The translations under genes and the position numbers were made by a program. The notes under the pieces are model-generated. The model ran no database searches and had not been told where the DNA came from. It was given only the letters and a program-made list of their open reading frames with translations. Below are positions 1 through 64,000 of a DNA stretch of 64,000 nucleotides, one piece after another. Position 1 is the stretch's first letter, and every line of letters starts with the position of its first letter. Origin of the DNA: Stegostoma tigrinum (Eukaryota); the NCBI RefSeq assembly GCF_030684315.1, contig NC_081387.1, forward strand, positions 1,344,497-1,408,496, written 5' to 3'.

Positions 1-560
1 GAGGGAGGGGAGGGGGGAGAGGGAGGGGAGGGGGGAGAGGGAGGGGAGGGGGGAGAGGGCGCGGGGGAGGGGAGAGGGTGGAGAGGGAGGGAGGGGGAGA
101 GTGAGGGGTTGGGGTGGGGGAGGGGGGAATGGGAGGGGTGGGTGGAAGGAGGGAGAGGGATGGGTGGGTGGGGGTAGAGAGAGGGAGAGGGAGGGGGGTG
201 AGGGAGAGGGAGGGGGTGAGGGAGAGGGGGAGGGGGAGGGGGAGAGACAGAGAGTGAGAGAGAGAGAGGGGTGGGGGTAGGTGGAGAGGGGGGGGGAGAG
301 AGAGGAGAGATTTATTGAGTGTTGGGGAGGAGAAGAGATGGAGAGGACAAGAGTTTGAGAGTGTGAGCGAGAGGGAGAGAAGGGGAGGAAGAGACAGAGA
401 AACAGACGCAGAGAGTGTTAGGGAGAGAGAAAAAGTTAGTGGGTTTTAAAGAGAGGGGGAGGAAGGGAGAAAGGAAGTTAGTGAATGTTAGAGAGAGAGG
501 GAGAGAGAGAGAGAGAGAAGGGGAGAAAGAGACAGAGTTATTGAGCATTAGAGAGAGACC
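1..560. repeat. G/A-rich low-complexity tract
   Basis: Almost pure G/A, with many G3-G8 runs. Confidence 0.95.
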
Positions 561-686
561 AGTGATCAGGAACGAGGTTCAGTGGGGAAGTTTTCCCGCT
601 GCATCTATTTGAACATCATGAAGCCTGTCCTCATAGTGTCATAGCAAAACCCATCAAACAACCTGAGCTGAAGCTGATCTGAGTGA

Positions 687-1395
687 TAACAAAGTGTGGG
701 ACTAGATGAACACAGCAGGCCAAGCAGCATCTTAGGAACACAAAAGCTGATGTTTCGTGCCTAGACCCTTCATCAGAAAAGGGGGATGGGGAGAGGATTC
801 TGAAATAAATAGGGAGAAGATAGGTGGAGAGGAGAATATAGGTGGGGAGGTAGGGAGGGGATGAGTCAGTCTGGGAAGGACGGACAGGTCAAGGAGGCGG
901 GATTAGGTTAGTAGGACGGAAATGGAGGTGTGGCTTGAGGTGGGAGGAGGGGATAGGTGAGAGGAAGAACAGGTTAGGGAGGCAGGCGTGAGCTGGGCTG
1001 GTTTTGGGGTGCAGTGAGGGGAGGGGAGAGTGCATCCCAAAACCAGCCCAGCTCGTCCCCGCCTCCCTAACTTGTTCCTCCTCTCACCTATCCCCTCCTC
1101 TCACCTCAAGCCGTAACTCCATTTCCTTCCCACTAACCTCATCCCGCCCCCTTGACCTGTCCCCTTCCCACTTCCCCACCTATACTCTCCACCTATCTTC
1201 TGCTCTATCCATCTTCAGTCCGCCACCCCCTCTCTCCCTATTTATTTCAGAATCCTCTCCCCATCCCCCTCTCTGATGAAGGGTCTAGTCCCGAAACGTC
1301 AGCTTTTGTGCTCCTAAGATGCTGCTTGGCCTGTTGTGTTCATCCAGCTCCACACTTTATCTTGGATTCTCCAGCATCTGCAGTTCCCGTTATCT
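687..1395. mobile_element. Penelope-like inverted pLTR pair
   Basis: Two opposed copies of the PLE terminal sequence. TSD CTGAT(C/T)TGAGTGA at 674-686 and 1396-1408. Confidence 0.85.
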
Positions 1396-1766
1396 CTGAT
1401 TTGAGTGAGTTGTACCTTGAAGGGGCACAGTCTCTTGAGCGGAAACCCAAAATTACATCAAACATTGTACGGAGTAGTAACACACCCCAAAAATCAGCAG
1501 GATCCAGTCCTCACAGCACAACTCTGATATTAGACACTGAGAGAATTTATAGAGAAGTTAATGGGGAATTAGTCTGATATTAGACACTGATTGGGTATCT
1601 AGTATGGTTAATGGAATCGAGTCTGATGTTTACTTCTTCGTTTTTTTGTAGTCAACCTAAAAAAAATACGAATGTCGAGAGGCAAAACATCTAATGAAGC
1701 ACTACTGTAAAGATCTTATTGCAATATAAAAACATGCAACTAATATTTTCAAAGCATTTTTATCCC

Positions 1767-1866
1767 ACAACACTTCTCGATGCTGTCACTTAATAGAGAG
1801 ATACTCAAAGACTTTAACAACACTTCTCGATGCTGTCACTTAATAGAGAGATACTCAAAGACTTTA
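1767..1866. repeat. Perfect 50-bp tandem duplication
   Basis: 1767-1816 is identical to 1817-1866. Confidence 0.95.
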
Positions 1867-2169
1867 TTGTGAAGGTTGATGCTCCCCAGGGACATGTTAC
1901 AGAGCATTGTGTTATAGGAAACAAGGGAAAATACTCACAACTTGATGTGCGGACTCAGTCTGACACTTAGACACTGTTACATGTTACAGTTGGGAGGAAT
2001 GTGGGAGGCTGAATCATAAGTTAATATATGAAACAAAGAAAAAGCAGAAACTTCTGGGGAAACTCAACAAGTCTGGCAGCATATGAGAGAGCAAAACAGA
2101 TTCATTGTATCAGGTCTGTGGCCTTTTTCAGATAATAAATGGGCCAGATTAAATGGATCTCAGGTTAGA

Positions 2170-2490
2170 TATAGAATCCTCACAGTGTAGAAACAGGCCC
2201 TTCGGCCCAACAAGTCCACACCAAACCTCAGACCGTGTCACCTAGACCCATCCCCCATAACCCACCTAATCTACACCACCCTGAACACTATGGGCAATTT
2301 AGCACGGCCAATCCACTTACCCTGCACATCTTCAGACTGTGGGAGGAAACTGTAGCACCCAGAGGAAACCCATGCAGACACAGGGAGAATGTGCAATCTC
2401 TACACATACAGTTGCCCGAGGCTGGAATCGAACTCAGGTCGCTGGTGCTGTGAGGCAGCAGTGCTAACCATTGAGCCACTGTGCTACCCA
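2170..2490 (-). mobile_element. tRNA-derived HE1/V-SINE-type SINE
   Basis: Minus strand starts GCACAGTGGCTCAATGGTTAGCACTGCTGCCTCACAGC (A box), then GTTCGATTCC (B box) and the V-domain-like TTTCCTCCCACAGTC. Related copies at ~20690-20980 (-) and ~51317-51580 (+). Confidence 0.85.
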
Positions 2491-2499
2491 ATTGTTCTG

Positions 2500-3874
2500 G
2501 GAGGCAAGGGAGGAAATATTTCAATTCCTCTCTGGCCACAGAAAAGGAAAGCCAATGTGCTGCCATCATTTCAAGAAGGGGCCTAGGGATAAACGATAAA
2601 CAACGGCCAACCAGTCTAACTTCAGTGAAAGGAAAAGTATTGTAAACAAAACAGGGTCTGAATTAATCTGCATTTGGAGATGCAGGGATTAATCAAGAAC
2701 TGCCAATATGGCTTTGTTAAGGGGACGTCATGTCTGTTTGAATTCTTCAAGGAGGTGACCAGGTATATGGATAAGGGCACTGCATTTCATGTAGTCTACT
2801 TGGACATCAGCAAGGCTTTTGATATAGTCCCACATTGGAAATTAACAGCAGAGGTAAGAGCACATGGGATCCAAGGAAATTTGGCAAATTGGATCCACAA
2901 TGGGTTGAGTGGCAGAAAGCAGACGGTGATGGTTGAGGGGTACCTTTCACACTGGAACATTGTGTCGAGTGGGGTCCTATAGGGATCAGTATAGGGGTCC
3001 TTACTGTTTGTGGTTTATATCGAAGACTTAGGTTTGAATGTTGGAGGGTTGGCTAGTATGTCTGAGGATGATACAAAAATCAGAGGGTAGGAAATAGGAG
3101 GATACCCTTAGATTAGTGGATAATATGGACAGGTTGGCCAAATGAACTGATCATTAACAAATAAAGTTCAATCCGGATATGGGCACTTGGATAGGACAAA
3201 CAAGGCAAGGGAAAACATGCTGAGCAATAGGACCCTGGGAAGCACTGAGAATCATATGGATCTTTGTGTGCATGGACTCCGATTCCTTAAAGTATCAGGA
3301 CACCTGGATAAAGTGATTAACAAGGCATATGGTATACTTGTCGTTATTAACTGAGGCATAGAGTTGAAGAGCAGGGAGTTGACATTAGAGCTGTATAAAA
3401 CATTGGTGCAGTCAAAGTGAGAGTACTGTGAGCAGTTCTGGAATCTACATTCTAGGAGGGATGTGATAACAGTGGAGAGGGTGCAGAAGAGATTTAGTGA
3501 GTTTTAGTTATGAAGAAAGATTAGAAAGACTGGAGTTGTTTTCTTTAGAGCAGAGGAGGTTGAGTGGGGATATGATTGAGATGTATACGCTCTTAAGGAG
3601 CATAGATAGGGAACATAGGAAGAAATCTTTCCTCTTGATGGAGGGATCAATGAACAGGGGGCATAGATTTAAAGTATGGGCCAGAAGGATTAGTAGAAAT
3701 CTGAGGAAAGTCCTTTTCACCCAGATTTTGGTGGGAATCCGGAATTCACTGTCTTTTAGGGTGGTGCAGGCAGAAACTTTTAGAGCATTGAAGGAGAATT
3801 TAGATGTGCATTTGTGATGCCTAAGCTTACAAGGCAATGGGCCAAGTGTTGGAAAATGGGTTTAGAATAGTTTA
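2500..3874 (+). mobile_element. CR1 LINE fragment (RT region and 3' end)
   Basis: ORF 2674..2982 has YLDISKAFDIVPH; ORF 3497..3817 has YEERLERLELFSLEQRRLSGD. Confidence 0.9.
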
Positions 3875-3971
3875 GTGGTAATGGGAACTGCAGATGCCGG
3901 AGAATCCATGATAATAAAGTGTGAAGCTGGATGAACACAGCAGGCCAAGCAGCTTCTCAGGAGCACAAAAG

Positions 3972-4001
3972 CTGACGTTTCGGGCCTAGACCCTTCATCA
4001 G
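3972..4001 (-). ncRNA. Minimal hammerhead motif, sense to TAP1 pre-mRNA
   Basis: Reverse complement reads CTGATGAAGGGTCTAGGCCCGAAACGTCAG. Confidence 0.75.
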
Positions 4002-5174
4002 AGATGGGGATGAGGTGAGGGTCCTGGAATAAATAGGGAGAGAGGGGGAGGCAGGCCGAAGATGGAGAGAAAGGAAGATAGGTGGAGAGGAGAGTATAGT
4101 TGGGTTTCCCCAATGTAGAGGAAGCCACACTGGGCACAATGGATACAGTATACCACATTGGCAGATGTGCAGGTGAACCTCTGCTTAATATGGGAAGTCA
4201 TCTTGGGGCCTGGGATAGGGGTGAGGGAGGAGGTATGGGGGCAAGTGTAGCACTTCGTGCAGTTGCAGGGGAAGGTGTCAGGTGTGGTGGGGTTGGAGGG
4301 CAGTGTGGAGCGAACAAGGGAGTCATGGAGAGAGTGGTCTCTCCGGAAAGCAGACAAGAGTGGGGATGGAAAAATGTCTTGGGTGGTGGGGTTGGATTGT
4401 AGATGGCAGAAGTGTCGGAGGATGATGCGTTGTATCCGGAGGTTGGTGGGGTGGTATGTGAAAACGAGGGGGGTATACTGTATATTGTATCCACTGTACC
4501 TGGTGTGGCTTCCTCTACATTGGGGAAACCAAGCGGAGGCTTGGGGACTGCTTTGCAGAACACCTCCGCTCAATTCGCAATAAACAACTGCGCCTCCCAG
4601 TCGCAAACCATTTCCACTCCCCCTCCCATTCTTTAGATGACATGTCCATCATGGGCCTCCTGCACTGCCACAATGATGCCACCCGAAGGTTGCAGGAACA
4701 GCAACTCATATTCCGCTTGGGAACCCTGCAGCCCAATGGTATCAATGTGGACTTCACCAGCTTCAAAATCTCCCCTTCCCCCACCACATTCCAAAACCAC
4801 CCCAGTTCGTCCCCTCCCCCCACTGCATCACACAACCAGCCCAGCTCATCCCCTCCCCCCACTGCATCCCAAAACCAGTCCAACCTGTCTCTGCCTCCCT
4901 AACCGGTTCTTCCTCTCACCCATCCCTTCCTCCCACCCCAAGCCGCACCTCCATTTCCTACCTACTAACCTCATCCCACCTCCTTGATTTGTCAGAGGTT
5001 CACCTGCACATCTGCCAATGTGGTATACTGTATCCATTGTACCCGGTGTGGCTTCCTCTACATTGGGGAAACTCAACTATACTCTCCTCTCCACCTATCT
5101 TCTTTACTCTCCATCTTCGGTCCGCCTCCCCCTCTCTCCCTATTTATTTCAGAATCCTCTCCCCATCCCCCTCT

Positions 5175-5204
5175 CTGATGAAGGGTCTAGGCCCGAAACG
5201 TCAG
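5175..5204 (+). ncRNA. Minimal type I hammerhead ribozyme motif (PLE-borne)
   Basis: CTGATGA-A-GGGT(CTAG)GCCC-GAAAC-GTC-AG: catalytic core, helix II, and palindromic ACGT minimal helix III. Confidence 0.75.
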
Positions 5205-5374
5205 CTTTTGTGCTCCTAAGACGCTGCTTGGCCTGCTGTGTTAATCCAGCTTCACACTTTATTACCTTAGAATAGTTTATTAGTTGTTTTTGACTGATGC
5301 AGACTTGGTGACCTGACCAGCTTTTTCCTGTGCTGGGGGCCTGGCCGACTGTAATGATAAGGCAGTAAATGTAC

Positions 5375-5580
5375 CTGGTAGTATCTGCCAGTGTACTTAG
5401 GGACAATACCGACGATGAACATGCCGATGATGCTGAACAAGGTCAGTTTAAAGGACAGCTTGACCATAAAGACCAGGAGAAAGACAGCCCGCATCAGATA
5501 CCACATCAATAGGCTCAACTTCTCTGTCAGCGACTCACTCATCGTGTTTGTATCTGTGGTGATCCGGGATGTGATGTCAC
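5375..5580 (-). CDS. TAP1: TAP1 coding exon 4 (206 bp)
   Basis: AG/GT bounded. Encodes DITSRITTDTNTMSESLTEKLSLLMWYLMRAVFLLVFMVKLSFKLTLFSIIGMFIVGIVPKYTGRYYQ (ORF 5267..5542). The LSL.LWYL and PK..G..YQ motifs fit TAP1 rather than TAP2. Confidence 0.97.
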
Positions 5581-6598
5581 CTAGGCAACAGACAGGGAGA
5601 CAGCATCAAAACCTGCTTCCTTTCTGGAGTACAGTATCCCTCAGAGCTTCCACCTCTTTGTCAATCACTGCCTGTGGTGTCCCTGAGCTCATCATCTCCG
5701 AAATTAATCATCACTGTAACGCTTTATATGGCATTCACAAATTACCAGGATATTGCACATTCATCTCCATGGATACTTTTGTACTGAATGTTACTGCAGG
5801 TCAGAATCTCTTGCAGTCACTGTCTCTCTCTTATCATTGGCCATCTCTCTCTATCCTCCCTCTCTGTCTGTCTGTCTCTTGTCATAGTCTGTCTCTCGCG
5901 AATCATTGCCTCTTTTTCTCTCTCTCTCTTTTTGATTTGATTTGATTTGTTATTCTCACGTGTACCTAGATACAGTTAAAAGTTTTGTTTTGTGTTCAGT
6001 ACAGGCGGACCATCCCATACAAAGATCATAAGGTAATTGGACAGAGCGAGCAACACAAAGTTACGGCTTCAGAGAAGGTACACAAAAGAGTGGATTTGAA
6101 ATTTGAGAGGTCCATTCAGAAGTCTAATTAGAACAGGGAAGAAGCTGTTCCTGAACTTGTTGTTATGTGTGTTTAAGCTTTTGAACCTTCTGCCCAAAGG
6201 AAGAGGTTAGATTGGGAGGGTCTTCGATGACAGGGGTCTCTCTCTGATCCTACATATCTCTCGCCTCTCTCTTCCTTTCTTACTGACCACTTGTCTGTTC
6301 ATCTATTGCTTTCCCTCTGAATCTCTCTGATGACTGTCTTCTCTCTCTGTCTCTCTCTCTCCCCCCTTCCCACACCCCACCCCCCGTTATCCACATTCTG
6401 TCTTGCTGCCTCTCTCTTTCTCTGTGTCTCTCATCACTACCTGTCCCTATCTCTGTCTCTCCTACTCATCCCATTCTGTGTGTCTTGCTGTCTGTCCATC
6501 TCTCTCTCTCTCCTTATCTCTGTCTCTAACTGTCCATTTCTGTCAGCCTCTCAGTCTCCCCCCTCTCTCTCTCTCCATGCCTGGAGCTCTCCCCTTAC

Positions 6599-6729
6599 CT
6601 GTGTGCACAGTGTCAAAGAAAGCAATTTCCTGCCGCACCACTGATCGAAACACGGAGCTCTGAATACGTGTGTGGATGCCTGTCATTGTAACATTGTAGG
6701 CACAGTCGCAGAAAAACTCTGTCAGAGCA
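6599..6729 (-). CDS. TAP1: TAP1 coding exon 3 (131 bp)
   Basis: AG/GT bounded. Encodes ALTEFFCDCAYNVTMTGIHTRIQSSVFRSVVRQEIAFFDTVHT(G), with the ABCB coupling-helix motif RQE..FF. Confidence 0.97.
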
Positions 6730-6942
6730 CTGTGGGAGAGACAGGGAAATAGGAATTACAACGGTTAGACTGCACTGAGAACAGATATCCTGGGAGATAC
6801 AGGCATTGTACTGCTAAAGAAACGGGAATCACTGGATATACAGCACTCTGAGTGGGAATAAGTGAAGGGGAGAGGTCTGTTTTGACCCCCTCCGGGCCCC
6901 ACATCGGTCAGCCAGCATTGAGTGGATGTTGAATATGATTAC

Positions 6943-7057
6943 CTTGCGCTGGTGATCAAGGACATTGCAATGATGGAGTTGGAGAACGCTGAAGGGTCGT
7001 CTTCATTCATCACCCAGTCAGTCATCCGGCCAGTGTAATAGGGTATCGCCATCTCCC
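6943..7057 (-). CDS. TAP1: TAP1 coding exon 2 (115 bp)
   Basis: AG/GT bounded. Encodes (G)EMAIPYYTGRMTDWVMNEDDPSAFSNSIIAMSLITSA(S), the TAP1-type MAIP..TGR.TDW motif. Phase is compatible with flanking exons. Confidence 0.97.
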
Positions 7058-7869
7058 CTGGGAACACAGGAAGCCATGTGTGACCAATAATCAGTGGGAC
7101 AGTTCACAATCCCTTCGCTAGCCTGAGAGACCAACTGTCTCCCTGTGAACCCAATCCTAACCAGAGACCAGGGGCCCAAACTCAAATATTGAATGTTTTA
7201 TGGTGGCAATTTAGAACATACAGAATAGAACCATTCAACAAGGCCATGGATAAATCTGATAGCAGACTCTGCCACATGTGTGTAAGAGAATTCACATTAA
7301 GAGCTGTGTGTATACAATGTTGTGACTTTGCCTGAAAGTCAGTCTTGAAGCTGTACACACACATGACCACAGTAAGTTGCTGGTTTGATGCAATGACTGC
7401 TGTGTAACTTGTTTGTGTTTTACTATTTTAAGTGCAGTAGTGCACATGGTAATTGAGAAGGTAACTGATCACTAGACCATTATCATTCCAACATGTCAGC
7501 CTCCAATTCACATGCCAGCCTAAACATGATGACCAAAGAGTCCCTTTGCAATCCCTTCTTATTCCAACGGATAGCTTCAGGGAGGGAATTTTAACATCAG
7601 AGACACTCAAGAGGCCAGAACTGGAGGAGCACGGTGATCTCCGAGCTGGGGGAAATGGCGACTTCATTGATAACAGAGATCAGGTGATAGTGGAATTGGG
7701 AAACAAGGGCAAGCACTTTAAAATGAAGGTATTAAAATCGAACGCGTAAATCCATGGGTACAGGGGTGACAGGGAGATGAGACTTAGTTTGTTGGAATTG
7801 TCGAGTCTGAAGGGAATGATAACTGGTTTGGGGGTCTCAACAGCCAATGAGTTTCAGCAGTGGCAACAT

Positions 7870-8400
7870 TTGTGGATCTAGATCTGGGTGTCCTTGTACA
7901 CCAGTCACTGAAAGTGAGCATGTAGGTGGGAGCAGGCAGTGAAGAACACAAATGGTACATTGGCCTTCATTGCCAGAGGTTTCGAGTACAAGGATGTCTT
8001 ACGGCAATATATGTCTATATCTACCATATTCATTGGAGTTTGGAAGAATGGCATGGGAAGCCTCATTAAAAATCTAACAGGATCACACAGTAAATGCAGA
8101 TAGGATGTTCCCGATGACCAGGGAGTCCAGAACCAGGGGTGACAGTCTAAGGATACAGGGTGGGCCATTTAGGATTGAAATAAGGAGAAATGTCTTCACC
8201 TAGACAGGAGTGATGCTGTGGAATTCACTGCTATAGAAATTGGTTGAGGCCAAACATTGAATGTTTTCAAGTAGGAAATTAGATACAGATCTTAGGACTA
8301 AAAGGAGCAAAGGGTATGTAGGAGAAAGTTGGAACAGGGGACTGAGTTTGATGATCAATGCCAAATAGACTACTCCTGCTCCTATTTTCTACTTTTGTAT
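7870..8400 (+). mobile_element. CR1 LINE 3' fragment
   Basis: Typical CR1 ORF2 C-terminal sequence (AGGAGAAATGTCTTCACC...GTGGAATTCACT). Confidence 0.7.
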
Positions 8401-9209
8401 CCAAATAGTTTGGGTATCAACATGGAAGTTTGCGGTCATAATAGCAGCATGGAGATATGATTGGAAGGTCATCTCAGGGTCAAACGTTATTTTGTTATTG
8501 TTATCCTCTCATGGGCTGGGCCAGCATTTCTTGCCCATCCCTGGTTACCATTGAGAAGGTGGTGGTGAGCTGCCTTCTTGAGCCGCTGCAGTCCTCCTGC
8601 CGTAGGTAGGCCCACAATGCCCTTAGGGAGGGAATTCTAGGGTTTTGATCCAGCGACACTGAATTAATGACAATATATTTCCAAGTCAGGATGGTGAATG
8701 TCTTGGAGTGGAACTGGTGATGTTACCATTCAGCTGCTGCCCTCGTCCTTCTGAATGGAAGTGTTTGTGGGTTGGGAAAGTGCTTTCTGAGAATCTTTGA
8801 TGGTTTTATTCTGAGCACGTGAACTGTCTGATCTAACCTCAGATAGTCATCTGTGAGAGGGATGGGAGTCGATGGCGGTGCCATCTTTGAATGGTTGGCA
8901 AACTGGCAGACCTGTCCACATTGAGTGACCTGTGCACCGCCTGACTCTCACCCCATCCTTGTGGCACTACCTAATTCCCATTCCTCTCCTCCATCTCACC
9001 TCTTGACTCATTCTTCACCCTGCCCTGCAATGATACCTGATCTCCTAACTCCATTCACCCTTCACCAGCTCTGTTCGTCTCTGGACTCCTGATCCCTAGT
9101 TAATTGCGCAAGGACTATCACTGCACCACCACCCCCCCACCCCCACATTCCCACTGCACACCCCAGCCTCCCAATAATGCCCAGTCAGCAATGCCAGTGT
9201 ACATCTTAC

Positions 9210-9729
9210 CCAGTGAAGACAGGACCAGGAACAGCGCCACCACGAGGAAGCGGCCGATATCGGGCTTCATACAGGCCAGCAGTCGGGACACGGTGGCCTT
9301 GGTTCCTGCCTCGCCTGCGGACTGCCCTTTGGAGCCTGGAGGCGAGAAGTGCCAGCGCAGCAAGAAGACCAGGCCCGTGCTGGCGTAGTTGAGGGCCAGG
9401 GCACTCCAGTTGTGCAGCCCATAAAGCATCTCTGTGGAGGAGAGGCCAGCGGCCATCACCAGGCTGACGTAGGCCGGTGTGAGCAGGCCGGACATGACCA
9501 GCATCCAGGATAGATCCGTGGGCTGCAGCCAGGCCGGCAGCTTGGACCGGGAAAGTGAGCAGGCCTGCAATGCGGCAGCCAGCAGGCCCACACGCAGCAG
9601 TGAGAGCAGCCAGAGAGCGAGCACTGGCTCAGCCAGGCCCCAGTGGTACATGGCCAGGCTCAGTGTCCATGTGGCAATAACATCCAGCAGTGGAATGGAG
9701 ATCAGCGGAACAGTAAGTGTCATCTTCAT
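9210..9729 (-). CDS. TAP1: TAP1 (ABCB2) first coding exon: TMD0 and start of core TMD
   Basis: ATG at 9729, preceded by an in-frame TGA. Hydrophobic N-terminus ends ...KATVSRLLACMKPDIGRFLVVALFLVLSSLG, matching the TAP1 exon-1 end. GT donor (G|GTAAG) at 9209. Acceptor (tttcctgcttttgcag) at 9753-9755, so the exon starts at 9752. Confidence 0.95.
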
Positions 9730-9779
9730 TCAGCGGAGTTAGCCCAGAGAACCTGCAAAAGCAGGAAAAAAAAACCTCC

Positions 9780-10087
9780 TTTAAATACCATTACTGAGAG
9801 ATTATAAACTGGGCTAAATACTATTACTGACATCTTAAATAGGGTTAAATACCATTACCAAAGTATTTAACCCGAGAGATTAAACCAGGTAAAATATTGT
9901 CACCAAGTGATTAAACTGGTTAAATACTGTTACTGAGAGGTTAAACCAGGCTAAATACGTTACTGAGAGATTAAACCAAGTTAAATATGTCACCAAGAAA
10001 TTAAACTAGGTTACATTCTGTACTGAGAGATTAACCCATGTTAAATACATTACTGAGAGGTGAAACTGGTTAGATGTGTTACTGAGC
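9780..10087. repeat. Degenerate ~30-bp AT-rich tandem repeat (~10 copies)
   Basis: TAAATACnnTTACTGAGAGATTAAACCAGGT-like units. Confidence 0.85.
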
Positions 10088-10529
10088 GTAAGAGCTAGGA
10101 ACAGGATAGGTCATTCAGCCCCTCGAGCCTGCTCCGCATCTCATACAGTCATAGCTGATCTCATCTCAGCCTCAACTCCACTTCCCTGCCCCTTTTTATT
10201 GTACTCATCCTCAAGATGAAGGCATTTCTGGCCAGGCCAGCATTTATTACACGTGCCTAATTTCCCAGAAGTTAGTTAACAGTTAACCATATTGCTGTGA
10301 TTTTGAGTCGCATGTAGGCCAGACCAGGAATGGATAATGATTTCCTTCCCTAGACAACATTAGTGAACAGGATGGGTTTTTCCTGACCACAGCAATAGAT
10401 TATTTAGACTTTTAATCAATTCAAATTCCACCGTATGCCATTACAGGATTTGAACCCGGGTTCCTAAAACATTACCTAGTGTCTCTGGATTAACAGTCCA
10501 CCAATAACACCACTACGCAATCACCTCCA

Positions 10530-11270
10530 CTTTCCATAAGCCTTCAAGCCATTACTCCTTAAAAACCCTTCTATCTCCTCCTTAAATTTACTCAATTTGC
10601 CAGTATCCAATGCAGTCTGTGGGAGTGATTTCTACAGATTCATGACACTTTGAGAGGAGTCATTTCTCCTCACCCGTGTTTTAAATGCACATCATTATCC
10701 TAAAACAATGACCTCTCATTCAACATTGTTTCCTCCTGGGGCATTCTCTCCATGTCTACTTTGTCAAAGCTCATTTAGCATCTTATATACCTCAATGAGA
10801 TTTCCTCTCATTCTTCTAAACTCCAGAGAATGTAGGCCTGAACTGCTCAATCTTTCTTCAAAGACAAACCCGTCATCTCTGGAATCAATCCAGTGAAATT
10901 CCTCTGAACTGCCTCTGATGAAACTACATCCTTCCTCAATTAAGGGAACTGAAACCGTACACAACACTCGAATTTCTGTCTCACTAATGCCTTGTGCGGT
11001 TGAGCAGCAATTCTCTACTTTTATACTCTATTTTAGCAATAAGTGCCAAAATTCGATTTGCCTTTAATACTGCCTGCTGTGTCTGTATACTAGTTTTCTG
11101 TGAACCGTGCACCAGCTCCCCCTGAAATGAAGCACCCTGAAGTTTCTCTCCATTTTAGATAATAAATTGCCTTTTTATTCCTCTGGCCAAAACCGATAAC
11201 CTCACACAAATCCACATCAAGTTCCATCTGCCAGATTTTGGCCCATTCACCAAACTATCCCTAGCCAGTT
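10530..11270 (-). mobile_element. CR1 LINE fragment
   Basis: ORF 10764..10967 has FEERLSSSGLHSLEFRRMRGNLIEVYK. Confidence 0.8.
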
Positions 11271-11344
11271 GAGTGAGGAGTGATCAGGTAAAATACAACA
11301 GCACTGAGTTTAAACTGGGATCGACACAGCACCACTGAGATTTT

Positions 11345-12984
11345 CAGAGATAATGGGAACTGCAGATGCTGGAGATTCCAAGATAATAAAATGTGAGGCT
11401 GGATGAACACAGCAGGCCAAGCAGCATCTCAGGAGCACAAAAGCTGACGTTTCGGGCCTAGACCCTTCATCAGAGAGGGGGATGGGGGGAGGGAACTGGA
11501 ATAAATAGGGAGAGAGGGGGAGGCGGACCGAAGATGGAGAGTAAAGAAGATAGGTGGAGAGGGTGTAGGTGGGGAGGTAGGGAGGGGATAGGTCAGTCCA
11601 GGGAAGACGGACAGGTCACGGAGGTGGGATGAGGTTAGTAGGTAGCTGGGGGTGCGGCTTGGGGTGGGAGGAAGGGATGGGTGAGAGGAAGAACCGGTTA
11701 GGGAGGCAGAGACAGGTTGGACTGGTTTTGGGATGCAGTGGGTGGGGGGGAAGAGCTGGGCTGGTTGTGTGGTGCAGTGGGGGGAGGGGATGAACTGGGC
11801 TGGTTTAGGGATGCAGTAGGGGAAGGGGAGATTTTGAAACTGGTGAAGTCCACATTGATACCATATGGCTGCAGGGTTCCCAGGCGGAATATGAGTTGCT
11901 GTTCCTGCAACCTTCGGGTGGCATCATTGTGGCAGTGCAGGAGGCCCATGATGGACATGTCATCAAGAGAATGGGAGGGGGAGTGGAAATGGTTTGCGAC
12001 TGGGAGGTGCAGTTGTTTGTTGCGAACTGAGCGGAGGTGTTCTGCAAAGCGGTCCCCAAGCCTCCGCTTGGTTTCCCCAATGTAGAGGAAGCCGCACCGG
12101 GTACAGTGGATGCAGTATACCACATTGGCAGATGTGCAGGTGAACCTCTGCTTAATGTGGAATATCATCTTGGGGCCTGGGATGGGGGTGAGGGAGGAGG
12201 TGTGGGGACAAGTGTAGCATTTCCTGCGGTTGCAGGGGAAGGTGCTGGGTGTGGTGGGGTTGGAGGGCAGTGTGGAGCGAACAAGGGAGTCACGGAGAGA
12301 GTGGTCTCTCCGGAAAGCAGACAGGGGAGGGGATGGAAAAATGTCTTGGGTGGTGGGGTCGGATTGTAAATGGCGGAAGTGTCGGAGGATAATGCGTTGT
12401 ATCCGGAGGTTGGTAGGGTGGTGTGTGAGAACGAGGGGGATCCTCTTGGGGCGGTTGTGGCGGGGGCGGGGTGTGAGGGATGTGTCGCGGGAAATGCGGG
12501 AGACGCGGTCAAGGGCGTTCTCAATCACCGTGGGGGGAAAGTTGCGGTCCTGAAAGAACTTGGACATCTGGGATGTGCGGGAGTGGAATGTCTTATCGTG
12601 GGAGCAGATGCGGCGGAGGCGGAGGAATTGGGAATAGGGGAAACCAGTCCAACCTGTCTCTGCCTCCCTAACCGGTTCTTCCTCTCACCCGTCCCTTCCT
12701 CCCACCCCAAGCCGCACCCCCAGCTACCTACTAACCTCATCCCACCTCCGTGACCTGTCCGTCTTCCCTGGACTGACCTATCCCCTCCCTACCTCCCCAC
12801 CTACACCCTCTCCACCTATCTTCTTTACTCTCCATCTTCGGTCCGCCTCCCCCTCTCTCCCTATTTATTCCAGTTCCCTCCCCCCATCCCCCTCTCTGAT
12901 GAAGGGTCTAGGCCCAAAACGTCAGCTTTTGTGCTCCTGAGATGCTGCTTGGCCTGCTGTGTTCATCCAGCCTCACATTTTATT
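11345..12984 (-). mobile_element. Penelope-like element, 5'-truncated, with inverted pLTR
   Basis: ORF 11698..12567 has the GIY-YIG endonuclease (VVYCIHCTRCGFLYIGETKRRLGDRFAEH...PVANHF). ~340-bp inverted arms. 14-bp TSD ACCACTGAGATTTT at 11331-11344 and 12985-12998. Confidence 0.93.
11444..11473 (-). ncRNA. Minimal hammerhead motif, sense to TAP1 pre-mRNA
   Basis: Same 30-nt motif on the minus strand. Confidence 0.75.
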
Positions 12985-14254
12985 ACCACTGAGATTTTGC
13001 TGGGCTAAAAATCTACTCTGGGCTACAAATCTACAGCAATTGCTCCACCAACAATTCCTGCTCAAAAAGTGAGTCACAGCCAGTGCCTGCTGAATCGAGC
13101 CATCAGTTTGTCTTGGAGCTTTGCCCTCTACAATAATGATTCCATTCCAGATGGACACCAGAAGCCTAAGATCTACAAATAAAGCATTGCTTTTTGATCA
13201 TTTTTATATGCAGGTTATCGATGATGCAAACATTGTATCAGGATATTCATAAAACAGTACACCGCCACCCTGGCAGTACATTCTAGATTCCTACCTCTCT
13301 TGGAGAGGAAAAAAAACTGTCCCACACATCTCCTTTGAACTTTGCCCCTCTCTCAGATTAAATGCATGCCTCCTAGTATTAGACATTTCAACTCTGGGAA
13401 AAAGATTTTGACTGTCAACTCTATCTATGCATCTCATAATTTTATAAACTTCTGTTAGGTCTCCCTTCAGTCTCCGCTGTTCCAGAGAAAATAATTACAG
13501 TCTGTCCAACCTCTCCATACCCTCTAATGTAGACAGCATCCCAATAAAACTCCTTTGCAACTTCTCCAAGGCCTCCACATCCTTTCGGTAGTGTAGAGAC
13601 CAGAACTGAATCAAGTGTGGCCTAACCAAAGTATTATGAAGCGGCATCATATCATCCTGAATCTTGTACTCAATTTGCTGATCAATAAAGGCAAGTATGC
13701 CATAAGCCTTCTTTACCATTAATGCTCAAGCCCATTGCTGTGGGTCTGGAATCACATGTAGGCCAGACCAGGTTAGGACAACAGATTCTGTTCCCAGAAA
13801 GGAATCAGTGAGCTGGATGGGATCAAAACTGTGATCACTGTCACTGAGATTAACTTTCAATTCCAAATGGATTCGTCAGGTTTCAATTCAACCATCTCCG
13901 GTGATTTCAATTCTAGCCCTCTATATTACCGGTCCAGTGACAGCATTTCTGCATTTTTATCTCACGTGTATATGCAGTCCTGGTTTATGTGTATGGTCTC
14001 TGGATGTGTATATGGTTTAAAGTACATACATGATTGCTAGATGTATACCAGGCTGCCAGAGCGAATGTGTCATCTCTGGATATGTACATGGATCCAGGGC
14101 AAATATATTATCGATGGATACAGACATGGATGCAGGGAAAAGAATACTATGCCTTGATGTGTACATGGTCCCAGGTAGTGTATATGACCCTCGATGTGTA
14201 TTCATGGTGTTGTGTATTTGGCCCTGGATGTATACCTAGTTCCATCTTGTGTAT

Positions 14255-14461
14255 CAGAGATAATGGGAACTGCAGATGCTGGAGAATTCTAAGATAATAA
14301 AATGTGAGGCTGGATGAACACAGCAGGCCAAGCAGCATCTCAGGAGCACAAAAGCTGACGTAAGGGTCTAGCTGATGAAGGGTCTAGGCCCGAAACGTCA
14401 GCTTTTGTGCTCCTGAGATGCTGCTTGGCCTGCTGTGTTCATCCAGCTTCACATTTTATTA
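14255..14461. mobile_element. Minimal PLE hairpin insertion
   Basis: Only inverted pLTR ends. TSD TCCATCTTGTGTAT at 14241-14254 and 14462-14475. Confidence 0.85.
14372..14401 (+). ncRNA. Minimal hammerhead motif
   Basis: CTGATGAAGGGTCTAGGCCCGAAACGTCAG. Confidence 0.7.
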
Positions 14462-15724
14462 TCCATCTTGTGTATATTAGCCCTGGATGTATGGTTCTGG
14501 ATTGTGTACACTATCCCTGGCTGTATGTATGGCCCTGGGTCGTGTACCCTATCTCTGGCTGTGTACGTGGCCCTGGGTCGTGTATCCTATCCCTGGCTGT
14601 GTACGTGGCCCTGGGTCGTGTATCCTATCCCTGGCTGTGTATGTGGTCCTGGGTCGTGTATCCTATCCCTGGCTGTGTACGTGGTCCTGGGTCGTGTACA
14701 CTCTCCCTGGCTGTGTACATGGACCTGGGTTGTGTATCCTATCCCTCGCTGTGTACACGGTCCTGGGTCGTGTACGCTATCCCTGGATGTGTACATGGCC
14801 CTGGGTCATGTGCAGTAGCCCTGGCTGTGTACATGGCCCTGGGTAGTGTATCCTATCCCTGGGTCGTGTACATGGTCCTGGGTCGTGTACATGGCCCTGG
14901 GTCGCGTATCCTATCCCTGGCTGTGTACATGGCCTGGGTCGTGTATCCTATCCCTGGCTGTGTACATGGCCCTGGGTCATGTATCCTATCCCTGGCTGTG
15001 TACATGGTCCTAGGTCGCGTATACTGTCACTGGCTGTGTACGTGGACCTCGGTTGCCTACATTAACCCTGACTGTGTATGGTCTCAGGAAAGCACTGTTT
15101 TAAAAATGGGAGTAGGATTAAAGGGACCTGTGTGAGGGAGAGAAATCAGACAAAACTGGGGATTAGGTGATGAGAATTCGGGATTGGACACAGTACTGGC
15201 TCCCAGCAGTCAGCTGTTACGGTGTAGAAGGAGGCCATTCGGTCCATTGTGTTAGCACCGACTCTCCGAGGGAGCGTTGTTTCAAACAACCTTCCGAACA
15301 CCCAACACCGCCCCCCGGGCCCTGAATGTCTCACTTGGACTGGCTCCCCACTTCTTTGCGCCGCACACCCAACCCCGGGCTGTGTGAGAAATATTCCTAT
15401 CCTCGTTTGTCAACTTTTGTATCTTACACTGAACCTGTGTCCCGTAAAGAAAAAGTCGCCTGTATCAATGACAGAGGTGTCCCGTCAAGGCGTCTTTTAA
15501 AAGTGTGCGTTTTCAGCTGTGAGATGACAGAATTCAAAAGAAATCTGTTGAAAGGTCCAGGCACCAAACTGGAAGCAGCAAAGGGTGAGGTAACATCATG
15601 AGAAAAGGCAGGATCAGTATGACGGTGCCATATTACATTGCGGGGCAGCAGGCGCTTTGCAAATATTTTGGAAAAATCTGGATGTTCCTGAAACCCCAAG
15701 ACCCTTCTCTCTCTCTCACTCACT

Positions 15725-15758
<34 letters not shown>

Positions 15759-15799
15759 AACAGAGCAGCAATCCCGCAGTGTACACAGAGTCGCTGCAG

Positions 15800-16057
15800 T
15801 TTCCCGGAAACAGACAAACTGACCTGTTTCTGCTGGAGCACAGCGGCCGGCGCTCTCTCTCTCTCTCTCTCTAACACACGGTGCTCAGGAGCTGGAGTTC
15901 TCTTCGGGAAAACGGCAAAAGGCTGGAGATAACCGACCTTGTCCAGCCACTCGGTAAACCTTTCAGCCGGGAATTTCCCCACACACCCTCCCTCTCCTCA
16001 CCGGGTCCGGAACCGCCTCTGTCAACACGGAGACTGAAAGTGAAACCAAGTGAAGCC
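15800..16057 (-). promoter_or_regulatory. Interferon/NF-kB-responsive TAP1 promoter
   Basis: GAS TTTCCCGGAAA at 15800-15810. kB site GGGAATTTCCCC at 15969-15980. ISRE/IRF-E GAAAGTGAAACC-AAGTGAAGC at 16036-16057. These motif classes are known from the mammalian TAP1/PSMB9 promoter. Confidence 0.75.
15824..15950 (-). other. TAP1: Predicted non-coding first exon (5' UTR) of TAP1; 5' boundary approximate
   Basis: Donor CAG|GTCAGT at 15823-15818, in a CpG-containing, repeat-free island just downstream of NF-kB and ISRE motifs. The coding exon has an acceptor 23 nt upstream of the ATG that needs a partner donor. Confidence 0.6.
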
Positions 16058-16149
16058 GTGCCCTTGTTCAATTCAATATACGAAGTGTCAGATATGCAGG
16101 GTTTTTTTTCTCTCTCTGTCACTCACGCATACACACGGGTCAATTGTTA

Positions 16150-18200
16150 GAATCGTACACCACAGAAGAGGCCATTCGAGCTTTTACCGCCAATAAATAC
16201 CACACCAACTCCATCTTCCCACACTAGGCTCGTAGCCTTGAATGTTATGACACTTAAAAGTGTTCATTCAGACGCTTATTCTAAAGGTTGTGAGGTTTCC
16301 CACCTCAATTACCCTCCTACATAGAACGTTCCAGACCCCCGCCACCCTCTGAACTGAAAATGTTTTTCTTCCAATCCCCGCTAAACCTCCTGCCTCTCAC
16401 TTTAAAATTTTATTGCTGAGTTAATGACCCTTTGCCGATAGACAAGGCTACTTTCTCTCCACCCTACCCCCTCAAACAGGTCCCCTCTCAATCTTCACTA
16501 ATCTAAACAAAACAAGTTCGTCACTTAAATGCCCCACTTCCAGGCAACATCCTGGTGAATCTCCTCTACATCCCTTCTATTTAAGATCACACCCTTCCTC
16601 TAGTGCAGTGACCAGAACTGCACACAGTATTTAGCTGTACTTACTTTGATGATAGTATAAGGTAGCGTTGGACGTTAGATAGACCTTAGGTTTAGGGTAA
16701 AATTTTGGCACAACATCATGGGCCAAAGGGCCTGGACTGTGCTGTACTGCTCTATGTTCTGTGGCCTACCCAAAATTCTGTACATCTCCAACACACCTCC
16801 TGGCTCTTATAATCCATGTCTTGGCTAAGACAAGTGACCGGTGTGCCTTCCTCATTACCCCGATTAGCCTGCCCTGCCATCTTCATGGTTCTGTAGACAA
16901 CTACCCTCAGATCCCTCTGTTTCTCTGAGCTCCCTGGTGTCCTACCATTCACTAAGGACTCTCTTGTCTTGTTCCTTCTCTAAAAGTACACCACCTCACA
17001 TTTATATTCATAGCGTCATTGAGATGTATAGTTCTCCTCATCCATGCTGACCACATATCCTAAATTAATCTAGTCCCATTTGGCCCATATCCTTCTAAAC
17101 CCTTCCTATTCAGATACCCATCTGGTGGCCTTTTAATTGTTGTAGTTGTGCCAGGCTCCACTACTTCTCCTGGGAACTTGTACCTTATATGCACCACCCT
17201 CTCTATGTAAAATGTCCCTTTTAACTCTTTCCCCTCTCACATTAAGCCTATGCCCTCTAGTTTTGGATTCACCGACCCCAGGGAAAAGACCTGTCTATTT
17301 ACCCTATCCATGCCCCTCATGATTTTATAAGCCTCTGTAAAGTCACCCGTCATCCTCTGATGCTCCAGAGAAAATAGCCCCAGTCTGTACTGCCTCTCCC
17401 TCCAAGCTTGGCAACATCCTTGTAAATCTGTTATGAACCCTTTCAAATTTCACAACATCCTTTCTATAGCAGGATTAAACTCCATCTATCCCTGATCTGC
17501 CCATCTGACCAATCCATTTCTATACTCATATAACCTAACAGCTTCCCCCCCAAGCCCCCATCGCCTCCTGGTCAATCAAGTGTCATCCACAAACATATCA
17601 ACCTCCTCCCCAACCCCGACCTCCCTGCCCACATTCTTATTTACATTGTTGATTAATATCACAAACAATAATGGACCCAGCATTGGTCCCCGTGTTATAC
17701 CGCTGCACACAAACAGATCTCTACCACCACCCTCTGTATCCAATCACTAAGCCAATTTTGGATCCATCTTGCTAAGTTGCTGTAACCTTTCACCTTCTTT
17801 ATCAGACTCCCATGTGGGACTTTGCTGAAATCTATATAAACTACATCAGCTACCCTACCCTCATCTGCATCTTGGTCACCTCCACGGAAAATTCCACCCT
17901 ATTTGTTCGCCATGACCTCCCTCTGACAAAGCCCCATGCTGACCCTCCCTGATCAAACCTTGCCTCTCTAAATGGAGATTAATTTTCTCCTTCACTATTT
18001 TCTCCAATAGTTTCCCTACTACTGATGTTATTCTCACTGGTCTATAGTTCCCTGTTCTATCTGTAAGACCTTTCTTGCAAAAAAGAACTATATTAGCCAT
18101 CCTCCAGCCCTCCAGCACCTCTCCTGTAACCAGAGAGGAATTAAAAATTTGGGACAGGATCCCAGTGACTTCCTCCCATGTCTCTCACAGCAGCAACACA
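16150..18200 (-). mobile_element. Cluster of CR1 LINE fragments
   Basis: ORF 17876..18118 has GNYRPVRITSVVGKLLEKI; ORF 17237..17446 has RLGLFSLEHQRMTGD. Confidence 0.85.
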
Positions 18201-18889
18201 AGACAATCTCCCAAAAACTGCACTTTTAAAACCACTGTTGCAATTTATAGAGAGTTTTCAACAAAAATTTGCAGACAGGTCACTGGACATGAAATGATAC
18301 CTCTGTTTCTCTCTCTACAGATGCTGCCAGACCTGCTGTGTTTCTCCAGCCCTTTCTATTTTGTTTGTTTCTGATCTGCAGTTCTATGTTTAATTTCAAC
18401 AAGGCCATGTTTACTATACAGACAGAGTTTTCAACAAAGAGACTGGATGCATTCTCACATGGAATGTCTGCTAGTCTGGGATCCCTGTGGAAACAGACAT
18501 TGTATAATTGCTTCAGATTCCTGTATGGTGGAAATCAGGGAATGGGATTGTATCTCCCAATATTCTGGGCATTGAATCGAATGAGCAGCATTTTCCAAGG
18601 CAGTCCAGTTGTTCACAGTCATTTCCAATCTGCATGAGCTGCTCTGTGTCTGTTTCCATGGGGATCCCAGATCAGCTTGCAGTCTCTCGAACTGGTTACA
18701 AATCTGTCAGTCCTGCACAGCTCCTGCAGGAAGGGGGCTCTGTGTTGTAAAATGTGTCAGACAGCAGAGTTAGTCTTCCATTTGCAGACAGCAGGACTTT
18801 ATGTTGAGGCCTGACTCCCACCAGCTACTGGAATTGAAAAGACTGGACATCACTGTCCTGATAACTCTTCACAATTCTCTCCTTACGGA

Positions 18890-19235
18890 AAGGGAGGGAA
18901 TGGCCTAGCGGTATGATTGTTGGACAATTAACCTAGAAACTCAGCTAACGTTTGTGGACCTGGGTTCAAATCCTGCAATGGCGAAATATGAATCCAATAA
19001 AAACATGGAATTAAGAGTCTAATGATGACCATAAATCCATTGCTGAAGGGGAAAGGGAAAAAACATCTGGTTCACTAATGTCCTTTAGGGAAGGAAACTG
19101 CCATCCCTACCTAGGCTGGTCTACATATGAAGCCACTCCCACTGCAAAGTAGTTAACTCTTAACTGTGCTCTGGGGCAACAAATGCTGGCCTAGCCATTG
19201 ATGCCCTCATTCTGTGAATGAATAATAAAAGAAAA
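18890..19235 (+). mobile_element. tRNA-derived SINE with LINE-type 3' tail
   Basis: TGGCCTAGCGG and GGTTCAAATCC boxes; tail AAATGCTGGCC...GAATGAAT shared with the LINE end at ~62300-62345. Related copies at ~10200-10530 (-), ~13720-13945 (-) and ~46200-46400 (+). Confidence 0.7.
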
Positions 19236-21624
19236 TGAGGATCGTCTGATCCTGCATTTCTCTATTAATAAATCCCAGCACCCTGTATGTTTATTAATCC
19301 ACCCTCTCAACCTGTCCCACCACCTTCAACAATTTCTGCTCAGTTACCGTGCCCCCCGAGACCTTTTGCTCCTGTATCTCCCTTTAGATTTTGAATTGAT
19401 TGAGTTTTCTCTGACTCTGTGTCACCCACCACCCTCCCCACCCTCACTCTATCAGTCTTGCCCTGTCTCCCCCACAACAGTATTAGTGACCTTGATCACT
19501 TTATGAATGAACTGTTTCATGCAATTTAAAAAAAGTTCCAATTTGAAATGTAGTTTAATATGGACAGTATCTGTGTCAAGGAGTTGTCCACTTTTTTGTA
19601 GGGAAAACACAAGTTTATTTTTCTTCAAAGGATTTTTTTAAGATATAATTTTTGACTCACTTTCACCCAGTTTTCCTTTCAGTTTTCTTCTTTGTCTAAC
19701 TGATATGGTGAATAATTTACATTATTCAACTTGGGTTTCATTTTAAAATTCTAGGCTTAAAAACGTGTCTGCTTGTTTTTTTGCAATGAATGTTCTTTCC
19801 AGTAATGCTGTAGTCCTACCATTCTCTTTGGGGCTTCTTTCAAGTTCAGATGGTTCTAATAAAGGGCCACTGTTTTCTTTGAGGAGTTAGCAAAATGAGA
19901 ACCCAAGGTTACAAAGCAAGGTGCCCTGTGCAGCCAGAGCACCTGATTCAGCTAAAATGTTTCCTGAGGCTGAACAATAGAAGACCAAGCCCAGCATGGG
20001 GTAGAGATCGAACCCAACGGCGGGGTGTGGGGGATCGAGCCCAGAGTAGGGGGAGAGATCGAAGTCAGTGGGGAAGAGAGATCAAGCCCACTGCAGAAGA
20101 GAGATTGGGCCCAGCGCAAGAGAGAAATCAAGCCCTGTGCTGGAGGAGAGAGATCATGTGCTTGCGGGGAAAGCCCAGCATGGAGCAACTGCAGGCCCAC
20201 AGCTAAAGAAGGACTGTAATTTGAAAGTTTTAATTGGACGTTCCTACCTTACAGATGACAAACATAGAAAATGGTGCAGGAGTAGGCCATTCGGCCCTTT
20301 GATCCTTCCCCACCATTCAATACAATCATGGCTGGTCATGTAATTTCAGTATCCTATTCCCGCTTTCTCTCTATACTCTTCAAGCCCTTTAGCCATAAGG
20401 GCCACGTTAAGCTTCCTCTTGAATATATCTAACAAACTGGCCCCAACAGAAGGGTTCTGAATAAACGCATTGGAGCAACCTGTGATCCCGAGCTGAGAAC
20501 TCCAAAAATTGAATAAAACTTTGAACATTTTTCTTCAAATGTGGTGACCAATGAGCCCTCATTAGCTACAGCAATGCCTAAGGAAGTACTTGCTAGGATA
20601 ATCCTGATCTGAGTTGATTGTGATGCTCAAACAAACATGCTTATTATTTGCCATTTTCATGATATGTCATTGCTGCTTGTAGCTCCCAAATTTGAATTCC
20701 TACAGTGTGAAAAGAAGCCATTCGGCTCATCAGGTCTGCACCAACCTTCCAAAGAGCACCCCAAGCAGGCCCGCACCCTATACCTCTAATGCCACATTGA
20801 CCATAGCTAATCCACTCTCTAGAGACTATGGACATCTTTGGACTGTGGGAAGAAAGCAGAACACCGTAGACATGGGGGGAATGTTCAAACTCTACACAGA
20901 CGGTCGTCTGAGACTGAAATTGGAGCTGGGTCCCTGGTGCTATGAGGCAACAGTGCTAACCACTGAGCCAGCATGCTGCTCTCATCACCCCAGCCTTACC
21001 CTTCCATGCAGGACTCTAAGATGGTGGGACAAGAATGTAGATTAGTGAAAGAATTGCACTTTGATGCTATGGTTCTCCAACTAGCCGTTAGGGTAATCAG
21101 ATAACAAAAAACCCCAATTGGTTATGTTTCTTTTCTCAAAAAACTAGACATTTCTTCTTGTGCAGCATGCAAATGCTTGTAGAATTTTTGCCTCCCCTGC
21201 AAATGTAGAAATTTAGAGCCTGCTCCACCATTCAATATGACCGTGGCTGATCCTGTCTCTCAATGTTACATTCCTGTGTTCCCCCCTTGATGCCTCGAAA
21301 CTTAAACATTTGTCCATCTCTTGCTGGAATATATTCGATGGTGTGATACCCACTGCCTTCTGTGGTAGAGAATTCCACAGGTTCACTCCCCTTTGAGTGA
21401 AGAAATCATTCCTCATCTCGCCCCTGAAAGGTCTATCCCGTATTTTGAGAATATGTCCCTGATTCTGGACCCACCCCCCATTCAGGAGAAATCCTTTCCC
21501 TCTGTGCACCTAGTCTTTCCAGCCCTGTTAGAACTTTAAATGTTTCAGTCAGATATGAGACCACCAGGCCGAGCCACTGGAATACTGGGCTAGAAGTCTC
21601 TGCTGAGGAAGACCGCCATGCCAG

Positions 21625-21797
21625 ACTGAGACCCCACTCCTGGGTGTGACCCCATTCCTCGGTCAGACCCCACTCTTGAGTGAGACCCCAATCCTGGGTG
21701 AGACCCCACTCCTGGCTGAGACCCCACTCCTGGGTGAGACCCAATTCCTGGGTGAGACCCAATTCCTGGGTGAGACCCCATTCCTGGGTGAGACCAC
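21625..21797. repeat. 18-bp minisatellite (~9 copies)
   Basis: GAGACCCCA(C/A)TCCTGGGT units. Confidence 0.9.
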
Positions 21798-22329
21798 CTG
21801 CCAGGCTGCTGGACGCCAAAGATGAAGAAGACCTTCATGCTGGGACAAGATCGCCTTTGTCCACCTTCACAGGCCTGGGCCTAGCTGCAGACCTGGCGCC
21901 TCAGCGAAGCCTGTATGACCAGGCCAGGGGAGACAGCCTGGGACCTGTTTCCTTGATCACCGGGAGACCCCAGGCCGGGATGGAGCTGTGTCTGACTTAC
22001 CCTGGTGTTGCTGCTGACATAGCTGGAGGCCTCCTCCTTCGCCCACCAATCTCGGGACTTAAAAGCAAGAACAAAACACAAAGCAAAAAGCAAAAGAGCA
22101 ATAGTATAAACAGGAAATAAGAAAGGCATTAAGAAAGCTGACAGGAGCGGACGAGCCTCAGGCTTAGGCCCCCTTACTCCACTGCCATCTTGGAGATTTT
22201 TAACAAAGTGAATCCAAACACAGAACTAGGCAGCTTAATCATGAATTCTTCTAACTTGGCTTCTATTATGTTTGCTTTGTTGCTGGTCCAGAATTGTTGA
22301 ACAGCTTAAGTCCAACATGACTACGAAGT

Positions 22330-23600
22330 TTCAAACTCATCGGTAACTGTTCTAGGACCATCCATGGAGTAGCTTTGGTGCAATTAGTCTTTTGCCTGAG
22401 TTGGCTGTGACTGAGAATTGGTTGGGTGGGAGAAAGCAGTGGACGATAGCTGAAGGGTGATTTTCTGCCTGGAATTCAGTGTCCAGTGTAGTCCCACAGG
22501 GGTCTGTGTAGGAGCCCTTGCTGTCTGTGGTTCACATAAACAATTTAGACTTGAATGATCAGTAAGATTGTGGATGGTACAAAAATTGGTCAGGTGGTAA
22601 ACAGTGGGGAGGAAAGCTTTAGAGATCAGGGGCAAATGGAATTCAATCCAGATAAATGCAACGTGTTGCACTAAGGCAGGACCAACAAAATACATGAAGA
22701 ACAGTAGGTTCCTGGAAAGTACCAAGGATCAGAAGGACCTTGCTGTGCATCTCCACCAGTATGATAAGGTGGTGGACAGTTGGATAAAGTTATTAAAGAA
22801 GCATATGGTATACTTGCCTTCGTTAACTGAGGCACAGAGTTTAAGAGCAGGGGGGTGATGCTGTACCTGTATAAAACATTAGTGTGACCACAGCAAGAGT
22901 ATTATGTTCTGGAATCACATAATAGGAGGAATGTGATAGCACTGGTGAATGTATAGAGGAGATTTACCAGGATGTTGTCTGAGCTGGAGAGTATACTTAT
23001 TAAGAGAGATTGGACAGAGCTGAAATAAAAAGGTGTAGAGCTGGATAAACACAGCAGGCCAAGCAGCATCAGAGAAGCAAAAAAGCTGACTTTTTGCGTC
23101 TGGATCCTTCTTTCCTGCTCCTCTGATGCTGCATTCATCCAACTCTACACCTTCTTATCTCAGATTCTCCAGCATCTGCAGTTTCTATTATCTTGGACAG
23201 AGCTGGGTTGTTTTCTTCGGAGCAGAAGAAACTGAGAAAGGACATGATTGCATAAACTTATGAGGAACATACTCAGAAAGAAACATTTCCCCTTGACGGA
23301 GGGATCAATGAGCAGGGGGCATAGATTAAAGTAAGGGGCAGAAGTTTAGAGGAGGAGATGTAAAAGTTTGTATTTTCACCCAGAGAGTGGTGGAAATCTG
23401 GAACTCACTGCCTGCAAGGGTGATAGAGGCAGAGACCTACATGACATTTATAAAGTATTTTAGACGTAAAATTGCATTGCCAGGGCAAACAAGGCAATGG
23501 GCCAAAAGGTGGAAAATCAGATTAAAATAGGCAGGTGGTATTGACCTGCACACACTTGATAGGCTTGAAGGGTCTTTTTCCGTGCTGTTGAGCTCTATCA
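22330..23600 (+). mobile_element. CR1 LINE fragment
   Basis: Degenerate ORF2 C-terminus, interrupted by PLE 23023-23192. Confidence 0.75.
23023..23192. mobile_element. Minimal PLE hairpin insertion
   Basis: Inverted pLTR ends. TSD TTGGACAGAGCTG at 23010-23022 and 23193-23205, inside a CR1. Confidence 0.8.
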
Positions 23601-23699
23601 CATTGACCTCACTACTACTCTCTTTCCCCACTCCCTCAGCAAGAGTGATCCTTCCTAAGAGGACGCTGAGCCCAGTCCTAACCCTTCTCCTTCCCCTCA

Positions 23700-23900
23700 T
23701 TCTCCAATAAGGAACCCCCTGCAGGTTCTCCTATATCCACAGGGGGCGGCAGATGCTGTCCCTCTGCTCGGAGCCTGCAAACACACTTGAATTCATAGAC
23801 TCTGCCCAGCAACAGATGGCGTTAAACCAGATCGTTATTCCGATTGGTCAACAGGTCCCCACCCTTTCCCGGAGAAGGGTTGATATTCCGGGAATCCCTC
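23700..23900 (+). promoter_or_regulatory. SXY + tandem GAS module, copy 1
   Basis: X1 CCCAGCAACAGATG at 23805-23818, X2-like TGGCGTTA, Y ATTGG at 23843-23847. GAS-like TTCCCGGAG at 23866-23874 and GAS TTCCGGGAA at 23886-23894. Confidence 0.75.
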
Positions 23901-23939
23901 AGAGGGCGGCGAGGGGGCGGGAACTTATTCTTGTCCAAG

Positions 23940-24095
23940 GAGCCAATCACAATATAGACATGGCTGCGTCATCTGTTGCCAGGCGAGGTTTGTGTATTCA
24001 GGTTTGGGTTTCAGTCTCTGAGCAGAGGGAGGCAGTCTCTGCCGCCCCCAGTGGACACTGGAGGATCGCAGGGGTCTCCACTCTGGAGAATAAGC
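23940..24095 (-). promoter_or_regulatory. SXY module, copy 2 (inverted relative to copy 1)
   Basis: On the minus strand: ISRE-like GAGACTGAAACC (24018-24007), S-like AAACCT (24005-24000), 16-bp spacer, X1 CCTGGCAACAGATG (23983-23970), X2 TGACGCA (23971-23965), Y ATTGG (23947-23943). Confidence 0.8.
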
Positions 24096-25819
24096 GGAGA
24101 GAGGGGGCAGGATAGGGGTTAGTGCCCTCTGAGGGATGGTACTGGTGCTGGGGAAGGGAGGGGATGTGGAGAGAGAGAGAGAGAGAGAGAGGACTGATAA
24201 TGAGAGAAAGATGGAGGTGGAGTGGTGATATAATAAGGTTAGGGAAAATTCAATCAATTCTAAACTTAAAGGGGGACAGAGGATCAGAGGGTCTTGGGAG
24301 TAAATGACCAGAAATCATTGAAGGTGGTGGGACAGGTTGAGAGGGCAATTAATAAACATTCAGGGTACTGGGTTTTATAAACAGAGGTATACAGTACTGA
24401 AACAAGGAGGTTATGTGAAACCAGGATAAGACGCTGGTTCATTCTCAGCTGGAGAGTTGTGTCCTGTTTCTTCAATCCCGATAGCTGTGGGGAGTCAGGC
24501 CTCTATACAAAGTCCCAATATATGTAAATGAATGACTCACTTGGCTGTCCAGGCTATGTTACAGCACGGAACATTCCCCACCACACCCCCACTACCCCGG
24601 CCAAAAACTCTTGCCCCACACATCCTTCCTCCCAGGGTGGCCCATATGGCAGATGACTGCAGGACTGAATAGTTCAACAGTCTGGAAGTATATTCTTGTA
24701 GAATGTCTGCTGGCCTGGGATCCCCCAAGGAAAGGGACACAGCATGTAAATGCTGGAAGACAGGGATCATATCTCCCACTTTCTTGGACATTGAATTGAA
24801 TGGGCAGCAAATTGCCAATGTGCTTCAGGAACCTGACACTGAGAATAGCTCCAAGAATTGTTAGGGTACGTAATGAGGCTAATCAGTCCATCATACTTGT
24901 ATTGCCACTCTGAACATTTTCATTTCCTGTCAATCTCCTGCCTTTTCTCCTGTCCATGTTCCTCTTGAAATAATCCTGTAGTGAATGCCTCATTCACCAG
25001 CCTCCTCTACATGTCCAGGCAGTATATTCCAGACCTGAGCTACATGCTGTTGTACAGCTCACATTTACTTATTTTGCCAATGACCTTATATAGTGGCCTC
25101 ACGTCCATAGATTTAGAGTCACACAGCACAGAAAGAGACCCTTCAGCCCATCTTGTCCATGCTGAACAGATTTCCTAAACTGAAGGATTCCTATTGGCCA
25201 CGTACCTGTCTAAATCACTTTTTAAATGTTAAAATTGAGTCTGCGTCTACTACTTCCTCTGACAGGGTAGGGGAGTCCACAATTAGAGGGTATAAATTTA
25301 AGGTGAGAGGGGAAAGATTTAAAAGGGACCTGAGCGGTAATTTTTCCTCACACAGCAGGTGCTGCAAGTATGGAACAAGCTGTCAGAGGAAGTAGTAGAC
25401 GCAGATTCAATTTTAACATTTAAAAAGTGATTTAAACAGGCACGTGGTTAGGGAAGATTTAGAGGGACATGGACCAAATGCAGGCCAATAGGAATCATCC
25501 CCTACCCTGAAGAAAAGACCTTTGTTATACACTTCATCTATGCCGCTCACAATTTTATAAATATCTTATAAGGTCATGCGTCATCTCCCACGCTCCAGGG
25601 TAAGAAAGTTCCAGCTATTAGGCTCTCCTTATAACTCAAATCTTCCAGTTTTGGTAACATGCTTGTAATTTTTCTTTTGCGCTCTGTCCAGTTTAATAGC
25701 ATCCTTCCTGTAGCAGGACAACAAGAATTGTATGCAGTACTCTAAATACGGTCTGACCAATGAGCCATAACTTTATTTCCCAAATGATGTACTCAACACT
25801 CTGAACAATGAAGACAATC

Positions 25820-26543
25820 ACGGAGGCTTGGGGACCGCTTTGCAGAACACCTCCGCTCAGTTCGCAACAAACAACTGCACCTCCCAGTCGCAAACCATTT
25901 CCACTCCCCCTCCCATTCTCTTGATGACATGTCCATCATGGGCCTCCTGCACTGCCACAATGATGCCACCCGAAGGTTGCAGGAACAGCAACTCATATTC
26001 CGCCTGGGAACCCTGCAGCCATATGGTATCAATGTGGACTTCACCAGTTTCAAAATCTCCCCTTCCCCTACTGCATCCCTCAACCAGCCCAGTTCGTCCC
26101 CTCCCCCCACTGCACCACACAACCAGCCCAGCTCTTCCCCACCACCCACTGCATCCCAAAACCAGTCCAACCTGTCTCTGCCTCCCTAGCCGGTTCTTCC
26201 TCTCACCCATCCCTTCCTCCCACCCCAAGCCGCACCCCCCGCTACCTACTAACCTCATCCCACCTCCTTGACCTGTCCGTCTCCCCTGGACTGACCTATC
26301 CCCTCCCTACCTCCCCACCTGCACTCTCTCCACCTATCTTCTTTACTCTCCATCTTCGGTCCGCCTCCCCCTCTCTCCCTATTTATTCCAGTTCCCTCCC
26401 CCCATCCCCCTCTCTGATGAAGGGTCTAGGCCCGAAACGTCAGCTTTTGTGCTCCTGAGATGCTGCATGGCCTGCTGTGTTCGTCCAGCCTCACATTTTA
26501 TTATCTTGGAATCTCCAGCATCTGCAGTTCCCATTATCTCTGA
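25820..26543 (+). mobile_element. Penelope-like element 3' fragment
   Basis: GIY-YIG C-terminus (EQQLIFRLGTLQPYGINVDF) plus pLTR, near-identical to 11345-12984. Confidence 0.9.
26414..26443 (+). ncRNA. Minimal hammerhead motif
   Basis: CTGATGAAGGGTCTAGGCCCGAAACGTCAG. Confidence 0.7.
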
Positions 26544-27964
26544 CACATTCTTCACCATCCTGTTTACCAGTGATGCGACTTACAAGGAACTATATATCTG
26601 CAATCCTACATCTCTCCATTTGACAACTCTACCTAGTGGCTTTCTATTAACAGTGGAAGTCATGCCCTAGTTTGTCTTAGTGAGTTGCTTGCGAGAAGGA
26701 AGAGTATTTTCCTGTACACTACGTTCATCTCCTTGATGTTATGAAATCTTCACCCCAGCAGCAAGGCTGGCTCAGAACCTTCTGAGCAGTGGTCTCCTGC
26801 TGGGCCAGCTCTGCGCTCACTGTGTCCAGTTGAAGATGGCGGGAAGGTCCTGGATGTCGCATGTCCAATCAGAAGGTTACCAGCTCAGGAGACCCAGTGC
26901 AAGAAGCAGAAATAGATGCAATAGTCCAATTGAAAAAGGAAGACCAAAAAATGCATACGGAATACTGTGTATGGGATTAGTTTCCTTACTGATGAAAGGA
27001 TGTGAAAGTGTTGGAGTGGTTCGGAGAAGTTTTACCAGAATAATACTTGGAATGGGCAGGTTGTCTTATATGGAAAGTTTGAACAGACTAGACTTACAGA
27101 AGCAAACAATGTTTTGATTGGCCCACAGAAGACCCTGAGGATGTAGAGAGTCTGATATCTCTTGTGGGCTAATCTAGAACTAGGTGTCATTGTTTAAAAA
27201 TCTAAGATCAGTCATTTTAGACAGAGACCAAGAAGGCTGTTTTACATAGAAACATACATAATGAACCTTAGAAAGATGGGGGAATGGGGAGATCTGATAG
27301 ATGCCCACAGAATACAGAGGACTGGGTAGAGTGGACAGTGAAAAGTTTCCGCTATGTGGGGAAAACTAAGACCTGAGGGTAGAGCCTTAGAGTTAAGGAG
27401 TGAGAACCAAGATGAGGAGGAATTTCTTTAGCCAGAGGGTAGTGACTCCGTGGAATTCATTGCTGCAGGGGTCTGTGGAGGCCAATTCATGGAGTGTATC
27501 TAAGGCAGAGATAGATAGAGATAAATAGGTTCTTGATTAGCAAGACAATAAAGGGTTATGGGGAGAGGGCAGGAGAGTGCGGTGTGAGAAACATATCACA
27601 TGATGGAGCACACTGGATGGGCTGAAATAGCCCAATTCCGCTCCTATATTTTGTGATCTTGTAGATTTTCACAAGGCAAGAGTATGGGAGGTTAATGAGT
27701 GGGGGAAGCAGATCAGCCTTAATCTCATTGAATGGCACAGCAGACTCGATGGACTGAATGCCTGTGCTCTCCTCCCCATGCATATGTTCTTATTGCACAT
27801 TCCCATTTGGGATCTTATCCAATTGCCACTCTCTGACACCAGCTCTCAGAGAAATTCCAGGCCTAGATTTCAGTCTGCACTAATTCCCTGTGAGTCACAA
27901 TCACCCGATGCCATTTTGCCCCATTCCAAAATTCCCTGATCCATACCCATCACTACCCAATGTC

Positions 27965-28185
27965 TGGGATTCCCGGAAAATGCCAACCCATTTCCGGGAA
28001 GGGGTGGAAGCCCATTCTGGCACATAGACGAATAAGAATAAATAGCTGCTTTTACGTCATCTGTTGCCAGGTAGAATCCGTGAAAACATGTTTGTTTCCA
28101 GTCTCCGAGCGGAGGGAGACAGCCTTTGCCGCCCTCATGTGGGCACAGGAGGATCTGCAGGCGTCTCCACTCTGGAGAATAAGGG
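27965..28185 (-). promoter_or_regulatory. X1X2 + tandem GAS module, copy 3 (Y box degenerate)
   Basis: X1 CCTGGCAACAGATG at 28071-28058 and X2/CRE TGACGTAA. The Y position reads ATTCG. Two perfect GAS sites at 27970-27978 and 27992-28000. Flanks are homologous to copies 1 and 2. Confidence 0.7.
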
Positions 28186-28489
28186 GAGGAGAGAGAGGGA
28201 ACAGGGCTGGGATCATATTCGTCTCAGGCAGGGTCACTGGTCACTAGCTGCGAGAGCGGGGATGTGGTATGGAGAGATGGAGGATTGATAACGTGAGAAG
28301 GAGATGATGATGAGTTATAAGTTCAGAGAGAACCCTCTCCATTCATAATCTAAAGGGGGACACTGGAGAAGTGGGTCCTAGGGGTAAATGGCCAGTAATT
28401 ATTGAAAATGGTGGGACAGGTTGAGAGGACAGTGAATAAACATACAGGGTACTGGATTGTATAAACAGTCAGACAAGACTAAAAAAGTT

Positions 28490-31365
28490 ATAGAGTCATT
28501 CAACATGAAAACACACCCTTTGGTCCAACCATTCCATGCTGATCCTTGCAAACTAAACTAGTCCCACCTGCCTGCTCCCGGCCCATATCCCACCAAAGCT
28601 TCCCTATTGATGTATCCATCAAAATGTCTTTTAAATGTCATAATTGTACCCGCCCCAGTACCTCACCAGGAAGGTCATCCCACAGGTGAACCACCCTCTG
28701 TGTAAAATATTTGCCTCATGTCTTTTATGAATCTCTCTCCTCTCATCTTAAAAATGTGCCCCTGGTCTTGCAAACCCCCATTTTAGGGAAAAGGCGACTA
28801 CCGTTACCTCTATCCTTACTTTTCATTATGTTATACACTTCCAGTAAGTCACCTCTCAGCCTACTATGCTCCAGTGAAAAAAGTTCCAGCTTTTCCTTAT
28901 AACTCAAACCATCCAAACCTGGCAACATCCTGGTAAATCTCTTCTGATTCCTGTGCAGCTTGATATTATCCTTCCTATAGCTGAGCAACCAGAAGTGGAC
29001 ACTGTATTCCAGAAGAGGCCTTACCAATGTCCTGTACACTTTCAACACAACATCCCAACTCCTACACTCAAAGAACCGAATAATGAAGGACAGTGTGCCA
29101 AGTGCTTTATTAACCATCTTGTCTACATGTGATGCAAACTTAAAAGAGTTATGTCCCTCTGCTTTACAACATTACTCAAGGCCCTACCATTAACTGTATG
29201 AGTTGTCCCCTTGTTTGTTGTACCAACTTGCAATGTCTCGCATTTATCCACACTGAACTCCATCTGCCATTTTTCATTCCTTTGTAATGTTAGAAAACCT
29301 TGCACAGAATCTTATCTAAATGTCAAATCTAGAGCACCCGGAAATGATCGCAAAACCATAACACCCTGAGATGTATGATCAGATTTAGGCAATTCAGCAC
29401 GTCGAGTCTGCTCTACCATTTGATCATGGCTGGTATGAATTTCAACCCCATTCTCTCACCTTTTCTGTGTTCCCATCTTTGTCCTCACTAATTAAGAACC
29501 TACTTCTCTCTGTTTTACGTGTCCTCAATGACATGGACCTGACATCCCACTGAAGCAATAAGTTCCGCAGATTCACCAGTCTTTGTCTGAAGAATTTGCT
29601 CCTCATCTCAATTTTGAAGGTCATCCCATCACTCTGAGGCTGTGCCCTCAGGTCCTAGTCTCTCCTGCTAGTGAAGCATTTTCTCAATGTCCACTGTGTC
29701 CAGGCCTCTCAGTATTGTGTACGTTTCAATGAGATCCACCACATCCTTCCAAATTCCATTGAGTACAGATCCAGAGTCCTCTAGTGCTCATCGCATGATA
29801 AGCACTTCATCCTCAGGATCATTCTTTGTAAATCTACTCTGGACCCCATTCAACACCAGCACATCTTTCTTAGATACTGGACCCAAAGTTGCTCACAGTA
29901 TTCCAAATGTGGTCTGACCAGTGCTTTATACAGCCTCAGATGCACACCCCTGCTCGTGTATCCTGCCCTTTTGAATGTGGTGCCACTCTTTCAGAAAGGT
30001 GTTAAGGAAAATCCAGGGAACTATGGATAGGTCAGCTTGATGTTGGCGGTAGGCAAGTTGTTGGAGGGAATCCTGAGGAACAGAATTTATCTCTATTTGG
30101 AAAAGCAAGGACTCATTAGGGATAGTCAACATGGTTTTGTGCATGGGAAATTGTGCAAACTTCTGCCCCCAATCAACATTTGAAAGTTCTTGATAGAGAT
30201 TTTTGAAGAAGTAAGAAGAGCATTGATGACAGCAGAGCGGTGAGCATGACCTATATGGACTTCTGTACGGCGTTCAATAATTTCCTCATGGTAGACTGGT
30301 TAACAAGGTTAGATCACATGGAATAGAGGTCAAATTAGCCATTTGGATACAGAACTGGTTTGAAGGTAGAAGACATGGGGTGGTGTTGGAGGGTTGCTTT
30401 CTAGACTGGAGGCCGGTGACCAATGGTTTGCCACAAAGATCAGCAATGGGTCCACTGCATTTTGACATTTATGCAAATATTTGGGTGTGAACATAGGAGA
30501 TATGGTTAGTAAGTTTGCAGGTGACACCAAATTATGAGGTGTAGTGGAAAGAAGGTTACCCCAGAGTACAATAAGTTTTTGATCAGATGGACCAATGGGC
30601 CAAGAAGTGGCAGATGGAGTTTAATTTAGATAACTGGGAGGTGCTGTATTTTGGAAAGGCAAATCAGGGTAGGATTTGTATACTTAATGTTAAGATCCTC
30701 GGGGTGTTGCTGAACAAAGAGACCTTGCAGTTCAGGGTCACAGTTTCTTGAAAGTGGAGTCTCAGGTAGATAGGATCATGAAGAAGGTGTTTGGTATGCA
30801 CACCTTTACTGGTCAGAGCTTTGAGAATAGGAGGTCATGTTGCAGCTGTATAGGACCTTGGTTAGGCCACTTTTGGAATACTGCATGCAGTTCTGGTTTC
30901 CATCCTATGGGAAGGATGTTGTGAAACTAGAAAGGGTTCAGAAAAGATTTACAAGGATGTTGTCAGGGTTGGAGGGTTTGAGCTACAGGGAGAGGCTGAA
31001 TAGTCTGGGGCTATCTTCCCTGGAGCATCAGACGTTGAGGGGTGACATTTTAGAGGGTTATAAAATCATGAGGGGCATGGATAGTGTAAATAGGTTAGTT
31101 CTTTTTCCCAGGTTGGGGGAATCCAAAACTAGAGGCATACATTTCAGGTCAGAGAAGAAAGATGTAAAAGGGACATAAGGGTGGAGGCAAGTATGATTAC
31201 AACAGTTGAAAGACATCTCGATGTGTATATAAATAGGAGGGGTTTACAGGGATGTGGACCAAATGCTGGTAAATGGGACAAGTTATATACGATGTTTGGG
31301 TGAGGGCATTTGATGAGTTGGAGTGATGGGTCTGATTTTGTGCTGTATATCTCTCTGACTCTATG
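28490..31365. mobile_element. CR1 LINE cluster (minus 28490-29960, plus 29970-31365)
   Basis: ORFs 28743..29117 and 30837..31178 have LYRTLVRPLLEYC.QFW.P.Y.KD..KLERVQKRFTRM. Confidence 0.9.
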
Positions 31366-32229
31366 ATATTTGTTTTATTGAACTGTCTCTGCCACAGATG
31401 TACCACCCTGTCAGATGCAGGCTGAAACACTCTATCTTTCAAAATATTGCTCCTTTGACTTTGTTTCTCTAATAGCATTCTTTCCCGTGCACTCAAATAC
31501 TCGCTTGGCCACACTTAGCATGAACATTTCCACAAAGTGATCGACTATCTTATACCTACCCCACACCAAAAAGTGCCTTTCAGAATATCAGCTCCTTCTC
31601 ATACAATCTATCCCCCTCTGTCACAAATGGCCCCATCTCAAACACGCAGTCATGGAAAACAAATCCTTTTCTAACATTGAGGCATTGGAGAGAGTGTTGG
31701 ATGATTGTTTGGATAGAAATGGTGTGCAGGAGTATGGGGGAAAACACAAATTCGCACTCACTAATCGAATTGGTGTAGGTAGCAACAGCCACATGGCTCT
31801 TGTCTGGAATGATAGTTCTATGACTCTGTCATTTGGTAAATAAACACATAATACACATCAAGCAGTCTGCCGCTCAGTATTGTATTTTCAAATACATGGC
31901 TTTAACATTCATACCAACGTGAGACTGAATGTTCTCCAGCATGGGCAGCTCCCACTGTCTCTGATACCAAATGTTGCACCCTTTCACTGATATACCCTCC
32001 TAGAAACACAACGGATCAAACAGGGCTTTTCTGTCCCTCAGAGACACACACTGCAAGCCCTCTTGTGCCTCAATTGCCCTTGGATCATCACCGTTTATCA
32101 GCAGGATCACTTATATCTTATTGACATGATAAATTCATTCACATAGCAGACAATTTAGGAACCTTTACAGGAAAATCATTGTATGGGACATGTTTAAAAG
32201 ATGGTCCTGAAAGCTTCAGCAGTATTCTC

Positions 32230-34000
32230 ACTTTAATGGCACCCAGGTGTTAGACAGTCTGTCTCTTGTTTTCATGTTCCCACGTGGGAGACTTCCACTG
32301 CCTTCTAAAGATACACAAAGCCAACACGCCTGGACATTCAATTGTATCAGGCAATGGGAACCTGTGCAAAACCTCTCTGGTTATGTTGCGGGCATCTTGA
32401 AGCTTCTGTCACGACACTGCAGATTTCTTACAGAAACTAGGCACCCACAGACCAATTGAACGAGGAACATTCCTCATCGCAATTGATGTTTCTGCACCCG
32501 CAACCCCCATTATGACAGCATCACTGCAACAGCATCAGTCCACAATTCCACCAACTGCCAATTTCCAGACGCCATCCCACTGCTCATCTGCTTCATCCCC
32601 AACCACACCTTCACCTTCAACAACCAGTTCTTCATCCAGACATGTGGAACAGCCAGGAACCAGACTTGCTCCCCAATGTGCCAACATTTTTGTGCACAGG
32701 TTTGAAGAAGACTTCTTTGCTGCTCAGAACCTCCCATTAACGTTACACATCAGGTACATTGATGATATTTTCTTCCCATGGACTCATGGCGAGGAGTCAC
32801 TGAAACAATGACATATTGATAACAACAAGTTTCAGCCCATCAGACTGGCCATAGACTATTGTTTAGAATTACTTTCATTCTTGGACACACACATCTCCAT
32901 CAGGGATGGACACCTCAGCACCTCACACTGTCACAAGCCTACAGATAACCTCATGAAGCTGCATTTCCCTGGCTCCCGGCCTAATCATATTAAAAAAGCC
33001 ATCCTGTACAGACAAGCCCTAGGCATACACAGGATCTGTTCAGATGAGGAGGAACATGATGGATACCCTCATAAGAATGGGATATGATGCTCAACTCAAT
33101 CAATTGCCAGCTCCAATGTGCCATGGTGGAAAACTGTCATGACATCCTCAGAAGACAGACATGGGATTTGACAGATAGGGAGCCCTTTGTCATCCAGTAC
33201 TTCCTAGGAGTGGAGAAACTGCACCATGTTCTTTGCAGCCTTCAACATATCATTGATCACAATGAGTGCCTCACCAAGGTCTTCCCTACATCTCCACTTC
33301 ACACTGACAAACAACTGCCGAACCTGAAAGAGGTCATTGTTTGCAGCAAGCTACACATCCTTCAGGACAACGTCGACCACAACACTATGCAACCCTGTCA
33401 TGGCAGTCTCTGCAAGACATGTCAGGTCTTTGACACAGATACTACTGTCACACATGATAACACCACTCACCACGTGCGACTTGGCCAACGTTGCACTGCA
33501 GGCAGGAATGCCCTGACGCATGCGATAATGGTGAGACCATACAGACGCTATGACACCGCACAACAATCGCCAGACAGGGATGTTACCTCCAAGTGGGGCA
33601 ACACTTCAGTGGCAAGGACATTTACCCAAAGATCTGAGAGTCAATGTCCTCCAAGGCAGACTTCAGGATACACAACAACAGTTACTGAGCAGAGGCTGAT
33701 AGCCAAGTTCGGTACCAATAAAGACTGCCTCAGCCAGGATCTTGTGTTCGTGTCTCACTACAGGTGACCACATTTTACACACACTGACACACACACACAC
33801 ACACGCACACTTTCTCTCTCTCCCTCCTTCACACATACACATATATCTATGGGGTGAATTCTGTGTCTAATGCCACGTCTCTCACTAACACCTGAGGTAA
33901 GAACGAGGCTCTACAAACTTGTGTTTCAAATAAACCTGTTGGACTATAACCTGGTGTTGGGCGTTCCTTGCCCACCCCAGTGCAAAACCGGCACCTACAC
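32230..34000 (+). mobile_element. Decayed Penelope-like element of a second family (RT + endonuclease remnants)
   Basis: ORF 32512..32811 contains ANIFVHRFEE...RYIDDIFFPWTHGEESL (PLE RT). Downstream CHGSLCKTC...EQRLIAKFGT. Many frameshifts. Confidence 0.8.
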
Positions 34001-34508
34001 TTCACACACTCATAATTAGCTTTCATATATATAGTAAGCACTAACAAATTACTAATTCATCAATGTTTGAAGTATAATGTGGGCAAGGACAAAAGGATGT
34101 GGTGAGACAGTAGGTGGATTCCTATAGCCCTGGTCTGCTACATCTTAAGGAGCGTGGTATAAATGAATTTTATTTTTGCTTGTGTGCAGTGTATGTGAGA
34201 GCAGTCAGTCAGGGGCAGGAACTGCGGGAACTCAACAATCATGCAAAGCACCTTCATCAGGAGGGATGATGTAATTCGCACAGAACTTGTGGAACTCGCG
34301 GTTTTTTTTCTCTATTTCGGAATGCAACATGGATCCCATGACGGCGAAGTGTTATTAAACGCGGAGACAATAAGGTGTAGAGCTGAATGAACACAGAAGG
34401 CCAAGCAGCATCAGAGGAGCAGGAAAGCTGATTTTTCAGATTTAGAGATAATAAAGTGTGAAGCTGGATGAACACGGCAGACCAAGCAGCATCTCAGGAG
34501 CACAAAAG

Positions 34509-34538
34509 CTGACGTTTCGGGCCTAGACCCTTCATCAG
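34509..34538 (-). ncRNA. Minimal hammerhead motif
   Basis: Same motif on the minus strand. Confidence 0.7.
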
Positions 34539-35816
34539 AGAGGCTTTTGTGCTCCTGAGATGCTGCTTGGTCTGCCGTGTTCATCCAGCTTCTGGGATTT
34601 ACATTCCCTAATATGCATTGCCTGACCTGAGGTGTCACCTCTCCTTTACTAATAAAACCCAATAGTAATCTCAGGGCAGTGACTTGATTATCTTATTATC
34701 TTGGATTCTCCAGCATCTGCAGTTCCCATTATCTCTGATACATTTTCGGATTTAGACCCTTCATCAGAGAGGGGGATGGGGAGAGGGAACTGGAATAAAT
34801 AGGGAGAGAGGGGGAGGCAGACCGAAGATGGAGAGAAAAGAAGATAGGTGGAGAGAGTATAGGTGGGGAGGTAGGGAGGGGATAGGTCAGTCCAGGGAAG
34901 ACGGACAGGTCAAGGAGGTGGAATGAGGTTAGTAGGTAGATGGGGGTGCGGCTTGGGGTGGGAGGAAGGGATGGGTGAGAGGAAGAACCGGTTAGGGAGG
35001 CAGAGACAGGTTGGACTGGTTTTGGGATGCAGTGGGTGGGGGGGAAGAGCTGGGCTGGTTGTGTGGTGCAGTGGGGGGAGGGGACGAACTGGGCTGGTTT
35101 AGGGATGCAGTAGGGGAAGGGGAGATTTTGAAACTGGTGAAGTCCACATTGATACCATATGGCTGCAGGGTTCCCAGGCGGAATATGAGTTGCTGTTCCT
35201 GCAACCTTCGGGTGGCATCATTGTGGCAGTGCAGGAGGCCCATGATGGACATGTCATCTAGAGAATGGGAAGGGTAGTGGAAATGGTTTGCGACTGGGAG
35301 GTGCAGTTGTTTATTGCGAACTGAGCGGAGGTGTTCTGCAAAGTGGTCCCCAAGCCTCCGCTTGGTTTCCCCAATGTAGAGGAAGCCACACCGGGTACAG
35401 TGGATGCATTATACCACATTGGCAGATGTGCGGTGTGTGGACTTCACCAGTTTCAAAATCTCCCCTTCCCCTACTGCATCCCTAAACCAGCCCAGTTCGT
35501 CCCCTCCCCCCACTGCACCACACAACCAGCCCAGCTCTTCCCCCCCACCCACTGCATCCCAAAACCAGTCCAACCTGTCTCTGCCTCCCTAACCGGTTCT
35601 TCCTCTCACCCATCCCTTCCTCCCACCCCAAGCCACACCCCCATCTACCTACTAACCTCATCCCACCTCCTTGACCTGTCCGTCTTCCCTGGACTGACCT
35701 ATCCCCTCCCTACCTCCCCACCTATACTCTCTCCACCTATCTTCTTTACTCTCCATCTTCGGTCCGCCTCCCCCTCTCTCCCTATTTATTCCAGTTCCCT
35801 CTCCCCATCCCCCTCT

Positions 35817-35846
35817 CTGATGAAGGGTCTAGGCCCGAAACGTCAG
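35817..35846 (+). ncRNA. Minimal hammerhead motif
   Basis: CTGATGAAGGGTCTAGGCCCGAAACGTCAG. Confidence 0.7.
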
Positions 35847-36683
35847 CTTTTGTGCTCCTGGGATGCTGCTTGGCCTGCTGTGTTCATCCAGCCTCACATT
35901 TTATTATCTTGGAATTCTCCAGCATCTGCAGTTCCCATTATCTCTGATCCTGTGACTTCTGACTGTTTGGTGGAAAATTTGGGAGATGTTTACCAGTACA
36001 TTACATTGACCAGGATCAAACAGTGTGATCTGGCTTTGATCCATTGATTGGCTGAGTGCCAGAGAACTTTATGGAATGGAATAAATTGTCAAATAAGTGA
36101 ACAGAATGTGAGATTTCTTTTCTGAGAGAGAGAGACTACACTGGAAAAGCGCGCGACCTCAAGTTACTCTTAGAGAGAACAAAGAACCATCTGATGTGAC
36201 TTAAATGGAGAATAAAGTTGAATATTTCATTCGAATCAGGGTAGTGTTTAGTTCAATCCAAACTTCCAGAGCTAAAGAGTTAGGGTTAAATGTGAATTCA
36301 GCAAAGAAAGATAGAAGGAACTAAAATTAAGTGAATTGAAGTTGAAGTGATGTTAGATGAAATAAGGCATAAATGTTACAGTGAGTGCATGTTTTATTTT
36401 CAGTATTGATACTTAAAGAGGTAAAATAAAGAAGAGTTCATCTGAGCTAGTTCCCTGCCTTTTGTCTGTCACACAGGAGAAGCATGCCTGGGTTGAAGGT
36501 CTGTGTGCTCCCATTTGGGCACCTGTTAGCCTTCTGTGGGCCTTTGCTCAGGAGTGACTTTAAGTTGGTCTAAGGCCAAACTCACCCTATTGAACGGTAG
36601 AGATGGATTGATCGGTAATTGGAAACAAATCAGGTGTTTGCTGAGTGTGACAGAAAAACTGCAAAATTTGTGAAGGGAATCTG

Positions 36684-36848
36684 ACTTTTCGGGCCTAGAC
36701 CCTTCATCAGAACCTCTGATGAAGGGTCTAGGCCCGAAACGTCAGCTTTTGTGCTGCTGAGATGCTGCTTGGCCTGCTGTGTTCATCCAGCTCCACACTT
36801 TGTTATCTTGGATTCTCCAGCATCTGCAGTTCCCATTATCACTTATCC
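36684..36848. mobile_element. Minimal PLE insertion with two opposed hammerhead motifs
   Basis: TSD TTGTGAAG(G/A)GAATCTG at 36668-36683 and 36849-36864. Confidence 0.8.
36716..36745 (+). ncRNA. Minimal hammerhead motif
   Basis: Intact motif. An opposed variant (GAAAAGTC) lies at 36681-36710. Confidence 0.7.
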
Positions 36849-36849
36849 T

Positions 36850-38500
36850 TGTGAAGAGAATCTGCTGCTTCTTGTTATCTCTGAGGAGTTGCGTGAAGGG
36901 TTAAGAGTAAAAAATGGCAGATGGCCAAGAAGAGCAAGGTTATGCGAAAATGTGGTGGAACAGGAACATTGGAGTCAGATAAATGTGTTGGACGTGGGCC
37001 AGTTTCAGATCCAATGTGAGCAGGCTCACCAAGAAGTATGGAGTGCAAACAGTGATGAAGGTGCAGCCAGATGGGCACAGGACAAACTAAATGCAAGATG
37101 CACAAATGTACAGGCTGCCAGTAAAGTTCTATAATAAGTAGGCAGAGAAAATAGGATCTATGTGGCTGAACACTCAAAGTGCCAGCAGGAGATTGGTAAA
37201 TAAAAATCTCATCTGTCCATACTAAAAGGAATGATGTGTGTATATGGGACTGTTCAGTTTGAGGGAGATGGTAATTGCAGACTAGATTGTGGAGAGTGAG
37301 AAGAGAAAGCCGACGATACGCTGCACATAGCGATCACTGGAGACACCCTACCTCCCTTTTGGGAGGCACTGATACGCTCAGCAGACCCAGGATCTGCTGC
37401 CTGCCCCAATGAATCCTGCAACCACTAGGTACATGGGAAGTGCGGACTTGCCTGCATAACCCTGCTTACGGTAGCGCAGTTAGTGAGAAATCGCTGAAAA
37501 GATCTTCACTGGTAAACCCACTTCCAATCTTTATGTGCTTTTTGAATACACTAGTCAGCAAAGAATTTTAAATGGGCTTATCGGTAGAGAAAAAGTAAAA
37601 TTAATGCTACTGTAGATAAGCCCTGCAATTCAGTCTGCTTTACCCACGCCTCAGAGTGAAGGGGAATGGGGAGAACGGCAGGATATGAAGGAAGCTATAT
37701 TGACTGTGATGGCTTATAACAGTAGGGGTTTAAATATGTGTAGACAAACTAAAGGGGAGCAGCTGACTACGTCTGCAGGCCGCTTGTGGATTAATGCATT
37801 TTTGGAAATGGATCATACCAGGTTAACTGGGCATGGTCTTTCTATCTGGTTAAGAACCCCAGTAACACACACTTTGGAATGGGGAAAGAAGGCGGGTGAG
37901 AATTTTGACCCTACATGATAGTAAGGTGAATGGTTCGAGGTTGGAAGAAGGAAATTGCAGACGTAGATAAAAGCAAAGGGAGTAAGGGCCGGGAAATGTT
38001 TCCTGTGAAATGTACTAATGCTGCTCCGACGTGGAGAAGTGAAAGATCTCGGACAGGTTGGGTGTAGTAATGCTGAATCACAGCTGTTAATGGAATGAGC
38101 ATATCCTGCTTCCTATGGCAGGTGGAAAGAGAAGTTACACCTTAGTCATGAGGGTTGGAGAAAATATACCGGTTATGAGATTATCACAATGATACAGTTA
38201 GATTGGAAAGAGTGAGTGTGAGAGCAGGTGCTCAGGTTGTAGAAGAGGAAAGTTTGGAAAAGAATGATACGGTTGAACTACTTGCTGACCAAGTTGCTGA
38301 GAAAATTCCTATTAACGGAAGAGTTCCAGATCAATTATTTCTGGTGGGTGGCCATACACACAACTTGTGTTGCTTCCAGAACACCTACCAGTCTCATTGG
38401 GAAACTCACATTAGCATCTCCACGTAGTAGTGAGGGTCAACCATTTCTGACAATTCAACAGTTTAAATAAATAGCTGTCTGTAAACTGTAAACAACAGCA
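36850..38500 (+). mobile_element. Possible decayed LTR-retroelement gag-like remnant
   Basis: Broken frames read ...ISPAIQSALPTPQ...MKEAILTVMAYNSRGLNMCRQTKGEQLTTSAGRLWI, resembling a capsid-like region. This is pattern recognition only. Confidence 0.35.
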
Positions 38501-38577
38501 GGACTAGTTTTCTATTATTGGGTGGCTGAATATTTTATATGAAGTGTTAGTGTTTAAAGAACTAAAATAAAGAAGGG

Positions 38578-38801
38578 ATAACAAGGCATTGAGCTGAATG
38601 AACACAGCAGGCCAAGCAACATCAGAGGAGCAGGAAAGCTGGCGTTTCGGGCCTAGACCCTTCTACGGATTTTTTTCTGAATGAGGGCATAGGCCAGAAA
38701 TGTCAGCCTTCCTGCTCCTCTGATGTTGGTTGGCCTGCTGTGTTCATCCAGCTCTGCACCTGTTATCTCAGATTCTCCAACATCTGCAGTTTCCACTATC
38801 T
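38578..38801. mobile_element. Minimal PLE hairpin insertion (older)
   Basis: Inverted pLTR ends. Degenerate TSD CTAA(AA/TT)TAAAGAAGGG at 38562-38577 and 38802-38817. Confidence 0.75.
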
Positions 38802-40159
38802 CTAATTTAAAGAAGGGTTTGTTTAATTCAAGATCGTGTCGGCTCTCTGCCTTTTGTCTGTTGTACAGGGGAAGAATCCTTCATTGAAAGATCAGAGTTC
38901 TCCTTCTCAAGCAGCAATGGGAGGACGCTGGTTCTCTATTGTTCCAAGCTCCCCAGGCAAATACTTTGAGAAAGGGCACCCTGACAGAGGGGAAGGATAT
39001 GACGGAGCTCCTGATGTTGGTCACAGACGATGCCCGTGCTCTTCCCACTGTAATAGGTGGAAATTACCATGTGTAGTAGCTGTGCTTGTTTTTCTTTTGA
39101 AGTATCTGTGTACTAAATTCATTAATGGAACTTCATATGAAGCCAAGGTGCTGAAAGACATCAATCAAACCGATTCTGCTGTGCAGCTCTTCATTATTTC
39201 ATTCCTCCTCTGGATGAATAAATTCACAACACTCAGCATTATGTCTCACCACTCAAGTATTGACTTAAGAATCAAAGATATACTTCGGAACGTGTTGGGG
39301 GGTTTGAGTTATAAGGAGAGGGTGGGACATTTTCCCCCAAAGTGCAGGAGGTTGAGGGGTGACCTTACAGACATTTATGTGGGGCATGGATAAAGTGAAG
39401 AGCAAGGGTCTTTTCCCCAGGGTAGAGGAGTTCAAAACTAAACGGTATAGGTTAAGATGAGAGGGGTAAGGTTTAAAAGGGACCTGAGGGGCAAGAGCTT
39501 TCACACAGAGGGTGGTTCCTGTGTGGAATGAACTACCTGAAGATGTGATAGATACAGGTACATGAATAAAAAAAAGGTTTAGGGGGATAACTGCAGGAAA
39601 ATGGGACGAGTTCAGTTTAAGAAGCCTGGTCAGTGCGGACCTGTTGGACCAAAGTGTCTGTTTCCATGGTTCATTTACTCACTGATTGTTGATTTGTGCC
39701 CGCTTCGTTTTGAATCCCAGTCTCATCACTATCGCTATCAATTAGCACGGGTAGTGTGGCCAAGCTGTATTTAGCAATTCTATGATTGTGTCTGACAGTG
39801 CAACTTCTGGAACCACATTCTGTGTAAAAAAAAAGTTGCCCTCATGTCCTTTTCAAATGTTTCTCCGCCCACCTTAAAAATGTGTCTCCTCCCCCCCAAC
39901 CCAGTCTTGAAATCCCCCGCCTTAGGAAAAAGACACCTTCCACTGAGTCCTTTTCTCTGCCCCTCATGATTTTAAAATAACTCTATGAGGTTACTCTTCA
40001 ATCTCCAATGCTCCAGTGAAAAAAAGACACAGTCTGTAGATTGGAGATAATGGGAACTGCAGTTGCTGGAGAATCCAAGATAACAAAGTGTGAAGCTGGA
40101 TGCACACAGCAGGCCAAGCAGCATCTCAGGAGCACAAAAGCTGACGGTTCAGGCCTAGA

Positions 40160-40945
40160 CTGGTAGATTGGTTAGCAACGATAAATCACTCAGAATACAG
40201 GGAGACTCAGCCTTTTGAATACAGAACTGACTCAAATGTAGGAGATAGAAGGTGGTCGTGGAGCATTGCTTTTCAGACCAGAAACCTGTGACCAGCTGTG
40301 TGCCACAAGGATCACTGCTGGGTACACTGCGTTTTGACATTTATATAAATAATTTGGATGTGAACATCGGAGGTAGGTTAGTAAGTTTACAGATGACACC
40401 AAATTTGGAGCGGTAGTGGACCACGAAGAAGGTTACCTCAGAGAACATTGCAGCATTGATCAGATTAGCAGGTGGGCTGAGGAGTGGCAGATGGAGTTTA
40501 ATTTAGATAAATATGAGGTGCTGCATTTTGGAAAGGCAAACCAGGGCAGGACTTATACACTTAATAGTAAGGTCCTAGGGAGTGATGCAGCACAAAGAGC
40601 CTAGGAGCGCAAGTTCATAATTCCAGAAAAGTAGAGTTGCAAGTAGATAGGATAGTGAAGATGTTTGGTACGCTTGCCTTTATTGGTCAGTGCATTGAGT
40701 GTAGGAGTTAGGAGGCTAAGTTGCGGCTATACAGGACATCAGTGGAGAGGCCACTTTTGGAATACTGCGGTCATTTCTGGTCTCCCTGCCATAGCAAGAT
40801 TGTTATGAAACTAGAAAGGGTTCAGAAAAGATTGACAAGGTTGTTGTCAAGTTTGGGCAGTTTGAGCTTTCGGAACAGGCTGAATAGGCTGGTGCTATTT
40901 TCCCTAGAGGTCAGAGGCTGAGGGGTGACCTTAAAGAAGTTACAC
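40160..40945 (+). mobile_element. CR1 LINE fragment
   Basis: ORF 40416..40604 has WAEEWQMEFNLDKYEVLHFG; ORF 40721..40921 continues it. Confidence 0.85.
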
Positions 40946-41069
40946 TCATACCTGGCTTGTCGGAAGATGATTGAGGTCGTCGGGAATGGGTCCCATGGGA
41001 TTGCTTGTCTTGCTGTTTAATGACAGCCTGCTTTATCCCTTGTATTGGTCTTAGATAAACAGACCCCTG

Positions 41070-44000
41070 TGTTAGGTTTGTTTCTCAGAGGCCCGCAGGG
41101 ACCCACTGCAAGAGTAAGATGCTGACCTGGTTACAAAAACACAATCCTTTATTATTAAGCAAGTACAAGCTGCCGAGGATTGCTGTTTGCAACCCGGCAC
41201 AGAATGTTGAGTATTGTGACCGATTCTCCCCAAACAGGGGACAGTCCCCGCTTTTATACCCTTGGAATTGGCGGATACATAAAACAATTACTACATCTGA
41301 GAACAGGATACAGCTTTGATTGTCACGAAGTGTATGATAACGACAGGCTGGGATTTCAAGTGGTGACAACTGCCTGGCTTGATCAAAGGTCATTGACCTG
41401 GCCATTTCAGCAGAAACGGAGGCAGGCAGCAGTGTAGGTAGAGCCATAATGATTACAGAGCTTAATGGCATTTGTTTTTATAAATGTGTCACACCCCTAC
41501 AGATTTTTCACACCCAATTCTATTCGGGCAGGAAGTTGGGACAGTGTTCACATACCCCTGTATGAGGACCATAAAAATTCATGCGATGTTAATCCATTAA
41601 CGTCTCATTCCCTCCTTTTATCTTTCCATGATAACCTATATTGGGGCCGAGAAGGGAGCTACTAGTCTATCGGTAATAATTGTGCAACAAGAGTTCAGGC
41701 ATATCAGGAACACGCAGCAAACAATTATGACAATCAATAAGACAACCAGCCAATACCCCATTTCTACATGCGTGCCATTACAACTCCCACTAGTCCACTG
41801 TATGCCTGAAGTCACAATGATTCCAAACAGGGCCAGTTCAATAGCCCTCCTTTAGTCATACAAGTTCATTTTACACACTGACGGGGCCAGGAAGCATCGT
41901 GGGGATGATTGGTGATGTTTACTAAAGCATATACACAACCAGTCCCAGTACCATTAAAACAAACTGGATAGCTGGTAGGATCTGAACAATTGGCCCCTTC
42001 CTTCTCAGACTTAGGTTTAGTACCTGTACAATTGGAGGGGCCATTAACTATTAATTTCACACATCGACCCTGCACACCCCTCCCTCAAGTTCCTCCCTCC
42101 CCTTGGCAAGGCTCACCAGAATAATCTACTTCATAGAGTCGGTGAGGGTTCCATCCTGGGGTTGCTACAAATAAAGCCTCTACAGATTGTGCTAGTGGAT
42201 AACACGCTGTTCGATTATCATGCTTTTGGATATGTGTCTTATAAAACAAAATGTCCTCCAGGCCTAATACCACGAAGTCGGCCATGATACCGCAGAGTGT
42301 AAACTTTTGGCCACCTGAGGGCCTTATTGTTTACAGTCACTCAGATGGATCCAGTGACTCTGTCGTTGGCGTCTGAAGGAATATTTGGGGGTCCTTTCCA
42401 CCTGGGCCTGAGCTTGGAGCGATCCCAGCCTTTGGTCAGCACAAGGTCTCCCGTTTGCAACCTGGGGGGTTCATTCTGGTCTTCTGAACTCCTCTCCGTC
42501 ACTTGTGATGGTGGTCCAAAGGCGTGCTTTACCTGTGACTGGAGAAACTTTGGAGACGATGTTAGTTGCCGAAAGTATCTTTGCGTTCCCTCTCCCATAA
42601 TATTTAAGTCTACGTGGGCAGGTGGGTCTGTGACGGCATCCCAAGGGATCCCATTGGGTTGGCCATAAATTATTTCTGCAGGCCGACAATCCAGTGGTCG
42701 AGCGTGGGGTAATTCTCATATGATACAAGGCTAAAGGCAAGACCTTCAACCAGCTGAGGCTCATTAAATTAGTTATGCTGGTTTTAGGAATCCCGTTCGG
42801 CTTTTCCAGTATCCCTGCCACCTGGGGGTGGTAGGCACAATGGAATTACTGCTGGATGTGTAACGCATCACACAATTCCTTATTCATCTTTCCTACAAAG
42901 TAGGGGCCATTAACTAATCTGTCAAGGCGCTCCAAATGATCTCTGTCATTAGTAATTTTACCACCGTTGAGGTTTTATTATTAGTGGTTGGAAAGGCTTC
43001 AATCCACCTACTGAATGCATCAACAATCACAAGACAATACTGATAGCAATGTACATGTGATAATTCAATAAAATCTAGCTGAATACGTTCAAACGGTCCA
43101 CCTAGTAAGGGTGTTCTTCCTGGTGAGCATCTCACCCCCTGACCCACATTGTTTTGCTGGCATGTCAAACATGATGCTGTACGAGACTGGGCTGCCTCTC
43201 CACTCATTCCCTCCTTGCCAAGGTGGGTATCAGAATGAAGACAATCAATGAGCAAAGGCAACAAAGCATCAGGTATACACACTTGGCCAATTGGAGTAAC
43301 CCAAAGGCCTGACGATGCAGAATGCAAACATCCATGCACCTTCCAAATGTCCTTTTCAGAGGCAGGGCGTCCCCCTGCCAGCGCTGAACAGTGGCTAGAT
43401 CTGGCATGCCTGTTGTGTTTGAAGCAGGCGAGCAATTTATCGCCTGCTTGTTCATACAGGGCACAATGAAAGTTTGATCTGCAGCAGCCCGTTTGGCTGC
43501 CTGATCAGCCCGAGCGTTGCCCTAAGTAACTACAGAGTCATCGGAGGCACGGGCAGTGCATTTGATGATAGCTAATTGTTTTGGGAGAAGGATTGCCTGG
43601 AGAAGGTTTTGGACATACTAAGAATTCTGGATGGGCGAGCCCGGTGGGGCAGAGGGGTGCTTTCTCCAGTCCTTCTCGCTATGCTCATCTATGTCATTAC
43701 TTTGGAACAACATCGGCAAGCCAGATATGTCAGAAGGTACCTCCGATTTTACTTTTCCATCAATTCGGCCTGTCGCGCTAATCCCTGTTCTGTTTCATCT
43801 TTCCCTTTCCAGCCTTTCTTGGTTAACCCTTTCCCTTCCATTCATTTCATGATCCTCACACTGCAGCTTGAAAATCTCCCAGGTTTTTGGTTTCCCCTGT
43901 CTATCACAGGCTCTAATCCCTCTCCGACGTGCATTATTCTCCCAGCTGGCCTGTTTAGATTTATTCATTATTTCCTCAGCAGTCTTTCTCCACGTGGATA

Positions 44001-45399
44001 TTAAAAGTTTTCCATTTGTCCCTGTATTACGTTTACAAATTGCCTCTTCGGCTTTTATGGATTTATCTACATCCCATGTTCCCCCTATGGGCAAATTTCA
44101 TTTCCCAATTTCTTATTTAGCTATGCCGACAGACGTCTGAACTGTTCTTCATTTTCGGGGTCATCCTGACATAGCCGATGCAAAGGGGTTCCGGACCCAA
44201 CTTGTCCAACATCAGTCCCATTTTAACGATTCAACTTCTTACTTATCTCCAAATACTAGTCCCGTGTCCGTGGTCTCCACACTCACTTCAGGGTCCTGAC
44301 CTTCGCGGGGGGATTTCCCTCTTAACAACTGGTCTAAGGCAGGGTAGTTGAGACAGATACTGTAATTATCCTTTACCTAAGGTACTACGTTCCAGGGACC
44401 TGAACCCCAGTATTGGAGGACTCTAACCTCCGAATTCCCAGTACTTACAGTAGGGAGGACTCTAACCTCCGAATTCCCGGTACTTACAGTAGGGAGGACT
44501 CTAACCTCCGAATTCCAGGGCGACTCTAACCTCCCTGCTGAAATAGTTTGTCAATCTGTACTGACCTGGGGACTCGAACCCCAGTCACCAGGGGACTCTA
44601 ACCTCCCAGAATTAGTTTATCATAGCCCTGGGGACTCCAACCTCCAGGCATAGGATCAGTGTACAAGATAGTGAGTCGTCTCAGGGTTCCGTCAGTACAG
44701 AGCCACGTAGGGACGAGGGGTCCCATGGACAGTAGATTAGTGAGAGAGACCAAGGTGAATCGTACCTTGTGGTCCCGTCTGTCTCACGTCACTGACACTC
44801 GAACGATCACTTACTCAGTCCTCCATGTAAAGCTGCTGTACATGTTGGAACCCTGCTCGCTGCACAAAATGTTAGGTTCATTTTTTCAGAGGCTCTCAAG
44901 GACTTGATCAAGAGCAAGACACTGACCTGGTTACAAAAACACAATCCTTTATTATTAAGCAAGTACAAGCTGCGCAGGATCGCTGTCCGCATCCCAGCAC
45001 AATGCTGAGTATCGTGAGCGATTCTCCCCAAACAGGGGACAGTCCCTGTTTTTATACCCTTGGAATTGGCAGATACATAAAACACTCACTACATCTGAGA
45101 ACAGGATACAACTTTGATCATCACGAAGTGTATGGTAGAGTGCGATTTCAAGTGGTGACAACTGCCTGGCTTGATCAAAGGTCACTGACCTGGCCACCTC
45201 AGCAGGAACAGGGGCAGGCAGCAGTGTAGGTAGAGCCATAAACATTACAGAGCTTAATGCCATTTGTTTTTACAAATGTTTCACACCCCTGCAGATGTTT
45301 CACACCCAATCCTATTTGGGCAGGAAGTTGAGACAGTGTTCACATACCCCTGTGTGAGGAGTATAAAAGTTCATGGGATGTTAACCCATTAACATCTCA
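41070..45399 (-). mobile_element. Internally deleted endogenous retrovirus (class I, gamma/epsilon-like)
   Basis: LTRs 44870-45399 and 41070-41607 with TG...CA ends. 4-bp TSD CCTG (41066-41069, 45400-45403), PPT at 41608-41619, PBS at 44848-44867. Integrase remnants (CLTCQQNN...IQLDFIEL...LVIVDAFSRWIEAFPT), RNase H tail (GNARADQAAK), and env/TM-like remnants. Confidence 0.92.
42340..43580 (-). pseudogene. ERV pol remnant (RNase H C-terminus + integrase), disrupted
   Basis: ORFs 42914..43435, 42471..42821 and 42341..42598 carry zinc-finger, core (WLKVLPLALYHMRITP) and C-terminal (LRPRWKGP) integrase motifs, split by frameshifts and stops. Confidence 0.9.
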
Positions 45400-47599
45400 C
45401 CTGGAAATGATTTTAATGCTGTCTGTGGGATTTTCTGTGGGTCACATAACTGTGGTGTTTCATAATTTTGCAACATTGGATGTGCTTCAAGAATTAATTC
45501 ATAATTCTGAACCCTTCCAAGTTGCCATATATTCAAAAAACAAAGTAGTTTAAGAGTTTTGATTGCTCTTGGATTTTGCTGAGAAACTGTTTGTGCGAAA
45601 GACAGAGGGAGCCGAGATTTCTTTCTGAGCAATTTTGTTTAAAATTACTCTGAGTTTATTTTGAATCAAATTTTTTTCTCCCCCTCTCTAACTCTCTCAC
45701 TTTCTCTCTTGCCATTGGATGTGCATTTTTCAAACTGTGGTGGGATGAGGAACACATCACCAAGAAAGAATGGACTGCAGCCTAATGCTGGCTTTGTACC
45801 AGGATGGCTTTGCAGATGAGTTTTGTCTGCTTGTTATCCCATGCATTAATAGCCTGGGAGCCACTTCTTTGTTATTTCATGTTAGCTATTGTCAGTGAGA
45901 TTCTGTATCATTGTATTTATTTCAAGATTCAAGTTGGGATATAGATTCTGACGAGAAACATTTTAACTGCCAGTGTCTTACAAGGCAGACCACCCAAGCA
46001 GGACATTGAACAATTCCTCAATGTGACAAAATTACTGAGGAAGACCTGGGAGATACTGAGATGAACATCGTTGGGATGTAAATTAAATAGTTACAAATAA
46101 TGTTGTTTGTTTTCAAAAAAAGAGATGTTTTTGTGGATTACTGAGTTGTAGAAACACATTTTTCACCAATTGTACCAAAGTTATTATTTCTATTAAGAGG
46201 AGTGGTGATGGCCTAGTGGTATTATCACAAGACTGTTAATATAGAGGCCTTCATAATAGTCCTGGGATATGAGCTTGGATTCCACGGCAGATAGTGGAAT
46301 AGAATTTACTACAAAAACACCTGGAACTGGGTGTGGATGACACCATTGATAGGTTAAAATAAAGTAAAGTAATCTGTTTCAAGCTAATCTTCTGTCCTTA
46401 CCTGTAAATGACTTGTTGCAGATGAATATAGGAGACAGTTGATAACAGATACGTGAGAACAGACAGCCAGAAGTTTGTGGCAAGCATTAAAAAGAAAAGT
46501 AGGATCTCACAATAACAGAGACAAACAAGAAGGTTGGGATTATGTCTTGTTAAAATGTAAGAGATCAGACAAGTTCATTGAGTGTGAAAGTGTTTTAGTC
46601 TTATCAATGAAAAGGATGTTGTCTTAATAGATAAAAGTTAGTCAGAGTTGGGGCAGTCAATTTAATCTCAAAAGACAGTAAGTGACTTGAATGATTTATA
46701 ATGCAGCAGCAAGGTGGAATGGTAGTGCCTAACTGAGCCTCCAAGGTCAGATGGGACAGAAACTGCTCACAACTGAGTAGCTGAAGAATACTAACAGTAG
46801 GTATAACTATAAAATTTAACTTACAACTAACTTTATAGTAGAACCAGTATTATGAATCTTATAGCAATTAGTAGGAAGTAAACTCCTTCGTATCCTTTCA
46901 TTCTCCTGTGATTAGGAGAGTGGGAAATATAAGATGAGTCATAGAATTTGATGCACATGCAATGAATACAATGACTCATAGAATTCGAGCAGCTCTTAGA
47001 GATAAGGAAGCCTGGAAAATGCCTGAAAACGAATATAGGCATTAACCTGGGAATGTACATTAATGGGACACATTGTAAAATCCCAAGGCCTAATGATTAC
47101 ACTATTTGGTAAACGTCATGAGATCTGGGAAACCTAGGGCTGTCCACAGCACTGTCCATCATTGACCACATGTTTCACAGGTTTGGATGCATAGATTAAG
47201 GGGGAAGAAGCGACGACAATGTTGCATGCCATTATTGCAATGCAAAATATATAAAAATACTATGTCCCATTGGGGAATTCAGAGCATTTTTGGCCTCTTC
47301 TCTGACCTGGATAAAATGAACAGGAAGGGCTTAATAGGATATGGCCCAAATGTTAGCAAGTTAGACTAGATCATTTTAGGATATTGGATCAGCATGGATG
47401 GAACTCTACCGGTTTCCACTCGGTAGAGCTCAATGACTCTGACTGAAGCCTTGAGAATAATCATGTCTTTCAAAACAAAATCACATTCATGAGCATTTCC
47501 CACATTGCAACAATTGTTGATTTGCAAAGATTAGCTCATTCTGATCATGGATTTCTTTACTGATTTCCACATCCCTCTAATTTGTCTTTCATTTGCTTC

Positions 47600-49110
47600 T
47601 GAGATATGTGCATTTATTGCCTGTCTTTTGAAAAGGTGATGATGAGCTGCCTTCTTCAGTAGCTACAGTCCACATGCTGTTGGTTGACTCACAATACCGT
47701 TAGGGAGCGGGTTTTGACTCAGCAACAGTCGGTGGTGGAGGGAGTAGATGCTGATAGATTTGGAAACGGTCAGACAAGCTGCTTTGTCCTGGATGGTGGT
47801 CGAGCTCATTAGTGTTGGAGCTGCACCCATCCAGGAGTATTTCATCACACTCCGGAGGTGTGCCTTGTCGGTGCTGGGCAGGTTTTGGAGAGTCAGGAAG
47901 CGAGTTATTTGCTGCAGGATTCCTACCCTCTGACAACAATGGTGTTTGTTTTGGTCAATGCAATTGAGTTTCTGTTCAGTTGTTACCCCAAGTATGTAGA
48001 TAGTGGGGATTTAGTGATGGTAACTCTATTGAATCTGAAGGTTAGAGATAACAAGGTTGGAGCTGGATGAACACAGCAGGCCAAGCAGCACCTTAGGAGC
48101 ACAAAAGCTGACGTTTCGGGCCTGGACCCTTCATCACTTTGTTATATCAGATTCTCCAGCATCTGCAGTTCCTATGATATCTGAATCTGAAGGTTGTTAG
48201 ATTCTCTCTTATTGAAGATGGTCATTGATTGGCATTTGAGTCATGCAAATGTTAGTTGCCTTTTGTCAGATCAAGCCTGGGCATTGTTCAAGTCTTGTTG
48301 TATTCAAACATGGACTGCTTCAGTAGCCGAGGAGGCACCAATCAGGCCGCATGCTGTACAATCATCAGTGAATGTTCTTGTTTCTAACCTTATGATAGAG
48401 ATAAGGTCATTGGTGAAGCAGATGAAAATGGTTGGATCTTTGACACCATCCTGAGGAACTCCTGCAGAGAAGTCCAGGAGCTCAGATGACTGACCTCCAA
48501 CAATCACTGACCGTCTTCCTGTGTTTCAGGTATAACTGCAGCAACCACAGGACAGTTTGCCCCATGATAGCCATTGACTGCAGTTTCTTCATGCCACATC
48601 AAGTCAAATGCAGCCCTGATGTCAAGGGCTGTCACTGTCGCCTCACCTCTGGAGTTAAACTGTTTTGCCCAAGTTTGAACCAAGGAGGTAATGAGATCAG
48701 GAGCTGAGCGGCCCTGGTGGAACTCAAACTGGGCGTCACTGAGCAGGTTATTTCTGAGCAGCTGCTGCTTGATAGCACTGTTATCTACACCTTCCATTAC
48801 TTTACTGATGATCGAGAGGACACTGATAGAATGGTAATTGGCTAGGTTGGATTTTTCCTCCTTTTAATGCACAGGACATATCTGGGCAATTTTCCACGTT
48901 GCTGGGTAGATGCCAGTGTTGCTGCTGCACTGGGACAGCTTGGTTAAGGGAGCAGCAAGTTCTGGAGCACGGTGCAATTGCCAGAATGTATTCAGGGCCC
49001 ATAGAGTTTGAGGTATTCGGTGCCTGTAACTAGTTCTTGGATTAGTTGGGGTGAATTGAATTGGCTGAAGAGTGGCATCTGTGATATTGGGGACCACTGG
49101 AGAGGCTCTT
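47600..49110 (-). mobile_element. Non-CR1 LINE RT fragment (L2/Jockey-like clade)
   Basis: ORF 48864..49097 has GIYPATWKIAQICPVH; 48504..48797 has ALDIRAAFDLMWH; 48304..48507 has AGVPQD...TDDCT. Related decayed copies at ~51930-52640, ~56640-58270 and ~61710-62345. Confidence 0.85.
48044..48181. mobile_element. Minimal PLE insertion
   Basis: TSD TGAATCTGAAGGTT at 48030-48043 and 48182-48195, inside a LINE. Confidence 0.8.
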
Positions 49111-49664
49111 TGCCTTTCTCTCTCTCTCTCTGCCCCTCTATCTCTCTTTCTCCCTCGCTCTGTTTATATCAGTGTGTCACTGCCCCTCAATTGTTATTGT
49201 TCTCTCGCACTGTGTCTTTCTGTCATTCTAGCTTTCTCACCTTGTGCTAACTTCTGTATCTCTTTTTCTCTTTCTTCCGCATGCTCCATTCCCATTCAGT
49301 TCTCTATATCTTCCAAAAATTGTGTCTTAGTTGCCTCTTCTCCAAGGAATAGTACATTTCCATCAGTCATTTGGTTAAATGATTCCTGTTGGGCCGTGGC
49401 CCAGTTATTCTCAAACAATTTGCAGCTTTTGCTATGTTAACCAGCCCTTAAATATTGACACACAACATGAGAATCTGCAATGTTTGAGAGACTGGCCTCA
49501 GTAAAGTGTGAAATATAATTCCTAATTGCGGTTTTTTACTATGTGTTTGTTATATTTCCAACATGGATGATAAGTGTAGGCCAGTATCATGGGTTTGATA
49601 GTGACTTCAGCGTAAAGGTGAACCTCTCCCTATTTATTTCAGAACCCTCACCCCATCCCCCTCT

Positions 49665-49694
49665 CTGATGAAGGGTCTAGGCCCGAAACGTCAG
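49665..49694 (+). ncRNA. Minimal hammerhead motif in PLE fragment 49620-49755
   Basis: CTGATGAAGGGTCTAGGCCCGAAACGTCAG. Confidence 0.7.
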
Positions 49695-49929
49695 CCTTTG
49701 TGTTCCTGAGATGCTGCTTGGCCTGCTGTGTTCATCCAGCTTCACACTCTGTTATCAATGCTCTGAAAGCTTGTGATTTCAGATAAACCTGTTGAAAAAT
49801 GAATGAATCACATGATTAGTTGCTGTTGAGTCTAAATTTCAGCCCTGGGCTAAATTTGTGACCAGAATCTGTCAGTTATTTGCTTTTAAAGGAATCATGC
49901 TAACAACAGGCAGCGTCTATGGAGAACCC

Positions 49930-49946
49930 TCTCTCTCTCTCTCTCT

Positions 49947-50004
<58 letters not shown>
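49930..50004. repeat. (CT)n(GT)n microsatellite
   Basis: Direct reading. Confidence 0.95.
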
Positions 50005-50005
<1 letters not shown>

Positions 50006-53000
50006 TTTTGGGCATATAAATGGATTTCATAGAAACAGGTTGTTTGAGCCTGTTCCCCATGCATTATGGTCATGGCAGATCATTCAACGTAATAACCTAG
50101 TTTTGCTTTCCCTCCATTTTGGTTGGTTCCTTTAAGCCCCAAGTGATACATCCAACTTCTTCTTGAAATCAAAGAGTGCTTTAGCCTCGATTGCCTTCTG
50201 CCACAGTGAATTCACAGCCTTATCACTCTCTGGTGAATAAATGTTTCCGCTCTTCGGGCCTAATTGATTTCTCTTGTATCCTCAGATTCCTGGTCGAACC
50301 TCCAGTCGTTGGGAACATCCTTCCTGCATCGACTCTGTCTGGTTCTTTAAAACGTTATCATTTATAATGAGATTCCCCTTGACTATTTATCTGAACTCCA
50401 GTAAATTTAATCCTAACCAATTCAAGCTTTCCTCATACATCATTCCTGCCATCCTCGGAATCAGTCTGGTCAATATTAACTGTACTCCCTGGACAGCATA
50501 GCATCTTTGCTGAGTTAAAGGGAGATAACTGCACACAATATTCAATGTGTAGTCAAATCCACGAGCTATCCGTGAGTCAGCATTTGTCTTCATAAGCACC
50601 TACTGCACCAACGTGCTTGCCATCAGGAAGATCTGGTTGGACCTTCCCCTCTCTCGATTTTTACTCATTCAGATAATAATCCACTTCCCTGTTTTTGCTC
50701 CATAATTAGATAAGCTCACATTTATCCACACTATGTTTAATCTCCCACGCATTGATCACTCAGCCCATCCAAATCACACTGCTTTATGCACAGAAACACT
50801 CCATAACCTTTACTTCAACAAGAAAGCTACAAATAGCCTTCAAATTCACTGAATTAAGGAAAATCACCATTTATTTCAATTGAAGTAGGTATTATCACAT
50901 TATAAGTTAGGTCCCAGGCTGCCACCTGGCTAAGCAGACCACAACGTTGCTTTGTTTTACTTTGAACAAAATGGTCTTTAATGAAGCATAAGCACAAAAT
51001 TTTACAGATTTTGTTTCAAAGCTTCTTAAACAAAATAAATGAAGATAAAATAGGATACAACAAACCACTGATTTATATACTCAAATATGTTAAGTCCAAC
51101 TTAGAAGTCTAATCCTAAAAATTCCAAAACACATATTTGTAAATTCCAAAAGGAAAAAAAGAAATCATTTGTAGCATAGCCAAGAGGAATCTCTGTGTGT
51201 TATTCACATCGGATTCCCATCTACAACCCATCAGTTAACCGTGCCTTTGATGTATTCACTGGATCCTCTAATGGTTTATCTCTGGAACTATTCTACAGCT
51301 GCAGTTGAATGAACTTGGCATGGTGGCTCAGTGGTTAGCACTGCTGCCTCACAGTGCCAGGGATCTGGGTTCAGTTCCACCTCTTTGGTGACTTTCTGTG
51401 TGGAGCTTTCCCATTTTGTACATGTTTCCTCCCACAATCCAGTTTAAGTGGAGTATCAATGAGCAATGTAGTGTTACAAGGGTAGAGTAGGGAGGTGCGT
51501 CTGGCTGGGATGATATTCTGGGTGCTCAGAGCTGACTTGGTAGTCCAAATAGCCTGCTCCCACAGATCAGGGATTCTATGACACTTATCTTCAAGAATTT
51601 GTGATCTGGGAATGGGGTTAACTCCTTACTTGGATGTAACTTTAGCTTTACTTCTCCGTAGAAGTGCTCCTTACTTGTTTCTCTATGCAATAACTTCACA
51701 CAACTGCCTCACTAAAAGCAAAAACAGAAATGAAAACTCTCCGCAAAATAAAAGGTATTTCCCTTAAAATTTAAAAAAAACTGTGCCTAATATTCGAGCA
51801 GAAATTTTGAGGTATAATTGCCTTTTACTCGGCCTTAAAATCCAGAAATAGAAAAAGAAAGGGTCATCAAAATAGCCCACAACAAACAGTGACATATCAT
51901 CATGTTTAGAGAAATACAGGTTTCTTTTTAATTCACTCATGGGACAGGGGTGGGGAGGGACTGTGTCTATGATCCATTCCTAGCTGTCTGTGAGAAGGTG
52001 GTAGTGAAATGCCTTCTTGAGCCATTGCAATCTTATGTGCTTTTGATGGATCCACAATCTCCCCAGGGATTTTTGACTCAGATACACTGAAGGAATAACA
52101 ATATATTTCCAAGTCAGGATGTTGGCAGGCTTGGAGAGAAACTTTCTGGGAGATGGCATTCCCATGTATCTTGTCCTTCTAGATTGTCGAAGTTAGGACT
52201 CTAGAAGCTGCGAAGAGGCATTTGTGAGTTTCAGCAGTGTGGCACTCACTGCTACTAGTGAGGTTCAGAGGTGGAGGGTGTGAATGTTTGTGGGTGTGGC
52301 GTCAGTTGAGTGTGCTGCTTTGTTTGGATGGCGTCAAGCGTCAAGTGTTGTTGGGGCTGCACCCATCCAGGCAAGTGGGCATATTCCATCACACTCCTGA
52401 CTTGTGCCTTATAGATGCTGGTATTGTCAGTAAGTCAGTTACTCTGTGCAGCATTCCTAGACGCAGACCTGTTCTTATAACTAGTCCATTTCAATTTCTT
52501 CTCAACGATAACCCCCAGGATAATGATAGTGACAGCATCAGTGATGATAACACCAATGAATAATGAGAGGTGGTGCTTAGATCGTCTCTTATTATGGTTA
52601 TGGCCTGGCATTTGTGTAGTGTGAATGTTACAAGTTAATTATTATCTTCAGAGAGACAGAGAACCAGTATATAATCAAATCAGAATCCTGAAAACAAAAT
52701 AGAAATGTGACTAGTGTTTGAGACACCAGCCTGCTAATCCCTCTTGATGAACAAGATGCTGGACATCAGTCTGCTGATCTGTCATTTCTTAAAAAAATAG
52801 GAAGGGAAAGCACAGTAATAGACAGGATGCAGTTTTATGTGAATAAATTCATGTGTCTGAGAAATTTAGAAATCTCTGTTGTTTAATTGCCTTGAGCTGG
52901 GCATACACAGCACTGATGATGGTTAAAGCTCAATGTTCCTAAACAGGAAAAAAAACTGGCATTGATTAATCAAATGTGATAGCTGCTCACTATCACAGTG

Positions 53001-53221
53001 ATCACTTTGCCCCGGCAGCTTGAGTTCAAGACCCATTCAGTTATGGATATCAGCTTTTACCAAATGACAAATTAAAGCAAAAAATCAATGAATAAAAAAA
53101 GTGATGAAATTGATTCCATGCTCTTCATATTCTCTGGGATGGAAGTTTCTGATTTCCGAATTTTATTTTTCTGTTTGTTCAACTGGTTTGAAATTGTGAC
53201 ACAGGACTTCATACATCAGTT

Positions 53222-53262
53222 TTACATTGATGAACTTGAGGATGTTTCTTCCAATTCAATAG
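53222..53262 (-). CDS. MHC class I terminal cytoplasmic exon (coding part)
   Basis: ttttgcacag| then (A)IELEETSSSSSM-TAA. Serine-rich tail typical of class I. Candidate AATAAA at 53167-53162. Confidence 0.7.
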
Positions 53263-53456
53263 CTGTGCAAAAAGCAACATTTATATCAAGCTGACAATGT
53301 ACAACATGGGAGATGTTACTGACATTGGAAAAGAGGCAGAAACAGACAGGAAGATATAAACATGTAGAGACAGCGGGAGAATAATACGAAGAGAGGCTGA
53401 CAGTGTGAGGCAGAAAACCGAAGGCAAAGTGGGAAAGAGACCTGAAAAATGAGTGT

Positions 53457-53506
<50 letters not shown>

Positions 53507-53784
53507 GAGAAAGAGAAAGACAGAGCTGAACAGACAGAGAGTGTGAGGCAAAAAATAAGCAACAGTGAAAGAGAATAGAGAGCTGCGGACAGTATGTGCT
53601 ACCTACAGACAGTGATAGAGACAAATACCATAAATAGTTAGAGGCAGAAGAATGGGAAGAAAGGAAAGCGAGAGAGAGAGAGAGAGAGAGAGAGACCAAG
53701 AGCGACAGAGAGAGAGATAGATACAGAAGTGTGAAATTCATAGCCACGCATCCACCCTGAAACTGAATAGATAACAGTACTTAC

Positions 53785-53817
53785 CTTTTACTGGGCTGAA
53801 ACCAATCTTCCCTTCTC
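53785..53817 (-). CDS. MHC class I cytoplasmic exon 1 (33 bp)
   Basis: tttcag|GAGAAGGGAAGATTGGTTTCAGCCCAGTAAAAG|gtaagt encodes (G)EGKIGFSPVK. A 33-bp phase-1/1 exon is typical of class I exon 6. Confidence 0.8.
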
Positions 53818-54019
53818 CTGAAAGGTACAGAATGAGACAGAAAAATAAGGTATCCAAATTCCTTAATTGCACTGAATTGAAAACATGAGCTCAAAATTTG
53901 ACAGTGGGGTCTGTTGAAGTTTTGCAGAAGGGCTCTTGCTAGGAGGCCTGGATTCAAAACCCACCTTCTTCAGAGGAGTATGGTAATGTTTCCAATCAGG
54001 TTGATCAGGAAATGGAAAA

Positions 54020-56520
54020 TGTTAGAATCATAGGGTCATAGAGTCATACAGCATGGAAACAAGCTCTTCAGTCCAAGAAGCCCATGTCCATAACCCCAAA
54101 CTAAACTTATCTCACCTGGCTGCTCTCAGCCCATATCCCTCCAAACATTTCTTATTTAGGTACTTCTTGAAATGTCTTTTAAACTTTGTAACTACCAGTA
54201 TTCCACCACTTCCTCTTGAAGTTCATTCCACACATGAACCACTCTCTGTGTTAAAAAATTGCCCTCCCTTTACTCCTCTCATCATAAAAATATTCTCTCT
54301 CATTATGAAATCCCCCACCTGAGGGAAAAGACACGTGCTATTCACCTTATCTATACTCTTCATCATTTATAACCCTCGATAAGGCCAAGCCTTAATTTCC
54401 TATGTCCAGTGGAAAAACGTCCCAGCCTACTCAGCCTCTCTTTATAATTCAAACCCTCCATTCCCAGCAATATCTTAGTAAATCTCTTCTGAGTCCTTTC
54501 CATCTTAGTAATGTGCTTCCTATAACGGAGCGACCAGAACTGGACACACTACGCCAGAAGAGGCCTCACTAATGTCCTGTACAACCTAAATACGACGCCC
54601 CAAATCCTATACTGTGAGATCTGAGCAATGAAGGCACACTGTCTATATGTGACACAAACTTCTAAGTCTGTACCTGAACCCCTACTTCTCTCTGTTCTGT
54701 AATTCCGCCCAAGGCTCTACTTTTAATTGTACAAATCTAGCTGTTTCATGGGACTGACTGAAGCTGTTTTACCGGGCTGGGAAGCACGTCCTTGCATTGT
54801 GTATATGCCATAACAAATGTTGCTATAAGGGTGTAAATGTTGGCTCCATACTTATCCTGCTGCCCCTGATATTTCTAAATCTACACTCCAACAATCAATG
54901 TTACTGCACGTACATACCAGCTGGTTTCCTTGAAGCACCTCTCTGCCCCTCTCATATCCTCTTTCTCCACATTCAGTTCGATGGTAATCTCTGTCCATCA
55001 CAGGACTGACTAAGATGATCCCACAGCTACAGTTTAACTCAATCGAAATATGTTTTCTTTTTCATATCTGTTTGGATTTGAGAGAGACGGCCATACTAGC
55101 GTTTACTCGTCATCCTAATCAGGAAATTAGAGGCGGAATCTTATGTCTCAACTTTATACAATCAATGAAGACAAGCAAATTATTGGAGAAGCCTCTGAAG
55201 GATAGGATTTACTCGCATTTGGAAATGAATGGACTTGTTAGTGATAGTCAGCATGGCTTTTTGTGGGGATGTCTTGTCTCACAACTGTGATTGAGATTTT
55301 TGCAGAAGTAGTGAAGATGATTGACAAGAGTAGGGCAGTGGGTGTTTTCTGCATGGATTTTACTAAAGCATTTCACAAAGTCCCTCAGGATCGGCTGGTT
55401 CAGAAGACAAGGTCACAATTGTGATTTATTGAGTTCAGTACAAAATTAGTTTGTTTGTGGAAGATAGAGGGATCTTGTGGAGATGTATTTTTCTGACTGG
55501 ATGTCTGCTACCAGTGGTGTTCTGTAAAGATCAGTACTGGTACACCTCTGTTGTTTGTAATGTATATAAATGATATGGATGAGCTGGTCTGATGGAGAAG
55601 TTTGCAGGCAACATGAAAATCAGCGTAGTAATAGATGTTGAAGAAGGTTGCAAAGTGATAGAGCAGATAAAGACCAGTTAGAAAGTTGGGCAGCGAAATG
55701 GCAAGATGGATTTTAATCCGGACAAGAGTGACATGATGAATTTTGCAGCTGGTCAAATGCAAGAGGAAAGTTTACAGTAAATGGAGACCTTCAGAAGCAT
55801 TGATCTTGGGGTAGAAATTCCATAGATTCCTGAAAGTGGCAATGCGAGTGGACAAGGTAGTAAAAAATGGCATGTGACATGCTTGTCTTCATTGATTGTA
55901 TAAAGTTGAGAAGAATAAAAGTTGAGAAGTCATGTTACAGCTGTACAAAACTTTAAATAAGCCACTTTTGGAGTATTGTGTGCAGTTTTGGCCATCATAC
56001 TATAGGAAGGATGTGAAGTCTTTGGAGACGATGGCAAAGAAGTTTACCAGGATGCCATATGGATTTGAGTGCGTGAGCTAGAAGTAGAGGATTGAAAAAA
56101 TTGGATTGTTTTCACTCGAGTACCAGAGGCTGAGGGATGACTTGCTAGAAGAAAATAAAATTATGGGAGGCATGGACAGGGTGGACAGTCAAAGAATTTT
56201 TCACAGGATGGAAATGTCAAATACTCAAGGGGTGTGCATAAGTTTAAGGTAGAGGGAGAACATTTACAAGGGATGATGAAACTGACTTTTTTAATAATAA
56301 GATGGTATGTGCCAGCAACGTACTGTCAGGAAAGGTGGCAGAAGAAAATACATTAGCAAAGTTTAAGAGACATTTCCACAAATACATAAATAGGCAGGGA
56401 ATAGGGAAATACAGACCATGAGCAGGCAGATAAGATTCATTTAGAATAGTGTCGTGTTTGGCATAGCAAGTTGCACTGAAGGGCCTTTTCTTGTGCTGTA
56501 TTTTTCTATATTCTATGTAT
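54020..56520. mobile_element. CR1 fragments in class I intron (minus 54020-54740, plus 55160-56520)
   Basis: Degenerate CR1 ORF2 motifs (SQHGF, DFxKAF, RPLLEYCVQFW). Confidence 0.8.
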
Positions 56521-57209
56521 TGGTCTAAGCTATCTTTCAGATCTTTGTGCCAAGCTGTCTTTAAGATCAGTTCCATGATTCTGAACCAGCACCACTGAAG
56601 AAATTCAATATGGTTATTAGTCAGGATAGTCCATAACTTAAAGAGGGTCTTCTAGATGGTGGTTTGCCCATGCATTTGCTTCCCTTCTCCTTCAGGAGAG
56701 GTTGAGGTAATTGTTGCAAAGGTGCTCTTGAAGGACCCTTGATGAGTTACTCGAGTGCATCTTACAGGCACTGTTGTCCCTATATGTCAGTGGACGGACA
56801 GTGGAAGATGATGGATTGAGTGGCAGTTGAGCAGGTTTCATTGTCCTACATTGGTTCAAACTACTTCATAGTTATTGGAGCTGCATCATTGAAGCAAGTC
56901 TGCTCATGCCTCCACGGTATCTCTATGGTTGGCCCATTTCATCTTCTCATCAATATTGTGTCTCACAAGCATTATTGTGGTGACTTCAGTGATTGAAATG
57001 TTATTGAATGTCAAGGGATATTGGTTAGATTCTGTCTTGCTGGAGGCCATCATTGCTTGACAGTTGTGCCCTGGGAAAGTTGATTGCTAATCATTCTGCC
57101 CTCGTCTGGATGTCATCAAAGGTTTTTTTCTGATTTTTGATTACTTCAGGAACTGTGGACACTGAACTGTTTTTGAACCTTTTGAAACGATCAGGGAATA
57201 TTTCAAATC

Positions 57210-57242
57210 AAGTCCTACCAGACCATAAGGCTGCTCTGTCAT

Positions 57243-57294
<52 letters not shown>

Positions 57295-57435
57295 TGACTG
57301 ATGGTGGTTTAACCTGAGGGCTGACATAGATCAGATGAGGGGAAAGGTTAAGAACTTCAGCCACTGATGGGAATTGAACTTATGATGTTGGCAGCGTACT
57401 TCTTCAAAATCCATCCATCCAGCCAACTGAGCTAC
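57210..57435 (-). mobile_element. tRNA-derived SINE with internal (GA)n
   Basis: Minus strand starts TAGCTCAGTTGGCTGGA...GTTCAATTCCC. (GA)n run at 57243-57293. Confidence 0.6.
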
Positions 57436-58870
57436 ACTGACCCTCACAGCTCCACCTCTGGCATCATGTTGGAGAAATGGATTTTTGATGAAGAAATGGA
57501 ATATTTTTGGGTTTAGAGCACTACCCTGAGGAACTCAGGAAGTTCTGTACTGTAACTGAGATGATTACTCCCCACAGCCACAACCATTTTATCATGTAAT
57601 AGACTTGAGACTGCATACAGAATTGTCTTTTGCTTGACTTCCAGTGAGGCTAGTTTTGGTGGATTTCCTTCAAGATCCATTCAGTGAAATATTTTGAAGA
57701 TGGATCACTGGGATAGAAACAAAAGGTTTGTTTTCTTTACAGATACTGCCACACCTCCTCAGGTTATGCACATCTGGAGCTAAGCTCATTTGTTCAAGCT
57801 TGGACCAAGGCTATAATGAAGCCAGAAGCTAAGTGCCCTTGCTGGAATCAACAGAATGTCACTGAACAGGTTATTATTGTGTAGGTAACAACTGATATCA
57901 CTGAGGCAGACCCATTCCATCAGTTTATCGATAGTTAAAAGCACATTTATAGAACGGTAAGTCGGTGAGTTGGATTTGTCTGCTTTTGTCTTCAGAACAT
58001 AACTAGTCAATTTTCCGCATTGTCAAGTAGATGCTGGTGTTACAACTGTCATGAAAAAGCTTGGCAAGGTGTGTACTAAGGCAGGAGCACAAGTCTTCAG
58101 CGCCATTGCCAAAATATTGACAAGGCCAATGTGGTCAGTAATGATGCTGCTGAGCCACTTTTGGTGGTGGCGTTTGCCCTCCCCAACCCAAAGTACATTC
58201 CATACTCCTGTCACCTTCAGCGCTTCTTCACAGTGGTGTTCATCTTGGAAGAGCACAGACATGTCATTTGGAGAGATAATGTAGATGGAACAAGTGAGAG
58301 ATTTTCTGAGTGATGATTAACACCTGATATGTCACTAGGTCCAGACAGAATGTTGACATGACTAAGGTATTTCACTCCAGACTTTGCAGAGCAGTTCTCC
58401 TGCAGGGTATTTCTGGGAATTGGGACGGAAGTGTCTGGAATTTTTTCTGTCAGTTATGATTGTCTGAGTAGGAGCATATCAGGCTGATATTTGGATTATG
58501 GGATAACTCACTGAACTTTGGTACAGCTCCACGTGGGTTACTATGGGGAATGCTGGAGGTCTGATCAGTTGTTCTGAGCAGCAGATTGCAGTCTGACAGC
58601 AACGCTGCATGGCCTGTCTTGAATCATTTTTTTCTGTCAGCTTATTAGCAGTTTTGTTCAATGGGGTGCGATCATAGACAGTCTTTATGACTCTGACCAA
58701 AAGTTTTCCTTCACTAGCTATTTTTAAAAATCTGAATGTAAATTTCACCATCTGCTTTAGTGGGATTTGAACCTACAGCCTAATGATGTTAATGCTGTGC
58801 TACAGCTTCATCATGCAGTAACATTCAAAGCTCTTCAATGTGAAAGAGATGGCACTTCCCCCTCACTTAC

Positions 58871-58993
58871 CTCTGCACCTCCAGGCAGTCCCAATGAGGG
58901 CAATAGCAAACAAAGCAGCTAAAACAAGCATTATAATTTTGAAGCTGGGATTTCTTTTCCCTGAACATCCTGGAGGTCCTCGGAATGTCCCAT
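58871..58993 (-). CDS. MHC class I connecting peptide + transmembrane exon
   Basis: Encodes (D)GTFRGPPGCSGKRNPSFKIIMLVLAALFAIALIGTAWRCR(G). CAG acceptor at 58996-58994, GTAAGT donor at 58870, phase 1/1. Confidence 0.9.
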
Positions 58994-59264
58994 CTGTGGG
59001 GATGAGGAAAGACATATAAATGAGTAACCAGAGAGGCTGCTGATTCAGAAACATCAAAACAAAAACCATGATTGGGATTGAGACAAATTTTCACTGATGA
59101 TGTCCAGTCTGAGCAGTGCAAGGTGAAGGTTGTCTTGTTTAACAATGGATTAAAAGTAAGTTAGACGCAGTTCAGCAATGATTCAATTGTTGCCTGGTTT
59201 GTGGAGAGTTGTGGGGGTGGTTGGCTGTTTGAGGAGGGTTGGAATGGGATGCTCCATCTCTTAC

Positions 59265-59540
59265 CCCAGTCTCGCCTGTCTGCTCCTTCCTTGCTGCTAT
59301 GCTCATACTGGCAGGAGTAGGTAGATTTCTCCTCAAGGTCGATCTCTGCCCATGTCCTTATTTGGTAGGTGCCATCATGATTGGGCACCACGCCAGAGGA
59401 TATGTTGTACTGGATGGGATGTCCATTTCTCAGGAGAGTCACATTGATAGAGCGGGGGTAAAATCCTGTGAGGAGGCAGGAGAGTTCAGCTGGTTTAGTG
59501 GCTGATGCCTTGTTCACAGAGAGAAAAACCTGAGGAGAAA
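59265..59540 (-). CDS. MHC class I heavy chain, alpha3 (C1-set Ig) exon, 276 bp
   Basis: Encodes (V)SPQVFLSVNKASATKPAELSCLLTGFYPRSINVTLLRNG...GVVPNHDGTYQ...YSCQYEHSS...DW, with C-x3-GFYP, PNxDGTYQ and YxC motifs. Phase-1 AG/GT boundaries; size is typical of class I exon 4. Confidence 0.96.
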
Positions 59541-60829
59541 CTGACAGGATAAAGTTGGTCAGAGTGGAGTTGGTGAGAGACAGGAAATGGTAGTTCATCT
59601 GGGAATTAGACCCTAATTGGAGGAGATGGTATACTCCTTTAAATTAGGGATCCGACCCTGACTCCAGGGAATGGTAAATAACCCTTCAGATGGCATGAAG
59701 TTGAATACCGTGGGTGCCCAAAGGTGTTCAAGTGTATAGATCTTTAAAATTTCATGAATAGAAGCAGAAAACAATTAAGGAAGCTCATGGAACACTGGAT
59801 TTTATTTCCCAAAGCCTGGAGAATAACAAAAGCTATGCTGCAGTTTTGCAAAACCCTGGTTTGACCCAGCTTGTACTTTGAGCAGATCTGTGCACCATAC
59901 CTTAGGAAGGGCATTTGGGCTCTGGAGAGAGTACAATTTAAGAATGGTACCTGGACTTCAGCGGATACTTTATGAGGAAAGGTGTATCATTATACAACTT
60001 AGGCGGTTGGCTATTTTGAAGGTTAAAGGGAGATCGGATTGATCTCTATATTAACAGGAAAATATGGTCGATAAAGATAATACCAATTCCCCTGATTGGG
60101 TACTATGGAACTAAAAGGCATAGTCTGAGAATTAGGGCCAGACTGTTCACGAGAGATGCTCATGTTGAATTCTTTAAACTGTAGAAATAGTGTTGAGTTC
60201 TTTAAGCTGTAGATCAAAATTCATTAACAGGGTCATAGTGCACAAGAGTGGAGATGAATTGACGAACTAGTATGATAAACCGGTTACAACTTAGCTGAAG
60301 TATTGTGTACAGTTCTAGTTTTCACTTCTAAACCACATGCTGTAGGTAAGATACACATATGTTGGAGAAAATACAGAAAATGTTTTCAGGAAAAGATCCA
60401 AGTTTGAGGAACTTCTGCTGTGTAGGAAAATTGTTGAAGGAGAGACTGATTTCCTTCAGGGGAGAGAAATTTGAGGACACTGGATCAAAGAAAATATAAA
60501 ATCATTTAGTATCTGGACTGAGTGAATAGGAGGGAACTCCAAATCAAGTCGAGAAACAGAAAACATAGTTATGAAGAGTTTCAATACGGTTCACAGTTAG
60601 AAATGGTTGAAGTATGGGATGCTCTGCCTGGAAGTGACTGTTGTGTTTCAGACATTCAAGAAGGCCTGGATCATTATATAATTGGAAACAAGTTGCAGTT
60701 ATGTGGAAAAGGCAGGGGATTGTCATGAAAGTAAAACGTATCTACAAGGTCTGAACAGCTAATCTGCGCTCTGAAATTGTCCTGTGCTTCTGAGATAGGT
60801 TACTGATCCAAGCTATGGTGCCGACCATT

Positions 60830-61240
60830 TAAAGTGGGAGATGAGAGACTGACTGCTATTAGATAGCATGCAGCCCTTTAAATGGGGAATTGAAACCCAA
60901 TTAAAGGAAATGATAAATTATCTATTAAAAGAGTTATTAAACTCTAACCCAAGAAAATGGTACACTCCCCTCTAAACTAGAATGTAGACCCTGATTCCAG
61001 TGAATGGCACATGCTTCTTAAATTTGGGATTAGAACCTGTCCTGGGGAATTCTGCACATCTGTTTAAGTTGTAAATTAGATCCTGTCCCAAGAATGGATA
61101 GTATTAATTTAAAATAGAGAATAGATTCCTGCCACTGGGAATGAAACCTGGCCCTTTAATTTGGAAATGAGACATCCCTATCCAGAGAATGGTGCATTTG
61201 CTTTAAATTGATTTGAGTCTGACCCAGAAAATGCCATCTC
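60830..61240. repeat. Degenerate ~45-bp tandem repeat in class I intron
   Basis: TTTAAATTGGGAATTAGACCCTGnnCCAGAGAATGGTAC-like units. Further copies at 59600-59690. Confidence 0.75.
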
Positions 61241-63344
61241 TGAACACACAAAAGTACAAAATGGGACAGAAGTAGACCACTGGATCACTCCAGGCTGCTC
61301 CACTATTTAATAAAACCACATATGTCAAATTATACATGTCCTTTCATCACCAATACCCCCTCATTTATTTGTCAAACAACAAATCTATCCAGCTCTGTCC
61401 TAACAATATCCAGGGACCAGCCAACATCCAAACTTTCAGACACATGGAGTTGCAACGTTTTATAATACTTTAGAGAAAACGCTCTCGTCATTTCTCTCAT
61501 GACAGACAGTCACTGCTCGTCAAGCTGATTCCCCTAGTTTTGGGCTTGCCCAACAGAAAAAGCATCCTTTTCACATCCATATTGTTGAGAACATTCAGGA
61601 TGTTGGACATTTCAAGCAAATTAACCCTGAGTCCTCAAAGCTGGAGTGGAAACAAACCCAACCGTCCAACTCACACTCATAAACAACCCACTCATTCCAG
61701 TTATCAAACCAGTTAACCCCCTCTAAACGCTCAACATCGCGGGGGCTATCATTGGCCAGAAACTGGACAGGGCTAATCAAAAAATTGTTGCTGCTGCAAG
61801 AGCAAAACAGAGACTTGGAACCGTCAGCAGAGTCACTCACCTCCTGACTCCACAAAATCTGTCCAATATCTACAATTCTCAAGTGATAAGTGTGGTGGAA
61901 TGCTCCCCACTTGCCTGGATGAGTGCAACTTGCACAAAAATTTTTACACCATCCAGGGTGATGCACTCTTTGTTTGGCATCACATCCAGATACACTCATT
62001 CTCTCTGCCAACAATACCTAGTAACAGAAACGTACACAATGCATTGCCGAAATTCATCAAAGCTCCATACAAAGCACCTTCCAAACCCATGGCCACTGCC
62101 TTTTAGATGGAGATAGGCAGCAGACACAATGGAGGATCGCCTTTCATAATTTCCAATACAAAACACTCAACAACCTCACCTGTAAATATATCACCAATCC
62201 TTTCATACCAAAATCCTGGAGCTCCCACCCTTGACTGCATTTGGATCTGTTTAGAGAATATGGATGCAGCAGTTTTCTCCAGGGCATCTAGGGACGTGTA
62301 ATAAATGCTGGCCCAGCCAGCAATGCCCACATCCATGACTGAATAATGTGAAAATACTAAGTCATTAAAAGGTGCATTTTGTCCTTTTATTTTAGAAGAG
62401 GCTTTAAGACAGAGGCACAGAGCTGTCTATTTAAATTGAATAAAGTAAACAGTTTGGGAGGCATTGTGGGTCTTTTCTAAAGTTGGAACAATAGAAGCAG
62501 CCTGAATGAATGGGATTAGTCTCCCACAGGACCAGGACTTTTAGTTTTATTTTTTCAGTAGCGGTTTTGCTGGGATCTTGAAGTTGCTTTGGAAGCTATA
62601 GTTCATCTGTCCCTGCTACTCTGTCTCTCAAAGCCTTCTCTGGATCTTTTTCCTCCAGGACTGGAGAATTGCCTGTGAGACTAACTATTTTACTGAACTT
62701 GCTTTTGCTAAGGGTGTGTTTATGGGATATTTTTATTTTGTAATAGTTAATTAGTCATGGTTAACATGTCTATTATTTTGATAGACTTACAGATAAGCCA
62801 ATCCTTTTCATTTTAGTTTGTCTGTATTTTAACTGCAAAGTGTGTTTTGCTTAATGTTGATTAGTCTGACCAACTGAATTGCATCTGGAACACAACATCT
62901 TTCACTTACCTTTAAAATAAGCAAAAGTCAGGATCTAGACTATCTTCTTAAAATATTTTAAGGGGTTTAGGTACAGTCCATAACAGTTATAAAAAAAAAA
63001 GAGCTATCACCAATGTGTTTACATCCTTCTTTAAACAAGGAGACCCTGAAACCGCACACAGTATTAAGATGCAGTCTCACTGATACCTGAACAACTGAAG
63101 AATAACATCTTTCCCTTTTTCTTCAATTTGATCAGCCTACATGTATTTGCTAACAACGTCCTTATGCCTTTTTCACATCATTATTCCTGAACCTAACAAA
63201 ATTAGCAAGAAGCCTTAGCTCCCCACGTTTTAGTTATTGATGTATCAGCTGAGGAGCCAGCGCAAACCCCTGTAGATCACACTGATGACATCCTGTCAAT
63301 CAGACAGAGACACCTTTATGCATATTTCTTCCACCAGGCAGAAT

Positions 63345-64000
63345 AATTAGATAGGCCAATGGGTTGAAGAATGGCAGGAAGAGTTTAATTTAGATAAATT
63401 TGAGGTTTCCATTTTGGCAAAGCAAATCAAGCCAGCACTTGTATGCTTGATGGTTGGGTCCTGGGGAGTGTAGCCAAACAAACAGACATTGGGGCACAGG
63501 TTCATTATTCCATGAAAGTGGAGCACCAAGTAAACAGGGTAGTGAAAAAGGCATTTGGTGTGCTTGCCTTTATTGTGCATTGAATACAGGAGTTGGGGGT
63601 CATGTTGAGGCTGTTCAGGACTTTGGTTGGCCACTTTCAGAACGTTGCATTCAAGTTTGGTCTCCCTGTTACAGGAAATATATTGTAAAACTTCAAAACG
63701 TTCAGAAAAGACTTAATAAGGATGTTGCTGAGTTGGAGGCTTTGAGCTATAGGGAGAGGCTGAATAGGTCGGGGCTATTTTTCCGGCAGCTTCAGAGGCT
63801 GAGAGTGATGTTATGGAGGTTTATAAATGAGAGGCATGAGTAGGGGGAATATCCAAGGTCTTTTTTTTCCCCAGAGTAGAGGAATACAAAACCAGAGGGC
63901 ATAGGTTTAAGGTGAGAGTGGAAAGATTTAAAGAGCACTTGATGGGTAACCTTTTCATGCAGAGGGTGGTGCATGTCTGAAACAAGTTGCCAGAAAATGG
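63345..64000 (+). mobile_element. CR1 LINE fragment
   Basis: ORF 63454..63843 has WSPCYRK..VKLQNVQKR...LSYRERLNR. Confidence 0.85.

Follow-up and report, generated by a model that had tools for sequence, protein, structure and literature searches.

The window analyzed here, by which we mean the whole stretch of 64,000 nucleotides (64 kb), contains the TAP1 coding exons for residues 1–324 and, far from them, a class I-type alpha-3 exon with a transmembrane exon (Table 1). Shark TAP1 proteins were recovered in a protein search. The TAP1 coding sequence starts with an ATG at 9729, and a 3' splice site at 9753/9752 precedes this coding exon; therefore, there must be non-coding exons farther upstream. 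A candidate promoter with non-coding exon 1 was located at 15.8–16.1 kb. It has an ISRE (GGTTTCACTTTC, 16036–16047), an NF-kB site (GGGAAATTCC, 15970–15979), a GAS site (15801–15809), and a splice donor (CAG/GT) that would end the exon at 15824. An X-Y scan found no SXY module at this candidate promoter, and the 64-kb window yielded no PSMB exon.

Three copies of an SXY-type promoter cassette, designated L, R, and copy 3, lie in what the sequence indicates is a transposon-rich interval between the class I gene and TAP1 in the zebra shark class Ia region, a region that is rearranged between elasmobranch species (PMC10751288). L and R together form a palindrome 8 kb from the candidate TAP1 promoter, and the cassettes as a group are 8–12 kb from it; the position of about 8 kb upstream of TAP1 given in the initial annotation therefore holds relative to this promoter and its first non-coding exon. 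Searches for a gene that the cassettes might serve gave uniformly negative results. Pfam analysis of 389 ORFs from 19.7 to 64 kb yielded only C1-set, rve, RVT_1, and low-complexity matches, and up to 58 kb only transposon domains were present; no MHC, Ig, or proteasome domain was found in ORFs of at least 42 amino acids between 19.7 and 28.7 kb. A tblastn search with the window's own alpha-3 and transmembrane exons revealed no alpha-3 relic near the cassettes, no Rfam family was detected within 15–30 kb, and no proteasome, ABC, or class I signature emerged from a motif scan. No exon was found next to any of the three copies, and at the Pfam level the earlier observation that no ORF or exon follows either palindromic module was borne out.

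The palindrome was defined by sensitive self-blastn, which aligned 23626–24161 with its own inverted sequence. Its arms are about 270 bp each and are 71–78% alike (78% mean column identity by MAFFT), and they contain collinear inverted-repeat arms (I7, I4, I2, I6, and I3) pairing 23678–23821 with 23967–24122. Because the GAS site TTCCGGGAA has its 3' edge at the axis, approximately 23894, the palindrome has no spacer. Copy 3 is a direct repeat of R located 4.1 kb away and is not palindromic. Both blastn and the X-Y scan showed that these three copies, clustered within 4.7 kb, are the only ones in the window. A candidate further copy at 19311–19470 was rejected, since its match was restricted to the transposon flank and the cassette was absent. 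The diverged inverted arms proposed initially are thus real but longer than the approximately 200 bp first estimated. The L and R cassettes face each other with their heads inward and do not point outward. One point needed correction: the GAS sites and GC box had been placed between the modules, whereas the alignment with copy 3, which has the same GAS pair and CACCC box after its Y box, shows that they belong to the repeated unit.

Table 1 Positions of the cassettes, their boxes, and the neighboring features in the window
Feature	Position	Strand	Basis and remarks
TAP1 coding exons, residues 1–324	5375–9752	-	9729–~9205, 7058–6945, 6737–6597, 5581–5375
Candidate TAP1 promoter and non-coding exon 1	15801–16060	-	CpG-island-like; predicted from sequence
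Left arm, copy L	23625–23894	+	One SXY-type cassette; inverted repeats, alignments, blastn; homology to copy 3 from ~23625
Right arm, copy R	23895–24161	-	Same cassette in the opposite reading; head-to-head fusion with L
Copy 3 of cassette	27966–28262	-	Direct repeat of R; motifs, blastn, and alignment
Transposon-derived flank co-duplicated with R	24166–24440	+	Counterpart 28267–28527; independent element copy 19290–19470
GC box of L, GGGGGCGGCA	23741–23750	+	Counterparts: R ~24041–24054, copy 3 ~28128–28142
S-like hexamer of L, ACACTT	23783–23788	+	Read from sequence; weak match to S boxes
X1 (RFX) box of L, CCCAGCAACAGATG	23805–23818	+	Consensus match
X1 box of R, CCTGGCAACAGATG	23970–23983	-	Consensus match
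X1 box of copy 3	28058–28071	-	Consensus match
X2/CRE-like site of L, TGGCGTTA	23817–23824	+	Degenerate; overlaps last two X1 bases
X2 of R, TGACGCAG	23964–23971	-	CRE half-site; read from sequence
X2 of copy 3, TGACGTAA	28052–28059	-	Abuts X1
Y box of L (ATTGG), CGATTGGTC	23843–23847	+	24 bp after X1
Y box of R (ATTGG on minus strand), TGATTGGCT	23943–23947	-	22 bp after X1
Y box of copy 3, broken (ATTCG)	28029–28033	-	24 bp after X1
CACCC box of L	23857–23864	+	Three-way alignment; counterpart in R is GC box CCCGCCCCC at 23913–23921 (-)
GAS-like site 1 of L, TTCCCGGAG	23866–23874	.	One mismatch; decayed in R
GAS/ETS-core site, TTCCGGGAA	23886–23894	.	Perfect; at palindrome axis
Two perfect GAS sites of copy 3	27992–28000, 27970–27978
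Class I-type alpha-3 (C1-set) exon and transmembrane exon	58866–59643	-	ORF ranges; C1-set 6e-14

Each cassette has the order GC box, S-like box, X1/X2, Y box, CACCC box, and two GAS/ETS sites. The X1 boxes starting at 23805 and 23983, the X2/CRE-like sites, and the Y boxes 24 and 22 bp beyond X1 that were recognized initially were all confirmed in both arms. Exact matches to the X1 consensus CCYRGCAACAGATG occurred three times in the window, compared with 0.12 expected, and the X1 core followed by ATTGG at 20–26 nt occurred twice, compared with 0.01 expected from shuffles; because the arms are paralogues, these two X1-Y matches count as a single ancestral event. The scan of the 64-kb window found good X-Y modules only in the palindrome. 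Perfect GAS sites (TTCCNGGAA) numbered five, compared with 1.75 expected, and four of the five were in the cassettes or the TAP1 promoter. Within the three-way alignment, the GC-box core GGGCGGCA was unchanged in all three copies, as was the 11-nt X1 core GGCAACAGATG, the longest invariant run, despite divergence of about 25–30%. The S-like hexamers (ACACTT in L, AAACCT in R, and AAACAT in copy 3) all terminate 16 bp ahead of X1; thus, the distance claimed for this element stands, but its sequence is only weakly S-like. Signs of decay were also present: copy 3 has a broken Y box, R has lost GAS site 1, and L has a degenerate X2. Nevertheless, enough of the boxes and spacings survives in L and R for assembly of RFX, CREB/ATF, and NF-Y to be possible.

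The SXY module is found at the promoters of class I and class II MHC genes, B2M, and TAP1/PSMB9, where it is bound by RFX5/RFXAP/RFXANK, CREB/ATF, and NF-Y; it is read by CIITA or NLRC5, and the sequence of the S/W box decides which. The X1X2 string of the shark cassette is, we presume, almost that of HLA-DRA. As in proximal modules, X1 is followed directly by a CRE-like X2 and then by an inverted CCAAT Y box 22–24 bp on, with an S-like element whose end lies 16 bp ahead of X1; the published spacings are 16 bp for S-X and 20–22 bp for X-Y (Ludigs 2015, PMC4374748). Unlike proximal SXY promoters, the shark cassettes have no gene, their S box is weak, and they have GAS/ETS sites downstream of Y. 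This sharing of box order and spacing with mammalian MHC promoters suggests that the DNA grammar recognized by RFX, CREB, NF-Y, and the NLR co-activators is approximately as old as the MHC.

Three further mammalian systems provide comparisons. The first is the distal S'-Y' module of the HLA-DRA/mouse Ea locus control region and the class II S-Y enhancers (Masternak 2003 and Krawczyk 2004, cited in PMC1904273 and PMC2278383). These are also SXY-type modules located kilobases from a promoter, with inversion allowed, but for them RFX and CIITA binding and the driving of extragenic transcription were demonstrated. They differ also in that the shark locus has two modules joined face to face, for which the nearest target would be a class I pathway gene. 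The second comprises the X-box-like (XL) sequences scattered through the human class II region (Gomez 2005, cited in PMC1904273 and PMC2278383), including XL9/CTCF (PMC2292219). These resemble the shark cassettes as orphan X-box copies in intergenic MHC DNA, probably derived by duplication, but are mostly X boxes alone, whereas the shark cassette retains a full X1-X2-Y unit. The third, the mammalian TAP1-PSMB9 bidirectional promoter, contains GAS, IRF, NF-kB, and Sp1 sites and has one NLRC5 peak common to both genes (PMC4374748). It is interferon-responsive and belongs to the same pathway as the shark locus; however, the shark features that resemble it (ISRE, NF-kB site, and CpG island) are at 15.8–16.1 kb, not at the palindrome. 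The literature was also searched for SXY, NLRC5, or CIITA promoters of cartilaginous fish; no account of modules of this kind turned up, in agreement with the initial annotation.

Because R and copy 3 were duplicated together with a transposon fragment, the fragment provides an internal reference for the rate of change. Identity between the two copies is 76.5% in the co-duplicated flank (K 0.28) and 73.0% in the cassette core (K 0.335); thus, the core evolved no slower than the flank. In a sister species, identity was approximately 92% over 23374–24157, compared with 90–93% for unique flanks. A comparison of motifs with the remaining columns among the three paralogous copies gave no significant advantage to the motifs: 39 of 57 motif columns (68%) and 101 of 179 columns elsewhere (56%) were invariant. 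The X1 columns taken alone gave p = 0.036 in the paralogue alignment, a value uncorrected for multiple comparisons. R and copy 3 share a 17-nt identity across X1X2, but approximately one run of that length is expected in the whole alignment.

CpG content gave a similarly mixed result. The observed/expected ratios of the arms (0.43 for L and 0.38 for R) are ordinary, the median of G+C-matched windows being 0.39, whereas those of copy 3 (0.57) and of the 179-bp center of the palindrome (0.69) are above 90% of such windows; the TAP1 island has a ratio of 0.74. The usual CpG-island criterion is a ratio above about 0.6 over at least 200 bp. The cassettes contain 28 CpGs, compared with 12 expected at a ratio of 0.2, and their ratio is four to six times that of the co-duplicated flank; the excess over 0.2 seemed significant but largely disappeared with G+C-matched controls. 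The high CpG content of copy 3 and the center could reflect germline hypomethylation brought about by factor binding. Taken together, there is no clear sign of constraint on the cassettes, and their divergence is neutral-like.

We tentatively favor, with somewhat less than even confidence, the interpretation that these are three old paralogous MHC-type promoter cassettes of about 300 bp, left over from gene birth-and-death or rearrangement and drifting without selection. R and copy 3 would have arisen by a direct segmental duplication that carried the adjacent transposon fragment along, and L would be an inverted copy fused to R at roughly the expected transcription start. A junction at that point would leave the two cassettes facing each other, neither with a gene. 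We infer from these patterns that the cassettes originated as promoters, that the events took place in this order, and that a selected function is lacking. Because no sign of selection was seen, a promoter leftover appears more likely than a proven enhancer, although incidental binding or weak enhancer activity of L and R is possible, given the state of their boxes. If the cassettes are relics, they would be a record of class Ia gene birth-and-death and inversion, and a natural experiment on how quickly an unused enhanceosome site decays.

The main alternative, which we regard as possible but rather unlikely, is that the palindrome, perhaps with copy 3, functions as a distal enhancer or as an element of the locus-control type. 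On each arm, RFX, CREB/ATF, and NF-Y would recruit NLRC5 or CIITA, STAT or ETS factors would occupy the central GAS sites, and the complex would form a loop reaching the TAP1 promoter at a distance of 8 kb, the class I gene, or both. The canonical X1/X2/Y spacing in both arms, the X1 core unchanged in three copies, the concentration of perfect GAS sites at the cassettes and TAP1 promoter, the retention of the palindrome in the sister species, and the CpG ratio of its center all argue for such activity. Because SXY is missing from the candidate TAP1 promoter, which does contain an ISRE and an NF-kB site, a distal module would fill a gap. Mammalian class II genes are known to have distal S-Y enhancers bound by RFX and CIITA, as well as X-box-like elements, in their vicinity (studies cited in PMC1904273 and PMC2278383), and high-quality, correctly spaced SXY modules are rare in mouse and mostly occupied (PMC4374748). 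Against this alternative are the rate of change, which is not below that of the co-duplicated transposon flank; the sister-species identity, which is the same as that of the flanks; the nonsignificant difference between motifs and spacers; the ordinary CpG content of the arms for their G+C content; and the weakness of the S box. Enhancers are often poorly constrained in sequence, so neutral-like rates are compatible with activity.

A more specific form of this alternative, in which face-to-face SXY platforms sharing STAT/ETS sites would provide interferon-responsive control of shark TAP1 and class Ia, we consider doubtful. The SXY architecture and orphan status on which the initial annotation built its interpretation both stood, and the unit is of low copy number, but the IFN-gamma-coupled NLRC5/CIITA enhancer it proposed gained no support, the constraint tests being negative or ambiguous. 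Activity of the orphan copies would give the first case of distal SXY elements outside mammals and the first link of such elements to class I processing genes, and it would bear on the co-regulation of linked class I, TAP, and proteasome genes in the "primordial" MHC. Were they true control elements, distal SXY control of the MHC would date to the jawed-vertebrate ancestor and extend to the class I pathway.

It is improbable that one or more cassettes serve as the proximal promoter of an unannotated transcript, whether an alternative distal TAP1 first exon under the control of R or copy 3 or non-coding RNAs that run divergently from the palindrome axis. The layout does resemble that of a TATA-less promoter, with the start expected about 50 bp past the Y box, i.e., at the axis; R and copy 3 have the same orientation as TAP1; and the 3' splice site before the TAP1 coding exon implies that upstream non-coding exons are present. 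However, a better candidate for the TAP1 promoter, complete with splice donor, is located at 15.8–16.1 kb, no exon-like ORF or Rfam family is nearby, and two small same-species runs of unspecified kind contain only repeats and nothing on the cassettes.

Still less credible is an origin of the unit as an interspersed repeat (a foldback element or MITE, for example) in which these motifs occur by accident. The palindromic shape, the presence of three copies inside 4.7 kb, and the transposon-rich surroundings fit such an element, but the read depth does not. In a sister-species DNA run, depth on the cassettes was 7–25 (about 8), i.e., single-copy, whereas flanking transposons had depths of 1e3–1e6 and the transposon flank adjacent to R had a depth of 850; therefore, the cassette is not a dispersed repeat. 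The finding of single-copy depth with three clustered copies also disposes of the high-copy repeat that the initial annotation had named as grounds for abandoning its proposal. In addition, the 64-kb window contains no further copy, the arms are 22–29% diverged, and copy 3 is not palindromic. Least likely of all is that short motifs came together by chance or that the feature is an artifact of assembly: short motifs are frequent and chimeric long reads can create palindromes, but the composite matches were expected only 0.01 times in shuffles, the divergence of the arms is unlike an artifact, and a 793-nt contig from the independent sister species covers 23374–24157 and bridges the axis. As a separate observation, three of the six CTCF-like matches with two mismatches lie within the cassettes, the total for the window being at the level expected by chance.

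The X1 and Y boxes of the two SXY-type cassettes are arranged symmetrically, with the midpoints of the X1 pair and of the Y pair both near 23894, where TTCCGGGAA (23886–23894) ends on its 3′ side. We therefore conclude that the cassettes form a palindrome without a spacer, with arms of about 270 bp each (left arm L, 23625–23894; right arm R, 23895–24161). Alignment of 23670–23900 to the reverse complement of 23900–24130 gave 78% column identity. Five collinear inverted repeat pairs (23678–23821 vs. 23967–24122) were found within 23400–24400, and sensitive blastn widened the self-inverted match to 23626–24161. The cassettes face inward and meet about 47 bp past each Y box, roughly at the place expected for transcription start. 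A perfect 14-nt inverted match, ATCCCTCAGAGGGC, joins the palindrome centre (23894–23907, +) to the upstream end of R (24124–24137, −); it is offset relative to the main arms and may point to a more complicated history of rearrangement.

All of the motifs cited in the initial annotation were found in the palindrome, and the distances between them fit the published values for occupied SXY modules, 16 bp for S-X and 20–22 bp for X-Y (PMC4374748). The X1 pattern had three exact matches in 64 kb (0.12 expected), the third of which (28058–28071, −) falls in another copy of the cassette (copy 3, 28262–27966). An X1 core followed by ATTGG at 20–26 nt matched twice in the 64-kb window, with 0.01 expected. 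Three-way alignment showed a single cassette consisting of a GC box, S-like box, X1/X2, Y, CACCC box, GAS1, and GAS2. What was previously placed between the modules as GAS sites and a GC box therefore forms the cassette's own downstream end, and at 23913–23921 the GC box is the counterpart in R of the CACCC box. In copy 3 the CRE (TGACGTAA) and two GAS sites are perfect and the Y box is broken (ATTCG); GAS1 is lost in R, and X2 is degenerate in L. Three of the six window matches to a CTCF core pattern with two mismatches lie inside cassettes, the total being at chance level; these matches may be of interest, since the human class II region has the XL9 insulator.

Positions of sequence features in the window
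Feature	Position	Strand	Remark
TAP1 exons	9729–5375	−	residues 1–324
GAS site	15801–15809		at candidate TAP1 promoter
Splice donor CAG/GT	15824/15823		candidate TAP1 exon 1
NF-kB site, perfect	15970–15979		in candidate TAP1 promoter
ISRE	16036–16047		in candidate TAP1 promoter; sole one in window
X1 boxes of palindrome	23805–23818; 23983–23970	+; −	
Y boxes of palindrome (ATTGG)			24 bp and 22 bp past X1
S-like hexamers of palindrome			end 16 bp ahead of X1
CTCF-like matches, two mismatches	23896–23910; 24121–24135; 28128–28142	+; −; −	in cassettes
Class I-type alpha-3 (C1-set) and transmembrane exons	58866–59643	−	

Over about 580 bp, R and copy 3 form a direct repeat (24441–23858 vs. 28527–27946). 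This repeat extends past the cassette into a transposon-derived flank, an element with an independent copy at 19290–19470; L has just the cassette core in common with the other copies, from about 23625. Pairwise identity of the copies was 71–77%, values from which the order of events is not discernible. Contigs from four sequencing runs were aligned to 22800–28700. One 793-nt contig from a sister species crosses the axis and spans 23374–24157 (62 mismatches, 7 gaps; ~92% identity), and further contigs from this species cover copy 3. Depth in the sister-species DNA run was 7–25 in the cassette bins and 1e3 to 3e6 in the adjacent transposon bins. These results demonstrate that the palindrome arose before the two species separated and is present in low copy number.

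Constraint was examined in four ways: by internal control, sister species, paralogue footprint, and CpG content. Between R and copy 3, the co-duplicated transposon flank was 76.5% identical (K 0.28) and the cassette core 73.0% (K 0.335); the core evolved no slower than presumably neutral DNA of equal age. Sister-species identity was equal, ~92%, for the cassette and its flanks, with 53/792, 36/445, and 26/271 mismatches in the unique flanks. Columns invariant among the copies numbered 39 of 57 within motifs and 101 of 179 elsewhere, and X1 was the only motif to reach p = 0.036 (12 of 14 columns), uncorrected for seven motifs. R and copy 3 have a 17-nt identity over X1X2; runs as long occur elsewhere, including in the transposon flank, and about one is expected by chance. 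The cassettes contain 28 CpGs, compared to 12 expected at an o/e of 0.2 (p = 7e-5), and their CpG o/e is 4–6 times that of the co-duplicated flank. The median for G+C-matched windows of the same sequence was 0.39, and the CpG content of L (0.43) and R (0.38) is therefore ordinary for their G+C; values above those of 90% of such windows were confined to copy 3 (0.57) and the 179-bp centre (0.69). Conservation between copies was modestly lower at CpG sites than at the remaining positions (50–64% vs. 71–77%). Thus, across the four tests, selection on the entire cassette was not evident; the most they gave was a weak indication that X1 and the palindrome centre are protected.

The ORF at 9121–9729 (−) is the first coding exon of TAP1. 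Residues 1–174 match Stegostoma tigrinum TAP1 (XP_059495381.1) without a difference and nurse-shark TAP1 at 89% identity, which makes the window zebra shark or a sequence that cannot be told apart from it. A later exon matched human TAP1 at 1e-12 vs. 7e-5 for TAP2. A polypyrimidine tract and AG at 9753 precede the ATG, from which an upstream non-coding exon is predicted. The best candidate for this exon and the promoter is probably ~16060–15824 (−), with a CpG-island-like stretch at 15801–16400 (CpG o/e 0.74), so that the first intron would span about 6 kb and end at 9753. This candidate accounts for the earlier placement of the modules ~8 kb upstream of TAP1. In a relaxed scan, neither this region nor the rest of the window outside the cassettes had an X-Y module. 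A tandem array of ~15 units of 38 bp (14497–15078) adjoins the CpG-island region, and a 30-bp array (9781–10086) lies directly upstream of the coding exon. Nurse-shark TAP1 has 778 aa, of which only residues 1–324 were found here; the remaining 5.3 kb to the left window end contained transposons and no further TAP1 exons. The RefSeq zebra-shark model has 334 aa; this would fit a very long intron after these exons or, alternatively, truncation of the gene or of the model at this point.

The 4.4 kb of the window upstream of the class I alpha-3 exon showed no alpha-1/alpha-2 (MHC_I) domain; this gene either continues past 64000 or is a fragment. Apart from the cassettes, all DNA between the TAP1 and class I exons consists of transposon remains, namely GIY-YIG/Penelope-like elements, an integrase, and pieces of reverse transcriptase. 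No ORF of at least 42 aa in 19.7–28.7 kb matched an MHC, Ig, or proteasome family, no alpha-3 relic was found, and Rfam gave no family in 15–30 kb. At that sensitivity, therefore, the modules are rightly called orphan.

The most likely reading, which we hold tentatively, is that the cassettes are promoter relics: duplication and inversion would have left gene-less copies of an MHC-type promoter that may now be drifting, with L and R predicted to be still intact enough for RFX, CREB, and NF-Y binding. The face-to-face fusion is unusual and is most simply read as a rearrangement scar. This MHC region is known to be rearranged between elasmobranchs (PMC10751288). A distal enhancer responding to NLRC5 or CIITA, as originally proposed, is a less likely reading; the quality of the SXY modules, the lack of SXY in TAP1's own candidate promoter, and the clustering of perfect GAS sites argue for it, as do the distal S-Y enhancers and X-box-like elements known from mammals. 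We consider it improbable that the cassettes are the promoter of an unannotated transcript. Transposon, artefact, and chance co-occurrence readings are essentially excluded by the cassette depth relative to adjacent transposons, the contig crossing the axis, and the composite X1-ATTGG count, respectively. SXY modules, including orphan and distal copies, are already well described in mammals; the literature searched contained no description of them in cartilaginous fish.

Copies of the GIY-YIG (Penelope-like) element with a 39-bp internal repeat lie at 3865–5275, 11313–12684, 25696–26667, and 34691–36044; two form a nested inverted pair at 34.7–36.0 kb, and these copies were the top-depth bins in all four runs.
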